This document shows positions 1 to 64,000 of a DNA stretch of 64,000 nucleotides, in pieces; position 1 is the stretch's first letter; the number at the start of each line of letters is the position of its first letter. Made by a program: the position numbers and the translations under genes. The DNA comes from Planctomycetota bacterium (GTDB lineage: Bacteria; Planctomycetota; PLA2), in assembly GCA_021776785.1 (NCBI GenBank), contig JAJFFF010000044.1:150578-214577 (forward strand), read 5' to 3'. The notes below the pieces were generated by a model. That model was not told where the DNA came from, searched no databases, and saw only the letters and a program-made list of their open reading frames with translations.

Positions 1-1426
1 GAAGCTCTTGTGTGCAGTACGCGCGCACCTTCTCCGGATCGGGTTCGCGCCCCTCGGCAATCACGGCGACGGCGTGCACGCGGTTCCCCAGCGTCGCGTC
101 CGGCAAGCCAATGACCGCCGCCTGAGCAAACTCGCCGGTCGCCATCAACACCTCTTCCACTTCGGACGGACTGATGCGGTAGCCGCCCGACTTGATCATC
201 GCGTCGTTGCGGCCCACAAAGTAGAAGTACCCGTCCTCGTCCATCGTGACGAGGTCGCCCGAAAAACACACGAGGTCCGCGCCCTCGTGCTCGCCCAGCA
301 GCGGGTTCTTGCGCAACACGTGCGCGGTCGCGTCCGGACGATTCCAATACCCGAGCGAAACCGTCGGGCCGCGGTGATGCAAAATGCCCGGCTCTCCCGG
401 CGCACACCGCTCACCCTTGTCGTTGAGCAAAAAGATCTCCGTTTCCGGGATCGCTTTGCCCATCGACAAGGGGCGCTTGTCGAGTTCGCTCGGCGGCAAG
501 TACGTCGAGCGAAACGCTTCGGTCAAGCCGTACATCAACACCACCTCGGTTTGCGGCTGGTACTGGCGCAGTTGTTCGATCGTCGCGGTCGGGACCGCGC
601 CGCCGCTGTTGGTGACGTAGCGCAATGTTTCAAGCGGCGTTTTCTTAAACGACGGCGTGGCTTGCGTCAGCACGGCCCAAACCGTGGGCACGCCGGCCAG
701 GCCGGTAATCTTCTCGTTCACGATCGCTTTTACGATCTGTTGCCCGAACGTGAAGTTTAGAAGCACGATCGCCGCGCCGCGGTCCACCGTCGTGATCAGT
801 TGATTGAGGCCGTAATCGAAACTGAACGGCAACACCGAGAGCAACCGCTCGTCGCGGGTGATCCCCAAGAACTGACAAACGATCCGCGAGCCCGCCACCA
901 GGTTGCGGTGCGAGAGCATCACGCCTTTGGGCCGCCCCGTCGATCCCGACGTGTAGAGAATCGCGGCCAAGTCTTCGCCGACCGTCGCCGGCACGTTCAC
1001 GTCGTCGGCGCGCGGGGCGAAGTCGTTTTCGATCAACAACACGCGCTCGACACCGCTGGCCGCTTCGCCCAGCGACGCCAAACGCGCCTCGTCCGTGATC
1101 AGAAAGCGAACGCCGCAATCGTTGAGAATGTGCGCCACCTGTGCCGGACGCAGCAGCGCATTGACAGGGACAAACACGCCACCCGCCATCGAGATCCCAA
1201 AAATCGACGTCGCTTCTTCGACGCTCTTTTTGAGGTAGATCGCCACGCGATCGCGCCGCGTGATGCCGGCGTCGACCAACGCCTGCGCACAACCGCGCGC
1301 CGCCGCGCCAAACGCGGTGTAGTCCAAGCGCCGCTTGCCGTCTACCAGTGCTTCGGCGGCGGGGCGCTCCTGCACGGATGCCTCCAGGAGGTGGTGCAGT
1401 AGATAGGGCGGCTCCCGGCGCGTCAT
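1..1426 (-). CDS. Acyl-CoA ligase (AMP-forming), exosortase-A/PEP-CTERM-locus type; 3' end runs off the window
   Basis: Not in the ORF track because there is no stop in the window. My translation of the minus strand from ATG 1426 gives MTRREPPYLLHHLLEASVQERPAAEALVDG... The AMP-binding signature LYTSGSTGRPKGVMLSHRN lies in frame at about 958-900. The start is 3 nt after the ACP stop. Confidence 0.85.
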   Translation of the reverse strand, partial: MTRREPPYLLHHLLEASVQERPAAEALVDGKRRLDYTAFGAAARGCAQALVDAGITRRDRVAIYLKKSVEEATSIFGISMAGGVFVPVNALLRPAQVAHILNDCGVRFLITDEARLASLGEAASGVERVLLIENDFAPRADDVNVPATVGEDLAAILYTSGSTGRPKGVMLSHRNLVAGSRIVCQFLGITRDERLLSVLPFSFDYGLNQLITTVDRGAAIVLLNFTFGQQIVKAIVNEKITGLAGVPTVWAVLTQATPSFKKTPLETLRYVTNSGGAVPTATIEQLRQYQPQTEVVLMYGLTEAFRSTYLPPSELDKRPLSMGKAIPETEIFLLNDKGERCAPGEPGILHHRGPTVSLGYWNRPDATAHVLRKNPLLGEHEGADLVCFSGDLVTMDEDGYFYFVGRNDAMIKSGGYRISPSEVEEVLMATGEFAQAAVIGLPDATLGNRVHAVAVIAEGREPDPEKVRAYCTQEL

Positions 1427-1429
1427 CGC

Positions 1430-1693
1430 CTAGCCGTTGCGCTCCGCGACGAATTTCTCGAGTGCGGTGAGCGTGTCAAAGTTTTCAGGATTGAGATCGT
1501 CGTCCTCGACTTCGAGTCCAAACGTCTCTTCCAAGAACGCGACGACATCGAGAATGCCGAGCGAATCCACGACGCCGCTGTCGAGCAACGATGCGTCCTG
1601 ATCGAGATCGAGATTGGCTGCCGCCGGAAAGCGGTTGAGCAAGAATGCGCGGATTTTTTCGCGGACTTCGGTTGTGGGTGTGGAATCAGACAT
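1430..1693 (-). CDS. Acyl carrier protein
   Basis: 87-aa acidic ORF with the phosphopantetheine attachment motif DSLG (GVVDSLGILDVV). Tightly packed between the GNAT and ligase genes. Confidence 0.9.
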   Translation of the reverse strand: MSDSTPTTEVREKIRAFLLNRFPAAANLDLDQDASLLDSGVVDSLGILDVVAFLEETFGLEVEDDDLNPENFDTLTALEKFVAERNG

Positions 1694-2789
1694 CGCCGTC
1701 TCCTTCGAGCAGCAACCAGTTTGCAGGATTACTCAAGAGCCCAGCGTCGGCTTCCTTGGAAAGCACCAGGATCGGCCCTGGCCCTTCCTCCCGCTTCACA
1801 AAACCCAACTCCGTCAGGAGCTTGCTTCCAGACGACTTCAGGAGCGCCTGCGCGCTGAGCACAACCGCGCCCTCGCCGCGCGCCGCGGGAATCGCCCCCG
1901 TGAGAAGCGCCCCGGCGATCGGCTCGTCGGCCGCGCAGAGCTCCGTGATCGACGCCAGACCCGGCTCCAGCATGCGATAGACCAAGAACCCTTCGACCAT
2001 ACCGTCGCGGCGCGCCTGCACAACCGTGCGCGGCTGGTAGGAGTAGCGCCAGTTCAGGTAGCGCGACGAGCGAATCGCCGCAACCGGAGCACCAGCGCCG
2101 ATTCGCTCGTCGAACGTGTCGAACTGCGGTCCGAACTTGCCCTCGAGGATCGACACTTTGATCCCGCGCGGTAGGCGGCGCAGCTGATGGCGGGTTTTCA
2201 GCGCGAAATCCCCCATCCCGCCCAAGATCTTGCCCGCCACGCCCTCGCCGACGCGCCGCTTGATGATCGGCGCCGCGGCCAGCGGCATCGCGAATCGGGC
2301 GATCGGGCCCAAGTCGATCCCCTTCATGCGTCGGTAGATCGCGGCCATCGCGGCGCTGGGCAAGTCGTACGAGAACAAAAGCTCGCCGTCCTTGATCGGT
2401 TGCAACGTCGCGCGCAAGAGCTTGAGCGCCGGCCCCAACGAGCGGTGGTCCTTGTCGACTGCGAAATCGCTAAGGCCCAAGACGACCGTTCGTTCGCCGC
2501 CGACGCGGAACGCGCGCCGATGCGCCGCGGAGGTGCCGACGGGCTGACCGTTTTCATCCTCGGCCAGCCAGACGAGCGCGGACCCCTCGGGATTTTGGAG
2601 GTAGAGCCACTCGTGGCGTCCAGCCGCCGCCGCCGGGGTCAAATTGGCCTCCAGGACGGCGCGAATGGCATCGCGGTCCTTTTCCGGGTCGGCCCGGCGG
2701 ATGGTTAGTTCGCTGGCTCCCATGACAGGGCGTACGCCCCCCCTTGCACGCATCGACATGTGCTCAACCTTGGATCGGCGCGCTGGCAT
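1686..2789 (-). CDS. GNAT-family N-acyltransferase (locus-associated)
   Basis: 367-aa ORF with a GNAT motif-A-like HRSLGPALKLL. The real start is probably an internal Met (for example 2723, MGASELTIRR). The 3' end overlaps the ACP start by 8 nt. Confidence 0.6.
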   Translation of the reverse strand: MPARRSKVEHMSMRARGGVRPVMGASELTIRRADPEKDRDAIRAVLEANLTPAAAAGRHEWLYLQNPEGSALVWLAEDENGQPVGTSAAHRRAFRVGGERTVVLGLSDFAVDKDHRSLGPALKLLRATLQPIKDGELLFSYDLPSAAMAAIYRRMKGIDLGPIARFAMPLAAAPIIKRRVGEGVAGKILGGMGDFALKTRHQLRRLPRGIKVSILEGKFGPQFDTFDERIGAGAPVAAIRSSRYLNWRYSYQPRTVVQARRDGMVEGFLVYRMLEPGLASITELCAADEPIAGALLTGAIPAARGEGAVVLSAQALLKSSGSKLLTELGFVKREEGPGPILVLSKEADAGLLSNPANWLLLEGDGDV

Positions 2790-2913
2790 GCCGACTTTAC
2801 TGGTAGGGGTTGCTTTCCCCGCTGTTTTCGGCGTTTTTCAAAGAACAGAGCAGCGGCTGGCCTCCCCTTTGCTTCCCGACCCGTAGAAACGGACAATGTT
2901 TGGGAGGTTGGAC

Positions 2914-4140
2914 ATGGATAGTCCCCGCGATCACACAACTCGGGAGGATGTGCTGTTTTTGGCGCATCGGATCCCATTTCCGCCGGATAAGGGCGACAAG
3001 ATTCGCTCGTACCGTGAGTGGAAGGCGCTGACGAAGCATGCGCGCGTCACGATTGCGTGCTTCATCGACGACCCGGCGGACGAGCCGCACGTCGAGGCGC
3101 TTGCGAAAGAGGTCGACGAGCTGATCGTCGTGCGTCTCCATCCGAGACGGTCGAAGCTGAAGAGCTTGATGGCGCTTCCGAGTAGCCGCTCGTTGTCGCT
3201 CGCGTACTACGACAGCAAGGAGATGCGGAACAAGCTCGCGGCGTGCGCGCAACGCAAGACGTTTCACTCCGTGCTCGCGTTCTCTTCGACGATGGCGCCC
3301 TACGCGCTCCAGGTTCCCGCAAGCAAACGCGTGCTCGACATCTGCGATCTCGATTCGGAGAAATGGGCGCAGTTCGCTGAAGTCTCGCGCTTCCCGATGT
3401 CGCGCGTTTACAAGACGGAAGCGGCGCGGCTGGGGCGCTACGAAGTGGAGTGCGCAAAAAACTTCGACGTGTCGCTGCTCGTGTCGCAGGCGGAAGCGGA
3501 CACGCTGCTCGCACGCGCCCCCGGCAACGACATCCGCGTGATCCCGAACGGCATCGACCTGGAGTACTACGACCCCGCGGCTTGCCCCAAAGTGCGTCCA
3601 GACGGCGTCTCAACGGTGTTTTGCGGGGCCATGGACTACAAGAGCAACGTCGACGCGGTGGTTTGGTACCACGATGAAATCTTTCCGCTGATCCAAGCGC
3701 GCCGCCCCGACGCGCGCTTTGTCATCGTCGGCTCCAAGCCGGCGCCGGAAGTGCAGGCGCTTGCGGCGACGGACGGCGTCGAAGTGACGGGACGTGTCCC
3801 GGACGTGCGACCGCACGTACTCGGCGCGACGGTTTCTGTAGCGCCGCTGCGGCTCGGTCGCGGCGTGCCGAACAAGATTTTGGAAGCGCTTTCGCTCAGC
3901 TTGCCGGTTGTGGTGACCAGCAACGGCGCGGCCGGACTCGACCTCGCGCAGTTTGCCGCTTGCGATGTTGCGGATGAGCCGCAAGCGTTCGCCGACGCGG
4001 TGTTGGCTCGTCTCGCCATGGGCTCGGGACGCATCCCGCAGCACCGGGAAGCGCTGCAGCGCCTCTACCGCTGGGAGATTCTCGCCGAGAAAGTGCGCGA
4101 AATCATGATCGATGTGCCCGTGGGTGCAAAAACAGCCTGA
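2914..4140 (+). CDS. Glycosyltransferase, PEP-CTERM/EpsH1-system-associated type (GT-B fold)
   Basis: ORF 2896-4140; start moved to ATG 2914, which is preceded by GGGAGG. The N-terminus VLFLAHRIPFPPDKGDKIRSY is the hallmark of the EpsH1-associated sugar transferase family. C-terminal GT-B motif GVPNKILEALSLSLPVVVT. Confidence 0.8.
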   Translation: MDSPRDHTTREDVLFLAHRIPFPPDKGDKIRSYREWKALTKHARVTIACFIDDPADEPHVEALAKEVDELIVVRLHPRRSKLKSLMALPSSRSLSLAYYDSKEMRNKLAACAQRKTFHSVLAFSSTMAPYALQVPASKRVLDICDLDSEKWAQFAEVSRFPMSRVYKTEAARLGRYEVECAKNFDVSLLVSQAEADTLLARAPGNDIRVIPNGIDLEYYDPAACPKVRPDGVSTVFCGAMDYKSNVDAVVWYHDEIFPLIQARRPDARFVIVGSKPAPEVQALAATDGVEVTGRVPDVRPHVLGATVSVAPLRLGRGVPNKILEALSLSLPVVVTSNGAAGLDLAQFAACDVADEPQAFADAVLARLAMGSGRIPQHREALQRLYRWEILAEKVREIMIDVPVGAKTA

Positions 4141-5000
4141 TGAAGCACGCGATTACGATCGACGTCGAAAACTGGTACCACGCCGAGAACATGCGGCCCG
4201 TGGCGCCGGTCGCGGCGTGGCCGTCGCTGCCGTCGCGCATCGAGGCCAACACGCACAAAGTGTTGGACCTTTGCGATACGCACGGCGTGAAGGGCACGTA
4301 CTTCGTTCTGGGTTCCGCGGCGGAGCGGGCGCCGGGGCTGGTGCTCGAAATCGCGGCGCGAGGCCACGAGGTCGCGTGCCACGGGTGGTCGCACGAGCTG
4401 GTCTATCGGCAGACGCCCGAAGTGTTTGCCGACGAGACGCGCCGCGCCAAAGCCCTGCTCGAGGACTTAAGCGGCCAGGCCGTGCGCGGCTACCGCGCGT
4501 CGACGTTCTCGATCACGGAAAAGTCGCGCTGGGCGCTGGATATCCTGGCCGAGCAGGGCTTTGACTACGACTCCTCGATCGCGCCGGTTGTCCACGATCG
4601 CTACGGCATCCCGTCGCTCCCCAAAGACCCCCACCGCATCCCGTTGGCCGACGGACGCTCGATCGTCGAGTTTCCCGTTTCGTTCGGCAAAAAGCTCGGC
4701 AAGCGTTTCCCGCTGGGCGGTGGGTTTTTCCGGCTGTTTTCGCTGCGGTGGGCCAAAGCCACGCTGCGCGCGCACGAAGCGGAAGAGCGCCCCGCGTCGA
4801 TCTACCTGCACCCCTGGGAGTTCGACCCGGAGCAACCGCGCCAAAAGGGTCTCGGCTTGTCGCGCACGTTCCGGCACTACGCGCGCCTTCACACGACGCA
4901 CCCCAAACTCGACGCACTCATGAACGAGTTCTTGTTTACGACGATGGCGGACGTCTTGGGTGACCTCCTCGCCGCCTCACCGGAAGCGGTGGCGCGATGA
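4140..5000 (+). CDS. Polysaccharide deacetylase (NodB fold), PEP-CTERM-locus subfamily
   Basis: HAITIDVENWYH N-terminus and HGWSHE metal-binding motif. 1-nt TGATG overlap with the upstream glycosyltransferase. Confidence 0.85.
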   Translation: MKHAITIDVENWYHAENMRPVAPVAAWPSLPSRIEANTHKVLDLCDTHGVKGTYFVLGSAAERAPGLVLEIAARGHEVACHGWSHELVYRQTPEVFADETRRAKALLEDLSGQAVRGYRASTFSITEKSRWALDILAEQGFDYDSSIAPVVHDRYGIPSLPKDPHRIPLADGRSIVEFPVSFGKKLGKRFPLGGGFFRLFSLRWAKATLRAHEAEERPASIYLHPWEFDPEQPRQKGLGLSRTFRHYARLHTTHPKLDALMNEFLFTTMADVLGDLLAASPEAVAR

Positions 5001-6037
5001 ACGATCTGCTCACACCCCGTCAATATCTCCGCCTTCCTGCGACGACCAAGCCGCAACTCATGGTGGTGATCGACACCGAGGAGGAGTTTGCCTGGGGTGA
5101 AGGCTTCTTGCGCCAGAACACGTCCGTTGCATCGATGCGCGGCATCCACGGCCTGCAAGCTGTGTTTGACGAGTTCGGCATCGTTCCCACGTACGTGTGC
5201 GACTACCCGATCGCGACGCAACCGCTCGCGTACGAGCCGCTGCGTTCGTTTCTAGACGATGGGCGCGCCGTCATCGGTGCCCACCTTCACCCGTGGGTGA
5301 ATCCGCCTTACACCGAAGAGTTAAGCGATAAGAACTCCTACCCCGGCAACATTCCCGCGCCGATCGAACGCGACAAAATCGCTGCTTTGACCGACGCGTT
5401 GGAAGCGTCGTTTGGGCAGCGCCCGACGATCTATAAGGCCGGGCGCTACGGCATCGGACCCAACACGCAGGCCGCGTTGGAAGAGCTCGGGTACGACTAC
5501 GACTTAAGCGTCTATCCGTACACGGATCTGCGTGCCGATCATGGTCCCGATTTCTCGCGTTTCCCGCCCCAGGCGTATTGGTTCGGCAAGGAACGCAAGA
5601 TGTTGGAGATTCCGGTCACCAACGGATTCGTCGGTTTCGCGGCGCGCCGCGGTGCTTCCCTGACGCGATTCGCCATGAGCGGCGTTGGTCGCAAGCTGCG
5701 CACCATGGGCATTCTCTCGCGCACCGGCATGCTCGAGCGACTGCGTCTTTCGCCGGAAGGTCTCGACTTCGAACACCACCAAAAGTTGACGCGCGGGCTG
5801 CTCAAACAGGGCTTGCGGCTGTTTACGTTTAGCTTTCACAGCCCTTCGTGTTCGCCTGGCTTCACACCGTATGTCCGGACGAAAGCGGATCTGGCGCGCT
5901 TCCTCGAGACGTGCCGCCGGTACTTCGATTTCTTTCTCCGTGAGCTGGAGGGCGCGCCGGCGACCCCGGCTTCGATTCGGGCTCAGTTCGATCCAACATT
6001 TCGCAACGCACCCGCGACCGCGGAGAAGCTGGCATAG
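4997..6037 (+). CDS. WalW-like polysaccharide deacetylase-fold protein
   Basis: 346-aa ORF with a VVIDTEEEFAWGEG motif. ATGA start/stop overlap at 4997-5000. Confidence 0.6.
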   Translation: MNDLLTPRQYLRLPATTKPQLMVVIDTEEEFAWGEGFLRQNTSVASMRGIHGLQAVFDEFGIVPTYVCDYPIATQPLAYEPLRSFLDDGRAVIGAHLHPWVNPPYTEELSDKNSYPGNIPAPIERDKIAALTDALEASFGQRPTIYKAGRYGIGPNTQAALEELGYDYDLSVYPYTDLRADHGPDFSRFPPQAYWFGKERKMLEIPVTNGFVGFAARRGASLTRFAMSGVGRKLRTMGILSRTGMLERLRLSPEGLDFEHHQKLTRGLLKQGLRLFTFSFHSPSCSPGFTPYVRTKADLARFLETCRRYFDFFLRELEGAPATPASIRAQFDPTFRNAPATAEKLA

Positions 6038-6066
6038 ACTTTGCGCTTCATCCCCGCGATCGTTGT

Positions 6067-7188
6067 ATGTTCAGAATTCAAAACACCATGCCCCGCGACC
6101 ACACCAGCACCAAGACGGACTCCTCGGAGCCTCAGGCCGCCGCACAAGCAGCGCCGGTGACCGTGCGTCCGTTCCGTACGGACGACACGACGGCGTGGAA
6201 CGACTATGTGCTTGCGCATCCGCGCGCCACGTTCTTTCACCAGATCGGATGGAAGAACGTTCTCGACACGGCGTTTGGGTACCCCGCGCACTATCACCTG
6301 GCTGAACGCGCCGGAACGATCGTGGGCGTGTTGCCGCTCTACGCATGCCGCTCGATCAAAGGCAAGCTCGCGCTCTACAGCTTGCCGCACACCGTCTATG
6401 GCGGTCCGGTCGGCGACGACGCCGCGGTCGAGGAAGCTCTCGTCGAAGCGGCGCGCAACTTGGGCTCCACCTTACGCACGCCCTTAATCGAATTGCGCAA
6501 TCGCCACGCTTCGCTCGTCGATCTACCGACGCTCGAGGGGTTCGCTACGTTTGAGAAAGAGCTCCCGACCGAAGTCGACAAGGTCTACAAGACGTTTCCC
6601 AAAAAAGCGCGCGAGGCAATCAACCAGTCGCGCAAACGTCACAAGCTCGAAGCGGACTTCGAAGGCACCGTCGACTCGTTTTATGACTTGCTGGCCGCTT
6701 CGTACCACACGCTCGGTACGCCGGTCTTCCCCAAGAAGTTCTTCCAAGCGATCGCCACCAACTTCCCCGACCACACGTCAATCCTGAACGTGCGGCACGA
6801 GGGCAAGCCGGTCGCGACCGTCTTGTCGACGATCTTTCGCGACACGATGATGCCGCTCTACAGCGGTGAATGGTTCGGCGCGGGACGCCTCAAGGCGGGC
6901 AACTTCAAGTACTTCCGATTGATGGAACACGCCGTCGAACGCGGACTGACGCGCTATGACTTTGGTCGCAGCCGCTTAAACAACGCGGGCGTCGTGAAAT
7001 TTAAGACCAACCAAGGGTTTGAGGTTTCCCCTCTGCCGTACCAGGCCGCCGGAGCGAACGATTCCGCCGGCGTGGGCGGAACCGACCCCAACCAGGGGAT
7101 GTTTGCCAAGGCCCGCAAGGTCTGGCGCAAACTTCCCGCTTCCGTCGCCAAAGGCGTCGGGCCTCGATTGATCCGATACTTCCCTTAG
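6067..7188 (+). CDS. FemAB-family protein, PEP-CTERM-system-associated type
   Basis: 373 aa. WNDYVLAHPRATFFHQIGWKNV and KKAREAINQSRK segments are typical of the FemAB-related family found in exosortase loci. Confidence 0.8.
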   Translation: MFRIQNTMPRDHTSTKTDSSEPQAAAQAAPVTVRPFRTDDTTAWNDYVLAHPRATFFHQIGWKNVLDTAFGYPAHYHLAERAGTIVGVLPLYACRSIKGKLALYSLPHTVYGGPVGDDAAVEEALVEAARNLGSTLRTPLIELRNRHASLVDLPTLEGFATFEKELPTEVDKVYKTFPKKAREAINQSRKRHKLEADFEGTVDSFYDLLAASYHTLGTPVFPKKFFQAIATNFPDHTSILNVRHEGKPVATVLSTIFRDTMMPLYSGEWFGAGRLKAGNFKYFRLMEHAVERGLTRYDFGRSRLNNAGVVKFKTNQGFEVSPLPYQAAGANDSAGVGGTDPNQGMFAKARKVWRKLPASVAKGVGPRLIRYFP

Positions 7189-7234
7189 GGGAAGCCACAC
7201 CTCGACTGACACCAAGATTCCCTAGGACACAGCC

Positions 7235-8554
7235 ATGATCCGGATGATTCTCGTCCTCTTCTGTTACGGCGTCGGAGCCGTTGCCGGTCTCCGTTCTGCC
7301 GTGATGGCAAGCTGCTTTTTTATCTGGAGCGATGTGTTCCGGCCGGACGCGTGGGCGCGTTACGCCGGTATTTTGCATCCGAGCCGGTTCTACCCGGTGC
7401 ATATCGTCACCGGCGTGCTGCTGCTCTCGCTGTTCCTCAAGCCGTGGCGGCGACGCTGGAACGGTGTCGCGACGGCGATCTTGGTGTTCGTCGGCTGGCT
7501 GTTCATTAGCGCGCTCATGTCGCGGCAACCGAGCTCGATGGAGAAAGCCATCGAGGTCGCCAAGTACATGATCCCGTTGGCGATCATCTCGGCCACGCTC
7601 TACAACCGTTGGTCGCAAATGATGTTTTTCTACACGCTCGCGGCTTCGGTCGGCGCGTGGATGGTTCACCACGGCTTCATCGCCATGACCACCGGCGAGA
7701 CGCAGATTCGCATGTCGATTCCGGACAGTCAGATGTCGGACCGCAACGACTTCATGGTCGGGGGCACGGCGTGCCTTCCCATGCTCGCGTACATCGGATG
7801 GTTTTACGTCGGCAAGGCGCAAGCGTGGATCCGTCCTGCGATGAAGTTCGGAACGATCTTCGCCATCGGTGCGCTCTTCATGAGCTTGTCGCGTGGCGCG
7901 GTCCTCGGCTTCACGGCGCTCTTGATGTGGTACGGCGTGTGGACCGGTCGATTCTTGCAGCGGCTTCCGCTTGTCATCGTAGCCGCCATCGTGATCGCGA
8001 TGCTTTTGCCCAACGAAGTGTGGGAGCGCATCTCCACGATGTCGATCAACACGCGCGTAACGGAAGCATCGGCGGTCAACCGTATTGAGCACATGAAGAC
8101 GGCCGTCGAGGTGACGCTGGACTTCCCGATCACCGGTGTTGGCCCTGGCGTGTTCTGGATCGCGAGTCAGAAGTACTCGCAGTTCTCGGCCGAGCCCCAC
8201 AGCTTGTGGCTCAAGTGCTCCGCCGAACTCGGTCTGCCGATGCTGATCTTCTTCATCATGTTGGTGTGGCGACTGCTCTGGCGCTTGCGGCGAGTCGCGA
8301 CGCTTGCGAAACAGCACGCGGACCGTAACACGGAGGCGTTGGCGACAGCCTTGAGCTGCGCTCTGGTCGGCTTCCTTGCAACGGGTACCTTCACGAGTCA
8401 ATTCATGTCGGAGTACATGTGGGCGATTATCGCGCTGATTGGTGCGTTTCTCGCCACGCCGTACGACGGAGGTTCGTTCGTCACACCGGAAACGGAGACG
8501 GAGGACAAGGCCGACGAGCCGCGCGAACCGGCTTTGACCGCGGGGCGCGCCTAG
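7235..8554 (+). CDS. O-antigen ligase/polymerase-like (Wzy_C) integral membrane protein
   Basis: 439 aa with many hydrophobic segments and an LSLSRGAVLGF loop motif. Its position in the EPS locus fits the exosortase-associated O-glycosylation ligase family. Confidence 0.7.
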   Translation: MIRMILVLFCYGVGAVAGLRSAVMASCFFIWSDVFRPDAWARYAGILHPSRFYPVHIVTGVLLLSLFLKPWRRRWNGVATAILVFVGWLFISALMSRQPSSMEKAIEVAKYMIPLAIISATLYNRWSQMMFFYTLAASVGAWMVHHGFIAMTTGETQIRMSIPDSQMSDRNDFMVGGTACLPMLAYIGWFYVGKAQAWIRPAMKFGTIFAIGALFMSLSRGAVLGFTALLMWYGVWTGRFLQRLPLVIVAAIVIAMLLPNEVWERISTMSINTRVTEASAVNRIEHMKTAVEVTLDFPITGVGPGVFWIASQKYSQFSAEPHSLWLKCSAELGLPMLIFFIMLVWRLLWRLRRVATLAKQHADRNTEALATALSCALVGFLATGTFTSQFMSEYMWAIIALIGAFLATPYDGGSFVTPETETEDKADEPREPALTAGRA

Positions 8555-8572
8555 TCGCGCCCCGGAGAACGC

Positions 8573-9775
8573 ATGCGCGTTCTTACGATTACAAGTCTAT
8601 TTCCGAGCATGGCCGCGCCTACGCGCGGCGTGTTCGTTTTGCAGCGGGTGCAGGCGCTGCGCCGTCAAGGTGCCGAGGTCGAAGTGATCTCGCCGGTGCC
8701 GCGCGTTCCGCCGGGCGTGCCGGCGCCCGCGAGCTATCGCAAGTTGCGCGCGACGCCCGCGCACGAAGTGCTGGACGGTGTGTCGATCGACCATCCGCGC
8801 TACTGGATGCTTCCCAAGATTGGGATGTACTTTCAGGATCGAAGCTATGCGCGTGGCATTCGTCGGGTCCTGCGCGAGAAAATCGCGTCGTTTCGTCCTG
8901 ATGTTTTGGACGTGCACTATCTGTACCCGGATGCGTGCGCGGTGGCGCGTTTGGCTGACGAGTGCGGCGTCCCATTCGTGTGCACCGCACGCGGCAGCGA
9001 CGTCAAAGTACTCGGCAAGATCTCCTCGTTGGCGCCGCGCATTCGCCGCGCGCTGGCCGGCGCGGCGCGCGTCGTTTCGGTTTCGGACGACTTGCTGGCG
9101 ACGATGCGGCAACTCGATTTGTATGCCGGTGACGCCGCGGTCATCCCGAACGGAATCGATCCGGCGCGGTTTTTTCCGCGTGAGAAAACAGCGGCGCGGC
9201 GCGAGCTCGGCCTTCCGACCGAAGGGAAGTGCGTCGTCTGCGTCGGCCACATCGCGCCGGTACACGGACAACACTTGATCGTCGAGGCCATGGCGCGTCC
9301 GGATGCGCCCGGCGATGTGCACACGTACTTGGTCGGCGGCGGCCCGGACTTCGACGCGCTGCGTTCCCAGATCGCTGCGCGTGGTTTGAGCAATCGCATC
9401 ACGATGGTCGGCCCCGTTGCACACGACCAAGTGCCGCTTTGGTTTTCCGCGGCGAATCTTTCGCTTCACCCAGGCTCGAGCGCGGGGAGCCCGAACGCCG
9501 TGCTTGAGTCCCTCGCCTGCGGGACGCCGTGCCTCGTGACCAACCTTCCGGAGTTCACCGAAATTGTCGCCGAGCCCGCGCAGGGCCGTGCGATGGAACG
9601 CACGCCCGCAGCGATCGCGGCAGCCGTCGCCGCCGGGATCGTCGCCTGCGCCGCCCCGCTCGATCCGCCCCGTGATCTCAACCGGCCCCCGCGCCACTGG
9701 GACGACGTCGGCCGCGAAGTCATGGCTGTTTTGCGTTCCGCTATCGGCCTGGACGCGCCGGTCCAGTCTCGCTAG
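8573..9775 (+). CDS. Glycosyltransferase family 4
   Basis: 400 aa. MRVLTITSLFPS N-terminus and C-terminal GSPNAVLESLACGTPCLVT GT-B motif. Confidence 0.8.
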   Translation: MRVLTITSLFPSMAAPTRGVFVLQRVQALRRQGAEVEVISPVPRVPPGVPAPASYRKLRATPAHEVLDGVSIDHPRYWMLPKIGMYFQDRSYARGIRRVLREKIASFRPDVLDVHYLYPDACAVARLADECGVPFVCTARGSDVKVLGKISSLAPRIRRALAGAARVVSVSDDLLATMRQLDLYAGDAAVIPNGIDPARFFPREKTAARRELGLPTEGKCVVCVGHIAPVHGQHLIVEAMARPDAPGDVHTYLVGGGPDFDALRSQIAARGLSNRITMVGPVAHDQVPLWFSAANLSLHPGSSAGSPNAVLESLACGTPCLVTNLPEFTEIVAEPAQGRAMERTPAAIAAAVAAGIVACAAPLDPPRDLNRPPRHWDDVGREVMAVLRSAIGLDAPVQSR

Positions 9776-9947
9776 TCTCGGCGGACCCGACAAACGTCGA
9801 TTTTTTTGAACGTTTGGGCTCGACGCCTTGTAGCCTAAAACTCTTAAATTCTTTTGTGACAACGACTTAGCCTGACCTCCGCACGATTTGGAACACCCTT
9901 CGCGTTCCCATCCCCTTGCAACCGGGAAAGCGAAGAAAGGTAGACAG

Positions 9948-10715
9948 ATGGCACAAGCTGGACAGGGCTGGGGAGCCCGCTTCAAAGCGCATCGAGAAAA
10001 GTTCGGGACCAAGGCCGCGGCGGAGCTCTTGGTCGATCGCGTCCTTGCGCGTCTCGTGAACTTCAACATCGAGAAACTGGTGTGGCTCGACGTCGACAAC
10101 ATCAACCCCAAGATCCAGTTCACCGAGGGGTTTGATTACCGCTTCCTTTCCGCGACCGAAGTGGCTGCGTTCGCGGCCGACCCGGACAACTGCATCGGCA
10201 TGGACTTCGTTGGTCGCGTTGACCGCGGACTCGACAAGTGCTTCGCCGCGATCGACGAAAAATCGGGTCGCTTGGCCGCCTACGGTTGGTACGCGCTCGA
10301 GTGCATCGAAGGCGATCATTGCATGGGGACCGCGCTCTCGTATCCCCGCGCGGTTGCGTACATGTACAAGGGGTTCACGCACCCCGACTTTCGCGGCAAC
10401 CGTCTGCACGGCGCCCTGATGGCCGGTGCACTTCGCGCGCTCGGCGAATTCGGGATCAAGTCTCTGGTTTCGACCGTGACGTGGACCAACCGCGCTTCGC
10501 TGCGGAGTTGCGAACGCCTCGGCTACGAAGTGATCGGCAACAACACCACGTTCTCCCTTGGCATGTCGTTCGGTTTTTATCCGAGCGAGGGCAAAAAGCG
10601 CGGCGTCCGATTCGGCACCGCGGCGGCAACGAGGGCTCCCGTCCGAATCGACATCGAACCGACCAAGGCCCCCGCCCAAAAGACCAAAGCCAAGAAGCAA
10701 CGCATCAAGAGCTAG
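9948..10715 (+). CDS. GNAT-family acetyltransferase with Lys-rich C-terminal tail
   Basis: ORF 9888-10715; start moved to ATG 9948, which is preceded by GAAAGG. Acetyl-CoA-binding-like segment HPDFRGNRLHGALMAGALRAL. Confidence 0.6.
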   Translation: MAQAGQGWGARFKAHREKFGTKAAAELLVDRVLARLVNFNIEKLVWLDVDNINPKIQFTEGFDYRFLSATEVAAFAADPDNCIGMDFVGRVDRGLDKCFAAIDEKSGRLAAYGWYALECIEGDHCMGTALSYPRAVAYMYKGFTHPDFRGNRLHGALMAGALRALGEFGIKSLVSTVTWTNRASLRSCERLGYEVIGNNTTFSLGMSFGFYPSEGKKRGVRFGTAAATRAPVRIDIEPTKAPAQKTKAKKQRIKS

Positions 10716-10826
10716 CGCGGGACCTGGCCCCACCGCAAGCGCCCCCGAACAAGCCCCCGAACGGGACCACTTCTCGACTCAATCGTTCGCAACTCTTTTC
10801 TGTGGCGTTGGTTATGGCGGTGGGTT

Positions 10827-10960
10827 GCGGGATTTTTCGCGCACTTTGGGATGGCCGAAGCGGCGTCGGCGCGGCACGCACGCCCCAAAACCCTTTCAAC
10901 ACCGGGTTTTGCCCGGCCGCCGGGACACCGTGACACACCGAAGTGCGCGAAAATTCCCGC
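10827..10960. repeat. Imperfect inverted repeat (19/20 nt arms) with nested hairpins in a convergent intergenic region
   Basis: GCGGGATTTTTCGCGCACTT (10827-10846) matches the reverse complement of AAGTGCGCGAAAATTCCCGC (10941-10960) with one mismatch. The 94-nt spacer contains AAAACCC/GGGTTTT and CCCGGC/GCCGGG inner stems. Confidence 0.6.
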
Positions 10961-11017
10961 ACGCGATCGCTGTAACCATCTGCAAATAAAATACTTACAG
11001 AGATTACAGGCGAGAAG

Positions 11018-11057
11018 TGGTCCCGCGTTGGGTCCCGCGTTGGGGTCGCGTTCTTGG
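11018..11057. repeat. Short tandem repeat (GTCCCGCGTTGG twice plus a degenerate third copy)
   Basis: Read directly: TGGTCCCGCGTTGG GTCCCGCGTTGG GGTCGCGTTCTTGG, ending a few nt from the asnB stop codon at 11063. Confidence 0.6.
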
Positions 11058-11062
11058 GGTTT

Positions 11063-12979
11063 TTAGGTGGCGTGGTTTTTGTGCCATAGGCTGAACATCA
11101 TGAGGGTCCACAGCGCCATCGATCTCTCGCGGCCTGCTTGATGTTCGTCCCAAAGACTCTTGACAGCGTCCTGTCGGAAGTACTCTCTTGTGGCGTCGCT
11201 CTTGAGGAGCAGCTCGTACGCGTAGTCTTTTAGCTCGCCGCGCAACCACTGCGGAAGCGGAACGCCAAATCCCATCTTCGGACGATAGAGAATCTCGTTG
11301 GGGAGGAGCGACTCGAGCGATTTCTTAAAGATCCACTTCTTCTCGCCACCACGCAGCTTGAGCGACGAAGGGATGCGCGCTGCAAGCTCCATGAACTCGT
11401 GATCGAGAACGGGGCAGCGCACTTCAAGACTAACGGCCATGCTCGCGCGGTCGACCTTCGTGAGAATGTCCTCACACATGTAAGTCTTGATGTCTAAGTA
11501 GAGCAGCTTGGAGAGGTGGTCGGGCGCGTCGCACCGCTCATAGTACTCACGGAAGTAGTCGATCGTCTGGTGGCCGCGATACGCGCCGACAACACCATCC
11601 GACAAGAGTCGCCGCTTTTGCGCTTCGTCGAACGCGGCCGAGCTCGCGAAGTAAGCGGCCAACGGATCGCGCGCGAGGTTGGCGAACTTCGCCTGCCCCT
11701 TGCCGAACGGACGGAGAAGGGTGCGCATGCCTCCAAACACCAGTCCACGCATGAAACCGGGCACCATGCTGCGCATGCGGTTTTCCGCAGCGTCGACCGC
11801 GTAGCGACGATAGCCGGCAAAGTTCTCGTCGCCGCCGTCTCCGGAAAGCGCGACGGTGACAGTCCGGCGTGCAGTCTGTGAAACATAGAACGTGGGAACC
11901 GCCGACGAGTCTGCGAACGGCTCGTCGTAGTGCCAAGCAAGCTTTTCGATGATCGAAAGCGCATCCGGATCGACCGAGTACTCGCTGTGATCGGTCTCGA
12001 ACTTCTGCGCGACCATGCGGGCGTACTCGACTTCGTTGTACTCCGCTTCATTAAACGCGATCGACGTGGTCTTGACGCGGTCGGACGAAAGCCCGGCCAT
12101 CAAACCCACAACCGCCGACGAATCCACGCCGCCGCTCAAAAACGCGCCGAGCGGAACTTCGCTCATCATGCGAATGCGAACGGCCTCGCGCAGTTTCGCT
12201 ACGATCTCTTCGCCAAGGTCATCCGGCGACCGATCGGTCTGCTCGGCAAACGAGAGGTCCCAGTAAGGCTGCACACGCACGTCGTCTTTCGTGACGACCG
12301 CGTAGTGCCCGGCGGGCAACTTACGCACGACTTTAAAGATCGATTTCGGCGCCGGCACGTACAGGAGCGACAGGTAGTCGCTGAGTGCGGTCGGATCGAT
12401 TTCGCGCGAAACGCCGGGCGCCGCGAGGATCGCTTTGATCTCCGACCCAAACAAAAAACGCCCGTCGCTCTCGGCGTAGTAGAGCGGTTTCTTGCCGAGC
12501 CGATCGCGCGCCAAGAACAGAACCTGCTGACGCTCATCCCAAACCGCGAGCGCAAACATGCCGCGCAAGCGCGCCGCGAGCGCCTCGCCCCACTCCTCCC
12601 ACGCATGCACGATCGTTTCCGTGTCGCTGTTGGTGCGAAACGTGTGGCCGAGCCCCTCGAGCTCCTCTTTTAAGTCCGCGAAGTTATAGATCTCGCCATT
12701 GAACGAGATCCAAACGCGCCCGTCTTCGTTGGCAAGGGGCTGCTGACCGGTCTTGAGATCGATGATCGATAGGCGCCGATGCCCGAGCCCGACATGACCC
12801 GCGCCGTCGGCGCCCGCCAGTCCACGCAGGGGCACGTCCGGCCCTTTAGGCTCCGAACGGTTAACAAAGTAGCCCTCTTCATCCGGCCCGCGGTGTTCCA
12901 GCGTCCGCGTCATCGCGACGAGTACGCCAACGTCCACGGGACGCAGATCGCGCGCAAAGTAACCGGCGATTCCGCACAC
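11063..12979 (-). CDS. asnB: Asparagine synthase (glutamine-hydrolysing), exosortase-A-associated amidotransferase type
   Basis: 638 aa. MCGIAGYF Ntn nucleophile Cys2 and SGGVDSS PP-loop. Confidence 0.9.
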   Translation of the reverse strand: MCGIAGYFARDLRPVDVGVLVAMTRTLEHRGPDEEGYFVNRSEPKGPDVPLRGLAGADGAGHVGLGHRRLSIIDLKTGQQPLANEDGRVWISFNGEIYNFADLKEELEGLGHTFRTNSDTETIVHAWEEWGEALAARLRGMFALAVWDERQQVLFLARDRLGKKPLYYAESDGRFLFGSEIKAILAAPGVSREIDPTALSDYLSLLYVPAPKSIFKVVRKLPAGHYAVVTKDDVRVQPYWDLSFAEQTDRSPDDLGEEIVAKLREAVRIRMMSEVPLGAFLSGGVDSSAVVGLMAGLSSDRVKTTSIAFNEAEYNEVEYARMVAQKFETDHSEYSVDPDALSIIEKLAWHYDEPFADSSAVPTFYVSQTARRTVTVALSGDGGDENFAGYRRYAVDAAENRMRSMVPGFMRGLVFGGMRTLLRPFGKGQAKFANLARDPLAAYFASSAAFDEAQKRRLLSDGVVGAYRGHQTIDYFREYYERCDAPDHLSKLLYLDIKTYMCEDILTKVDRASMAVSLEVRCPVLDHEFMELAARIPSSLKLRGGEKKWIFKKSLESLLPNEILYRPKMGFGVPLPQWLRGELKDYAYELLLKSDATREYFRQDAVKSLWDEHQAGRERSMALWTLMMFSLWHKNHAT

Positions 12980-12982
12980 GGG

Positions 12983-14812
12983 TTAGACCGCCACGACCGC
13001 CGGATCCTCGTGAATCGAGAACCACTGTTCCAACATGATGAGCGTCCAAACCATGACGCCGTAGTATCCGGCGTGCCCGGTCTGATGCATCCGTTGAATC
13101 TCGTCGATGAACGCCGGCTTGACGATGCCGCGCTTCTTCAGTCGCGCAAGGCGGTCGCGCGAGAACTCCTGGAGCGGCTCGTAGGTCCGCAGCCAAACGC
13201 CAAACGGCAGACCAAAACCGTGCTTGCTCTTGGTCAGCACTTTTTGCGGCAAGAAGTCGCGCAGCGCGTGCTTAAAAAACCAACGGAGCGTCTGACCGCG
13301 CACCTTGTAGTCGATCGGAAGCCGACCAGCAAACTCCGTCAAACGGTCCGTCATGAGCGGATACGTCACGTTGACGCCGGCAAGTTCACACGAGCGATTG
13401 ACCTTCACGAGGTCGTTGTCCGCAAGCGTGATCTTGCAGTCCAAGGCCAGTTGCCGGTTGAGTTCGTCCGACGCGTCGGCGCCGTGGTACACAGCGCGCG
13501 CCATGTTGAGCGGTCCGTCGCGATCGACGCTGCTCAAGAAGCTAGGCTCGAAGATGGTGTCGGCACCCAGCGTGTTGAGAAGCGCGTAGGCATAGATCCG
13601 ATCCGGCATCGGCTGACTCGCTCTATCGATGTAGCTGCGCGCTTTGCGAATCAGGTTGATCTTCGACCCGAACGGAAAGTAGTTCGCGCCGGCGCGCACA
13701 AGGCCACGCAGAGGCTTCGGGACCGACTGCCATTTGTCGATCGTCCCGAGCGACACGTAGCGCTCATTGCCGCCAAATAGCTCGTCGCCGCCGTCCCCCG
13801 CCAGCATCGTTTCGATGCCGTCGGCGGCCGCGATTTTGCCGCAGTAGTACGTCGGCACCGCCGATTCGTTGGCAAACGGATCGGCGTGCACTGCCGAGAT
13901 GTCCTGCACGGCGCTGAGGACGTCGTCGGGCGTGACGTAGTACGTGCGGTGGTCGGTGCCGAAGTGTTCGGCCGCGCACCGCGCGTACTCCATCTCGTCG
14001 TAGCCGTCGGCTTTGAATCCGATCGAGTACGTCGGCACCTTCTCGGTCGAGAGCTCGGCCAACACGCCCGCGATGGTGGACGAATCCGTACCGCCACTGA
14101 GGAAGCATCCGACCTTGCCGGAACCGGCGCACTCGCGCACCGACTCACGCAGCTCATTACCGAACTCGCGCTCCCACTCTTCCAAGTCGCGAACTTCGGG
14201 AGCGAAGCGCGGCCGCGTCCACGTCTCCGTGCGCACGCGCCCATCTTTGAAGTGCAGGAATTCGCCGGGCAGCAAACGCCGGTGATCTTTGCGCACGGTG
14301 CGCGGCGCCGGAACCTGATGGAAAAAGAAGTACTCGTAAATCGACTGCTCATCGATCGCCGAGCGCGCACCCGGATGCGCCTGCAGGGCTGCTCCGCTCG
14401 ACGCGAACACAAGCGTGTCCCCGCGATGACAGTACACAAGCGGCCGCCGGCCCAGGCGATCGGTCGCCAGCAACACTTCGCCGCCCGACACAACCGCGAG
14501 CGCAAAGTTCCCGGTCAAACGATCCAGGACCTTCGTACCGTCTTTCACGAATCCTTCGGCGAGCACCGCCGCCGGATCGTCGACGGCTTTGCCGTCCACC
14601 CAAAGTCGACCACTCACGGCCGCACGCAGCTGGTCCCGCTCAAAAAGAGCGACCTTGCCGTGAAGGGCCGTCGCCGCTAGAGCGCCGCCGTTCCACCGCG
14701 TCTTTTTCCAATCACTTTGGTCGTAGCGGATCAACGCCTGCGACATCGCCGAGGCCACGCCATCACCGGGCGCGCTCTGGGCATACCCCGTCCACCCACA
14801 AAGTCCGCTCAT
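12983..14812 (-). CDS. Asparagine-synthase-family amidotransferase, second paralog
   Basis: ORF 12983-15010 trimmed to ATG 14812 (MSGLCGWTGY), because the upstream part overlaps the SGNH gene. SGGTDSS PP-loop present. 3-nt gap to asnB. Confidence 0.8.
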   Translation of the reverse strand: MSGLCGWTGYAQSAPGDGVASAMSQALIRYDQSDWKKTRWNGGALAATALHGKVALFERDQLRAAVSGRLWVDGKAVDDPAAVLAEGFVKDGTKVLDRLTGNFALAVVSGGEVLLATDRLGRRPLVYCHRGDTLVFASSGAALQAHPGARSAIDEQSIYEYFFFHQVPAPRTVRKDHRRLLPGEFLHFKDGRVRTETWTRPRFAPEVRDLEEWEREFGNELRESVRECAGSGKVGCFLSGGTDSSTIAGVLAELSTEKVPTYSIGFKADGYDEMEYARCAAEHFGTDHRTYYVTPDDVLSAVQDISAVHADPFANESAVPTYYCGKIAAADGIETMLAGDGGDELFGGNERYVSLGTIDKWQSVPKPLRGLVRAGANYFPFGSKINLIRKARSYIDRASQPMPDRIYAYALLNTLGADTIFEPSFLSSVDRDGPLNMARAVYHGADASDELNRQLALDCKITLADNDLVKVNRSCELAGVNVTYPLMTDRLTEFAGRLPIDYKVRGQTLRWFFKHALRDFLPQKVLTKSKHGFGLPFGVWLRTYEPLQEFSRDRLARLKKRGIVKPAFIDEIQRMHQTGHAGYYGVMVWTLIMLEQWFSIHEDPAVVAV

Positions 14813-14937
14813 AGCCCTAAATTCGTCCGATCTACGGGGCCAACTTGAACTGAATCCCCGCCCGGGCCAAAGGAAACGGCGTGGCAGCGCGTTTGCGCCC
14901 CCACGCCGTGGAGTTCTCGCGAAATTTTGGCCGCTCG

Positions 14938-16023
14938 TTACTGGAGCAGCGCTTGGAAGGCCGGCGCCGCCGCCAGCCGCTTGACGACGCGTTCCGCCAT
15001 CTTTTTGCAACCCGCATCCTTGAGGTGGACCGAGTCGTTGAAGTGCGTGTCGTCGCCGGGGATTTCAAACTCGCCGTCGATAAGGAGGACGCCCTGCTCT
15101 TTCGCCACGTCGACGATGATTTGGTTGTAGCGATCAAAACCATCCAGAAGGGCGTCGACCGTCATGTACGGCATATAGAACAAGCTCGTGTTGCACGCGT
15201 CGAGGCGCGTCTTCTCGTCCATTTCCCGCCGCACTTTCGGCGAGAATGTGATCAGCCCCACGACCGGCGCCTTTTTCTTCGCGGCCACGACCAACGCGGT
15301 GAGTCGCGTCTTGAACGCGGCCGCCGCGGCGTCAAGATCGAACTTCAATCGACCCTGCGACTCCTGCGCCATCTTCTGACGCTTGGCGACCTGCAGGTTT
15401 TTTTCGATCAGGTACCAGGTGAGCGATACGCCGGCGAACCAACTGGGGTCCTCCGCTTTGCCTTCGAACACGCCTTGAGCCTGCGCCTGTTCGCGCGAGT
15501 CCGAGCTCAGGTCGTTGGTCCCGTGATAAATCAGTAAGACGTCGGGCTGGAGCGGCGCGACGCGGCTGTTCAGGTTGGGCACCGACTGCTCCGTCGTGTA
15601 GCCCGGCACACCCGCGTTGATGTAGTCGAACGTCTTGCCCTTGTGAGCCTTGCCGAGTTCGGCGGCGACGCGGTGCGCCCACGTCGTCTCGTTCGAACTC
15701 GCTTCGGCGCAAAACGTCGTCGACGCGCCGAGAAACGCCAAGCGAATACGATCAGCCGGTTTGGGATCTTCGATATCCGCGTTGCGAAAGCCGCGCTTGG
15801 AGATCTTGATGCCGCCCGTGACGCTGTTCGGCTTGGGTATCGAAAGCCCCGTTGCCTCGTCCACGGCGTTGGCAAACACCGTCGTGTCGGTCGTCCCGTG
15901 TTTTAAATACTGCCGCACACGAACCGCGCCCTCGATGAGCAACAAGCCCACCAGGAAGACACTGAACATAAGCGCCAGCTTCTTGCCGAGACTCGTTTTC
16001 TTCTGCGTTTGGTCGTCAGACAT
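14938..16023 (-). CDS. SGNH/GDSL-family hydrolase or acyltransferase, membrane-anchored
   Basis: 361 aa with an N-terminal TM segment. Block I FLGASTT, block III YINAGVPG, block V DSVHL. Confidence 0.7.
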   Translation of the reverse strand: MSDDQTQKKTSLGKKLALMFSVFLVGLLLIEGAVRVRQYLKHGTTDTTVFANAVDEATGLSIPKPNSVTGGIKISKRGFRNADIEDPKPADRIRLAFLGASTTFCAEASSNETTWAHRVAAELGKAHKGKTFDYINAGVPGYTTEQSVPNLNSRVAPLQPDVLLIYHGTNDLSSDSREQAQAQGVFEGKAEDPSWFAGVSLTWYLIEKNLQVAKRQKMAQESQGRLKFDLDAAAAAFKTRLTALVVAAKKKAPVVGLITFSPKVRREMDEKTRLDACNTSLFYMPYMTVDALLDGFDRYNQIIVDVAKEQGVLLIDGEFEIPGDDTHFNDSVHLKDAGCKKMAERVVKRLAAAPAFQALLQ

Positions 16024-16038
16024 AAGTCGGGCGCTCGA

Positions 16039-16188
16039 TTAAAAGAGAGTGTAGATGAAGGGCGCCACGGCCGAACCCTGCACCGCAACCAGCACAATGC
16101 CGAGCAGCACGAGGAGAACGATCATGGGAACCAGCCACCACTTCTTTTCTTTCTTCATGAAGCGGAATAAGTCGGTAAGCACACTCAT
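16039..16188 (-). CDS. DUF5989-like small membrane protein (49 aa, below the ORF-track cutoff)
   Basis: My translation: MSVLTDLFRFMKKEKKWWLVPMIVLLVLLGIVLVAVQGSAVAPFIYTLF, then TAA. The KKWWL...GSAVAPFIYTLF pattern is typical of the small protein found next to carbamoyltransferase/SxtJ genes. Confidence 0.75.
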   Translation of the reverse strand: MSVLTDLFRFMKKEKKWWLVPMIVLLVLLGIVLVAVQGSAVAPFIYTLF

Positions 16189-16222
16189 GGGCTAAATCCT
16201 CTGATGGTCGCGACGAGCAACC

Positions 16223-16633
16223 TTAGAAAGGGTCCTCGTAGGACTTGGGATCGAATTCTTGCGGTAGGTCCACCCAGTAGGTGGCGAGCGCCGGATCCAG
16301 TTTACGCGTCATCGGGTCTTTGCCCGTGAGGAACAGGAACAGGCGGGTGAGCGAAACGACGGTGAAAAACACGACGCCCAAGATGATGCGCGTGTTGATC
16401 CAACCGAGAACAAGCGCGATCTTCATCCAGACGCGCTCGACCGGTGCGAGCGCGCGCGGATAGATCACAGCGAGGATCAGCAGGGGCGCGGCGATCGCGC
16501 CCAGGATCTTGCCGGCCGTCGTCTCCATGCCGGAGCGGTAGAAGAGATAGCCGGCGATGGCGCCGAACACGCCGCCGACGACGAAGCCGAACTTGCGCAG
16601 ATCTTTGTCAGTACGTTTTGTGGGGAGATGCAT
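16223..16633 (-). CDS. SxtJ-like membrane protein
   Basis: 136 aa with 3-4 hydrophobic segments, 15 nt downstream of the carbamoyltransferase. Confidence 0.7.
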   Translation of the reverse strand: MHLPTKRTDKDLRKFGFVVGGVFGAIAGYLFYRSGMETTAGKILGAIAAPLLILAVIYPRALAPVERVWMKIALVLGWINTRIILGVVFFTVVSLTRLFLFLTGKDPMTRKLDPALATYWVDLPQEFDPKSYEDPF

Positions 16634-16648
16634 GGATTCACTCCTGCC

Positions 16649-18466
16649 CTAATCGAGGGCAAACTCCTTACGCCAGTCGTGGGATTCCTCGAGCGGCGCT
16701 TGCTGGTCCTTGAGGAGGACGAAGTCATCCAACACCAAGACGTCCATTTCGGTGCGTAGGAAGCAACGGTAGGCGTCTTCCGGCGTGCACACGATCGGCT
16801 CGCCGCGGACGTTAAACGATGTATTGATGAGAATCGGGCAACCCGTGCGCGCTTCGAACGCGCGCAGCAAGTTGGAGAGGCGCGGGTTCGTGTGATCGTG
16901 GACGGTCTGTAGGCGCGCCGAGTAATCGACGTGCGTGACCGCCGGGATCTCCGAACGATTCACCTTGAGCAGTTCGATGCCTTTTTTGTGGGCGTCGCCC
17001 GGTGCAAGCTTCGTGCGCTTGTCCTCGCGAACCGGCGCCACCATGAGCATGTACGGGCTGTCCGCGTCATGATCGAACCACTCCGCCACACGCTCGCGCA
17101 ACACGATCGGGGCGAACGGTCGGAACGACTCGCGGTACTTGATCTTGAGGTTCATCGTCGTCTGCATCTCGGTATTGCGCGGATCACCGATGATCGAGCG
17201 CGCACCGAGAGCGCGAGGTCCGAACTCCATCCGACCGTGAAACCAACCCACGACCTTGCCCTGCTCCATGAGCTCGGCAACACGATCGCAAAGTTCCTTC
17301 TCGTCGTCATAGCGCTCAGCGGGAGCGTTCATCTTCTTGAGGAACGGCGCGATCTCGTCGGCCTTGTATTCCGGCCCGAGATACGAACCCTTTTGGCTGT
17401 CGAGCGGGTTCGCTTTGCGCGGCTTGCCGCAGTACTGATAGTGAGCGAGCTGCGCCGCGCCGAGCGCGCCACCGGCGTCGCCGGCTGCGGGTTGCACCCA
17501 AACGTTCTTGAACGGGCTCTCGCGGTGAATGCGGCCGTTGCCGACGCAGTTGAGCGCGACGCCGCCCGCCATCACCAAGTTGTCCTTGCCCGTGATCTCG
17601 TGAGCATGACGCGCGGTGCGCAGCATGATCTCTTCGACAACGACCTGGATCGACCGCGCCAAGTCCATCTCGCGTTGGCTGACGCGCGACTCCGGCTTGC
17701 GCGGCGGGGCGCCGAACAACTTGTGGAACTTGCGGTTGGTCATCGTGAGACCAGCGCAGTAGTTGAAGTACTTCTGGTTGAGGCGGAACGAGCCGTCCTC
17801 ACGTAAGTCGATGAGGTGTTCGTAGATTAAGTCCGCGAACTTAGGCTCGCCGTAGGGCGCCAGGCCCATGACCTTGTACTCACCCGAGTTCACGCGGAAG
17901 CCGGTGTAGTACGTGAGCGCGCTGTAGAGCAAGCCAACCGAATGCGGAAAGCGAATCTCTTTGAGCAGCTTCACGCGGTTGCCCTCGCCGACACCGATCG
18001 TCGTTGTAGACCACTCGCCCACGCCGTCGAGCGACAAGATCGCCGCCTCGTCGAAGGGCGACGGGTAAAACGCGCTGGCCGCGTGCGAAGCGTGGTGCTC
18101 GGTGTAGAGCACTTTGCCGTCGAAGCCGAGCTCCTCCTTGATGGTCTTGCCCATGTGCAGCTTTTCTTTAAGCCACAGCGGCGTCGCCTTGATGAACGAC
18201 TGAATGCCGGTCGGTGCGTGCGACGCGTACGTCTCCATGAGACGCATGAACTTGAGCATGGGCTTGTCGTAAAACACGACAAGGTCAAGCTCATTGACCG
18301 TGATCCCCGCTTCCTTCAAGCAGTAGTCGACGGCGTTCTTCGGGAACGCATGGTCGTGCTTCTTGCGGGTAAAGCGCTCTTCTTGCGCGGCGGCGATAAT
18401 CTCGCCATCGACGAGCAGCGCAGCAGCGCTGTCGTGATAGAAGGCCGAAAGTCCGAGAATCCTCAT
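16649..18466 (-). CDS. Carbamoyltransferase (NodU/CmcH family)
   Basis: 605 aa. MRILGLSAFYHDSAAALLVDGEIIAAAQEERFTRKKHD N-terminus and C-terminal NTSFNVRGEPIV motif. Confidence 0.9.
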   Translation of the reverse strand: MRILGLSAFYHDSAAALLVDGEIIAAAQEERFTRKKHDHAFPKNAVDYCLKEAGITVNELDLVVFYDKPMLKFMRLMETYASHAPTGIQSFIKATPLWLKEKLHMGKTIKEELGFDGKVLYTEHHASHAASAFYPSPFDEAAILSLDGVGEWSTTTIGVGEGNRVKLLKEIRFPHSVGLLYSALTYYTGFRVNSGEYKVMGLAPYGEPKFADLIYEHLIDLREDGSFRLNQKYFNYCAGLTMTNRKFHKLFGAPPRKPESRVSQREMDLARSIQVVVEEIMLRTARHAHEITGKDNLVMAGGVALNCVGNGRIHRESPFKNVWVQPAAGDAGGALGAAQLAHYQYCGKPRKANPLDSQKGSYLGPEYKADEIAPFLKKMNAPAERYDDEKELCDRVAELMEQGKVVGWFHGRMEFGPRALGARSIIGDPRNTEMQTTMNLKIKYRESFRPFAPIVLRERVAEWFDHDADSPYMLMVAPVREDKRTKLAPGDAHKKGIELLKVNRSEIPAVTHVDYSARLQTVHDHTNPRLSNLLRAFEARTGCPILINTSFNVRGEPIVCTPEDAYRCFLRTEMDVLVLDDFVLLKDQQAPLEESHDWRKEFALD

Positions 18467-18673
18467 CTGTCCTGGCAGCTCCCAATAAGGGGTGAAAGGG
18501 CTAGATGTTTAATGGACTAAACACCTGGCCAACCATCAGCCTCTCTCTCAATTATCGGGCCAATGCCGCCCACTCACGACTCTACGTCTCAAAACGAGAC
18601 GCTTCCATGAACAGCCCACACAAGCGCACTCCGGATGGATCGGCGAATCTGCCCGCAACCTGACGAACAAGGC

Positions 18674-18710
18674 AAAAAAAGGCCCCGGCGCGCGCTGGGG
18701 CGCCGGGGCC
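18674..18710 (-). terminator. Rho-independent terminator of hsp20
   Basis: Minus strand reads GGCCCCGGCGC-CCCAGCGC-GCGCCGGGGCC (11-bp GC stem) followed by TTTTTTT, beginning 23 nt after the hsp20 stop. Confidence 0.85.
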
Positions 18711-18732
18711 TACCGGAGAGAGTTCGGTGTTT

Positions 18733-19161
18733 TTAGGAGACGTCGATGTTGATCTTGTGCGGCTTTTGGCTCTCGGCCTTCGGCAGCGTGATCGTGAGCA
18801 CCCCGTGGCGCGATTGCGCGGTCACCTTGTCGGCGACCACTTCGCCGGGAAGGCTGACGGTGCGCGAGAACGCGCCGTAGTTGCGCTCGACGCGGCGCCA
18901 GTTGTCGCTCTCCTGCTCCACGGCCGCCGTCTTCTCGCCGGAGATTTCGAGGACGCCGTCGTGAATCGATACCGCGATCGCCTCGGGGGCGATGCCGGGC
19001 AACTCCACGTGCGTGATGTACGAATCCGGCGTTTCGACGAAGTCGAGAGCCGGAACGAGCGCCGCTCCGTTGCTCTGGGAGTCTGGAAAGAAACTCTCGA
19101 TGAACGCGCCCAGCGGGTAAGCCTGGCCGCGCGAACGAATGGGTCTGGTCAACGCGAACAT
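18733..19161 (-). CDS. Small heat-shock protein (Hsp20/alpha-crystallin family)
   Basis: 142 aa with an alpha-crystallin domain (YITHVELPGI...GVLEISGEK...RSFSRTVSLP-like...GVLTITLPK). Confidence 0.9.
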   Translation of the reverse strand: MFALTRPIRSRGQAYPLGAFIESFFPDSQSNGAALVPALDFVETPDSYITHVELPGIAPEAIAVSIHDGVLEISGEKTAAVEQESDNWRRVERNYGAFSRTVSLPGEVVADKVTAQSRHGVLTITLPKAESQKPHKINIDVS

Positions 19162-19412
19162 TGAAGTCCTCCTGTAGCGTTTGCGTCTTATCGAACGCGT
19201 GATCTATCGCAGCATGTGTGCCAACGGACAAACCTCGATTCCAAGCGGTTTTTTTGGCAGGGGTCTGTCGAATCGACAAGGCGGAGGGCTGTCATCGCGG
19301 CAGGATTTCAAGTTGGGCGGATTCTGGAAACGGAGTACGCCCCCGCCGACGCGCAGCCGATAGTCAGGGGGTAGCCCCTGCGACGACGGGTCGCGCGGGT
19401 GAGGAGGCCTTC

Positions 19413-20510
19413 GTGAAAATCTTGAACGTCGTCGGTGCGCGCCCCAATTTCATGAAAATGGCGCCGCTGGTCCGCTGCTTAGAAGCGCGCGGAATCGAGC
19501 AAAAGCTCATCCACACGGGTCAGCACTACGACGACAACATGTCGAAGGTGTTTTTTGACGACCTCGGCATGCCCGCGCCCGACATCTACATGGGCGTCGG
19601 CTCGGGATCGCACGCGGAGCAAACTGCGCGCGTCATGGTGGAGTTTGAAAAGGTCTGCCTGGAAGAAAAGCCGGACTTGGTCGTCGTCGTGGGCGACGTG
19701 AACTCGACCTTGGCTTGCAGCATCGTCGCGGCCAAGTTGTGGATCCCCGTTGCGCACGTCGAAGCGGGCCTCCGCAGCCGGGACATGAAGATGCCCGAGG
19801 AAGTTAACCGCGTCGTGACCGACCGTTTGACGAGTCTTTTGCTCACGCCCTCGCCCGACGGCGACGAGAATCTCATCGCGGAAGGCGTGTCCAAGGACAA
19901 GATCTTCTTGGTCGGCAACATCATGATCGATTCGCTACTCGCCAACGTCGAGCGGGCGAAGAAGAGCACGATCCTCGATGAACTCAAGATCGCCCCGAAG
20001 TCGTACGGCGTGCTCACGCTGCACCGACCGAGCAACGTGGACGACAAGGAAACGTTGATGCGCCTGCTCAAAGTGGTGCACGAGATCGCGGACGAGATCC
20101 CGATCATCTTCTCGTGCCACCCGCGCACGGCGCAACGTTTGGACGAATTGGACGAGTACAACGCCATTCGCAACACGGGCGATGTCCGCATCATGGGGCC
20201 GCTCGGCTACCTCGACTTCATGCGCTTGGTGTCGCAGAGCAAGATCGTGTTGACGGATTCGGGCGGTTTGCAGGAAGAGACGACCGCGTTGCAGATCCCG
20301 TGCGTGACGCTGCGCGAAAACACGGAGCGACCGATCACGGTGACCGAAGGCACGAACACGGTCGTGGGCACAGACCCCGACAAGATCCGCGCGGCGGCCC
20401 GCAAAGCATTGGACGGCAACATCGGCGACGCCAAGGTCCCGCACCTGTGGGACGGAAAAACCGCCGAACGAATCGTCGACGTGTTCCAGAAGTGGCACGC
20501 GGGGCGCTAA
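19413..20510 (+). CDS. wecB: UDP-N-acetylglucosamine 2-epimerase (non-hydrolysing)
   Basis: ORF 19218-20510 trimmed to GTG 19413, which is preceded by GAGGAGG. VKILNVVGARPNFMKMAP and HVEAGLRS motifs. Confidence 0.9.
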   Translation: MKILNVVGARPNFMKMAPLVRCLEARGIEQKLIHTGQHYDDNMSKVFFDDLGMPAPDIYMGVGSGSHAEQTARVMVEFEKVCLEEKPDLVVVVGDVNSTLACSIVAAKLWIPVAHVEAGLRSRDMKMPEEVNRVVTDRLTSLLLTPSPDGDENLIAEGVSKDKIFLVGNIMIDSLLANVERAKKSTILDELKIAPKSYGVLTLHRPSNVDDKETLMRLLKVVHEIADEIPIIFSCHPRTAQRLDELDEYNAIRNTGDVRIMGPLGYLDFMRLVSQSKIVLTDSGGLQEETTALQIPCVTLRENTERPITVTEGTNTVVGTDPDKIRAAARKALDGNIGDAKVPHLWDGKTAERIVDVFQKWHAGR

Positions 20511-22228
20511 CCCCCACCTACGCGCCACATCGCGACATCGCGCGCGGTTCCAGGTTCCGGCATGAGAGCGGCGGCCCACGCTTCGACGAGGCGCAGCGGC
20601 GTTTCGCTTCCGAGATCGACCACGACCACGCGCGGAGGCACGGGGACTGACTCTAAGGCCTTGCGAAGTCTCACGACATCGTCTGGGAACGTGTCGCGCC
20701 CGCGGCGCTTTCTTTTTCTCTTCCGCTCTCGCTCGTAGGTGCTCCACTCCTCATCGAACGCCACAAACAGGAGCTCGGGTTGATCCTCCCGGAGCCAGTC
20801 CGTGAGCCTTTTCGCATTTGCATACGGCTCCGCGCGCAAAGACCGAGTCGAAAGATTGTGCGACGACCCGGTCGCCCGATTCACGGCGGTCCGCCACCAA
20901 ACAGCGCCTGCGCTCTTTCCTCGAACAAACGCCCGTTCGTCGTTCACCCAGATGCTGATGCGCTGGGGGCTCTCTTTGAGCCATTCCTTCACCAACGCGT
21001 CCCCATGGCTTCCCGACACCGACTTCGAGGTCGCCGCCAAAAGTCCCGAAGCCGACTCAGGCATTTTCTCAGCGGCCGTCGCAGGCGACTCGTTCAGCGG
21101 CGGGTCGCTCACGAAAAACGGACGCTTGTCCACCCAGGCATCTCCCTGACGCTGCAAAAACTCGAGGAGATCGCTCCACTGAATCTTGCCCAAACTGGCG
21201 GCGAGCCGCCGCATGTCGCGCGCGCGCAAACACGCCTCGAGCTCGTCCCCGCCGAGGTACGCGAACGCCGACAACGCAAGCGGGTAGTGCAGCCACGTGG
21301 CGCGGGAAAACCCAAACCGGTTGAGCTGCACCCAAGGATGCAACGTCCCCTTGGGCAGCGCACCGCGGCGATGAAACTTTAGAACTAACCTCCGCGTCCA
21401 TCCCAACTCGCGCCGCATCCGCGCAGGCGGAATGTGGAGCGAAACGTCGTTGGGCTCGGAGAACTCCAGGTAGCCGGCAAGCCCCTCTTCGACAAACAGG
21501 TACGGCGTGTGAATCCCCCAGCGATGGAGCAGAGCGTGCGCAAGCTCGTGCTGAGCGGTTCGGACGCGGTTCGCGCCGAAGACGTTCGTGTCAACGAACG
21601 CCATTTCGTCGCTCGGATAGTAGAGACCGACCGTGCCGGGGCGCGGCGGAAGGTGTGGAAACAATCCACGTCCAAGGTCCTTGGCAAACACGAGGTCGGT
21701 CCCGGGCCCAACCTTTCCGCCAAACAACTTGTGCCAAAACAACGCGAGGTCGTGATAGCGCTGCGCGTCGTCTTTCGTGACGTTTCCTTCGGGCGCCCAA
21801 ACGCGGAGCCAGCCGTTGTCGCGCGCCGGCGTGACGAGTCGAAAGGACTCGAGGTCGCGCCGCGGCTTGGTCATGACATCGCGCGCCGCGTCGGGCCACT
21901 CCAACATCGCCTCGTCGAGTGCGTCCGCATGAAGTCGCGCGCGAAGGAGGGCGGGCAGGGCGCTCTTGAGCGGGGTCCCCGCCGCGCGGGCCTGACGAAA
22001 CTCGGTTCCGGCTCGCAAACGCCGTTGCAGCGGCGACCCGGCCGGCTGCCGCTCGGCGTCGGTCGCCGCGGGATCGACCGGGGCCACGCGCCGGCGATCC
22101 CGATCGTCGCCTGTGGGGCGCGTGCGCGACCGCGACGAGTGCACGGCGTCCGCCGGCGAAGCGTCGTGTAGGGCCCACCAGATCAGGCCGCCGGCCAGAG
22201 CGCCAAACAGGATCAAAAGCCGACTCAT
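20507..22228 (-). CDS. Secreted or membrane-anchored hypothetical protein with HExxH metalloprotease-like motif
   Basis: 573 aa. N-terminal hydrophobic segment MSRLLILFGALAGGLIWWAL and a TAQHELAHALLH motif. No further family recognised. Confidence 0.5.
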   Translation of the reverse strand: MSRLLILFGALAGGLIWWALHDASPADAVHSSRSRTRPTGDDRDRRRVAPVDPAATDAERQPAGSPLQRRLRAGTEFRQARAAGTPLKSALPALLRARLHADALDEAMLEWPDAARDVMTKPRRDLESFRLVTPARDNGWLRVWAPEGNVTKDDAQRYHDLALFWHKLFGGKVGPGTDLVFAKDLGRGLFPHLPPRPGTVGLYYPSDEMAFVDTNVFGANRVRTAQHELAHALLHRWGIHTPYLFVEEGLAGYLEFSEPNDVSLHIPPARMRRELGWTRRLVLKFHRRGALPKGTLHPWVQLNRFGFSRATWLHYPLALSAFAYLGGDELEACLRARDMRRLAASLGKIQWSDLLEFLQRQGDAWVDKRPFFVSDPPLNESPATAAEKMPESASGLLAATSKSVSGSHGDALVKEWLKESPQRISIWVNDERAFVRGKSAGAVWWRTAVNRATGSSHNLSTRSLRAEPYANAKRLTDWLREDQPELLFVAFDEEWSTYERERKRKRKRRGRDTFPDDVVRLRKALESVPVPPRVVVVDLGSETPLRLVEAWAAALMPEPGTARDVAMWRVGGG

Positions 22229-22344
22229 CGCACTTCAGTATGTCACCGCTGCGCAGCCCGTTTCCGGGATGGACCGGAATTGCGCAGAATTCCGCGCAGG
22301 TTTAGCTGGCCGCGGCCAATCTGCCGATGCTAACTAGTAAAGCT

Positions 22345-23190
22345 ATGCGTGTTCTTGTGACTGGAGCCGCCGGCATGCTCGGCGGCGAATTGATGCGTTC
22401 GCAACCCACGGGGATCGATGCGGTTCCGTCGTCGCGGGCGGACACCGATCTGGCCGATGCCGGTCAGGTCGCCGAGCTCTTCCAAGATCGGTTCGATGGC
22501 GTGATTCACGCCGCCGGCTACACGCGCGTCGATGACGCGGAGAACGATGAGCAAACGGCGTATCGCGACAACGCGGAAACGACCCGCGAAATCGCCGCTG
22601 CGTGCGCGAAAGCCAATATTCCGCTCGTGGTCGTGAGCACCGACTTCGTCTTTGACGGCGACCGCGACGAACCCTACGGCATTGACGCGACGCCGAGTCC
22701 GCTCGGTGCGTACGCGCGCACGAAGTTGGCGGCGGAGCGCACGGCCATGGCGATTCATCCGAAGGGAACACGGATTGTGCGCACCGGTTGGCTCTATGGC
22801 CGCGGTGGGCGCCACTTCCCCGGCCGGATTCTCGAGCTGGCGAAGAGCCACGACGAACTCAAGGTCGTTGACGATCAGCGCGGCTCCCCCACGTCAACCG
22901 TCGAGCTCGTGCCGGCGCTCTACGTGATCTTGGAGCAGGGCGAACCGGGCGTGTATCACGCGACGTGCGACGGGTCCGCGACCTGGTACGACCTGGCGTG
23001 CGCGACGCTTGATTTCGCAGGCGTCACGAGCACGCGCGTCGTGCCCTGCCGCACGAGCGAATTTCCGCGGCCCGCTGAGCGCCCGCGCAACAGCACCTTG
23101 GATTGTTCGCGTTTGACCGCCTTGCGCGGACGGCCCTTGGCGCCGTGGCGCGACGCGCTGCACGCATTTTCGCGCGAGGATTCGGCATGA
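22345..23190 (+). CDS. rfbD: dTDP-4-dehydrorhamnose reductase
   Basis: MRVLVTGAAGMLGG Rossmann N-terminus. ATGA overlap with rfbB. Confidence 0.85.
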   Translation: MRVLVTGAAGMLGGELMRSQPTGIDAVPSSRADTDLADAGQVAELFQDRFDGVIHAAGYTRVDDAENDEQTAYRDNAETTREIAAACAKANIPLVVVSTDFVFDGDRDEPYGIDATPSPLGAYARTKLAAERTAMAIHPKGTRIVRTGWLYGRGGRHFPGRILELAKSHDELKVVDDQRGSPTSTVELVPALYVILEQGEPGVYHATCDGSATWYDLACATLDFAGVTSTRVVPCRTSEFPRPAERPRNSTLDCSRLTALRGRPLAPWRDALHAFSREDSA

Positions 23191-24203
23191 GTGAAACACT
23201 TCTCGTCACGGGCGGCGCCGGATTCATCGGCGCGAACTTCATCCGCACAATCAGCGAGCTGCGCCCGACGTGGCGAGTCGTGACACTCGACAAACTGACG
23301 TATGCCGGCAACCTCGACAACCTAGAGGCCGTCGAGCACACGTTTGTGCACGGCGACATCGCCAAACGACCCGACGTGGACGGCGCGCTCGCCAGCGCGG
23401 GTACGGGCGCGATCGTTGTTCACTTCGCGGCCGAGAGCCACGTCGACCGCTCGATTCAGGACGGGGCGCCGTTTTTGCACACCAACGTCGTCGGCACACA
23501 GGTGCTCTTGGACGCGGCCCGCGCACACGGCGTGAAACGGTTCGTGCACATTTCCACCGATGAGGTGTACGGATCCTTGCCGGAAGGCGAGTTCCGCGAC
23601 GAGAACGGAACGCTCAATCCCAGCAATCCGTACTCGGCCAGTAAGGCCGCCAGCGATCACCTGGTCGGCGCCGCCGTCAACACGCACGGCATCGATGCCG
23701 TGATCACGCGCTGCTCGAACAACTACGGGCCGTATCAGTTTCCCGAAAAACTGATCCCGTTGATGATCGCGAACGCGACCAACGATAAGACGCTGCCGGT
23801 CTACGGCGACGGCTTGCACCAACGCGACTGGATTCACGTCCGCGACCACTGCGAGGCCGTCTTGGCGGTTCTCGAAGGCGGGCGCGCGGGTGAGATCTAT
23901 AACGTGGCGGGCCGAAACCACATGACGAATCTCGACGTGTTGCGCTTCTTGCTCGGCGCGCTCGGCAAACCGGAGTCGTTGATCCGCCACGTGCAGGATC
24001 GGCCCGGACACGACCGCCGCTATGCGCCGGACGACCAAAAGATCGAACGCGAACTCGGCTGGAAGCCGCGGTTTTCGTTCGACGAGTCGATGCGCGCCAC
24101 GATCGAGTGGTATGGACAAAACGCGCGCTGGGTAAAACGCGCTCTTTCCGGCGAGTACCGCCAGTACTACGAAGAGCAGTACGGCGAGAGACTCAAGGCG
24201 TAA
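23187..24203 (+). CDS. rfbB: dTDP-glucose 4,6-dehydratase
   Basis: ORF 23103-24203 trimmed to ATG 23187 (MSETLLVTGGAGFIGANF). YSASKAASDH catalytic motif. Confidence 0.9.
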   Translation: MSETLLVTGGAGFIGANFIRTISELRPTWRVVTLDKLTYAGNLDNLEAVEHTFVHGDIAKRPDVDGALASAGTGAIVVHFAAESHVDRSIQDGAPFLHTNVVGTQVLLDAARAHGVKRFVHISTDEVYGSLPEGEFRDENGTLNPSNPYSASKAASDHLVGAAVNTHGIDAVITRCSNNYGPYQFPEKLIPLMIANATNDKTLPVYGDGLHQRDWIHVRDHCEAVLAVLEGGRAGEIYNVAGRNHMTNLDVLRFLLGALGKPESLIRHVQDRPGHDRRYAPDDQKIERELGWKPRFSFDESMRATIEWYGQNARWVKRALSGEYRQYYEEQYGERLKA

Positions 24204-24209
24204 CCGATC

Positions 24210-25088
24210 GTGACGCGCAAGGGGCTTATTTTGGCGGGCGGGTCGGGCACACGCCTGTATCCGATCACACGGGCGACGAGCAAGCAGCTGTTGCCCGTCT
24301 ACGACAAGCCGATGGTGTTCTATCCGCTGTCGACGTTGATGCTCGCCGGCATTCGCGAGGTGTTGGTGATCACGACGCCCCGCGACCGTCCGCAGTTCGA
24401 GGCGTTGTTGGGCGACGGCGCGCAGTGGGGTATGGAGTTTCAGTACGTCGTGCAGGACGCGCCGCGCGGATTGGCGGACGCGTTTCGTGTCGGCGCCGAG
24501 TTCGTCGGCGACAGCCCGTCCGCGTTGGTGCTGGGCGACAACATCTTTTTCGGGCACGGGCTCTCGAGTCGGCTCCAACGCGTGTCGGCGCAAGAAAACG
24601 GTGCGACCGTGTTCTCGTACGCGGTGCGCGATCCGCAGCGCTACGGCGTGGTGGAAGTCGATAAAAACGGCATCGCGCAATCGATCGTCGAGAAGCCGAA
24701 GGACCCGAAGTCCAATCTGGCGGTCACGGGTCTGTACTTTTACGACAACGAAGCGGTCGCGATCGCGAGAGACCTGAAACCGTCGGCGCGAGGCGAGTTG
24801 GAGATCACGGATCTCAACCGTCACTACCTGGAGCGCGGAACGTTGCACGTCGAACCGCTGGGCCGAGGCACGGCGTGGCTCGATACGGGTACGCATCAGT
24901 CGTTGCTGCAGGCGGCCAACTTCATCGAAACGGTCGAAGCGCGCCAAGGCCTAAAGATCGCAAGCCCCGAAGAGATCGCGTGGCGGATGAAATTCATCGA
25001 CGACGCGCAGCTCGAAAGTTTGGCGGACGAACTCAAAAAAACCGAGTACGGTCGCTACCTCCAAGAGCTTCTAAAAGAAACGAACTGA
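24210..25088 (+). CDS. rfbA: Glucose-1-phosphate thymidylyltransferase
   Basis: [16 protein letters not shown] signature; 292 aa; GTG start. Confidence 0.9.
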
Positions 25089-25089
25089 A

Positions 25090-25638
25090 GTGAAGGTCAC
25101 CGAGACCAACCTCCCGGGCGTGTTGTTGATCGAACCGCAGGTGTTCGGAGACGAGCGCGGGTTCTTTACAGAAACATACCGCTACGAACGCTACGCCGAA
25201 CACGGCATCACGCACAGGTTCGTCCAAGACAGCCTCTCAAGATCCAAAAAAGGGACGCTGCGCGGCCTACACCTGCAATGGCCCAAGAGCCAAGCGAAGC
25301 TGGTGTACGTCCTGGACGGCGAAGTCTTCGACGTCGCGGTAGACGTAAGAGTAGGCTCCCCAACATTTGGAAAGTGGACCGGCCACACACTGAGTGCGGC
25401 GAACCACCATCAGCTCTACATCCCAGAAGGATTCGCGCACGGGTTTCAAGTGACGAGCGAGACGGCGCTGTTTGCGTATAAATGCACGCACGCGTACGCG
25501 CCGGAATGCGAGGTCGCGATCGCGTGGAACGATGATGCGTTGGGCATCGCGTGGCCCAACCGCGCGCCCGAATTGTCCGACAAGGACAAGCACGCGCAGC
25601 GGCTGCGAGACATCGATCCGTCGCAGCTGCCGAGCTAG
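25090..25638 (+). CDS. rfbC: dTDP-4-dehydrorhamnose 3,5-epimerase
   Basis: 182 aa. FGDERGFFTE and RGLHLQ motifs. Confidence 0.9.
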   Translation: MKVTETNLPGVLLIEPQVFGDERGFFTETYRYERYAEHGITHRFVQDSLSRSKKGTLRGLHLQWPKSQAKLVYVLDGEVFDVAVDVRVGSPTFGKWTGHTLSAANHHQLYIPEGFAHGFQVTSETALFAYKCTHAYAPECEVAIAWNDDALGIAWPNRAPELSDKDKHAQRLRDIDPSQLPS

Positions 25639-26939
25639 TGGCGCGCGTCGAACGACACGACTTGGTGCCCCTCGACAACTTCGACAACGCCCAGTTTCCG
25701 CAGCGCCCGGCGCGGTTTCGGAGGGAACATGGGCTGCTCCAACTCGTGAAGAGCGTATCGACCCGGCCGAATCGCGCCAAATCGCACGCAGCCAGGCCAC
25801 ATCACGAGGCCTCGCACACGCTCATCCGGTGCATGCTCGTTTGCGGCCACCACCTGAGGTTCCCCCGCATAGCGACCTGGATTGAAGTGAATCTCGACAA
25901 ACGCAAGTGGTCCTAGATCCGGGTGAATGGACCAACCCTTTTCGTCGCGCACGCGCGCGCCGTCGATTCGTACACGTTCGCGATTCATGAACGAAAACTC
26001 CGACTCGGCACCCACGAAGATGCTGTGAAACTGCGGATTCATCCACGTCGCCTGTCCTGTGTTGGGCACAAACAGGACCGATGGCTGCAATGTGATTTCT
26101 CGGACACGCCAAGCGCGGGGCCATGAAATTTTTGGGTACCGCAACCGGACGCGCATCGCACGCGCCTTGGCGGGTACAAGGAGTAGTTCATCGCTCTTGG
26201 GCCATTGTTCCAATCGGAACCGCGAGGGCGTGTAGGTCTGCGGATCGTAGCCAGGAATCGAAACGGCCGCCGGACGAACTGTGGGTCGTGGCGATCTCGC
26301 CTTGACGACGCGAATGAGCTCTCCCGGGCCCGCGGCCGGGTTGAAATTCATGCGCCGGAGAATGTAGCGATGCACGGCGTTGGAGCGCAACTCGTTGGGC
26401 GACCAAAACGACTCCGCGTTCTGTTGCACACCGAAATCAAACCCAGCGATCGAAACATAGGGTCCAGCCGTCGAACGAAGTGTGACCTTCTCGTACTCGA
26501 GGTCATGGCAAGTAAGGCTGAGCGGGCCTTTCGCGCGGTCCTCGGTGCTCAAGCTGCGTTGCGCCAACTGCCCGGGAGCGAATGCGTAGACTTGATAGTG
26601 CGCGGCCTCCGGCAAGTGGCGAAACTCGAAGCGTCCCTCGGCGTCGGACTCGGTCGACAACTCGCCGTACTGGTCATCCGAGTCGGGGTGGAAACCGGCG
26701 GGTAGACAAAGCACCGTCGCCTGCGAACGAAAACCATGGAGACGCCCGACAAGTCGTTCGGAACCTCGGTACGCACGACGCCATCTCTTGCGGACTTGCT
26801 CCGGCGTCACCGGTTCGGCGATTCGCCGGACACGTGGTTCGCTGGTGTCAGACGGACGATTGGCGACGCGCGCTTGCGTTGCCGCGACGAGCAACGCGCC
26901 CAAGAGAACGCTCACGCCAACCCAGTGAATAACTCGCAT
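25635..26939 (-). CDS. Secreted hypothetical protein (carboxypeptidase-regulatory-like beta-sandwich segment)
   Basis: 434 aa with signal peptide MRVIHWVGVSVLLGALLVAATQA. The DAEGRFEFRHLPEAAHYQVYA segment resembles CarboxypepD_reg folds. Confidence 0.5.
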   Translation of the reverse strand: MRVIHWVGVSVLLGALLVAATQARVANRPSDTSEPRVRRIAEPVTPEQVRKRWRRAYRGSERLVGRLHGFRSQATVLCLPAGFHPDSDDQYGELSTESDAEGRFEFRHLPEAAHYQVYAFAPGQLAQRSLSTEDRAKGPLSLTCHDLEYEKVTLRSTAGPYVSIAGFDFGVQQNAESFWSPNELRSNAVHRYILRRMNFNPAAGPGELIRVVKARSPRPTVRPAAVSIPGYDPQTYTPSRFRLEQWPKSDELLLVPAKARAMRVRLRYPKISWPRAWRVREITLQPSVLFVPNTGQATWMNPQFHSIFVGAESEFSFMNRERVRIDGARVRDEKGWSIHPDLGPLAFVEIHFNPGRYAGEPQVVAANEHAPDERVRGLVMWPGCVRFGAIRPGRYALHELEQPMFPPKPRRALRKLGVVEVVEGHQVVSFDARH

Positions 26940-26998
26940 GGACCCCTCCCTGAAAAGAGGCGGGCCTTGCAGCCCGCCCCTTGGCTCCTTCGATCTTC

Positions 26999-27595
26999 TT
27001 AACCGCCCGGCATGTATTCGAAGTTGTAGTCCTCAAAGCAGTTGGTGGCGGGATCGAGCACGACAAAAAACGTCAGGCCGCGCATCCACTCCTCGGCTGT
27101 AATCGCCGCAGGGATCTCTTGGTAACTCGCCGGTCCAACGGGCGGAATCTGGCAGGCGGGACGCCAAAAATCGCCGTATGCGGAGCCTAGGTGACCGACG
27201 CCGCCGGACAGCCCGGTGCCCTGGTTCCTGAGCCACCGCTCGTACAGCTTCCGGAAGTGCTCCACCGCCGCGATCGCACCGTCACCGGTGTGCGCAACCG
27301 AATTCGCCGTTTGACCACGAGGGCGATACGTGTACAGCGACTGCGCGCCCGGATTGACTTCAACCCAGAACGCGAGATACGGCCCGGTTCCGTCAATTCC
27401 AATATGCGCGCGGCTGGAATTGTTCGCGCCGCTCGGCGTGGCCCAACATATCTGGGCGGAAGAGACGCCTGCCAACATCGTGAAGTTCGCGCGTTGCGCC
27501 GGGGGAAACGTCGGTGTGTTGGCGAGCGAATCCGCGATGATCACGCCGAGCGCCAACGTCGAGATGGTCACGATTAACCAAGTGTTTCTTTTCAT
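26999..27595 (-). CDS. Secreted hypothetical protein
   Basis: 198 aa with an N-terminal signal/anchor MKRNTWLIVTISTLALGVIIA. AAGGAGGA Shine-Dalgarno upstream. No family recognised. Confidence 0.5.
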   Translation of the reverse strand: MKRNTWLIVTISTLALGVIIADSLANTPTFPPAQRANFTMLAGVSSAQICWATPSGANNSSRAHIGIDGTGPYLAFWVEVNPGAQSLYTYRPRGQTANSVAHTGDGAIAAVEHFRKLYERWLRNQGTGLSGGVGHLGSAYGDFWRPACQIPPVGPASYQEIPAAITAEEWMRGLTFFVVLDPATNCFEDYNFEYMPGG

Positions 27596-27738
27596 TCCAA
27601 GTCCTCCTTACGTCGTTTTTTCCGTCACAGTCACTCTGCGACATGAGGGACATTCCCCGACGGACCGGAATCGAACGCGGCGACTCGGAAATTTTGCGTA
27701 CTCGTGGTGGCCCGGGCTCGAACGCTACACTCTGGGCG

Positions 27739-30700
27739 ATGTCTGCTGGCCGTTTTTCCTCCGCACTCGCTTCCGTCCTGGACGCGGTTGATCGAGGGCA
27801 GACGATTACGCAGGACTGGCTCGTCGCGAACTTTCCGGCCGACGCCGATGCCATCGCCGAATCGCTGCAACTGGTTGCCGTCCTCGAAACCGAGCTCCAG
27901 CCGAACGCGATCGACGGCTACCGCCTTCGCGACGAACTCGGGCGCGGTGGAATGGGCGTTGTCTACGAGACAGAACGCGAGGGTCGTCCGCTTGCACTCA
28001 AACTGATGCAAGGCGAGTGGGTTAGATCCGAACAGGCGCGGCGGCGGTTTTTGCACGAGGCGGAACTTGGGACGCAGGTGCGCCATCCGAATCTCGTTCA
28101 CACGATTTCGTTCGGCGACGACGGGGATCGACCGTATCTCGTCATGGAACGTGTCGAGGGCGTCACCCTCGTCGAACACGGGTCGCTTTCTGTCGACGAG
28201 AGCGAGCGTGTCGCCCACGGCGTGGCGAGCGCGCTCACGGCGATCCACGACGCGGGCGTTGTTCATCGCGATGTCAAACCCTCCAACGTCATGTTGACGC
28301 TCGACGGAACCGTCAAGCTCATGGACCTCGGTGTGGCGAGCGAGGGACTGGAGGGACGTCACGAACCATTTGTCGGTTCACTGGCGTACGCGGCCCCCGA
28401 GCAAGTCGTCGGCGGGGTCGTCGATGGTCGTGCCGACATCTACGCGCTCGGCCTCGTCTTGACCGAGCTCGGCGATCCGGATTGGCGCCCGGAACTTCGC
28501 GAGGCCATGCTCGCACCCAACCCCCAAGACCGTCTCGGCGCGCGCGACGTTTTGGACAGTCTGCGAACGGGAGTCGTTCGTCGACGCGCCGCCGACCGGA
28601 TCTTTGGTCGCGATGACGAACTCCGCAGCATTCTCGACTACGTAAGCTCGCTTCGTTCGGGCAACGGATCCAGCCTTTTGATCGAAGCGGTCGGTGGCAT
28701 GGGCAAGTCGTTTCTTCTCGATCACGCACTGGCGGATGCGAGTGCGTGCCGCGGCCGTTATCGCGATGGCGAGGCCGGGATCTGGTCCGCTTGGGCGGAG
28801 GCTCTGCATACGCACGAGTCAGCGCTCCGCGAGCGCCACGGACGCCTTGCCGCACTGTTGTTCGAAAGCTCGTCGGACGCCACGCCCCTGCCGCTCGCCC
28901 GACTGATGCTCTTCGACGCGCTCACCGATTTAGCCGCGGCGGCGCCTCTGATGATCGTGATCGAAGATCTCCACCACGCTCCGGCGCAGGGGGCCGAGCT
29001 ATGCGCGGCGATGGCGGACAACTTGCGTGCGCATTCCGTTCTGCTCATCGCCACCACGCGGCCGGGCGTGCCTCGAACCGAATCGTGGTCTGCGCTTCTC
29101 GAGTTGCCGGGTCTCACCAACGCGGCACTGCAGCGCTTGGTTCACGCGTGCTTTGAGCCGGAGCGGGTATCCAACGACGTCGCTCGCGCGATCGCGACTC
29201 GGGCGGCAGGCGTCCCCTACTTCGTTGCATCTTCGTGCCGCCAACTCCAAGCCTCCGGTGCGATCGCCCGCATCGCGCCGGGTTTGTGGGGTGCGACCGG
29301 GGCCGCTCTAGACCCGCCGCGCGATCTTAGAGACGCTATCCGCCAACAACTCGAACACCTGCCGCCGGCGGAACGAGATCTGCTCCAACTCTTGGCGCTT
29401 TCCGTGGAGCCTCTTTGCCCCGAACTAAACTCCGACGCTGCCGTGGCCACCGCCCTCGCGGGACGCGGGTTGATTCGATCCCGCGACGGTGCACTAACGT
29501 TCGATCACGACGTAGTCCGCGAAGTCGTCCGCGACTCCATCGCGACAAAAGAAGCGAGGCAATGCCATCGACTCCTCGCGAGCCACGCACGAACGTCCGC
29601 CGCACAAGTTCATCACTTCGCGTGGGCCGGGGAAGACGAGAAGGCGCGCGACTTGATCCTCGCGGAAATTGCGCGCGCGCGCACCGAGCTCGACATGGAT
29701 CGGTACATCGCACTCCACAAGCTCGGCCTCGAATCGCGCGTTTGGCACGGCGCCGAGCGGGCGTCAGCGCTCGTGGAATACGCGAAGAATGGTGCCAGCC
29801 GGTCATTCGGTCACGAAAGAGCAGCCGCGCTCCTGGAGGAGGCACGCGACCTAGCTCACCGTGTCGGAGACGAAGATACTCGGATGCGAGCGATGAAGGA
29901 CCTCGTCATCGCATTGGCTCTCACGGGCCGTTCCGCAGAGGCCATTTTGTCGGGCGAACAAAGTTTAGAGCTAGCGAATCGCCTGGAAGATGTGGACGCG
30001 ATCTGGGAGATCAAACACTACTTGGCGACGGCGTTTACGCGGTTTGGCCTACGCGAGCGCGCCGCCGTACTTGCAAGACAGTTACTTGAAGACCTTCCCC
30101 GCGACGCACATCCCGACCAATCGGGGGCGGCCCACCACTGCCTGGGCACGGTCTACTTCTACCAAGGGCGATTGCGCGAGGCGCTTTATGAACATGCCAC
30201 TTGCTACAAGATCGGACGACACGGAAACTCGCTGTCCACCGCTACTCTAGGACTCGGCCACGTTGGCACCGTGCTCGTCCAGGCCGGATTTCACAAGCGC
30301 GCCCTCCACTGCTTCGAAGTCGCCCGCGCGCGAGTCCGTGACGCCATTCCTGTTTTCGACGTCATCATGGCCGGAAAAATGGCGAGCCTCTATTCGGCGC
30401 TTGGAGATCCGGGCAAGCACATTCGATTTGCGGAGAACGCACTCGCGGAGAGCATTCGGTTAGCACAAGCCGAAGCTCAATTCGACTTGCATGTCACGCT
30501 AGCTGGAGCCTACGCCGCGGTGGGCGCACGCGCGAAGGCTCGTGCCATGGTGGAGCGGGGCCGGGTCCTCGCCGCGATCGAGTCGACGAACAAGTGGGTC
30601 TTGACCGAGGCGGCGATCGAACAGAGTTGCGGTGACCTCGAACGCGAGAAGACACTCACCGAGCAAGCTCTCCAGGAGTTTCGTCGCATTCGCGACCCGC

Positions 30701-31095
30701 TCGAGACGTTGCGGACGCTGCGAATGCTCGCCGTGATTGAGTGCGAACGGCGAGAGTACGAAAAAGCCCGGTCTCGCTTTGCCGAAGTTGACGCGATGGA
30801 ACCTTTCGACGACCCTCGCGTAGCCGCACGCACAACGCTGGCGCGGACGTACTTGCCGGACGGCGACACCGGCGCGGCCCGGGCGGCGTTCCAATCCATG
30901 GAACCTCGTCTCGACCACTTCGAGCGGATGCGATTCCGCTATCGATTCTGGATCCGGGACGGCGACGCGCGCGATCTCGACGCGGCGCGAACACTCCTCC
31001 ACGCGGCAAGAGACACCGTGTCGAGCGAGTACAAGGACTCCATGCTCCGTAACGTCGTGGTTCACGATGCGATCGAACGCGGAATCCGTCCTTAG
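27739..31095 (+). CDS. PknK-like Ser/Thr protein kinase fused to a STAND/AAA ATPase and TPR repeats
   Basis: ORF 27643-31095 trimmed to ATG 27739. Kinase motifs GRGGMGVVYE, HRDVKPSN, DLGVA, SLAYAAPE. Walker A GGMGKS. The C-terminal ~500 aa is helical-repeat. Confidence 0.85.
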   Translation: MSAGRFSSALASVLDAVDRGQTITQDWLVANFPADADAIAESLQLVAVLETELQPNAIDGYRLRDELGRGGMGVVYETEREGRPLALKLMQGEWVRSEQARRRFLHEAELGTQVRHPNLVHTISFGDDGDRPYLVMERVEGVTLVEHGSLSVDESERVAHGVASALTAIHDAGVVHRDVKPSNVMLTLDGTVKLMDLGVASEGLEGRHEPFVGSLAYAAPEQVVGGVVDGRADIYALGLVLTELGDPDWRPELREAMLAPNPQDRLGARDVLDSLRTGVVRRRAADRIFGRDDELRSILDYVSSLRSGNGSSLLIEAVGGMGKSFLLDHALADASACRGRYRDGEAGIWSAWAEALHTHESALRERHGRLAALLFESSSDATPLPLARLMLFDALTDLAAAAPLMIVIEDLHHAPAQGAELCAAMADNLRAHSVLLIATTRPGVPRTESWSALLELPGLTNAALQRLVHACFEPERVSNDVARAIATRAAGVPYFVASSCRQLQASGAIARIAPGLWGATGAALDPPRDLRDAIRQQLEHLPPAERDLLQLLALSVEPLCPELNSDAAVATALAGRGLIRSRDGALTFDHDVVREVVRDSIATKEARQCHRLLASHARTSAAQVHHFAWAGEDEKARDLILAEIARARTELDMDRYIALHKLGLESRVWHGAERASALVEYAKNGASRSFGHERAAALLEEARDLAHRVGDEDTRMRAMKDLVIALALTGRSAEAILSGEQSLELANRLEDVDAIWEIKHYLATAFTRFGLRERAAVLARQLLEDLPRDAHPDQSGAAHHCLGTVYFYQGRLREALYEHATCYKIGRHGNSLSTATLGLGHVGTVLVQAGFHKRALHCFEVARARVRDAIPVFDVIMAGKMASLYSALGDPGKHIRFAENALAESIRLAQAEAQFDLHVTLAGAYAAVGARAKARAMVERGRVLAAIESTNKWVLTEAAIEQSCGDLEREKTLTEQALQEFRRIRDPLETLRTLRMLAVIECERREYEKARSRFAEVDAMEPFDDPRVAARTTLARTYLPDGDTGAARAAFQSMEPRLDHFERMRFRYRFWIRDGDARDLDAARTLLHAARDTVSSEYKDSMLRNVVVHDAIERGIRP

Positions 31096-31113
31096 ATCAC
31101 ATCCAGCCCGCGC

Positions 31114-31719
31114 CTACGGGTCGCCAGACGTTCCCAGACGATCGCGCAATTCGACGATCGCCCGGGCGAATCGCATACGCGCCGCCGCGTCGCTCGGTAG
31201 CGACAACTGCTCGGCGATCTCGCGAAACGACATTTTTTCCTCGAGGCGCAGTCGAATGACCTCCCGCTGATCGTCGTTGAGGTCGGCGAGCCGGGCACGA
31301 ATGAGAGAACGGTGTTCCGCATCCCCGGCCGCGGTGGCAGGTCCCGCCCCGTTGCGCGCGGGCGGGCTCCAACCCGTCGGCACGTGAACTTCGCGCTGCC
31401 GTCCCTCGTTGTCGAGATGCTTGCGCAGCTTCTTGCGGATCTTGTTCTCGCACTTGACGCGCAGCCAGCCGAGGAACGCCGCCTCGCCCCGGTCCTCAAA
31501 CTTCTCGAGATCTTTCATGACCTCCAAGAAGACGGACTGCGCAATATCCGTCGTTTGATAGAGCGCCTTCATGTCGCCACGCAGCCGCCCCCGGATCCGC
31601 GCCAAGACGGCATTGGAATACCGGCGATAGATCTCATCCAGCGCCTCTTCATCCCCCTCTTGAGCGCGGCGCAGCGCCGGCGAGAACTCCCAACCATCCA
31701 CACCCACAGCATAAACCAA
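31114..31719 (-). CDS. ECF-type RNA polymerase sigma factor
   Basis: 201 aa. Region 2 (DIAQSVFLEVMKDLEKF, FLGWLRVKCENKIRK) and region 4 (DDQREVIRLRLEEKMSFREIAEQLSLPSDAAARMRFARA). Confidence 0.85.
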   Translation of the reverse strand: MVYAVGVDGWEFSPALRRAQEGDEEALDEIYRRYSNAVLARIRGRLRGDMKALYQTTDIAQSVFLEVMKDLEKFEDRGEAAFLGWLRVKCENKIRKKLRKHLDNEGRQREVHVPTGWSPPARNGAGPATAAGDAEHRSLIRARLADLNDDQREVIRLRLEEKMSFREIAEQLSLPSDAAARMRFARAIVELRDRLGTSGDP

Positions 31720-31746
31720 ACGTTTTATCCGTGTGGAGTTGCATCG

Positions 31747-33720
31747 TTACTTCACAACGATGACTCGCTCGCCGGTGTCGGGTGAGATGGCCATCACGCT
31801 TGCGGTCGCTCGATCGCCCACGAGCACGACGTGGCGGGCTTCGTCGTACAAAACGGTCAGCGGGTTGTCGAGTGCCGGCCCGCGGGTCCTCACTTCGGTG
31901 AGTTCCCCGGAACGCAGATCGATGCAGATCAGCTCTCCGGATCCGACTTGGAACGCGCGTCGGCCGACGACGTCAATCGCTAGATCCGGAAGAAAGCTCC
32001 TTGCCTCCGCGACGAGATCGCGGTTCCCCGTTTGCGGGTCGATCGAAACGTAACCGCGCCCGAGATCGTTCACCAAGAGCTCACCGGTGGTCGCGCTCGC
32101 ATCCAAGCACCAGAGAGATTCGAGCGCGGGCCCGCTCCCGGCTTCCGCGCCAGAAAACACGGTTCGGTCACCGGTTTGTAGATCCACACGCACGATCGCC
32201 TTTAAGGCGATGTCCATCACCAGCGCGTATTGGCCGTCAAACGCAATGCGGTCCGGCCTCACCAGCAAGGGCCCGCTCCCGCGCGTACCGTCGGACAACG
32301 TGGTCACGTTCCCCGACGCCGGATCGACGGCGAGCAACGAGGGACCGGTCAAAACGCTCACGATCAACCGATCGTGCGTCGCGTCAAACAACATCGACCC
32401 GACCACGGTGTGCGGCGCCGCGCGAACGTTTTGGATCAACGTGCGCGTATTTCCTTCGATGAAAACGATGTCGCCGTTCGATTTCAGCGCGAATGTGCGG
32501 CCATCGGGCGACCTTACCAACTCACGAATGTTGTCGAGGTCCGGCCCGGTTCCGGCGCGCACGCCACTCAAAATCGAACGATGGCCCGTACCGACGTCGA
32601 TCGCAACGGTCGCATCCAAGCCTTCGTCCGTTAGCAGCAGGCGGTTGCGGTCCCGTTCGAAGACCATGCCGCGCGGCGCCACGAGTCGCGGGCCGTCCTG
32701 GCCGTCACCGGACAAAACGCGACGAATTCCCGTGATCGCGCTCCACTCGAGGACATACCCCGTGTTCTGGTCCACACCGAAGAGCACCGAGCGCGCGGCA
32801 TCCCACGCGAGCCCCCGCATGTCTGTCCCCGCCGCATCGGTGGAGAGTGTGGTCGCGACCGCCGTGTCGAGATCCCAAGCGGTCACCGTTTCCCCAACGG
32901 CGATCAACCGGTTGCCGACGCCGTCGATCACGAAGTCGTGCATCGCTTTAAAGCCGACGCCAGTAAGCGTCGTCCGCTCCGCCGTGGCGCCATCCACAGA
33001 AAACACACCGCCGCTCCCGGTTCGATCGCTCGCGATGAACTGCGTCGTCGCGGAGTCAAAACGCACGCCGGCAACGTTTGAGAACGAAGCGCCGGTGCCG
33101 ATTCCTTTCGCGGTCGCGATGTCGGTCGCGCCGCTCTCGAGATCGACACGAAAAATCGAACCGAGCCCACCGATGTAGGCCTCGCGCCCGTCGTCGCGGA
33201 TCGCGATGCGCCCGGCGTTCAAGAGCGCCACGCCGGTCAGCGGTAAAACGCTGCGCGCCCCCGTCACGAGATCGACCGCAAGCAAGCGATCGGACTCCAC
33301 CACTAACAACCGACCGCGCGTTTTGTCCAGTGCAACACCGACGGGGTTACGAAACGCCGGATCGGTCCGCTCGACCATGATCGCGGTGTTCGCGGTGTGG
33401 TCATCTCCATCCCGCACCGCCCGCACCGCCACGACGAAGTCGTTCGCACCGCGGTTGAGGGGGACGCGCACCTGCCACGTCGCAAACTGATCATCGCTGG
33501 TCGCTTCGATGTCGTTGACCGCAACTCCGTTGATCGCGGCGTCCGCCGCAGCCGTCCCGTTGACCAAAATCGTCTCTTGGTCCGTCACGCCTCCGGTGGG
33601 CGGGAACAAGACGCTGACGCGCAGGGCGATATCGGCTGCAGGTGCGCCGCCTCCCCCGCCGCACGCTCCAAGCATCCAAAATAGTGTGGCTCCAAGAATC
33701 ATCACGCGTCGTTGCATCAT
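31747..33720 (-). CDS. Lipoprotein with NHL-like beta-propeller repeats
   Basis: ORF 31747-34083 trimmed to ATG 33720 (MMQRRVMILGATLFWMLGAC, lipobox). The upstream part overlaps the LanC-like gene. About 10 recurring ~45-60-aa units of the type RLLVxD...VDxxTGxRxxLSG. Confidence 0.7.
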   Translation of the reverse strand: MMQRRVMILGATLFWMLGACGGGGGAPAADIALRVSVLFPPTGGVTDQETILVNGTAAADAAINGVAVNDIEATSDDQFATWQVRVPLNRGANDFVVAVRAVRDGDDHTANTAIMVERTDPAFRNPVGVALDKTRGRLLVVESDRLLAVDLVTGARSVLPLTGVALLNAGRIAIRDDGREAYIGGLGSIFRVDLESGATDIATAKGIGTGASFSNVAGVRFDSATTQFIASDRTGSGGVFSVDGATAERTTLTGVGFKAMHDFVIDGVGNRLIAVGETVTAWDLDTAVATTLSTDAAGTDMRGLAWDAARSVLFGVDQNTGYVLEWSAITGIRRVLSGDGQDGPRLVAPRGMVFERDRNRLLLTDEGLDATVAIDVGTGHRSILSGVRAGTGPDLDNIRELVRSPDGRTFALKSNGDIVFIEGNTRTLIQNVRAAPHTVVGSMLFDATHDRLIVSVLTGPSLLAVDPASGNVTTLSDGTRGSGPLLVRPDRIAFDGQYALVMDIALKAIVRVDLQTGDRTVFSGAEAGSGPALESLWCLDASATTGELLVNDLGRGYVSIDPQTGNRDLVAEARSFLPDLAIDVVGRRAFQVGSGELICIDLRSGELTEVRTRGPALDNPLTVLYDEARHVVLVGDRATASVMAISPDTGERVIVVK

Positions 33721-33776
33721 CGGTCCCCGCAATCCTTCGTTTGTATGAAGTCTGATGCCGAGGCGCGGTGAACCGG

Positions 33777-34965
33777 TCAGAAACGTTGCGGAGCCACCAT
33801 CATCGGCAGCGGCGTATCCCTTGGATGGGCAAGCCGCAGGAAGAAGTGGCCGATACCCGCCCAGCCAGTCATATAGGACGCAGAGTAGACGCCCGCCACC
33901 TTGTAGGTCCCGTTCTCCCAACGCAACAACGAGGCCCCAAATTCGCGCGCGCTGACCCAGTGCTTGCTCTTTCCCGTCCGCTGAAACGCCTCGATCAAGA
34001 GCTCCGCATTGCCGGACACGCCGTGGCACTGGCACCCCGAGCGCCGCGCCGTTCGCCCGAGCCGCTTCGTTGTCGCGACGCAACGGTCCAGCGCCGCCGC
34101 ATGCGTTCGTCGGAGTCGATAGAGTTCAAGAAAAAACAGCCCGGTGCCAGGCGCGCCGTGACACCACTGAATGCGCTTCCACTCCTTGCGTTGCGGAGGG
34201 TCGGTGCGCCACCAGTGCCAGCCGTCGGACCCTTCGGGCTCCGCCACGCTTATCACGTACCGTGCAGCTTGCGCGGCCAGCGTGCCGTACACCTTGTTCC
34301 CCGTCACGCGCGCGGCATGCAAAAGAAAGTAACCGATGCCCGCCGCGCCGTGGGAGAACCCGACGTACGTCGAACGCCCGGGTGCGATCGGCCAGCACGC
34401 CGTGTCGCGCTTGACACGCGCCGTCCGAACAAGGTACTCGGCTGCGTCCACGATGTGCTGTCGATGACGACGAGTCACCGCATGCAAATTGACGAGAAAT
34501 GTGTACGCGGGCGACTCCGGCGTCGCGCTTCTTTATCTCGGTTTGTATCGTGCGACCAAGAAGAAGCGGTGGCGGACGTTGGCGCGTCGCGCCCTCGATC
34601 GAGCATTCGCGCAAAGAGACGACCTGGACAGTGGTCTCTACACCGGCCGCGCTGGAATCGGGCAAGTCTGCTTGGACGCGTACCAGGCGACGGGGAGCGC
34701 GGCGTTTTTGACGCGCGCCAAGGCTTGCGCGGAGGGTCTGACCTACACGGCGACGGACATCATTTCCGGAGCGGCCGGCATCGGCGTGATCGCCACGCCC
34801 GGTTTTGACATCCGCAATCTTGTCGCCGACCTCGCGGGCGAGGCGCAGGCACACGGAACGGCGCGCCAGTCGGCGGACTGCGTCCGGAACCGACTGCGGA
34901 GGGCGCTGCTCCTGCGCGTGCGCCAGGACCGCCCACACCAAGACGCACGAGATTCGCAACCTCAA
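33777..34965 (-). pseudogene. LanC-like (lanthionine-synthetase-C-like) gene, disrupted by an inverted internal segment
   Basis: The minus-strand frame 33777-34499 encodes the C-terminal ~240 aa, with GFSHGAAGIGYF, WCHGAPGTG, CHGVSGNAELL and GWAGIGHFF. The N-terminal repeats are on the + strand at 34501-34788. A 5' remnant (ATG 34811, or signal-peptide-like TTG 34965) is on the minus strand. Confidence 0.6.
34500..34788 (+). other. Inverted gene segment encoding LanC N-terminal repeats 1-3 (boundaries +/- a few nt)
   Basis: The + frame reads VYAGDSGVALLYLGLYRATKKKRW...GLYTGRAGIGQVCLDAY...DIISGAAGIGV. It lies head-to-head with the minus-strand remainder of the gene. Hand-counted third-position G/C favours the + frame here. 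Confidence 0.6.
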
Positions 34966-36767
34966 TGCGTCTCCCGCACCGTGACGTCGGTCTGGCCGGG
35001 AGCAACCACAACGCGAAGGTCAACGGGTTCTGGTTTTCGTTCGATGCGGTAGGTTCCCGGCGAAACGCCCCACATGGAGAACTTCCCGTCCTCGCCGACC
35101 GGAACCCATGTGAAGTCCGGGCCGACCAGTCGCACGCGCGGTCCGCGCGTGACGTCTGCTAGCGTTCCTACGACGCGCGCGCCGGGTGCGACCACATCGC
35201 TCCACTGGTCCGTGAAGGGCAACTCGATCGAACCCGCATCCAAGAACGACCGCCCCGGAAGATGGAGGGTGACGTCGTACGCATCGGGAATAAACGGCGC
35301 CTCAAAGCGCCCGTGCGCATCGAACACGATGTAGGAGAAGCCTCCGGTACGCTTGTTCAGTTGGATCCGGCCCGGCCCGATCGGTGCTCCCGCCGTGTTC
35401 CGGACCGTACCCGTCCACCGCGGCAGTGCCGAAGCCAGCCCGAAGTCCAACACCGTCGTCGTTCCCTTGGTCAACGTCGTCGTGCGCGCAAGGACGGTCG
35501 CACTCCGGCGCCCTGCGCCGGGCGCGGACGAAACCGCCCAGTACTCACCGTCGGGCAATCCATCCGCGAAGTACGTTCCGTCGGCTCCGACTTCGACCCA
35601 TACACTCACGGGACTCGCTTTGCCGTTGATTTGAACGAGTGCCCCGACGTTGGCGCGTCCCACGGGGTCGAGGACGCGGCCCGTGAGCGCAGAGCCTCCG
35701 ATCGCAACGGTCAGCCGACGGCCCGGGCGCGTGATCGCTTCACGCAGCGGACGCCCATCACACGAAATGCCGACGACGTAGACGCCGCCGGGTAGTCCGC
35801 GCAACTCAAACGTCCCATCCTCGTCGACAGTCCCCCGTCGAACTTCGGGCAGATCCAGCCAGTGGTTGGGCAGGCGCCGGTAGTTTTTGTAGCGCAGGGC
35901 GTAGACCCGACCACCCGGAAGCGGACGTTCGAATTCACGAACCGTACCGACGATTGCGTCGGGTGCAACGGCAGCACCGGGCGATGGATTCGCCTCGCGT
36001 TGCGATGGGTCGATCCACTCGGTCGATACTGGAGGCGTCGCGTTCTCAACACGCACGGACCGTCGCTCGCCTCCCGGATCGGCATGGGCGAGGTTCGCCG
36101 TCCTCGCACGCGCGCGGCGATCCGGCACAGCTTCCGCGTCATGAGCGACGAGCTGCGCGGTGATGAGAACCGCCGCCGTCACGCCAGCGATCCCCGCGAC
36201 CGGAGCCACGAGCTTCGCCGTCCGCACCGCGGGATAGGCGAGCGGAAGCAACGCGAGGGCGAACGATCGGTCGTCATCGAACAAATCCGCGCGCCTTAGC
36301 CGCGCCCTCAGCCTCTGGACGCCCTCGTGCGTCCGGCGCCGCACCGTCCCGGGCGGAACACGCGTTTGCGCGGCGACCTTGGCCGCGCTGTAGCCGTCCA
36401 GATAACGCAGCACGATCGTGGAACGGTAGGGCTCGTCGAGTTCCAGAACGGCCTCGACGATCTTCCGGCGCGTCTCGATGTCGGCGATCGTGTCGCGCGG
36501 ATGGCTTGACTCGGACTGCGCGACGGCGTGCTCGCGGCGCAACCGACGCGCGTCGTCACGGAGTTTGCGCAACGCGAAGTTGCGCGCTACGGCTCGCAAC
36601 CAAGCGCGCAGCGTTCCGCGCGCAACTCGTGGATGTTCGAGAGCGGCTACCCAAGTGTCCTGCACGACATCGTCGACGCGGTTCTCGCTCCGCAGCAAGC
36701 GCCGCGCGACCGCGCGCACGAAGTCCTGGTGTTGCAGCAGATCCTGCACATCCAAAGGCGCGCTCAA
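34962..36767 (-). CDS. ECF sigma factor fused to a TM helix and extracytoplasmic CarboxypepD_reg-like beta-sandwich domains
   Basis: ORF 34962-37052 trimmed to TTG 36767, which forms a TTGA overlap with the upstream stop. Sigma regions 2 and 4 (DVVQDTWVAALEH; YRSTIVLRYLDGYSAAKVAAQTRVPPGTVRRRTHEG). TM segment VAPVAGIAGVTAAVLITAQLV. Repeated DGxFxxxGLPxGxY motifs follow. Confidence 0.75.
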   Translation of the reverse strand: MSAPLDVQDLLQHQDFVRAVARRLLRSENRVDDVVQDTWVAALEHPRVARGTLRAWLRAVARNFALRKLRDDARRLRREHAVAQSESSHPRDTIADIETRRKIVEAVLELDEPYRSTIVLRYLDGYSAAKVAAQTRVPPGTVRRRTHEGVQRLRARLRRADLFDDDRSFALALLPLAYPAVRTAKLVAPVAGIAGVTAAVLITAQLVAHDAEAVPDRRARARTANLAHADPGGERRSVRVENATPPVSTEWIDPSQREANPSPGAAVAPDAIVGTVREFERPLPGGRVYALRYKNYRRLPNHWLDLPEVRRGTVDEDGTFELRGLPGGVYVVGISCDGRPLREAITRPGRRLTVAIGGSALTGRVLDPVGRANVGALVQINGKASPVSVWVEVGADGTYFADGLPDGEYWAVSSAPGAGRRSATVLARTTTLTKGTTTVLDFGLASALPRWTGTVRNTAGAPIGPGRIQLNKRTGGFSYIVFDAHGRFEAPFIPDAYDVTLHLPGRSFLDAGSIELPFTDQWSDVVAPGARVVGTLADVTRGPRVRLVGPDFTWVPVGEDGKFSMWGVSPGTYRIERKPEPVDLRVVVAPGQTDVTVRETH

Positions 36768-38269
36768 CGACCCGCCCGCAGTACAAATCGCGCCTCGTAC
36801 GAGCGACCGCCCCACAGCGCCTTTTTCTTCAGATGCCGCGAGAAAACAACCATCAAGTGAACACGCCCCTCGCCGCCCCACTCCTCGACCGCCGCGGTGG
36901 CGTAGATGTGCGGAACCGTCTCGCCATCTTTGGTCACAACAACCGACCGACATCCTGTCACGCGGCGCGCGTCCTCCAGAGACAGATCCACACGCAGTCG
37001 AATGCGGTGCGTCCAACCGCCCTCTCCGCGCAGCACGTCGACCGGCGCCCAATACTTGCCCACGTCACTGCCGCGTTTCCATACAACCTCGAGCCCCTTC
37101 TTGGTCCAGGCGTGCTCCGCGCGAAACGGGTCTTCCCCCGCCGCGGCAACGGGTGCGAACGTCGGATCGCCGAACAAGGCGCGACACGCGGCGCCGCTGA
37201 TCATCTGATCGTGAATGTCGCGAAACGGCCATCCTTTGCCGGGTCGATGCTCGGGTAGCTCCAACGCCTTGCGACGATACGCGACAACGACATCGTCATA
37301 CGTCGCTTTGGAGGCCAACCCCAGGGGTTCGCCCGTCACCAAGACGTGCTCCATTTCGTGGTGGTTTGTTTCGCCGCGATCGGGATCCAGACCCGCAAAC
37401 ACCCCGGTTGTACCGGCCCGGATGAGCGAAAGAACAAACGAGTCTTCGGGGGCGACACGCTCCTCTTTCGCTTGGCCGTTGCGGTATCGAAACCACCGAC
37501 TGGTTACACCGCAATAGCACGGCCCACTGAAATAGAGTGCCGGATGCATCTGCAGTCCGCTTTCGCGCAGCGCCCGACCGCTGAGCCCGTGGTCGATGCC
37601 GTCCGGCATGCCGTGTCCACTCGCGCGATAGATACCAACGCCTTTGAGTTTGGACAGCCGCTGCGCGATGTCTTGGTCATCGTGTTTGTGCCAAAGGCCG
37701 CGGGTGGTCCAACCCTTCGCGACCTTGTGGGGCGCCGCGCGCGTCGGACCGTACGGTTTCGGAACCGGAGCGAATTCAACGATGGTTCGCGGCAGCTTCT
37801 TTTTTCCGGCCGCCACGGCGGCGATTCCACGAACGAACGCTGTTGCTTCCGCCGGCGTGGCGCCCGTGATGTATCCGAAGGCGAAGTCTACGAACGGATC
37901 GCCATCGAGCTTGGCCGCGCGTTCCAAGAAGTCAAAGTGCCAATTCACGTCGAGCTGGTCGTGCGGAATGACCACGGCGACGTACGCCGGACGCAGCCGT
38001 TTGAGCTCGCGAAACGCCGCCGCGACCTTGCCGACTTTGTACGAGATCACTTTGTCGTAGCCCCGCGCCCGCAGCGTCTCAAAGACGCCCTTCCACGCCG
38101 GATCATCGGCCACGGCCGTCAAAATCACGCGCATCCGGAGCCCGTCGGCGCTCGGCGCGCCGAGCTTGGCCGAGAGCGGGCCGAGAAACACAGCCGCTCC
38201 GGCGTCTTCCGGCTGGTTCTTCGCCAAACTCGAAGCGACAAGAAGCATCACGATCAAAGCGAGTCTCAT
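36764..38269 (-). CDS. Secreted protein, putative caspase-fold (C25/gingipain-like) cysteine peptidase
   Basis: ORF 36764-38401 trimmed to ATG 38269, which is preceded by GGAGGA. Signal peptide MRLALIVMLLVASSLA. Candidate His/Cys dyad contexts YRASGHGMPDG and LYFSGPCYCG. Confidence 0.4.
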   Translation of the reverse strand: MRLALIVMLLVASSLAKNQPEDAGAAVFLGPLSAKLGAPSADGLRMRVILTAVADDPAWKGVFETLRARGYDKVISYKVGKVAAAFRELKRLRPAYVAVVIPHDQLDVNWHFDFLERAAKLDGDPFVDFAFGYITGATPAEATAFVRGIAAVAAGKKKLPRTIVEFAPVPKPYGPTRAAPHKVAKGWTTRGLWHKHDDQDIAQRLSKLKGVGIYRASGHGMPDGIDHGLSGRALRESGLQMHPALYFSGPCYCGVTSRWFRYRNGQAKEERVAPEDSFVLSLIRAGTTGVFAGLDPDRGETNHHEMEHVLVTGEPLGLASKATYDDVVVAYRRKALELPEHRPGKGWPFRDIHDQMISGAACRALFGDPTFAPVAAAGEDPFRAEHAWTKKGLEVVWKRGSDVGKYWAPVDVLRGEGGWTHRIRLRVDLSLEDARRVTGCRSVVVTKDGETVPHIYATAAVEEWGGEGRVHLMVVFSRHLKKKALWGGRSYEARFVLRAGR

Positions 38270-38393
38270 GGTTCCTCCACTTAAAAGATCCCACAGACCC
38301 GAGGAGTGTTCGGAAAAAACGCGAAACCAAACCGACGCCGTCAGAACTTGGCGCAAAGCGCGCGGCGGATCACTTCCGTTATGCTTTTGAGTT

Positions 38394-39647
38394 GTGCGCA
38401 ATCTTCTTGTCGGATTCGTCGCGGGGATCGCCGTTGGTTGGGTCGCCTTCGCCCAGCGCGACGACCCCGTACCTCGCCGGGAGCGCGATCAGCGCGCCCG
38501 GCCGATCGAAACGGTGCGGGCGCGCCCGCGCGTGCACCGTCCCGACGCGCCGACGGCTCCGCCGACACCCATCTACGACGCAACGTGGATTCGCACCGCC
38601 GGCAGATCGGCGATCGCGAGGCTCGCCCACGAAGTCCAGGTCGGCGAATCGCAGCTCGATCCGTCCGCGCTCGAAGCCGCGCTGACCCGCCTTGAAGCGG
38701 CTCACGCCGCCCGCCAGTGGCCGATGTTCTCCGCGTTGCTGAAACTTCTCGCCCCATCGAATCATCCCGCCGTTCACAAAAAGTTCGTGGCGCTCATGGG
38801 CGATACGTCCGTGCGCTTTCACGACTGGCGTATCGCCGAGGTGTTCCGCGTAGCACTCACGGACAGCGTGGCCCCGGGAATCTTGGACGCCGCGCGACAG
38901 CGTCTCGAGTTTGAATTCGACGAATACAAAGACGAGCATCGCTACTCCGGTTGGATCGAGATCGTGGCTCGGTACGGCACGGCGGACGATCTCGATTGGG
39001 TCGTTGAGAAAACGAAGGAGCGCGACCTCAATGCTCTTGCCGTCGCTCTCGCGCACGCCGCGGCGAACCCGCGCGCCACCGAACACCTCGCCAAGATTCT
39101 TGCGGGGGGAACGCGGCTGTTTGATGCCGGCCGGATTGCCCATGCGTTCGGAGAAGCGAATCCCGAGGCGGCGCGCGCCGTCTATCGGGCGGGGCTCGAG
39201 AACCTGGATCCTCGTCGCGACTCCGAGTTGTCGCACCGTGGGCGGGACTATGCAGTGGCCGTAACCAACGAGTCGCTCGACGAAGCGAGAGCATTTCTTG
39301 TGAACCTGACCGATCCGTATCAACGCATCGCCGGAGCCTACGCGGTCGCCACGATGAAGCAACGCGGGCTTGACGTGAGTGGCCTCGACTCCGTCGTCAC
39401 GGCACCGATTGAATACGCCGAAAAGCTCGCACGCGCTTCGGAGGCCGAGCGACGGCGCGAGGGGTCGCGCCCACGGTATGCGATCGAATACAACCGTTTG
39501 GCGTGGACCAAGCGCGCCGCGGATGCACTGGATGCGCTGGCTGACGTGACGAAGGATCGCGGCGAACGCGAGGCCCTGCAGGGCGTGGCGCGCGAGATTC
39601 GAGCCCGGCTCGGACTCGACGGCGCCGAGTGGAAGACCGCCGACTGA
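38394..39647 (+). CDS. Membrane-anchored hypothetical protein (helical-repeat)
   Basis: 417 aa with a GTG start. N-terminal TM segment LLVGFVAGIAVGWVAFA. The remainder is Ala/Leu/Arg-rich and helical. Divergent from the ECF operon. Confidence 0.5.
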   Translation: MRNLLVGFVAGIAVGWVAFAQRDDPVPRRERDQRARPIETVRARPRVHRPDAPTAPPTPIYDATWIRTAGRSAIARLAHEVQVGESQLDPSALEAALTRLEAAHAARQWPMFSALLKLLAPSNHPAVHKKFVALMGDTSVRFHDWRIAEVFRVALTDSVAPGILDAARQRLEFEFDEYKDEHRYSGWIEIVARYGTADDLDWVVEKTKERDLNALAVALAHAAANPRATEHLAKILAGGTRLFDAGRIAHAFGEANPEAARAVYRAGLENLDPRRDSELSHRGRDYAVAVTNESLDEARAFLVNLTDPYQRIAGAYAVATMKQRGLDVSGLDSVVTAPIEYAEKLARASEAERRREGSRPRYAIEYNRLAWTKRAADALDALADVTKDRGEREALQGVAREIRARLGLDGAEWKTAD

Positions 39648-39692
39648 GGAACGAGAAAAACGGGGGCGCCGTCGACCGACGCCCCCGTGCGT

Positions 39693-41051
39693 TTACTTCC
39701 GTTCGTAGAGCCAGACGAATGCCTGGCGCTGCGGGGCCGGCACGTACTTGCCGAGCTTCTTGCCGATCGCTTGGACCTGCTTCATCGCCCCCATGTACTC
39801 GGGGCGAAACTCCTTGTACACCTCGCTCGCTTTCTTCTGGTACTCGGGGTTGCTGTAGTCCAAACCGGCGGTCGCGGCCTTGACGGCGGCGGCCTGTTTC
39901 TTCGCGACCGCGTTCCGCTTCATCACAGCCACCGCGTTCTCACTTTTGAGCTTCGCGACGATGGCTTGTTCTTCGGCGGTGAGTTCGCGCGGCGCTTCCT
40001 TCCACATCGAGTAGCCGCCGACGACGAGATCGAGATCGCCATCACCGTCGTAGTCCACGGCGTCAACGTACAACCCGGCATCCGGGCGCGTCGGAGCTGC
40101 GTGGCCTTTCGGGCTCGGTGCGATCAACGTCTCCAACGCCGCGAACGCCGGCTTGCCGACGCTGCCGTTGTTGCGCGACAGGTAGACCCCGCCTCCGGTT
40201 CCGTTGGGCCCATACGAGTCGCCGAAGGACCCGGCGATCAGATCCATATCACCATCCCCATCCCAATCGACAAGGCGAGGTGCGGTCATTTTTGCGGCTA
40301 GTTCGAAGGGCTTGTCTCCCGCCATCACCGGGATGTTTTTGCCGGTGAACTTCGGCGCCGCGTTGGTGCCCTCGTTCATCTGGCGATAGAGGTGGCCACC
40401 TTCGTAACTGCCGAGCAAAAGATCGTAGTCCCCGTCGCTGTCCCAGTCGAAGGCGAGGGCGGAGATGCAACGCTCGCGCCGCTCTTTGCCGTTCGAGGTT
40501 TGTTCGAGGTTCTCGTGCTTCTTGCTCTCGTAATTCCAGATACTGGAGATTCGGATCCGCTGGCCTCGCGCGTCCTTGATCCGCTCGGGTGTGCCGAACC
40601 CTTCCTTACTTCCGTAACTAACGTGCGGCGAACCGTCGAACGTCGCCGAGATGTAATCGACATGGCCATCGGCGTTGAAGTCCACAAACTGTGAACCCAT
40701 GCCGATGCATCACCAGTTTTGGAATTTGAGAGCTTTGCCGCTGCTGTCGAGAAGCGGCGTCTCCGGGGTGAGACCGCGCTCGGTCCCGGCCGCGAACGTT
40801 ACGCGTCCGAAAAGGTCGCCGACGACGATGTCCTTATGACCATCGCCGTTTACGTCATAAAAGACCGGCGAAGGGTAGAGCCGACCGGCGCCGACAAACG
40901 CTTCGCCCGCTTTGATTCGTTGGGGCGCGGCGAACTTCGCCTGCCCGTCGACTTCATCGGCGACGCTCGGCGAGCCGCAAAGGAGCGCCGATCCTGCCAC
41001 CGCGAGCGCGAACGCCCGCCACTCAAAATCCAAGAACTGCGCGACCTTCAT
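39693..41051 (-). CDS. FG-GAP/VCBS-repeat beta-propeller protein interrupted by one in-frame TGA (40710-40712): candidate selenoprotein or pseudogene
   Basis: ORFs 40710-41099 (start trimmed to ATG 41051 after AGGAGGA; signal peptide) and 39693-40700 are in the same frame. They are separated only by TGA plus 3 codons. FG-GAP motifs (DVNGDGHKD, DFNADGHVD, DWDSDGDYD, DWDGDGDMD, DYDGDGDLD) span both parts. Confidence 0.6.
40667..40707 (-). promoter_or_regulatory. SECIS-like stem-loop immediately 3' of the in-frame UGA
   Basis: mRNA CAUCGGC (40707-40701) pairs with GCCGAUG (40673-40667). Inner helix GUUCACA/UGUGGAC is capped by a GUU loop at 40689-40687. Confidence 0.3.
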
Positions 41052-41436
41052 GGGAGATCCTCCTGTGTAGACGTACTGCCGCGATTGTAGCGCGAGCAAG
41101 GCCCGTCATGGCCGGGCAATCGGAGGAGGACGAAGAAGATTCGCGCGATGCCCGAGTCAACGAAGAACCGTCCCACGGTCGCGAGCTTGACGCCCGATTG
41201 ACCTGGTTCGGTATGGGAAAGAAGGAGTCACGGCCGGGATGGCCCCGGCCGTGACTTTGATTCATCCGTGAGCGCGGAATGAACCAGGGCCTGCAAAGAT
41301 TTTCTCTAGTTAATCCGATATGTAGGGGTGGGAGGGCGGTTGCGCGCCGCCCTCCCGAACAAGGTTGAACACTGGTCTTCTCGGTCTTCACAGGTGCAGC
41401 GCAGTTTTCAGCTGAGCTCCCCGGAAAAAAATATAG

Positions 41437-44400
41437 ATGACCGACGACACCCAGGAAAAGCAGGCGCATTTCGAACGTGTAGCGGGGACGTTTTCCCGCG
41501 CGCGCCGCGTCGTGCCCGCCCAGCGCGAGGCATTTTTGGACGTGGAATGCGGCGACGACGACGCCCTTCGCAGCGAAGTGCGCAAGCTCTTGGACGCCCA
41601 CGACGACGCGCCTGTCCAACCGCTGGCCATGGCGCCCGGCGTTCCCGGCTTCCGCATCTTGCGACGTATCGGCGTCGGCGGCATGGGCACCGTCTACGAA
41701 GCCGAGCAGGACCACCCGCGCCGTCGGGTCGCGCTCAAAGTGCTACGGCTGGACGCGCTGTCGGATGAGTCGCTGGCCCGGTTCGAAACCGAAGCACGAG
41801 CGCTCGCCCGCTTGCAGCACCCAGGCATCGCCCGGATCTTTGAGGCCGGCCGTTTCGAAGGCCCAGCCGGTTCCATGCCGTACTTGGCGATGGAGCTGAT
41901 CGACGGTCCGTCGATTCGCGACGCGGCGTCGCACCTGGATCGCGACGCGCGCATCTCACTCCTGATTGAAGTGTGCGCGGCGGTCGAACACGCCCACCAA
42001 CGCGGCATTCTTCATCGCGATCTCAAGCCCGCCAACATCTTGGTCGCCGACGACGGTCGTCCGCGGGTGCTCGACTTCGGCGTCGCGCGCGAGATCGAAG
42101 AGCCGTCGCCGCACACGCGCACCGGTCACCTCCTCGGAACGCTCGCCTACATGAGCCCCGAGCAGGCGCGCGGTGAGTTTGACGACCTGGACACGCGCTG
42201 CGACATCTACGCGCTCGGCGTGATCGGATACGAACTCGTGTCGGGTCAGGTTCCGCACAGCGTGCAGAGCCTACCGCTCCTCGAAGCGGCCCGCGTCGTC
42301 GCGAACGAACCGCACCGGTCGCTCGGCCGTGACGACCTCGCCGTTGTGCTTGACAAGGCTTTGGCCAAGGATCGCGAATTCCGCTATCCCTCCGCGACAG
42401 CCCTCGCCGACGACTTACGCCGTGTCCTCAACCGCGAGCCCGTGCGCGCACGGCCGCCGTCACGCGTGTACTACGTACGCCGTTTCGTGCAACGTAACCG
42501 CTCGATGGTCGCGTTTGTCGCGCTGGTCGTCGTCGCGTTGACGGTCCTTTGGTTCCGCGCTCTGGACTCGGCTGCCATGGCGCGCACGCAGCGGTCGGTT
42601 GCCGCGCGCGCGCGCTACGCGGCGCAGGTGCAAGCAGCTACGTCATATCTGGACCTGGCTGACATCGACGCCGCGCGCTCGGTTCTCTCGGAAACCGAGT
42701 CGAGTCAACGCGGCTGGATGTGGGATCACCTATCCGCCGTCACGAACAGCGACCTGGAGTCGCGCGCGTTCGACGCCGAGCCGTGGCTTGTCCATCCGTT
42801 TCAGTCGAGCCGCCCCCGCTATTGGTGCGACGGCCAGGTTCACGACGCCGACGGCCCGATGAACTACGGGTTTGCGCGCGGAATGCAGCGGCCCGTTCGC
42901 GCTCCCGACGACAACATCGTGGGCATGGGGAACAACAGGTTCTTCGTTCTTCGTGAGGGCGAACCGGCGCGTCACTTGTTCCGCGGGCTCCCGGAAGACT
43001 CGGACATCGATTTTTGCAACACCCACGATCGCGTCGTCGCCATGTCCGTGTTCGACCTACGCGGACGCGTCTCCGTCTACGACACAAAGACGCGGCGACC
43101 GCTTTGGATCAAAGACACGACACGGCTGAAGTTCGCGAGATTCTCCGCCGACGGCAAACATGTGATCGGCGCTACGTTTTGGAACGGCGAACTATTGATG
43201 TGGAACGCGGCCGACGGCACGCTGATTCGTCGATGGAACGGGCACACCGACCACATCACGCTGCTTGTGGTGAGTCCGGCAAGCGGGCACTTCGCCACGT
43301 TCGCCATGGACTGGCGCATCCGAATCTGGAACCAGAACGGCGCGCTCGTCGCGTCGCTGGACGATCCCGGTCAGTTCGTCCACGGACTCAAGTTCTCGCC
43401 GGACGGTTCGCTGCTCGTCTCGGCGCATCCGCGCGGCACGGTTCGCTTGTGGGACGTCAAAACGGGGATGCCGTACGGCGCCGCGGCCGGCGAGAGTTGG
43501 GACCACGTACGGGACGTGGCCTGGTCCGACGACGGCCAAGAAGTCCATTGCGTCGCCGGCAACAGCGTCTATCTTCGTGGCGCGCGTTCGCGCACTGTAC
43601 GGCGAGTGGTGAAACATCACGCGCCGCTTTCGAAAGACAAAATTCACCCCTACATCTACGACGTCGCGTACTCCCCAGACGGTCGTTGGCTCGCCTCGGT
43701 CGGATGGGATCAAACCGCGCGCGTCTGCAACGCCAAGACCGGCGAGCTCGTGCGCACGCTTGCGATCCCGAAGTACGTGTACGCATGTGCGTTCGATGCC
43801 GACAACGTGCTCTATGTCACGACGGATTGGGACGGCGTCGCCCAGGCGTGGGACATCACGACCGGCAAAGTGATCGCGGAACGCAAAATATCCGCCAAAT
43901 CGATGAGCGTTCATCCGAACGGAAAAGAACTCGCCGTCGGCGGCATTGCGGGCGTTCACTTCTTCGCACCGAAGACGCTGCGGGACTTGGCGCCCGAGCG
44001 CAAGATGAACGCGGCCGTCGATGCGTGCGCGTATTCGCCCACCGGCAACTTTCTCGCCGCGGGGGACACCGAAGGATTCGTCACGATCCTTCGCGACCGC
44101 AAGATCGTGAGACGGTGGAGAGCGCAAGCCGCCATCTTGTCCGTGGCATGGTCGCCGGACGAAACACGCGTCGCTGTCGGAACGAAAACCGGCCAAGTTA
44201 CCGAGTACGACGCGAAAACAGGACAGCGTGTGGATGGCCTTCAAATCCCGGAATCGCGCGTGTTTTCGCTCGTTTACTCGCCCGACGGACGGCTCCTCTT
44301 TATTGGTTCGGACGAGCATTCGATTCGCGTTTGGGACACCGTCGGGGGCGACGGATTGGGACGGCTTCGCGGGCATCGCGCCTACGTCAAGGGCATGGCT

Positions 44401-44487
44401 ATGAGCCCGGACGGGACCACGCTCGCATCCGCTTCGGGAGACAACACGGTGCGGCTGTGGCATCGGACGTTAGAGGGCACAAAGTAA
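41437..44487 (+). CDS. Ser/Thr protein kinase with TM segment and C-terminal WD40 beta-propeller
   Basis: 1016 aa. Kinase motifs GVGGMGTVYEA, HRDLKPANIL, DFGVA, TLAYMSPEQ. TM segment MVAFVALVVVALTVLWF. Multiple WD40 units (VRLWD, IRVWD, VRLWH). Confidence 0.9.
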   Translation: MTDDTQEKQAHFERVAGTFSRARRVVPAQREAFLDVECGDDDALRSEVRKLLDAHDDAPVQPLAMAPGVPGFRILRRIGVGGMGTVYEAEQDHPRRRVALKVLRLDALSDESLARFETEARALARLQHPGIARIFEAGRFEGPAGSMPYLAMELIDGPSIRDAASHLDRDARISLLIEVCAAVEHAHQRGILHRDLKPANILVADDGRPRVLDFGVAREIEEPSPHTRTGHLLGTLAYMSPEQARGEFDDLDTRCDIYALGVIGYELVSGQVPHSVQSLPLLEAARVVANEPHRSLGRDDLAVVLDKALAKDREFRYPSATALADDLRRVLNREPVRARPPSRVYYVRRFVQRNRSMVAFVALVVVALTVLWFRALDSAAMARTQRSVAARARYAAQVQAATSYLDLADIDAARSVLSETESSQRGWMWDHLSAVTNSDLESRAFDAEPWLVHPFQSSRPRYWCDGQVHDADGPMNYGFARGMQRPVRAPDDNIVGMGNNRFFVLREGEPARHLFRGLPEDSDIDFCNTHDRVVAMSVFDLRGRVSVYDTKTRRPLWIKDTTRLKFARFSADGKHVIGATFWNGELLMWNAADGTLIRRWNGHTDHITLLVVSPASGHFATFAMDWRIRIWNQNGALVASLDDPGQFVHGLKFSPDGSLLVSAHPRGTVRLWDVKTGMPYGAAAGESWDHVRDVAWSDDGQEVHCVAGNSVYLRGARSRTVRRVVKHHAPLSKDKIHPYIYDVAYSPDGRWLASVGWDQTARVCNAKTGELVRTLAIPKYVYACAFDADNVLYVTTDWDGVAQAWDITTGKVIAERKISAKSMSVHPNGKELAVGGIAGVHFFAPKTLRDLAPERKMNAAVDACAYSPTGNFLAAGDTEGFVTILRDRKIVRRWRAQAAILSVAWSPDETRVAVGTKTGQVTEYDAKTGQRVDGLQIPESRVFSLVYSPDGRLLFIGSDEHSIRVWDTVGGDGLGRLRGHRAYVKGMAMSPDGTTLASASGDNTVRLWHRTLEGTK

Positions 44488-44972
44488 TGGCTGTATTTGC
44501 GAAAGATATCTACAAAGAGCTCCATGAGATCGCGGCGATCTTGATGAAGGCAGAGCGCGTGGGCCATACGTTGCAACCGACCGCGCTCGCGCACGAAGCG
44601 TTTCTTCGGATCGGGGACGGGTCGGAGCTGGAACGCAAGGACTTCGTCGCGCGGGCCGCGCGAACGATGCGCCGCATCTTGGTCGATCACGCCCGGCGAC
44701 GTCGCGCTCTGCGGCGTGGCGGTGGCGAAACGCAGGAAGTTCTCGTCGATTTCGGATCCGCCGCGGGAACCGAGCAAGTTGAATTCTTGGCGCTCGAAGA
44801 AGCACTCTGCGAGCTCGAAACGATGGCACCGCGTCGCGCCCGTGTCGTGGAGCTCTTGTTCTTTGCGGGCCTCACGACACGCGAGGCCGCCGAAGCGCTG
44901 GCCGTGGGAACCACCACCGTCGAGGACGACTGGTACCTCGCGCGCGCGTGGCTAAAGACCCGACTGCTCTAG
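44487..44972 (+). CDS. ECF sigma factor of the kinase-associated (Sigma70_ECF/ECF43-like) type
   Basis: This is the last 161 codons of ORF 43014-44972. ATG 44487 overlaps the kinase TAA (TAATG). ERVGHTLQPTALAHEAFLRI and ELLFFAGLTTREAAEALAVGTTTVEDDWYLARAWL match that family. Confidence 0.8.
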   Translation: MAVFAKDIYKELHEIAAILMKAERVGHTLQPTALAHEAFLRIGDGSELERKDFVARAARTMRRILVDHARRRRALRRGGGETQEVLVDFGSAAGTEQVEFLALEEALCELETMAPRRARVVELLFFAGLTTREAAEALAVGTTTVEDDWYLARAWLKTRLL

Positions 44973-45361
44973 CGCGAGTTCACGCGCCACATTTCGCCGG
45001 AATCATCGGCGGCGTCATCAACGATCTCGCCATTCATGGCGATGGGCACCACTTCGAGGCGGTTCGCGCCACGCCGACGCACGCGATAGCTGAGCGAGCG
45101 AACGTATTCGCCCGGTACATCGAACACGAGCTCGAATTCGTCGCGCGCGAGGGTCCATCGAAAGGTGTCGGGAGGCGGCAGCTCAACACGCCAGCCACTT
45201 CGCAGATAGTCAATCGTCCCGGTTCCATCTTCGCGCAGCGTCACGCGCATACTCGCTCTTTTTCCTTCTTCGAAGTCTTCCCACGTACCGACCAAGTCGG
45301 AGACGCTAGGTTGCGTGGCTCCGCAAGCGGCCAAGACGACAAGGAAGGCCGCGCTACGCAT
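44969..45361 (-). CDS. Lipoprotein, unknown function
   Basis: 130 aa with lipobox MRSAAFLVVLAACG. Overlaps the batD 3' end by 8 nt. Confidence 0.6.
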   Translation of the reverse strand: MRSAAFLVVLAACGATQPSVSDLVGTWEDFEEGKRASMRVTLREDGTGTIDYLRSGWRVELPPPDTFRWTLARDEFELVFDVPGEYVRSLSYRVRRRGANRLEVVPIAMNGEIVDDAADDSGEMWRVNSR

Positions 45362-46664
45362 CGGCCACTTTGCACCAGTGCGCTTCGAGTTGATCGACGA
45401 TCGCGCGCACTTCGGTTTCGGTCGAGGGCGAAACCGTCTCGTTGTTCTCCGCTTGATAACGTTGAGCGACCAGTTGTTCGACGTGTTGCGCCGCGTCTTG
45501 GGCGAGGTCTTTGGAGATTCCCGCGCCTCGGAGCCGCTGCGCGAGTTCCGGTGCGATCACCGTTGCTTCTGGGCAACCCAGCCGGATCGCTAAGTACGCG
45601 ACAAACGTGTCCGCGAGTCGAGGCGCCGCGACACGCGCCGCCGCCGCGCGTGCATGCCCTTCGGCTTCGGAAAGCCGACTCAGATTTCGTCGGTGCAAGG
45701 CAAGCCACGCGCCCACACCCAAGAGACCGCCGAGTGACCAGTAGAGCGCGTCCCGGCGCGGTTTATCCGGCTCTGTCTCTTCGACTGACTCTTCAACGGG
45801 AGGCGCCGCAACATCGAGCGCGATGGCCGGCGCCGACGCCGACGCGTAGATGTTGTCCGGCGTTGCGAAGTAACTCAGCGACACCGCGGGTACGCTCGTG
45901 GTCCGTGCATCGACGCGCGCGACCTCAAAGCGAATCGTCCGCACGGGCGCGGCGCGATCATCAACGCTGCCGACTACGTGAAACCCCGCGAGCCGGAGCG
46001 TCGGCGTGGCGAACCGCGTGAGGTTGCCGCGCCCCACCACTGTCATCGTGAGCGTAAACGGCTCGTCCACAGCAGCGTTGCGTCGGTCTACGCTCGTCTC
46101 GATTGTGAACGCGCCGATCGCGCCGGTGAACGCAGGCGGACGCCCGACCGTCGGCAGTGGTGCGACAACCAATGTCAACGCCGCACCACGAACCGTCTCG
46201 TCGCGGCGGTCGAGTGGAATGCGTCCGGACATAAAATCGTCGCGAAACTTCGTCGCGTGCGCGTAGCGGAGAACCGGTCCGGCAAGCGTGTAGGTCCCGG
46301 CGCGACGCGCCACCAACTCGCAGTCTTGCTCCAAGACAACGCGGTCCGATCCGCCGCTGCGCGCCGCCACCACATCGTCGTTGAGCGCAAAACGGACGCC
46401 GTCCGATTCGATTCTCGGTAAGACGTCACCGGCAGCCCAACGCCGCCACCACGGCAGCGTCACATGGACCGGGAACGCCATCTCGGACTGGAAGAGCTGG
46501 ACGGCATGCTTCTCAAAGAACGCACGATCCAATTCGATGTGCAGCGTGACCAAGACGGGCTCGCCGACCACGACAGTGCGCGCCGGTCCGCCCAACGACA
46601 CCGCGGCCCGCTCCTGCGCCAACGCACCGAACGCCAACGCCAAAACCCACGCCAAGGTCCGCAT
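45354..46664 (-). CDS. batD: BatD-like protein
   Basis: 436 aa with a signal peptide, beta-rich N-terminal two-thirds, a TM segment (WSLGGLLGVGAWLAL) and a C-terminal helical tail. Its position after BatC fits. Confidence 0.65.
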   Translation of the reverse strand: MRTLAWVLALAFGALAQERAAVSLGGPARTVVVGEPVLVTLHIELDRAFFEKHAVQLFQSEMAFPVHVTLPWWRRWAAGDVLPRIESDGVRFALNDDVVAARSGGSDRVVLEQDCELVARRAGTYTLAGPVLRYAHATKFRDDFMSGRIPLDRRDETVRGAALTLVVAPLPTVGRPPAFTGAIGAFTIETSVDRRNAAVDEPFTLTMTVVGRGNLTRFATPTLRLAGFHVVGSVDDRAAPVRTIRFEVARVDARTTSVPAVSLSYFATPDNIYASASAPAIALDVAAPPVEESVEETEPDKPRRDALYWSLGGLLGVGAWLALHRRNLSRLSEAEGHARAAAARVAAPRLADTFVAYLAIRLGCPEATVIAPELAQRLRGAGISKDLAQDAAQHVEQLVAQRYQAENNETVSPSTETEVRAIVDQLEAHWCKVADA

Positions 46665-47368
46665 TACCAGTCGCGATCGACTTCCGCGCTACGGGCGCGC
46701 ATTCGTTTTTCACGCGTGACTCGCTTCTCGCGCTCTCTCGTCTCCAACCGATCCAACAGCTGCTTCACCTCGTCAGCCGTGAGCGATGTCTGAGGCAGCT
46801 TGTTTGTGGGTGCGGGCGCGTCCGTCTTGGACGGATCGGGCGGCGGTTTGCTCGCCGCGTCCTTGGGCTTGTCGGTCTTGGGTGGATCTTTCGCGCCCGG
46901 GTCTTGCCCCTTCGGGTTGGGACGCGGCGGGCGCCGGGTGCGATCCACCGCCGCTTTTTTCTTTTGCTCCAAGTCGTCGCGAAGGATGTGCGCGCGCGCG
47001 ATATTGCGCCGCAGCGCATCCGCGTGCGGACTCGCTTCGTCCGCCATCAACGCGCTTTGCCAATGCTGAAGCGCGGTCTCGACGTAACGAATCGCGACAT
47101 CGAAAACGAACGGCTCCGCCATCGGCGTGTCCGCCTGTTTCGCCGCCAGCCGCGCCTGTTCGAACACGGCGCAGCCGCGCAAGAAGTCGCAGCGCGCGCG
47201 GTCCGCACCGGCCCGCGCGGCTTGGGCCGCTGCCTGTTCGGCCTCACGCCACGCGCCGCGTTGCAGCGCCTCATAGCCGCGATTCCACATCTCAATCGCG
47301 GCCGAGTCGTCGCCGCATCCGCCCAAACAGGCCAACGGAATTAGAGCTAGGAGTAAGAGCCGCGCCAT
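46664..47368 (-). CDS. batC: BatC-like TPR lipoprotein with Lys/Pro-rich tail
   Basis: ORF 46664-47410 trimmed to ATG 47368 (MARLLLLALIPLACLGGCG). Confidence 0.6.
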   Translation of the reverse strand: MARLLLLALIPLACLGGCGDDSAAIEMWNRGYEALQRGAWREAEQAAAQAARAGADRARCDFLRGCAVFEQARLAAKQADTPMAEPFVFDVAIRYVETALQHWQSALMADEASPHADALRRNIARAHILRDDLEQKKKAAVDRTRRPPRPNPKGQDPGAKDPPKTDKPKDAASKPPPDPSKTDAPAPTNKLPQTSLTADEVKQLLDRLETREREKRVTREKRMRARSAEVDRDW

Positions 47369-48327
47369 AGGTCCATGATCCAGCAGAGAAACGCCAGCAG
47401 CAAGGGCCACTGGTATCGGTTTTCGCGCGCGCGCTTTTCGCGGGCCAGCATCGACTTGCGCGCCAGCGGCGCCAGCGCGTCGTCATAAAGCGCACGCAGC
47501 GTCGTGCCGTTCTTGTTCACGGTGCGGTAGGTGCCGTTGCCGGCGCGCGCAAGGTCCGTCAGCCCGCGCGTATCCAGGGCGGAGATCACGTCCTGGCCGG
47601 CCCGGTCGCGTAGATAGGATTCGTGACGACCGCCGCGCATCGGAATCTTGGCGCCGCGCACGGAACCGACGCCGACCGCGTGAACGGAAATCCCACGCGC
47701 GCTCAGAGTTTGCGCCGCGAGCGCGCCCCGTCCGCCGTGATCCTCTCCGTCGGTCAACAACACAATCGACTCATGCTCTCCGGTCGCATTCGTGAGCGCT
47801 TGCCCCGCGCGCTCGAGCGCGGCACTCAAGTCCGTACCGCCGGTTTCCACACTCAACGGGCTGGCACTCGCGAGCAGCTGCCGCATCGACGCGCGATCGC
47901 GCGTGAGCGGCGCGATGAGGCGCGCGTCCCCGGCAAACACGACGAGGCCAAAGCGATCGCCGGGCGCGCGCTCCAAGAGATCCGTGATCTCGCGCTTGGC
48001 CGCTTCCAATCGATGCGGCGCGGCGTCGCGGGCGAACATCGAGTTCGACACGTCGAGACAAAACAAGATGTCGATCCCGCGCTCCTCGACGCGCCGCGTG
48101 GTCTCGGCGCCAAGCGGCTGCAACAACGCGATCAACGCGAGGCCGGTGCCCGCGCCGAACCACGCCCAGCCGCCGCGCCGACGCGGTGCAAGCTGATCCC
48201 ACCGGCGCCCCAACGTCGCACGCAAACGACGAAGGCGACGGCGACGCAGCGTCATCAGCAGCACGCAAACGACGATCGCCAAACCGAGGATCGGCCACGC
48301 GGCCGGGTGCAGGAACCATGCGCTCAC
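47347..48327 (-). CDS. batB: BatB-like von Willebrand factor A membrane protein
   Basis: ORF 47347-48639 trimmed to GTG 48327, which forms a GTGA overlap with the batA stop. N-terminal TM segments and MIDAS motif DVSNSM. Confidence 0.8.
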   Translation of the reverse strand: MSAWFLHPAAWPILGLAIVVCVLLMTLRRRRLRRLRATLGRRWDQLAPRRRGGWAWFGAGTGLALIALLQPLGAETTRRVEERGIDILFCLDVSNSMFARDAAPHRLEAAKREITDLLERAPGDRFGLVVFAGDARLIAPLTRDRASMRQLLASASPLSVETGGTDLSAALERAGQALTNATGEHESIVLLTDGEDHGGRGALAAQTLSARGISVHAVGVGSVRGAKIPMRGGRHESYLRDRAGQDVISALDTRGLTDLARAGNGTYRTVNKNGTTLRALYDDALAPLARKSMLAREKRARENRYQWPLLLAFLCWIMDLWRGSYS

Positions 48328-49301
48328 GGCGACACCGCCCAAACCGTGGCACCGAGCAGCCGCCCCACGACCAGCAGCGCGAGAGCGATGACTAGGACCC
48401 ACACGAACTTCTCCACCATTTCGTAGCGGGGTTCGGCGAACGACACCGTCTCGAGCGCGTCGATCTCTTTGTAAACTCCGGCGACCGCGTCGGCCGCTTG
48501 CGCCGCAAAAAACCGACCGCCGGTACCGCTCGCGAGCGCGCGCAGCGACGTCGTGTCGAGCTCGGTCCATGCGCCCGACGAATTTCGCCGTCCGCGCCCG
48601 ACCGCGATCGAGTACACACGCACCCCGAGCGATTGGCACAACTGCGCCGCGTGCGCCGGGGCAATCTCATCCGGTTTGCCGGCACCCGCGACGTTCTCTT
48701 CGCCATCGGTCAGCAGGATCGCGACGCGCGACTTCGCGCCCGACGCCAACACCGTTGCCACGCGCGCAGCCGCCGCACCGAGCCCGGTCGCATCTTCCGG
48801 GCCGTCCGCCGCAACCAGATCAATGTCGCGCAGAAATGCCAGGACTGCGGTGTGATCCAACGTCGGCGGACAGATCACATCGGCATAGCGAGCGAACGTC
48901 ATGACGCCGATGCGATCCCTCTTTCGCCCCGCCACAAACGACGCGGCGGCGTCCTTGGCGATCTCGAGCCGTGTGCGGGCGCCATCCAAATCGCGCATCG
49001 CCATCGAAGACGACACGTCCATACAGATCAAAACATCGATGCCGTCGGTCGCGTGCGGCAACGGCATGCGCTCCACAGGGCGCGCAAGAGCCACGACCAC
49101 CAACGCGAGTCCGACACTTTGGAAGCACGCCGGCCCGAGCCGCGTTCGCGTCCGCCACGAGCGCGCCCAACCAGAAGCGTTCATCACCGACGACGCGGAG
49201 AACGTCACTCCGCCCCTTCGCCGCCACGCGACAAACGCGGCGAAAGGCATGAGCAAAAGCAGCGCGAACCACGCGGGCTGAGAGAACTGAATGCCGCTCA
49301 C
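48324..49301 (-). CDS. batA: BatA-like von Willebrand factor A membrane protein
   Basis: 325 aa with N- and C-terminal TM segments and MIDAS motif DVSSSM. Confidence 0.85.
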   Translation of the reverse strand: MSGIQFSQPAWFALLLLMPFAAFVAWRRRGGVTFSASSVMNASGWARSWRTRTRLGPACFQSVGLALVVVALARPVERMPLPHATDGIDVLICMDVSSSMAMRDLDGARTRLEIAKDAAASFVAGRKRDRIGVMTFARYADVICPPTLDHTAVLAFLRDIDLVAADGPEDATGLGAAAARVATVLASGAKSRVAILLTDGEENVAGAGKPDEIAPAHAAQLCQSLGVRVYSIAVGRGRRNSSGAWTELDTTSLRALASGTGGRFFAAQAADAVAGVYKEIDALETVSFAEPRYEMVEKFVWVLVIALALLVVGRLLGATVWAVSP

Positions 49302-50191
49302 GCGCTCGCTCCACGCACAAACGACTCAGCCGCGTCCAAGGTTTGCGTGCGCGCTTGCTCCGACGGTGCGAACTCCGCGAACTTCACCAGGTCGCAATCT
49401 CGAAGCACACGCCCCAGCGAATCGCGCTCTCCCTGCCGCCAGATCGCGCGCACTTCTTCCGACGTGAGTTCGGGAACGATGCGTCGGTCGACGGTCCCCG
49501 CCAGGGCGCGCGTGACCTGCGCCAACGCTTGATAAAACGTCTGGCGCGCGGCGTCATCGCGCGGATCCTCGGCGCGCAGGGATGCCAGCGCGGCGAGGGC
49601 GCGCTCGGTGGCGGTAGGCTCGTCGAGCACGGGAACGGCGGGAGCGGGCGACGATTCGTCCCGGCGGCGACGACGCGCCACCCACACGACCGCCGCCAGG
49701 GCCGCCAGCACGCCGAGCACCCACCGCCACGCGTGACGCGGCCGCCACGGACCGGGCGGTCGCTCCACGTCACCGGGCTGGTCGGGATCGAGCGCGGCCC
49801 GCACCCGCAACCGCGTCTCCGCCGTTTCAGCTTCGATGATTGGACCGCCACCGCGCGGCTGCGCACGCATCAGGAGCGGAGCGATGACGACATCGCCGGC
49901 TGCAAACGCAAACGCGCGATAGCGCCGCGTCTCTTCTATGCGCTCGTCATCCTCGCGCGTCGATGCATCGAGCAACCGCAGCGCAAGCGGCGCCAACGCA
50001 GCGTCGCTCCATACCGACGGCACGAGGTCGCGGCGCCACGTGCGGGTCACGGTTAAATCGAACCCGCCGCCGTACGCAACGTCGGTTTCCGTCACGTCGA
50101 TCGAAACATCGAGGTCACGCGCGGCGATATCGCTGCGACCGCACGCCGCGCAAAATACGATCAGCCACGCGATGCGCCGCATCCAAATCAC
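49298..50191 (-). CDS. DUF4381-like membrane lipoprotein of Bat operons
   Basis: 297 aa. Lipobox LIVFCAACG, central TM segment WRWVLGVLAALAAVVWV, C-terminal DLVKFA motif region. Confidence 0.55.
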   Translation of the reverse strand: MIWMRRIAWLIVFCAACGRSDIAARDLDVSIDVTETDVAYGGGFDLTVTRTWRRDLVPSVWSDAALAPLALRLLDASTREDDERIEETRRYRAFAFAAGDVVIAPLLMRAQPRGGGPIIEAETAETRLRVRAALDPDQPGDVERPPGPWRPRHAWRWVLGVLAALAAVVWVARRRRRDESSPAPAVPVLDEPTATERALAALASLRAEDPRDDAARQTFYQALAQVTRALAGTVDRRIVPELTSEEVRAIWRQGERDSLGRVLRDCDLVKFAEFAPSEQARTQTLDAAESFVRGASA

Positions 50192-50481
50192 GCGCGCTCA
50201 AGAACGATGTATTGTTTGCGCTGAAACAACGCTTTGAACAGGGCGTTCCACGGCTTCGCTCCCGGGCGGCACGTGAATTCGATCCGCTCTCCGACATACG
50301 CAAACGGAAGCGACGGGCTTTTGCACCAATCGATCGCAAGCTCCAGCGTGTGGTCGCCCATCTCCGGTTCGTACTCAAACGTCTGGTTGCGCTTGATGCG
50401 ACCGATCTCACGGCCGTCGAGCAGGACCTTGTACTTGCGGGCGCTATCCACGAATCCTTTGCCGCGTACGAGTCGAATCAT
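50188..50481 (-). CDS. Small hypothetical protein (97 aa) inserted between DUF58 and the DUF4381-like gene
   Basis: 4-nt overlaps at both ends. Protein-like composition. No family recognised. Confidence 0.5.
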   Translation of the reverse strand: MIRLVRGKGFVDSARKYKVLLDGREIGRIKRNQTFEYEPEMGDHTLELAIDWCKSPSLPFAYVGERIEFTCRPGAKPWNALFKALFQRKQYIVLERA

Positions 50482-51395
50482 CGTTTAGCTCCTCGCCGTT
50501 GGCGCATTCGAAAAAACCGCAGAATGGGTCGCGCAATCATGTCTGGATCGCGCTCGAAGGTAAGCGGCACATCCAGTAGGTCCACGCCCGCGCGGTGCAA
50601 CTCATCGGCGACCATGGCGTCATGGGCGACGGTGCGCGCTTCGTAGTCCTGGCGGACGCGCGGATGCGACCAATCGACGACATCGAGTCGGCCGGATTCG
50701 GGGTCGCGAACGCGCATCATGCCCGAGCTCGGCGCACGACGTTCCGGTGGCCTGAGGCGCACAGCGATCAAGTCGTGGCGGCGCCCGCAGAGACGAATCG
50801 GTTGCCGCCAATCGTCGCCTAAGAAATCGGAAATCAAGAACAGGACGGCGCGCTTGCGGATCACGCGCGCCGCGAACTCCAGCGCAGGCGCAAACGCCGT
50901 GCTCGGCCCGCCGCGTAGTGCCAAACTATCGCGCACAATTCGCAGCGCGTGCCCGACACCTTTTTTCGGCGGCACATACTTGTGCACGTCGTCGCTAAAC
51001 GCGATCAGTCCGACCTTGTCGTTGTTGCGAATCGCACTCAGAGCTAAGCAGCCGCAAACGCGCGCCGCGGTCTGGCGCATCGACCAGTGCCCAAACCCGC
51101 CTTCCATCGACGCGCTCAGGTCGAGCGCGAATACGACCGTTAACTCGCGTTCATCGACGTACTTCTTCACGAACGGGCGCCCGACGCGCGCCGTGACGTT
51201 CCAATCGACGAGACGCGGATCGTCCCCGTCGACATACTCGCGCACGCCGTCGAACTCGATTCCCGACCCCTTAAACACCGAGTTGTACCCACCCGCCATC
51301 ATCTCGGTCACGAGGCGGCGACTGAGCACTTCGATGCGTCGAACCTCCTCGAGGAGTTCCTGCAGCTCCAGCCGGGAATCGGCGGCGGCTTGCAT
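50478..51395 (-). CDS. DUF58 protein (VWA-like, MoxR partner)
   Basis: 305 aa. GIEFDGVREYVDGDDPRLVDWNVTAR and LDLSASM motifs. Confidence 0.85.
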   Translation of the reverse strand: MQAAADSRLELQELLEEVRRIEVLSRRLVTEMMAGGYNSVFKGSGIEFDGVREYVDGDDPRLVDWNVTARVGRPFVKKYVDERELTVVFALDLSASMEGGFGHWSMRQTAARVCGCLALSAIRNNDKVGLIAFSDDVHKYVPPKKGVGHALRIVRDSLALRGGPSTAFAPALEFAARVIRKRAVLFLISDFLGDDWRQPIRLCGRRHDLIAVRLRPPERRAPSSGMMRVRDPESGRLDVVDWSHPRVRQDYEARTVAHDAMVADELHRAGVDLLDVPLTFERDPDMIARPILRFFRMRQRRGAKR

Positions 51396-52384
51396 TAGGG
51401 GACCGGCACCGTGTCGAGCACGCGGCGAATCACGTCAACGGACGTGATGCCCTCGGCTTCGGCTTCAAACGTCGTGATCACGCGGTGCTGCAGCACAGAC
51501 ATCGCGACGGACTTCAGATCGTGCGGCGTAACGAACCCGCGCCCTTCCAAAAAGGCGCGCGCGCGAGCCGCTTGCGTGAGCGCGATCGACGCGCGCGGCG
51601 AGGCGCCATACAAAATGAGCGGCGCGAGATCGGCAAGTCCCGCCGCCGCGGGCTCGCGCGTCGCAAACGTGAGATCCACCAAGTACGTCAGCACTTTTTC
51701 GTCGACGTAAATTTCATCGAGTAACCGGCGTGCAGACAGAATCTTTTCGGTGCTCGACACTTGCTTCACACCGTCATGCCCTGTCGTGCGCGCCATGCGC
51801 TCGACAATCTGGCGCTCCTCCTCACGCGTCGGATAGTCGACGGTGACCTTCAACATGAACCGGTCAACCTGCGCTTCCGGCAGCGGATACGTGCCTTCCT
51901 GCTCGACCGGATTCTGCGTGGCCAACACGAGAAACGGCGACGGAAGCGTCCGCGTCTCTCCGGCCAGAGTGACCTGGCGCTCCTGCATCGCTTCGAGCAA
52001 CGCGGACTGAACCTTGGCAGGAGCGCGGTTGATCTCGTCCGCAAGCACGAAATTACCAAAGACAGGCCCCTGTCGAATGCTCCAGTCCCCGGTTTTCGGG
52101 TCGTAAACCTGGGTCCCGACGAGGTCCGACGGCAAGAGGTCGGGCGTGAACTGGATGCGCCGGAACACACCGCCCATGGCGCCGGCCATCGACTCCACGG
52201 CCAGCGATTTCGCCAGCCCGGGTACGCCCTCGATCAACACGTGCCCGTTCGCGAGCAGGCCGATGAGCATGCCGTCGAGCAACGTGCGCTGCCCTACGAT
52301 CACACGCTGCACCTCGCCGACAACGTCGCGCAGGAACTCGCTCTCCCGCTCTACGCGCGCGGTGATGGCCGATACGTCTGTCAA
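51395..52384 (-). CDS. moxR: MoxR-family AAA+ ATPase
   Basis: 329 aa. Walker A GVPGLAKS, Walker B VLADEINRA, and RIQFTPDLLPSDLVGT. Confidence 0.9.
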   Translation of the reverse strand: MTDVSAITARVERESEFLRDVVGEVQRVIVGQRTLLDGMLIGLLANGHVLIEGVPGLAKSLAVESMAGAMGGVFRRIQFTPDLLPSDLVGTQVYDPKTGDWSIRQGPVFGNFVLADEINRAPAKVQSALLEAMQERQVTLAGETRTLPSPFLVLATQNPVEQEGTYPLPEAQVDRFMLKVTVDYPTREEERQIVERMARTTGHDGVKQVSSTEKILSARRLLDEIYVDEKVLTYLVDLTFATREPAAAGLADLAPLILYGASPRASIALTQAARARAFLEGRGFVTPHDLKSVAMSVLQHRVITTFEAEAEGITSVDVIRRVLDTVPVP

Positions 52385-52419
52385 AACTACCTCTCGTCGG
52401 CGTTACGTGGCCTGCTTGA

Positions 52420-54615
52420 TCATCGGCCCCGGCGGTCCCCATCGGGACGCGGCGGGCTGATGCCGATGTCGGGCCGCAACAGTTTGGGATCGATGGTGGC
52501 GAGCGCCGCGTCGAGCCTTCTGACGCCCTCTTCGTCGTTGTTTTTCTTCAGCCGTGCGCGCAACATCTGCGCCGTTTCGCCCGGCGTGAATCCAGGCCCG
52601 TCGCGCGTTCCGGCCGCCATCGGATCGCGTTTGAACGACGCCACGATGGCATCCAACGCGGCCGTGTTATCCCCCGCCTGATAATGCACGCGCGCGCTAC
52701 CGGCGAGCGCCAGCGCGATGGGAGCGTCGAACCGATCCTCGACTTTGGGGAACTTCGCGACGACCTGCTCAAAGTAGGCGATCGCGCGCGCATACGACGC
52801 GATCGCACGATCCCAACGCTGCACCTTGCGATGTTGCTCCGCCGCGAGTACGGACGCTTCGCCGGCGAACGACGCGACGCGCGCGGGCTCGGGCTGATCG
52901 CCTAAGAACCGTTTGTACGCTTCTTCCAGCGTGTTGGCCCCCGCCCACCGCAGAAGGCGATCGCGGTAGAGTTTGTGCAACGCGGCCGAGGCCGGAAAGC
53001 GCCGGAGCCCCGCGCGCAACACGGACGAAGCTCGATGGCGAATGCCCATCCAGTCCAAAAAATCGTAGTGCCACACGACCTGACGGTCGGTGCCCAGCGG
53101 ATGACGCAGGAGCAGTTTGTACGCGGCGTGCAGATCACTCAACCACACCGGCGGCCACGGCTCGTTTGCCTTGACGGCCGCCTTGATCGAACGAAAGCGC
53201 CCTTCCGCAAAAATGGTCACGACGGCCATCGACGCCCACCCGGAATCTCCGGGCGGAACGTCCGGAACCGCTTTCGCCGCGCGTTCGTAGGCGAGTTTTT
53301 TATCGCCGCCGCCGTAGTACAGCGCGAGCGCGATCACAGCGTGGACGCGCCAACCCTTCTCGCCCAACTTCTCCGCTTCCAAGGCATACGTTTGCGCATC
53401 GCGATAGAGGTGCCGTGCGGCCAACCGCGCCATCCGCGGGTTTGATGCGTACGTCTTCGGCGCCGCCAAAGCGAGCGCGAGTGTGGCCTCGGCCAACTCC
53501 AAACGGCTTTTTGGATCCTCCGGTCGTTCGGCAACCGCGCGCGCTTTGTTTTCGACGCTCGTGATCGCGCCCGCCGCCGCGTAGCGCCCGCCGCCACCGG
53601 CAGCCGTTCGCATCGCGCCGCGCGGCTCCGCCCATCCGGAAAGCTTGACCGACTTCGACTCACCGCCGAGCCCCTTGTGCACGCCGGCCAACCAGCGCGC
53701 GAGCGGCGACTTGCCGCCCATGCGTTCCAACGCCGCAATCAACGCGGTGCGTTGCTGATCTTCCATCGGCACGCGCAACGCGTCGGAAACGAGGCTCGTC
53801 GCCGCGGCGTCGTTGGTTTTAGCCAACGCTTCACGCGCGCTCTTCGACAGCTCCAGATCAAGCCCGAAGATCGCCATGCGCAAGAGATCCAGCTGTCCCT
53901 TCTCCGCATGACGCTTGGCCGCATCGAGGATCGCTTGCCGTTGCGCCTGGTCGCCCTCGCGGTACGCCTTCTCGACGACGTTACGATCGCGCACGTCTTG
54001 ACTGCCGACGCGTTCCAGAAGCGGCCGGTCACCGCGCACAAGATTCGGCCGCGCTTCGTCGGCAGGCTTCTTGTCACGAACGTCCGCAAACACAGAATGC
54101 GTGTCGTTGCGGTAGTACACGTCGTAGACCTCTTTGCCGTTGAGGTCGATGCAGATGTGCCGTGGAGCGACCCGCTGCCCATCCATGTACTTTTCAAACA
54201 GCGGCGGCTCGATGCTGATGTGCTCACCGCACGTCACGCCTCCAAAGCGCGGACACGGAATGCGCCGCCCTTGGTCGTCGAAGTCGCGCGGCGTATGGCG
54301 ATAGGTCGAAGCAATAACGGTGACGTAGGGCTCGTACAGCTTCGCGATGTCGGCCTCGCGATAGCGGACGCCGGCGTAGTGCTCACTCGCGATCTCACCA
54401 TCCATGTTGATGCAGATCAGGATCGGCTTGCCCGTTTTTTTGGAAACGGCGAGCGCGTCGGCCCAGGTCCGCTGCCATGTGATGAGGCACGGTTTCGCCC
54501 AGTCGTTTGCCGTCGGCGCAGGCCACATCTGCTCGCGCCCGACGCCAGGCCCTTCCTTGGTCCCCTGCGCAAAAGCAAGGGTGGCGAATGTAGTGATCAG
54601 GATGAGGCGGCGCAT
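52420..54615 (-). CDS. Secreted thioredoxin-fold (Thioredoxin_7/DUF255-like) protein with long helical-repeat C-terminus
   Basis: ORF 52420-54762 trimmed to ATG 54615 (MRRLILITTFATLAFAQG). N-terminal WQRTWADALAVSKKTGKPILICINMDGEIASEHY. The remainder is TPR/HEAT-like. Confidence 0.55.
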   Translation of the reverse strand: MRRLILITTFATLAFAQGTKEGPGVGREQMWPAPTANDWAKPCLITWQRTWADALAVSKKTGKPILICINMDGEIASEHYAGVRYREADIAKLYEPYVTVIASTYRHTPRDFDDQGRRIPCPRFGGVTCGEHISIEPPLFEKYMDGQRVAPRHICIDLNGKEVYDVYYRNDTHSVFADVRDKKPADEARPNLVRGDRPLLERVGSQDVRDRNVVEKAYREGDQAQRQAILDAAKRHAEKGQLDLLRMAIFGLDLELSKSAREALAKTNDAAATSLVSDALRVPMEDQQRTALIAALERMGGKSPLARWLAGVHKGLGGESKSVKLSGWAEPRGAMRTAAGGGGRYAAAGAITSVENKARAVAERPEDPKSRLELAEATLALALAAPKTYASNPRMARLAARHLYRDAQTYALEAEKLGEKGWRVHAVIALALYYGGGDKKLAYERAAKAVPDVPPGDSGWASMAVVTIFAEGRFRSIKAAVKANEPWPPVWLSDLHAAYKLLLRHPLGTDRQVVWHYDFLDWMGIRHRASSVLRAGLRRFPASAALHKLYRDRLLRWAGANTLEEAYKRFLGDQPEPARVASFAGEASVLAAEQHRKVQRWDRAIASYARAIAYFEQVVAKFPKVEDRFDAPIALALAGSARVHYQAGDNTAALDAIVASFKRDPMAAGTRDGPGFTPGETAQMLRARLKKNNDEEGVRRLDAALATIDPKLLRPDIGISPPRPDGDRRGR

Positions 54616-54797
54616 ACAAACGACTCCCAGCGCTCGCTGCGGCGTTGGACGTCTGGTTCCGCGGCCGAGGCAAAGGCTGAGGGGACTGTAAGGGGTGCTC
54701 TGCGCAGCGTCAACGCGGGCCGCTCCCCGGGTGGGCCGGCCACGGCGAAATTTCGTCGACAAAGCTTTGACAAACGCCCGGAGCGCTGGGGACTACG

Positions 54798-55790
54798 ATG
54801 CGGCGCATGCTGACTCGCACGGCCACCTCGTTCCTGCTCGCCGCTGTCGCTTCGATGGGCGCCATCATCCAGGTGCACGTGCCTGAAGAAGTCGCGCCCC
54901 ACGCGTCCCACGTCGTACTTGCGCGACTGGACATCCAAACCAAGACGGCGACGATTTTGCGGGAGCTCCGTGGCCGGACCGGCGCTAAAAAAATAACGAT
55001 CGAAAACCTCGGCGACACGCCCCTGGTGGGACTTCCCAACGGCCCCATCGAAGCGTGGCTGTTCCTCGACCGCACCGATCATCGATACTTCCTTGTGCGC
55101 CGCAGTTCGCCGCTCTGGATCCTGCCGCATAGCTCGATTTTTTACCGCCACAAACAGCATGCGTGCACATGGCATCAACCGACCAACCCGGGGCCCTTGC
55201 AACTGAGCGCGCGTTGGACCGAGGCGGAGTTCGAAAAGCTGCTCCGGACTTGGTTGAAGGCTCCACAAGCGAAACGGCCGTTCCGCCCCAATCTCCCGGA
55301 GGCCGACGCCGACCGTTTCTACGCGGCCATCAAGCCGTTCGTAGACTTCCATGGGCGACGCATCGCCGTCGAACCGCACAACGCCGACGAGCTATTAGCG
55401 GGCTTGCGTAAGTTTGCAGGCGCGTCCAAAGGCGAAGCGCTGCGACGCGCCGTCGAAGTGCACCTCATCTTGGCTAACACGAAAACGCCGCAGGGCAGTC
55501 TCGCACTCGAGCGCGTCGCAGCCGTCGAGCGTTCCTTGGCGGAACTTCTGCGCCACGTTCCGCGCGAGCTCGCGATCGCTACGCTTCTCGACGAACTCCG
55601 CGCGACCGACGTTCAGGCCGGCAAAGCCGCGGCCGCGCACGCGTTGCGCGGCTACCCCAAGGCACTTCCGGAGGCCAAAAAGATCTTGGTGGGACACATT
55701 CGCAAAGGATCCACGTTGGGTTCGCGCTCCTATTGGGCGCTGCGGCGGATGGGCTTTCGCAAGGAAGCCGACGAGGCCAACGAGCGGTAA
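54798..55790 (+). CDS. Secreted hypothetical protein
   Basis: 330 aa with signal peptide MRRMLTRTATSFLLAAVASMGA. The C-terminal third is helical (HEAT-like). Confidence 0.5.
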   Translation: MRRMLTRTATSFLLAAVASMGAIIQVHVPEEVAPHASHVVLARLDIQTKTATILRELRGRTGAKKITIENLGDTPLVGLPNGPIEAWLFLDRTDHRYFLVRRSSPLWILPHSSIFYRHKQHACTWHQPTNPGPLQLSARWTEAEFEKLLRTWLKAPQAKRPFRPNLPEADADRFYAAIKPFVDFHGRRIAVEPHNADELLAGLRKFAGASKGEALRRAVEVHLILANTKTPQGSLALERVAAVERSLAELLRHVPRELAIATLLDELRATDVQAGKAAAAHALRGYPKALPEAKKILVGHIRKGSTLGSRSYWALRRMGFRKEADEANER

Positions 55791-55960
55791 AAGCCAGCTC
55801 CAAGCGTGTTTGCAGAGCACAGTCGGCCCCCGTTAGCATCTCGGAAGCGCCGAAAACAGAGGTTTAGACCCTGTTTTGGCTATTACGGACGATAAATTGC
55901 CGAAGTCTGGTGGCCCGATTCTGTCTTAACCGATGGAAAAGATATGGAGACGACCCCACC

Positions 55961-56641
55961 ATGACTATGGTCGCTTCAGGAATCTCATCGATCGTTGCAG
56001 AGATTCGCTCCGAGGTACGGACGTGTTCTCTGTGTCCGGGCATGGCCCCGCACGAGAAGGTCCCTGCCTCCGGTTGGGGCACGATCGATACCGGCTACAT
56101 GTTGGTCGGGGAAGCGCCCGGGCGCGACGGCAACGACGGCACGGCATTCCAGACGCCAGCCGGCCTTGTTGTGCGCGAAGCGTTGGCCGCGGTCGGACAC
56201 GCGCGCTATCGAACACTCGAAGACCTGTTCTATCTAACGCACGCAGTGCGCTGCGTTCCCCCCGTGCGCAAGAGCCGCAAGAAAAAGGGAGCGCCGAAAG
56301 CCAAAGCGGATGCGGCCGACGACGCGATCACACGCTTGCGTCCGCCGTCGCGTAAGGAGTGTTTGACGTGCCGTCCATTCCTTCAATTGGAACGGCGCGC
56401 GCTCCATCCCAAGCTTACGATCACGTTGGGCCTTCACGCGGCCACCGCTGTGCTCGGTCGTCCGATTCGCATGGATGAGTCGCATGGGCGCCGCTGGCGC
56501 TTGCGAGACGGTGAACTGCTCACGCTGATCTCGACGTCGCCGCACAATCGCCGCGCACTCAGCCGGCTGGACATGTCGTTTGACGGCTACCGGCGTTGGT
56601 TGACCGGATTGTTCGGCGCGCTGATCGACGAACTTACGTAG
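55961..56641 (+). CDS. Uracil-DNA glycosylase superfamily protein (family 4/5-like)
   Basis: ORF 55910-56641 trimmed to ATG 55961. CSLCPG and LVGEAPGRDG motifs. Confidence 0.65.
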   Translation: MTMVASGISSIVAEIRSEVRTCSLCPGMAPHEKVPASGWGTIDTGYMLVGEAPGRDGNDGTAFQTPAGLVVREALAAVGHARYRTLEDLFYLTHAVRCVPPVRKSRKKKGAPKAKADAADDAITRLRPPSRKECLTCRPFLQLERRALHPKLTITLGLHAATAVLGRPIRMDESHGRRWRLRDGELLTLISTSPHNRRALSRLDMSFDGYRRWLTGLFGALIDELT

Positions 56642-56648
56642 CCGTCGC

Positions 56649-57191
56649 TTACCGGCGGTCGGGATCCGGATCGCGCTGCAGGTGCGCAAGCAACCGGTCC
56701 AGATCCTGATCGTCATCGGCCGGCGCCAACCCGACCAGGAGGTCGCGGTTTAACCCGACGTCATGCAGCCGGTCATGAATTTGCCGCCGTGTGCGCGCGT
56801 AGACTTTGGACTCGAAAGCGTCGTCCAGCATGTTTGTGAGCGCGGCAATCACGACGCAGATCAACGCATAGGTCCACCAATTCGCGAACCCTGGGTACAA
56901 CATCAAGAGCAGCACGCACAGTCCCGCGGCGACCAACAGCGCCGCGAGGTACGCCCCACACCCCAACGTGTCGTTCATCTGCTGATTCACGCTGCGCAAG
57001 AAGCCATACAGCTCCGGATGGTCGCGGCGCAGGTCCTGATGCAGGTGTGCGTCGCGATGGAGCGTCGCTGATCCGGAGCGCTTCACGATGGTCCACGTCG
57101 CCCCCTCCGGCATGTGCCCGGCTAGGTCCTCCGCCAACTGTTCGATGCGGGGGTCGTCGTCGCTACTCAAGCCAGTCGGCAACAAAGACAT
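56649..57191 (-). CDS. Membrane protein, unknown function
   Basis: C-terminal part of ORF 56649-57464. Start candidates are ATG 57191 (29-nt overlap with the upstream gene) or ATG 57113. Two TM segments (AYLAALLVAAGLCVLLLML, WWTYALICVVIAAL). Confidence 0.5.
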   Translation of the reverse strand: MSLLPTGLSSDDDPRIEQLAEDLAGHMPEGATWTIVKRSGSATLHRDAHLHQDLRRDHPELYGFLRSVNQQMNDTLGCGAYLAALLVAAGLCVLLLMLYPGFANWWTYALICVVIAALTNMLDDAFESKVYARTRRQIHDRLHDVGLNRDLLVGLAPADDDQDLDRLLAHLQRDPDPDRR

Positions 57192-58332
57192 TGGTGTCGT
57201 AGGGGTTGTCGTTGTAGCGGTTCGAACAGAACACGAGTTTTTTGCCGTCGCGCGTGAACATCGGGAAGCCGTCGAAGTCGTCGCTTCGGTGCGGGTTCGG
57301 CCCCTTGCGCGCGAAGTACGTGACCTGTTCGATCTCTCCGGTAACGGTGTCGATGATGAACAGGTCGAAGTTGCTTTTTCTCTCGCTCGGATCCTTGTAG
57401 TTGGACGCGAAGATGATGCGGCGGTTGTCCGGATGCCAAAACGGCGCGAAGTTGGCGGCACCATTCTTCGTGATCTGCTTCTTGTTCGAACCGTCTGCGT
57501 CCGCGATCCAAATCTCCAAGCGCCTAGGCTTCACGAGGCCCATCTTGAGCAGCGGATGGTAATCGTCGGACAGGTCGCCTTCGCCCGGCGCCCGCCAAAC
57601 GATCTTCTTCCCATCCCACGAGAAAAACGCGCCGCCGTCGTAGCCCGGCCGGTTCGTGAGTCGTTTCACATCCTCGCCGCCGATGCTCATCGAGTACAGC
57701 TCGAGGTCGCCGTCGCGCATCGACGTAAAGATCATGCGGTCGCCAGTCGGGGAGACCGTCGCTTCCGCGTCGTAACCCGGCGATTTCGTGATGTTTTTGG
57801 GGTTCGTGCCGTCCGCATTCGCGACGTAGATTTCATACGAATCGTAGATCGCCCAAACGTAGCCGCGCGAGCGATCCGGCGGCGGCGGCGGTGCATCGGC
57901 CTTACCGTGCGTCGAGGCGTACACGATGTGTTTGTCGCCGGGCAAGAAGTACGCGCACGTCGTGCGCCCCTTGCCGGTCGAAACGAGCTTCACGCTGCTT
58001 CCGTCCGGACGCATCGTGAAAATCTGATCGACCTTGTACGGCGGGCGCGTCGATTGAAAGATCAGCTGCTTCTCGTCGAAAGACCAATACGCCTCGGCGT
58101 TTTCGAACTTGGGTTTGCCGATCTTGAGATCGTCTCCCTCGACGCCCGGTCGGACTTCGGCGCGACCGTCCGCGCCACGAAACGTAATCTGATGAACATT
58201 GCGCAGGTGCGACTCGCCCGGATACGTAGCGCGGATTTTAAAGCTCCGCGGCGGAATCTTTTGCGGCTCCTCTTTGTCGGAGCACCCCACCAGTGCGGCG
58301 AGGGCGAACAGAGGTACTAAGACACGCATCAT
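57163..58332 (-). CDS. TolB-like (PD40/WD40-like) beta-propeller lipoprotein
   Basis: ORF 57163-58386 trimmed to ATG 58332 (MMRVLVPLFALAALVGCS). Recurrent PD40-type motifs (SPTGDRMIFTS, SWDGKKIVW, WHPDNRRIIFAS, FTRDGKKLVFCS). Confidence 0.75.
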   Translation of the reverse strand: MMRVLVPLFALAALVGCSDKEEPQKIPPRSFKIRATYPGESHLRNVHQITFRGADGRAEVRPGVEGDDLKIGKPKFENAEAYWSFDEKQLIFQSTRPPYKVDQIFTMRPDGSSVKLVSTGKGRTTCAYFLPGDKHIVYASTHGKADAPPPPPDRSRGYVWAIYDSYEIYVANADGTNPKNITKSPGYDAEATVSPTGDRMIFTSMRDGDLELYSMSIGGEDVKRLTNRPGYDGGAFFSWDGKKIVWRAPGEGDLSDDYHPLLKMGLVKPRRLEIWIADADGSNKKQITKNGAANFAPFWHPDNRRIIFASNYKDPSERKSNFDLFIIDTVTGEIEQVTYFARKGPNPHRSDDFDGFPMFTRDGKKLVFCSNRYNDNPYDTNVFVADWLE

Positions 58333-58333
58333 C

Positions 58334-61300
58334 TCACTCCGTGGGACGCGGGAACTCGGGACTGATAAACAGGGGCGGCGGCGCAAGCGGGTCGTCAGCC
58401 GGAGGCGCTAACGCGGCGCGCCGCGCCTTAAGCCCCGGATACGAAGCATCCACGGCCTCGACTTCGGTGAGGCACGCGCGGGCGTTGTGTCGATCGCCGT
58501 TGTCTAAATACGACTCGGCCAAAAGCATGCGGGCCGCGCGTCCGACTTCTGTGTCCGCGCCAGCCGTCTCACGCACGCGCTCCAGGACCTGCGCGGCGGC
58601 GTCGAAGCGACCGGCCGCGTGCAAGGCCACGCCCACAAGGTAGCGCGGTCCTAAACCGGTCGGGTTGGCGGCACGCGCCGCTTGCGCAACTTCGACGGCT
58701 TCCTGCGCGCGGCCGAGGCGGACGAACCGCCCCACCGCATCGCAGGCGCGGGCGAAGTCGCCCTGCACATCGACGCTGGCCGCTTCGGCCTTCGCGAGTT
58801 CCCGCTTGCGATGACGCGCACGGAGATACTCGTAGTAGCGGCGTTCCAACAAGTCGTGCTTGGACGCCTCGTCAAAGTCGTCGAAGGCGTCGTCGTCCAA
58901 TTGCTGCGATGCGTACGAATCGCCGCGGCCAAGCAGGAGCGGAACGCGCAGCTCCGTCGTCGGATCGGCCGCGAGTCCCTGCGTGAACGACTCGACGGCG
59001 CGGACGTGATCGCCCAAGAACTCCGCGTGCGTGGTGCCGACGGCAAGCCACAGCAGCGCGGGGTGCTTGGAACGCGGCGCCGCTTCCGAGATCGCCGTAA
59101 TCGCGCCGGACGCGCGGCTTCGGTCGACTTCGACCGCGGCACGAAAGTGTCGCACCGCGTCGTCCGCCTCGTCGCCCGCCAGGTGCGCTTCGGCGACGGC
59201 GAAGTGCGCTTCGGGCGCAAACGCGTCCAAGTCCAGCGCCTTGCGCAATAACTCGACGCACTCGCGGCGCACGCCCGGTCGCAGGCGCCGCGCGTAGATC
59301 AGGTGTTCGGTCGCCTGCTTCGCGTTGCGCATGTCCAGCGCCACTTTGGCGAGAAAGATTCGAACGGCCGCATCGTCCGCACGCACGAGCAACTTCTCGG
59401 CCGCCGCGATGATCTGGTCCTTGCTCGTGACATCCGCGTCATACAAACGCTGTAACGCCGCCAGCGCATCGGCGGTGCGCTCCATCGCGTCGTACGTTTC
59501 GGCCAACGCAAAATCCGCGGCCGGGCGCGCCTGCCCGGAGTCGATGATGCCGTCCAGCGCTTGCGCCGCCTGGGCGCGCGCTTTCTTGTCGGCGCGCACC
59601 AAATCCGAGAGCGCGCGCACCGCTTCTTCGGTGCGCCCCAACTGCAGGAGCATCTTGGAACGCAAAATCAGCAGCGGAGAACGCTTGTCGTCGCCGATGG
59701 CCCGGATGGCGCGATCGGCGCCGTCGCTGACACGGTCGGGCAGGCTCTCGAGCGTGGCGCACGCGGTATCGATGTCACCCTTCTCGAGGGCGCGCTTGGC
59801 TAGCTGCGCGAGGTCGTCGGAGATGGCGGACGGATCCGCATCGCTGCAGTCGAACCGGCGCAAGTGAGCGTGCGCGGCGTCCGAGAGTTTGTCGAGTCCA
59901 ATCAGTGCTGCGGCGCGCGCACGGTGCCCGGCTTGAAGATCGCTCGCGTCCTTGACGATGCGGTCCAATCGCTCCAGCCGCTGCGCCGGATCGGTCGGAT
60001 GCCGCTCGGCCTCTTGAATCGCTTGTCGAAATTGCTTTCGCGTCACATGGATGTCGACACGGCCCAGCGTCGCCGACCCGGGGGCGCCCCGTTCCGCCAA
60101 TTCGCCGAGGAGTTCAAACGCTTCATCCAGCTCGGCCGCGTTGGCGGGAATCGAGCGCAAGTCGCGCACGGCGTCTTCATCGCGCTGAAGGGCTTGCAAG
60201 ATCTTGCCGCGCACGAGGCGCCCTTGAGCCAATCGCGGCGACGCGCTGAGCAACGAGTCGGCGAGCTTGATCAGGACACGCGGATCATCGCCCGCATCCC
60301 GACGCGCCTCCACCAAACCGACGGCGACCTCGCCCTTACCCTGTTCGATCAACACGTCAGCGAGCACGCGCCCCGCCGATCCGTGCCGGCTCGCTTCACG
60401 CGCCAGACCCTGCACGTTGTCGCTCACGCCTTTGAAGAGTCGCCGCGCCCGATTCGCATCCCCGAGCGCCAGCGCCGTTCGGAAATTCACGCTCTGAAAG
60501 TCGCGATCGTCCAGCAACTGTTTGCCACGCAGCAGGTTCTCGACGAGCTTGCCGGTCGCCTCGTCCAACGGGAGGCGCGACAAAAGATCCGCCGCCTGTT
60601 TTTTCTGCCCCTGCTTGAGCAACGAGGTCGCGCTCTGCAGTGCGGTCTCCGGTGAAACCGATGAGCCCGACAACTGCTTGCCGAGTTCCGCCAAAAGATC
60701 CGTATCGCCCTGCGCGGCCTGGAACATCCACTCCGCGTGGTCCGCGACGGCATCAAACTCCTCGGCCACATCGGCGGCGCGACGCAGAAGCACGGCGTCC
60801 TTGTGGCCGGCATCGGCCCAACCGCGCGCCATGTCGAGATGGTCGGACGCTTCGATCAACTTCGCGGCGGACCCGGTATCGCCGCCCGTCAGCAGCACAC
60901 GCCCGTAGGCGCCGCGCAAATCCGCGCGATCCGGCGCGACCTTTAACAGCATCGGCGCCGCGCGTGTCCATGCGTCGTCGCGGCCACCCGCATCGACCTC
61001 AAGCAACGCGTCGACCGCGCCCGCAACCTGCGCCGGGTCGGAACTCAATCCGGCCGCCACCACGCAACCGCGCACGGCGGGGGCCGCGCGCCACGCGCCC
61101 GATTTCTCGGTGAGCAACTTCGCCATCGGCGCGGCGCAATCGGGCGCCTCCGACACGAGTCCTTCGAGAACACGACAGGCGTTCTTCGCTTTGTTCGTCA
61201 ACAGGAGCGCCAACCCACGCAACGCCTTGCCGGAATTCCCGTCCGAGCGGCTGCGATTGGCGACGCCGACGATGTGATCGTCCGAAGCCGTGCCGGCCGC

Positions 61301-62053
61301 GTCGAGTAAGTGGTTGAGCGAGTCCTGGTGCAACGCGATTTCGAGGCGTTCATCGCCTGCGACGTTCGCCGCCGTCCACGTCCATAGCTCTTCAGGATTC
61401 TCTTCGAACGCGCGGCCCGCAAACTCCAGGAAGCGATCCTTGTCGCCGTTTTTTTGCGCGTGCTGCGCGAGCACATAGTGAACGGCGCCATCCCCGCGAT
61501 CGGAGTCGTGCAGCACCTGCGCAACGCCGGCGAGAAGTTCGGCCCCCTGCGGATTCGACAGCAAGCGGTCGGCGAGTTTCATCCGATCGGTCTTGACCAA
61601 TCCGGTGCTCGCGAGCAAGAAGATAGCGGTCGCGCCAACCACGTCCTTTCGGTCGAGCAGCGCTTTGGTGCGCGCTTGGCCGTCAATGTTGCCGCCTTCG
61701 ACTAAAGCTGTGAGATGTCGCAAGGCGCCCTTGAAGTCCTTGTGCTCGACGGCCAGTTCCCAAACGACATCGCGCACGTCGTGGTCATGGCGGTTGTGAC
61801 GCAGGTGCGCTTCGGCATTCTTGAGCGCGGCCGGCACGCGCGCCGGCGCCGAACTAGCGAGCGCAAAGAGTTGGTCCGCCGCTTCGCCGCCGCCGCCTTC
61901 GGCGAGCAGCAACTCGAACACGACCTCATCCATCGCGGCGCTGGTGTGACCGGCCTTGTGCGCTTTCTCCAGGGCCTTGCGGGCGGGCTTGAGTTTCCCT
62001 TTCGCCAGATAGCCGCGAATGTCGCCGACGAATTGTGTCGCTGACTTAGCCAT
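58334..62053 (-). CDS. Giant TPR/helical-repeat protein (1239 aa)
   Basis: One uninterrupted ORF, Ala/Leu/Asp/Arg-rich with recurrent TPR-like A..A/L..G..D.A units. 8-nt overlap with the upstream RING-TPR gene and 1-nt gap to the TolB-like gene. Confidence 0.7.
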   Translation of the reverse strand: MAKSATQFVGDIRGYLAKGKLKPARKALEKAHKAGHTSAAMDEVVFELLLAEGGGGEAADQLFALASSAPARVPAALKNAEAHLRHNRHDHDVRDVVWELAVEHKDFKGALRHLTALVEGGNIDGQARTKALLDRKDVVGATAIFLLASTGLVKTDRMKLADRLLSNPQGAELLAGVAQVLHDSDRGDGAVHYVLAQHAQKNGDKDRFLEFAGRAFEENPEELWTWTAANVAGDERLEIALHQDSLNHLLDAAGTASDDHIVGVANRSRSDGNSGKALRGLALLLTNKAKNACRVLEGLVSEAPDCAAPMAKLLTEKSGAWRAAPAVRGCVVAAGLSSDPAQVAGAVDALLEVDAGGRDDAWTRAAPMLLKVAPDRADLRGAYGRVLLTGGDTGSAAKLIEASDHLDMARGWADAGHKDAVLLRRAADVAEEFDAVADHAEWMFQAAQGDTDLLAELGKQLSGSSVSPETALQSATSLLKQGQKKQAADLLSRLPLDEATGKLVENLLRGKQLLDDRDFQSVNFRTALALGDANRARRLFKGVSDNVQGLAREASRHGSAGRVLADVLIEQGKGEVAVGLVEARRDAGDDPRVLIKLADSLLSASPRLAQGRLVRGKILQALQRDEDAVRDLRSIPANAAELDEAFELLGELAERGAPGSATLGRVDIHVTRKQFRQAIQEAERHPTDPAQRLERLDRIVKDASDLQAGHRARAAALIGLDKLSDAAHAHLRRFDCSDADPSAISDDLAQLAKRALEKGDIDTACATLESLPDRVSDGADRAIRAIGDDKRSPLLILRSKMLLQLGRTEEAVRALSDLVRADKKARAQAAQALDGIIDSGQARPAADFALAETYDAMERTADALAALQRLYDADVTSKDQIIAAAEKLLVRADDAAVRIFLAKVALDMRNAKQATEHLIYARRLRPGVRRECVELLRKALDLDAFAPEAHFAVAEAHLAGDEADDAVRHFRAAVEVDRSRASGAITAISEAAPRSKHPALLWLAVGTTHAEFLGDHVRAVESFTQGLAADPTTELRVPLLLGRGDSYASQQLDDDAFDDFDEASKHDLLERRYYEYLRARHRKRELAKAEAASVDVQGDFARACDAVGRFVRLGRAQEAVEVAQAARAANPTGLGPRYLVGVALHAAGRFDAAAQVLERVRETAGADTEVGRAARMLLAESYLDNGDRHNARACLTEVEAVDASYPGLKARRAALAPPADDPLAPPPLFISPEFPRPTE

Positions 62054-63227
62054 CGGCGGCCTCCTCCACGTCGCGGGTACTGACGTCCGCCACCGACAGC
62101 GCTAGCGCCGCGGCGTCGGGCGCGGCATCGCCGGTACGGCGCGCGCGCAGATCTTCAAGCGCGGCCGCCGCGGCGGAATGCCACGGATCTTCCGCCAACG
62201 TTTGGTTGAGCAGATCGACCGCGTCTTCGGAACGTCCGACGGCGTACGCTGTGCAGGCGCGGGCGTAGGCGAGCTCCGCGCGCAGGAGCGGGTTGTTGGG
62301 TTGCGGTGCGTCGCGTAGCAGGTCTTCCGCGACTTGCGGTTCTCCCGCACGCATGCGCAACGACGCGAGCGTGATGCGACATGGCGTGTAGCTAGCGTTT
62401 TGCGCGAGCACTTTCTCCAACACTTCGATCGCCTCGTTCGGTTTGCCGGCCTTCACATAAGACGTCGCGAGATCGTTCGCTACCGACTCGTCGTATCCGC
62501 GGCGCAACGCCTGCGTCAACATGTTGACGGCAGCACCGGGGCGTCCGTCCCGCAACGCGGCGCGCGCGGCAAGGCGTGACTCGCGCCGCCCGCGGACCTG
62601 TTCGCCGACACCGGAGGCCTCCACCGCCGCCGCGAGCCGATCGAATCCGGCCGCCGCCGCTTGCTGGTCGCCGCCCAAGCCTTCGATGGATTTCTGCACG
62701 GCGCGCAAAAGCTCGGCGACGATCTCCAGGCGCTTCGAACTGTTCTCCTGACTCTTTAACAGCTCCTTGATGACTTTCTCGGAGCCGCGGGTCGCCGTCG
62801 CCACCGCGTTCAGGATCTGAACCGACTGCTTCGACGAGGAGCCTACGACGTGCTGGAGCAGCCGCCGTGTCTGGCGCCCGGCGTGGCGCACCGATGCCAA
62901 AACGTGCGGGATCTGGTCCATCCCGTTGGGCCACGAGATATTGAGGGGCCCTTGGTCCTGGCTGTCGTTGCCGTCGCGCCGGCTCGAGCGAGGCGACGTC
63001 GGCGCCGGCCCGAACTGGACGCGCAACTCCTTAATATTGGGAGAGGCAATGTCAGAAGCCTTGCCCGGACACCCGTACATCGTGCATTTCTCGTTCGCCG
63101 CAAACCAACACTTGGTGTGGTACGGCGCCGAACACGTACGACAGCGCGCGAGTTTCGGATCCTTCTCGTCGACCATGATCGGTCGATCGCAATAGACGCA
63201 GATCTCGCCGGTGAAGATCGTCACCAA
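62046..63227 (-). CDS. Prokaryotic RING-finger (Prok-RING_1-like) protein with C-terminal TPR repeats
   Basis: 393 aa. N-terminal Cys/His cluster CVYCDRPI...ARCRTCSAPYHTKCW...CTMYGCPG. C-terminal TPR units. The start is TTG 63227 or GTG 63224. Confidence 0.65.
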   Translation of the reverse strand: MVTIFTGEICVYCDRPIMVDEKDPKLARCRTCSAPYHTKCWFAANEKCTMYGCPGKASDIASPNIKELRVQFGPAPTSPRSSRRDGNDSQDQGPLNISWPNGMDQIPHVLASVRHAGRQTRRLLQHVVGSSSKQSVQILNAVATATRGSEKVIKELLKSQENSSKRLEIVAELLRAVQKSIEGLGGDQQAAAAGFDRLAAAVEASGVGEQVRGRRESRLAARAALRDGRPGAAVNMLTQALRRGYDESVANDLATSYVKAGKPNEAIEVLEKVLAQNASYTPCRITLASLRMRAGEPQVAEDLLRDAPQPNNPLLRAELAYARACTAYAVGRSEDAVDLLNQTLAEDPWHSAAAAALEDLRARRTGDAAPDAAALALSVADVSTRDVEEAADG

Positions 63228-63635
63228 TCAACCCCCAGAGGGTGCGGTTGGCCCCGGTCCCCACCGCCCTTTTGCCCTGCGAACCAGTTCCGCAAAACCT
63301 TGGGCGAGGCGACCACCGCATCGGAGCCCGACACTCTATCAAGTCCGGGCTTGCGGCCCCACAACCTCCGGTGTTCGTTCGCCAACGCCCCAACAGTGCC
63401 GCCACCGCGGGCCGCGTCCCGCCCGGCCGCGGGGTCGACGGATTGGTACGCGGCCGGCCGGGCCCGATGCAGCTCCGCCTTCGAGCCATCCGAGACCCGC
63501 GCCGCCATGTCGCCCTCCAGCCGGAAGCTGGCCCGCCGAAAAGGAGGGGGCGGATCGGCCCGAATGGCGTTGAGATGCGGAATCGACGCTGGTTCCGGCT
63601 ACCCTTAGCAGTCGGGAAGCGTATCTCTGAGTCGT

Positions 63636-64000
63636 ATGGGATCGAACTATGTCCTCCTCGTCGCGTCGGGCAAGCTCCGGCGTGAAATTCCGGTTGGAGA
63701 GACTCCGCTCGTGTTGGGGCGGGGTCCGACGGCGAACGTGCGCCTTCCCGACGACTATTGCTCGCGCGAGCACGCTAAATTTTTCGAGCGCGAGGGCGCG
63801 CTGTTTGTCGAGGATATGGGCGCTCGCAACGGCGTTTTCGTGGCCGGCGAGCGGGTGCTCTTGGATCGGCGGCTCACGGACGGGGACGAGGTCAAGCTCG
63901 GGCGCACGATCGTCTTGGTGCGAAAAGCTCTCGTGCCCTCCACCAACACCAATCTCGGCGAGGGCGAGATCGCGGACACAGCGACCAAGGATCTGGGCCC
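63636..64000 (+). CDS. FHA-domain protein (3' end beyond the window)
   Basis: Not in the ORF track because there is no stop. My translation from ATG 63636 gives MGSNYVLLVASGKLRREIPVGETPLVLGRGPTANVRLPDDYCSREHAKFFEREGALFVEDMGARNGVFVAGERV..., which carries the canonical FHA G-R...S-R-x-H...N-G pattern. Confidence 0.75.
   Translation, partial: MGSNYVLLVASGKLRREIPVGETPLVLGRGPTANVRLPDDYCSREHAKFFEREGALFVEDMGARNGVFVAGERVLLDRRLTDGDEVKLGRTIVLVRKALVPSTNTNLGEGEIADTATKDLG

Follow-up and report, generated by a model that had tools for sequence, protein, structure and literature searches.

An in-frame TGA and a conserved downstream hairpin point to an exported FG-GAP propeller selenoprotein in Planctomycetota

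On the minus strand of the 64-kb window, by which we mean the whole stretch of planctomycetotal DNA analysed here, a reading frame runs from an ATG at 41051 to a TAA at 39695–39693 and is interrupted by a single in-frame TGA at 40712–40710. A preliminary description of this DNA had noted two ORFs sharing one frame across a TGA, and the frame is indeed continuous, with the translation ...GKALKFQNW-TGA-CIGMGSQFVDFNADGHVD... (in short, ...KFQNW-TGA-CIGMGSQFVD...). Read as one recoded coding sequence (39693–41051, minus), it comprises 452 codons, including a proposed selenocysteine (Sec) at residue 114. An AGGAGG resembling a Shine-Dalgarno sequence can be read off the sequence at 41059–41064 (minus), 7 nt 5' of the ATG. 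Farther upstream, a terminator-like hairpin at 41226–41256 (minus) sets the 5' limit of the transcription unit, and a hairpin with a T-run resembling an intrinsic terminator (39660–39688, minus) follows 4 nt past the TAA; none lies between the TGA and the downstream part. TGA also serves as a normal stop, as the preliminary description had said: of the 15 long ORFs with a strong coding signal in the window, 5 end in it, as do about half of the family genes described below, and it thus remains a stop codon.

The 113 residues encoded upstream of the TGA contain the first FG-GAP blade, preceded by an N-terminus that resembles a signal peptide. The predicted signal peptide covers residues 1–31 (MKVAQFLDFEWRAFALAVAGSALLCGSPSVA, followed by DE; 40959–41051, minus). 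A hydrophobic N-terminus is common to all orthologues, and a structure model of a homologue (see below) has a low-confidence helix there. The downstream part (335 aa) begins with MGSQFVD and, as had been stated earlier, carries no signal peptide of its own. Directly after the TGA, a TGC at 40709–40707 (minus) encodes Cys115, which would form a vicinal Sec-Cys (U-C) pair with the proposed Sec114. At the other end of the protein, a C-terminal AFVWLYERK strand (39696–39722, minus) is kept across the whole family. A second 335-aa ORF in the window (51395–52402, minus) was considered as a paralogue and proved unrelated; by eye it is AAA-type ATPase-like.

Pfam searches with the read-through protein returned FG-GAP_3 (PF13517; 78.6 bits against a cut-off of 26.9, 5.2e-22) and FG-GAP (PF01839; 31.5 bits against a cut-off of 22.1), and these matches bear out the earlier statement that FG-GAP blades run across the stop. 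The predicted protein starts with the signal peptide, continues with an FG-GAP/VCBS propeller of five repeats and a helical hairpin, and ends in a closing strand. For structural work, the AlphaFold2 model of a natural Cys homologue (P0161) was used in place of the read-through protein; this model has a pLDDT of 89.5 and forms one continuous propeller, which the C-terminal strand rejoins after the helical hairpin. Foldseek matched it best to ITFG2 in KICSTOR, CRTAC1 and integrin alpha4, with TM-scores of at most 0.36 and identities of 11–18%. The FG-GAP_3 and FG-GAP matches and the repeated DxDGDG loops are shared with the FG-GAP/VCBS propellers of integrin alpha, ITFG2 and CRTAC1/ASPIC. Unlike the present family, integrin alpha, ITFG2 and CRTAC1 are non-selenoproteins, and they lack the long helical hairpin and C-terminal closing strand that it adds.

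The TGA is conserved well beyond the window. All 56 related genes with readable DNA, namely 55 orthologues and one paralogue (46 genome loci, nine further metagenomic loci and the paralogue), have it at this codon; protein identity among them falls to ~30–45%. The 46 genome loci all come from different species-level genomes, almost all of them Planctomycetota MAGs, and each has the TGA in the motif NW-U-C[IV][GR]MGSQFVD together with an in-frame N-terminal part of ~100–130 aa; the orthologues have the same architecture as the window gene. One of the 46 loci belongs to the cultured Saltatorellus ferox Poly30 (L046), whose intact orthologue has its TGA near position 1,144,490 of NZ_CP036434.1 (minus); OZ245006.1 and JADJWQ010000001.1 also bear the gene. 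The nine metagenomic TGA members are more divergent than the 46 genome loci. Database records reflect the interruption: the best 120 matches (54–71% identity) all span the post-TGA part only, and in a search of 1.84 billion proteins, by our count, ~70 of the 150 top-ranking cluster representatives (50% identity) begin exactly after the TGA. Both halves of the gene are under strong purifying selection. Cys follows the TGA in 55 of the 56 members and Glu in the remaining one (L057); the predicted vicinal U-C pair is not universal in the family.

Full-length homologues without the TGA are far fewer than TGA forms, as judged from the cluster-representative search. Eight were found, and five of them (P0161, P0190, P0222, P0233 and P0240) have Cys-Cys at the site; of the other three, one has His-Cys and two are without Cys. 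The hairpin described below is not formed by the TGC (Cys) form (−2.5 kcal/mol) or the CAT (His) form (−1.0 kcal/mol). On one contig (L059), a TGA paralogue with the hairpin adjoins a His paralogue. In most known selenoprotein families, Cys homologues outnumber Sec forms. This is also the case for the families that the GOS survey added (Table 4), whereas in the FG-GAP family the putative Sec forms are far more numerous.

Downstream of the UGA, the mRNA can form an extended stem-loop. Its upper part, GGGUUCAC-AGUUU-GUGGACUU (40678–40698, minus; apical loop 40686–40690), starts 11 nt after the UGA (column 15, a G15-U35 pair) and exposes G24-U25, counted from the U of UGA, as loop positions 2–3. 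The lower part, CAUCGGC/GCCGAUG with neighbouring pairs (40667–40707, minus), varies across the family, with pairs 8–10/42–44 mostly kept. The preliminary description had proposed such a hairpin with an outer and an inner helix and a GUU cap. The fold stood, and the inner helix proved conserved, whereas the outer helix is only partly and weakly conserved; the family consensus is an 8-bp stem GGGUUCAC/GUGGACYU closed by the 5-nt loop AGUUY. The upper stem-loop alone has a predicted energy of −7.8 kcal/mol in the window and −8.9 kcal/mol on average in the family; with the lower stem, the window element reaches −20.5 kcal/mol. The 76-nt window hairpin (−27.6 kcal/mol) has z = −1.83, with 8 of 200 shuffles folding as well. 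This single-sequence fold is unremarkable; the significance of the hairpin comes from comparative data.

Across 47 genes, codons +5 to +10 (GGT TCA CAG TTY GTG GAC) vary synonymously only at the last loop base, and GGT (Gly) and TCA (Ser) in the stem are unusual codon choices for these genes. Mean codon entropy is 0.25 bits in the hairpin stretch, compared with 1.07 in equally conserved columns elsewhere (p = 2.4e-5). Pairing is found in 97.4% of the alignment cells; with the partners shifted, the figure does not exceed 57%. In L004 the stem is retained although the encoded amino acids change from GS to SP, and compensatory change is seen at 2–3 pairs, with CAC/GUG replaced by UGC/GCA in L050 and L053. 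The hairpin is nearly invariant, which leaves few independent events behind the covariation; moreover, this invariance overlaps the strongly conserved peptide MGSQFVD, so that part of the nucleotide conservation reflects protein constraint. A covariance model scored held-out TGA members at 80 and 54 bits. Rfam holds no family for this element, its sole match being a chance one (E = 4.4). Taken together, the synonymous-site constraint, the compensatory changes and the loss of the hairpin in the TGC and CAT homologues point to an RNA structure that is under selection and linked to the UGA.

The prototype for such an element is the E. coli fdhF SECIS, a minimal stem-loop 11 nt after the UGA with a bulged U in its upper stem and a GGUC-type loop. 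The present gene resembles genes of the fdhF-type SelB/SECIS system in having an in-frame UGA followed by a stem-loop inside the coding region and in having Cys instead of Sec in some homologues. It also resembles fdhF in the 11-nt distance to the minimal hairpin and in the G-U exposed in the apical loop, so that the fdhF-like geometry suggested in the preliminary description holds for both the spacing and the loop. Unlike in fdhF, no bulged U breaks the upper stem, which has a U19-G31 wobble instead; the loop is AGUUY, and the protein fold is unrelated to formate dehydrogenase. By this analogy, the element would work like an fdhF-type SECIS and not be a copy of one. It also agrees with a published bSECIS model (PMC13188914), which specifies a loop of 3–9 nt with G in its first two positions, a stem of 4–16 bp, 16–37 nt from UGA to loop and an MFE of −7.5 kcal/mol or below; the window element has an 8-bp stem, a 5-nt loop, 19 nt between UGA and loop and −7.8 kcal/mol. 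Taken alone, 14 of 47 family stem-loops are slightly weaker than −7.5 kcal/mol (−6.5 to −7.4), and the divergent L052 has the loop AAGGC, with G only from position 3.

We searched for the selenocysteine machinery in the DNA surrounding these genes, which covers only ~1% of each genome. In the window and the 46 loci, tblastn with the E. coli proteins (NC_000913) gave no match to selA, selB or selD, and neither ARAGORN nor Rfam found tRNA-Sec in the 64-kb window and ~0.85 Mb of flanks. One flank (L022), on the other hand, contains a Transglut_core-AhpC/TSA-Redoxin gene with a W-U-G-R-C site and a GGAGUCC-GGU-GGACUCC hairpin of textbook SECIS type, which points to Sec use in at least one genome carrying the FG-GAP family. 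In the literature, selA, selB, selC and selD have been reported in some Planctomycetes (PMC4807772).

Several explanations other than selenocysteine insertion can be weighed against these data. The preliminary description had left room for a very recent nonsense pseudogene, and a sequencing or assembly error would look much the same; each would account for a bare stop codon inside the gene and nothing more. Both are refuted: wherever the DNA of a related gene is readable, in different organisms and environments, this codon is a TGA, and both halves are under purifying selection. Four biofilm-metagenome runs from one study, assembled independently, also yielded contigs that each contain the TGA, and none shows a variant there. 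In another account, translation would stop at the UGA, releasing a secreted 113-aa fragment, and restart at an AUG 9 nt downstream to yield the 335-aa protein as a separate product. Gene callers predict two ORFs everywhere, and an ATG (TTG in L060) does lie four codons past the TGA in most members; yet there is no start codon at that position in L052 (GTT), L056 (CAA) and L057 (GCG), and in many members the callers are forced to a later GTG start. Two genes would also place the halves of one propeller in different compartments, as only the upstream part has a signal peptide, whereas single-chain homologues with Cys at the site exist at full length and the P0161 model is continuous. Since this arrangement moreover leaves unexplained why the hairpin is conserved only where the TGA is present, we regard it as highly improbable.

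Downstream structures can stimulate read-through in other systems, and a standard tRNA (for example, Trp, Cys or Arg) might suppress the UGA, perhaps stimulated by the hairpin, with no Sec involved. The sel gene searches, with no match in the small part of each genome that they reached, leave space for this reading, which we nevertheless consider very unlikely. At the aligned position homologues have Cys, which commonly takes the place of Sec; the hairpin agrees with the bSECIS consensus in spacing and loop G-U; and a UxxC selenoprotein gene of known type with its own SECIS lies on a family-bearing contig (L022). Under suppression by a standard tRNA, a sense codon would be expected to replace the TGA in many lineages, whereas TGA forms far outnumber all others.

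The reading as a Sec-Cys selenoprotein, one of two possibilities raised in the preliminary description, is supported by the Cys homologues, the conserved hairpin and the recurrence of the TGA in independent assemblies, and there is hardly any doubt that the TGA encodes selenocysteine and that the conserved RNA hairpin assists its reading. We put the probability at about 85% that 41051–39693 (minus) is one selenoprotein gene, with a SECIS-read UGA, that encodes an exported propeller with a Sec-Cys pair. In the proposed mechanism, the UGA at 40712–40710 would be read as Sec and the mRNA hairpin 11 nt downstream would act as a bacterial SECIS, bringing SelB and Sec-tRNA(Sec) to the ribosome by analogy with the E. 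coli mechanism. The product, of ~45 kDa, would be exported via its signal peptide and fold into an FG-GAP/VCBS beta-propeller closed by the C-terminal FVWLYER strand, with Sec114-Cys115 predicted to lie in the loop that leads into the inner strand of blade 2.

The gene neighbourhood is not conserved: the best neighbour cluster, a Ser/Thr kinase family as judged from the member in the window (41437–44487), occurs in 7 of 47 loci. With no conserved operon partner, function is not readable from the operon. A neighbour gene in L031 has a candidate U-x-C site, which is not conserved in other loci and has no Pfam match. Fusions with the Cys homologues P0190 and P0240 and with a Sec paralogue (L006) contain DsbD_N (PF11412) at scores exceeding the Pfam cut-off, and the Sec member P0124/L060 likewise carries this domain; the window's own protein does not. 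In DsbD, this domain passes electrons to periplasmic thiol-disulfide proteins. The fusions suggest an extracytoplasmic thiol/selenol redox role, and a redox centre is most likely the role of the Sec-Cys pair, judging from the motif and the fused domains. The pair might act as a selenenylsulfide/selenol-thiol centre in the periplasm or cell envelope, and because DsbD_N is fused to both Sec and Cys family members, we propose that it would exchange electrons with a DsbD_N-type domain. The DsbD_N partners DsbC, DsbG and CcmG are thioredoxin folds with CxxC, unlike the presumed acceptor here, a propeller with U-C or C-C.

Adjacent Cys and Sec residues are also present in mammalian thioredoxin reductase, as Cys-Sec in GCUG. 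Sec stands beside Cys, too, in a number of catalogued prokaryotic selenoproteins (SaoL, HgcA, SaoC, MbdU, KCU-star and CopZ-like GxUC), and in those families as in the present one such a pair could form an eight-membered selenenylsulfide ring or chelate a metal. In the FG-GAP family the order is U-C, not C-U, and the pair lies in an internal propeller loop, not near the C-terminus; there is no kinship in sequence or fold, and the NCBIfam models of the catalogued families do not match. Several of the latter (MerB-like SaoL, HgcA, MbdU and CopZ-like GxUC) are tied to metal or organometallic chemistry (PMC13188914 Table 1). With Sec recoding retained, the Sec-Cys pair might accordingly bind a metal or metalloid (for example, Hg, Cu, As or Se) and undergo no redox cycling. 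We think this rather unlikely in view of the repeated fusion to DsbD_N, a thiol-disulfide electron-transfer domain, and of the finding that no metal-handling genes are conserved nearby.

Among the closest known systems are the ASPIC/UnbV candidates of Kim et al. 2016 (PMC4807772, S9 Table; IMG genes 2643313947/8, 2643315136/7, 2643315207/8 and 2643291570/1), planctomycete FG-GAP repeat proteins that are split by an in-frame TGA and annotated as two genes. Three of those four were bSECISearch positive, and their host genomes contain selA, selB, selC and selD. Judged by their published description, the present family differs from them: the window protein gives no UnbV_ASPIC match, and their nearest non-Sec homologue has Gly at the site, where homologues here have Cys. 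The FG-GAP family is absent from a 2026 catalogue of 119 prokaryotic selenoprotein families (PMC13188914 Table 1); neither the text and Table 1 of that paper nor a 2022 review mentions FG-GAP, VCBS, propeller or Planctomycetes. NCBIfam release 20 returned 0 families at E <= 1. Our literature searches found no link between selenocysteine and VCBS or between Saltatorellus and selenocysteine; co-mentions of 'selenoprotein' and 'FG-GAP' were unrelated, and matches for Planctomycetota were irrelevant. Somewhat short of even odds, we offer the wider proposal that Planctomycetota have a large family of exported FG-GAP propeller oxidoreductases, most of them Sec-dependent, with the window gene as its founding member, that this gene would encode the first selenoprotein on a propeller scaffold and that the selenenylsulfide of the product would be fed by DsbD_N.

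Planctomycetota from marine, freshwater, sediment, wastewater and biofilm settings contribute dozens of 50%-identity clusters to the family. Automatic calls for the window gene and nine metagenomic members give two ORFs, or the downstream ORF only; once the recoding is recognised, many database entries would be put right and the selenoprotein catalogue would gain a family. The nearly invariant SECIS variant makes a useful training case for bSECIS models, and the cultured carrier S. ferox Poly30 is open to direct tests. The predicted selenoproteome of the Planctomycetota, a phylum in which Sec use has been little studied, would grow. Most known bacterial selenoproteins are thioredoxin-like folds or metalloenzymes. 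If confirmed, a vicinal Sec-Cys pair on a secreted beta-propeller would place selenium chemistry in a new structural context, and a propeller selenenylsulfide fed by DsbD_N would, if true, define a new branch of envelope redox biochemistry.

The gene under study reads on the minus strand from an ATG at 41051, 7 nt after an AGGAGG, to a TAA at 39695-39693, as read from the sequence, and the sole in-frame stop between them is a TGA at 40712-40710. Direct reading confirms that two ORFs lie in this one frame, as ...GKALKFQNW-TGA-CIGMGSQFVDFNADGHVD.... The first 113 residues comprise a signal-peptide-like N terminus and one FG-GAP blade; the ORF reported by the gene caller (335 residues) begins at an ATG four codons past the TGA and, as the preliminary description had noted, has no signal peptide of its own. 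The read-through protein matches FG-GAP_3 (5.2e-22) and FG-GAP in Pfam and is an FG-GAP/VCBS propeller, with five recognisable DxDGDG loops, that is predicted to be exported. NCBIfam holds most curated selenoprotein models; a scan of the read-through protein against it gave zero matches. Terminator-like hairpins flank the gene at 41256-41226 and 39688-39660, and none was found between its two halves.

The best 120 matches among 5.8 billion proteins share 54-71% identity with the query; nearly all of them are 335-336 residues long, start with MGSQFVD and cover only 74% of it. DNA taken from one genome per species yielded 46 loci, almost all from Planctomycetota MAGs of marine, Black Sea, wastewater, sediment and other origin, and including the cultured Saltatorellus ferox Poly30. 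TGA occupies the same codon in 46/46, within the motif NW-U-C[IV][GR]MGSQFVD (U, the proposed selenocysteine, Sec), and every locus has an in-frame upstream part of ~100-130 residues with a hydrophobic N terminus and the first blade. The same TGA is present in a paralogue at locus L006 and in all nine more divergent members, which were found when 1.84 billion cluster representatives were searched with an HMM. Moreover, ~70 of the best 150 50%-identity cluster representatives, as counted from the table, begin exactly at the Met/Val just past the site. Sequencing error at the TGA finds no support either, with independently assembled contigs from four biofilm-metagenome runs all carrying it and showing no variant. 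A nonsense mutation or assembly error is ruled out by the conservation of the TGA and by the database proteins that start right after it, and the very recent nonsense pseudogene initially considered beside a Sec-Cys selenoprotein must be abandoned. TGA is not reassigned in these genomes; it terminates roughly half of the family genes, right after the conserved WLYER C terminus, and also ends 5 of the window's 15 long, strongly coding ORFs, in keeping with its earlier description as a normal stop there. Among the loci, L018 has a frame change in the downstream part, probably an assembly indel, and L044 has masked N runs; both look like data artefacts rather than real truncations. L045 (JBLIHL010000238.1) is labelled a Paracoccaceae MAG, yet its family member is closest to the S. 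ferox form, and the contig probably comes from a planctomycete and was mis-binned.

Eight full-length homologues that lack the TGA were recovered, and the Cys anticipated at the site is found as a vicinal Cys-Cys in five: P0161 (NW-CC-TGMSLQFVD), P0190 (NW-CC-VGASSQLVD), P0222 (LS-CC-FVGA), and P0233 and P0240 (IY-CC-IGSSP). P0167 has His-Cys, and P0189 and P0241 lack Cys at the site. A Sec that aligns with Cys is the classical mark of a selenoprotein; Sec forms are far commoner than Cys forms in this family. The vicinal pair is not universal, because the metagenomic locus L057 (14-73) has Glu rather than Cys after Sec (W-U-E-V-G-A-S-P-Q-F-V-D). This contig ends 13 nt upstream, and the N-terminal part of the member falls outside it.

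Directly after the UGA, the window RNA folds as proposed into an extended hairpin (-27.6 kcal/mol), which is unexceptional when taken alone (z = -1.83; 8/200 shuffles fold as well). In the first 47 genes, the DNA past the TGA is near-invariant (TGA TGC ATC GGC ATG GGT TCA CAG TTY GTG GAC). The RNAalifold consensus pairs columns 15-22 with 28-35 (the U of UGA being 1) in an 8-bp stem that is capped by a 5-nt loop, A-G-U-U-Y, and extended by weaker lower pairs; the inner hairpin is conserved, and the outer helix first described only partly so. In a comparison of synonymous variation across amino-acid columns conserved to 90% or more, such variation is missing from codons +5 to +10, with one exception in the third base of TTY, the last loop nucleotide. 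Averaged over codons +1 to +11, codon entropy is 0.25 bits, versus 1.07 bits elsewhere (Mann-Whitney p = 2.4e-5), and GGT and TCA are not the usual Gly and Ser codons of these genes. At L004 the peptide changes from GS to SP while a U-G pair becomes C-G, and in the divergent L050 and L053 two adjacent pairs are switched on both sides (CAC/GUG to UGC/GCA) with the stem kept. Across 56 sequences, 97.4% of cells are paired, compared with at most 57% when the partners are shifted by one to three columns; compensatory changes occur at three pairs, and the observed values are matched by few or none of 500 shuffles. With few independent events, covariation by itself is only modest evidence. Homologues with another codon at the site are natural controls that strengthen the case: the hairpin is impossible in the Cys form P0161 (TGC, -2.5 kcal/mol) and the His form P0167 (CAT, -1.0 kcal/mol), while the paralogue adjoining P0167 on its contig combines TGA with a hairpin whose loop is AGUU. 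A covariance model trained on the alignment finds one strong match in the window (81.8 bits) and gives scores of 80 and 54 bits to two TGA members that it was not trained on.

The minimal E. coli fdhF SECIS has an 11-nt gap between UGA and stem and an exposed G-U, and fdhF has a bulged U. The family hairpin shares the gap and the exposed G-U, upholding the resemblance originally suggested, but lacks the bulged U. [quoted passage not shown] The proposed recoding mechanism is the known one.

Termination at the UGA with restart at the downstream AUG is extremely improbable: a start codon is missing at the restart position in L052, L056 and L057, the C-terminal part would carry no signal peptide, single-chain Cys homologues exist, and the AlphaFold2 model of P0161 (pLDDT 89.5, pTM 0.86) shows a single unbroken propeller, then a long helical hairpin and a last strand. 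Decoding of the UGA as a standard amino acid, which leaves the Cys homology, the SECIS-like geometry and the persistence of the TGA unexplained, is also very improbable.

No tRNA, sel gene or Rfam family was found in the window or the flanks of the loci. A flank of L022 holds, on the minus strand (reverse-complement 12268-13867), a Transglut_core-AhpC/TSA-Redoxin fusion gene with an in-frame TGA (0-based reverse-complement position 13555) in FFATW-U-GRC, of the catalogued UxxC type, and a canonical hairpin, GGAGUCC-GGU-GGACUCC, 14 nt past its UGA. This gene probably encodes a UxxC selenoprotein and lends indirect support to Sec decoding in at least one genome carrying the family. Kim et al. 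2016 (PMC4807772) reported four planctomycetes with full selA, selB, selC and selD sets and, in planctomycete P2, a sel operon that contains a transglutaminase-like gene; the pairing in L022 may therefore be no accident. Elsewhere, a 548-residue ORF in L031 (11129-12772, minus strand), convergent with the family gene, has an in-frame TGA in AKLDWL-U-LCLGSE, followed at 24 nt spacing by a strong hairpin (GAAGCGCAC-GGG-GUGCGCUUC, -13.5 kcal/mol), and a DsbD_N-like motif, RFQVCDEERCLRP, at its C terminus; it may be another uncatalogued selenoprotein. This ORF has zero Pfam matches and is absent from the other loci. L006 4873-8175 is a single frame without TAA or TAG and with two TGAs, in which the paralogous propeller (IPTT-U-CISFCPQFVDYDADG, same hairpin GUCCAC-AGUUC-GUGGAC, DsbD_N at its end) runs without a stop into the N terminus of the main-family gene; the frame could encode a fusion protein with two Sec residues, or the two genes may abut.

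The U-C pair is located in the loop that leads into the inner strand of blade 2, corresponding to CC at residues 117-118 of the P0161 model. The Foldseek matches are generic FG-GAP propellers throughout (ITFG2, CRTAC1, integrin alpha; TM-scores <=0.36). The helical insert is optional, because the S. ferox locus (L046) and L045 have a short form in which the last blade leads to the closing WLY strand with no long helical hairpin in between (...VGGYAETKSETTDGYKGQAGIWLYLRK), and P0189 and P0241 likewise lack it. No conserved gene neighbourhood was found across loci. On the 3' side of the window gene, at lower coordinates (~31700-38300; seen as L049 3904-10426), the genes include one for an ECF-type sigma factor joined to a CarboxypepD_reg domain, a second of the sigma-70 family, one for a large Ser/Thr kinase, and a neighbouring pair of LanC-like ORFs, perhaps a single gene split in two; several of the large ORFs lack a Pfam family. 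The best pointer to function is repeated fusion to DsbD_N (PF11412), which in DsbD is the periplasmic electron-donor domain. It scores above the Pfam cut-off in three family proteins, at the N terminus of P0190 and the C terminus of P0240, both Cys-Cys forms, and at the C terminus of the L006 paralogue, a Sec form. The main-family Sec member P0124 (L060) also carries it. Based on these fusions, the vicinal Sec-Cys pair would cycle between selenenylsulfide and selenol/thiol in the cell envelope, working with a DsbD_N-type partner. The main alternative, that the pair binds a metal or metalloid instead, draws on several catalogued CU-motif selenoproteins linked to metal chemistry (PMC13188914) and seems rather unlikely.

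The selenoprotein catalogue appears to lack this family: no FG-GAP, VCBS or propeller family is among the 119 prokaryotic families catalogued in 2026 (PMC13188914) or in a 2022 review. The nearest precedent, the ASPIC/UnbV candidates in a supplementary table of Kim et al. 2016 (PMC4807772), is set apart by description, in that the window protein lacks an ASPIC/UnbV domain and its homologues have Cys. On contig L059, adjacent paralogues (610-1632 and 1916-3148), one with TGA and hairpin and the other with CAT (His) and no hairpin, are followed by short ORFs, one with a weak DsbD_N match. This pair is a natural system for studying the gain or loss of Sec.
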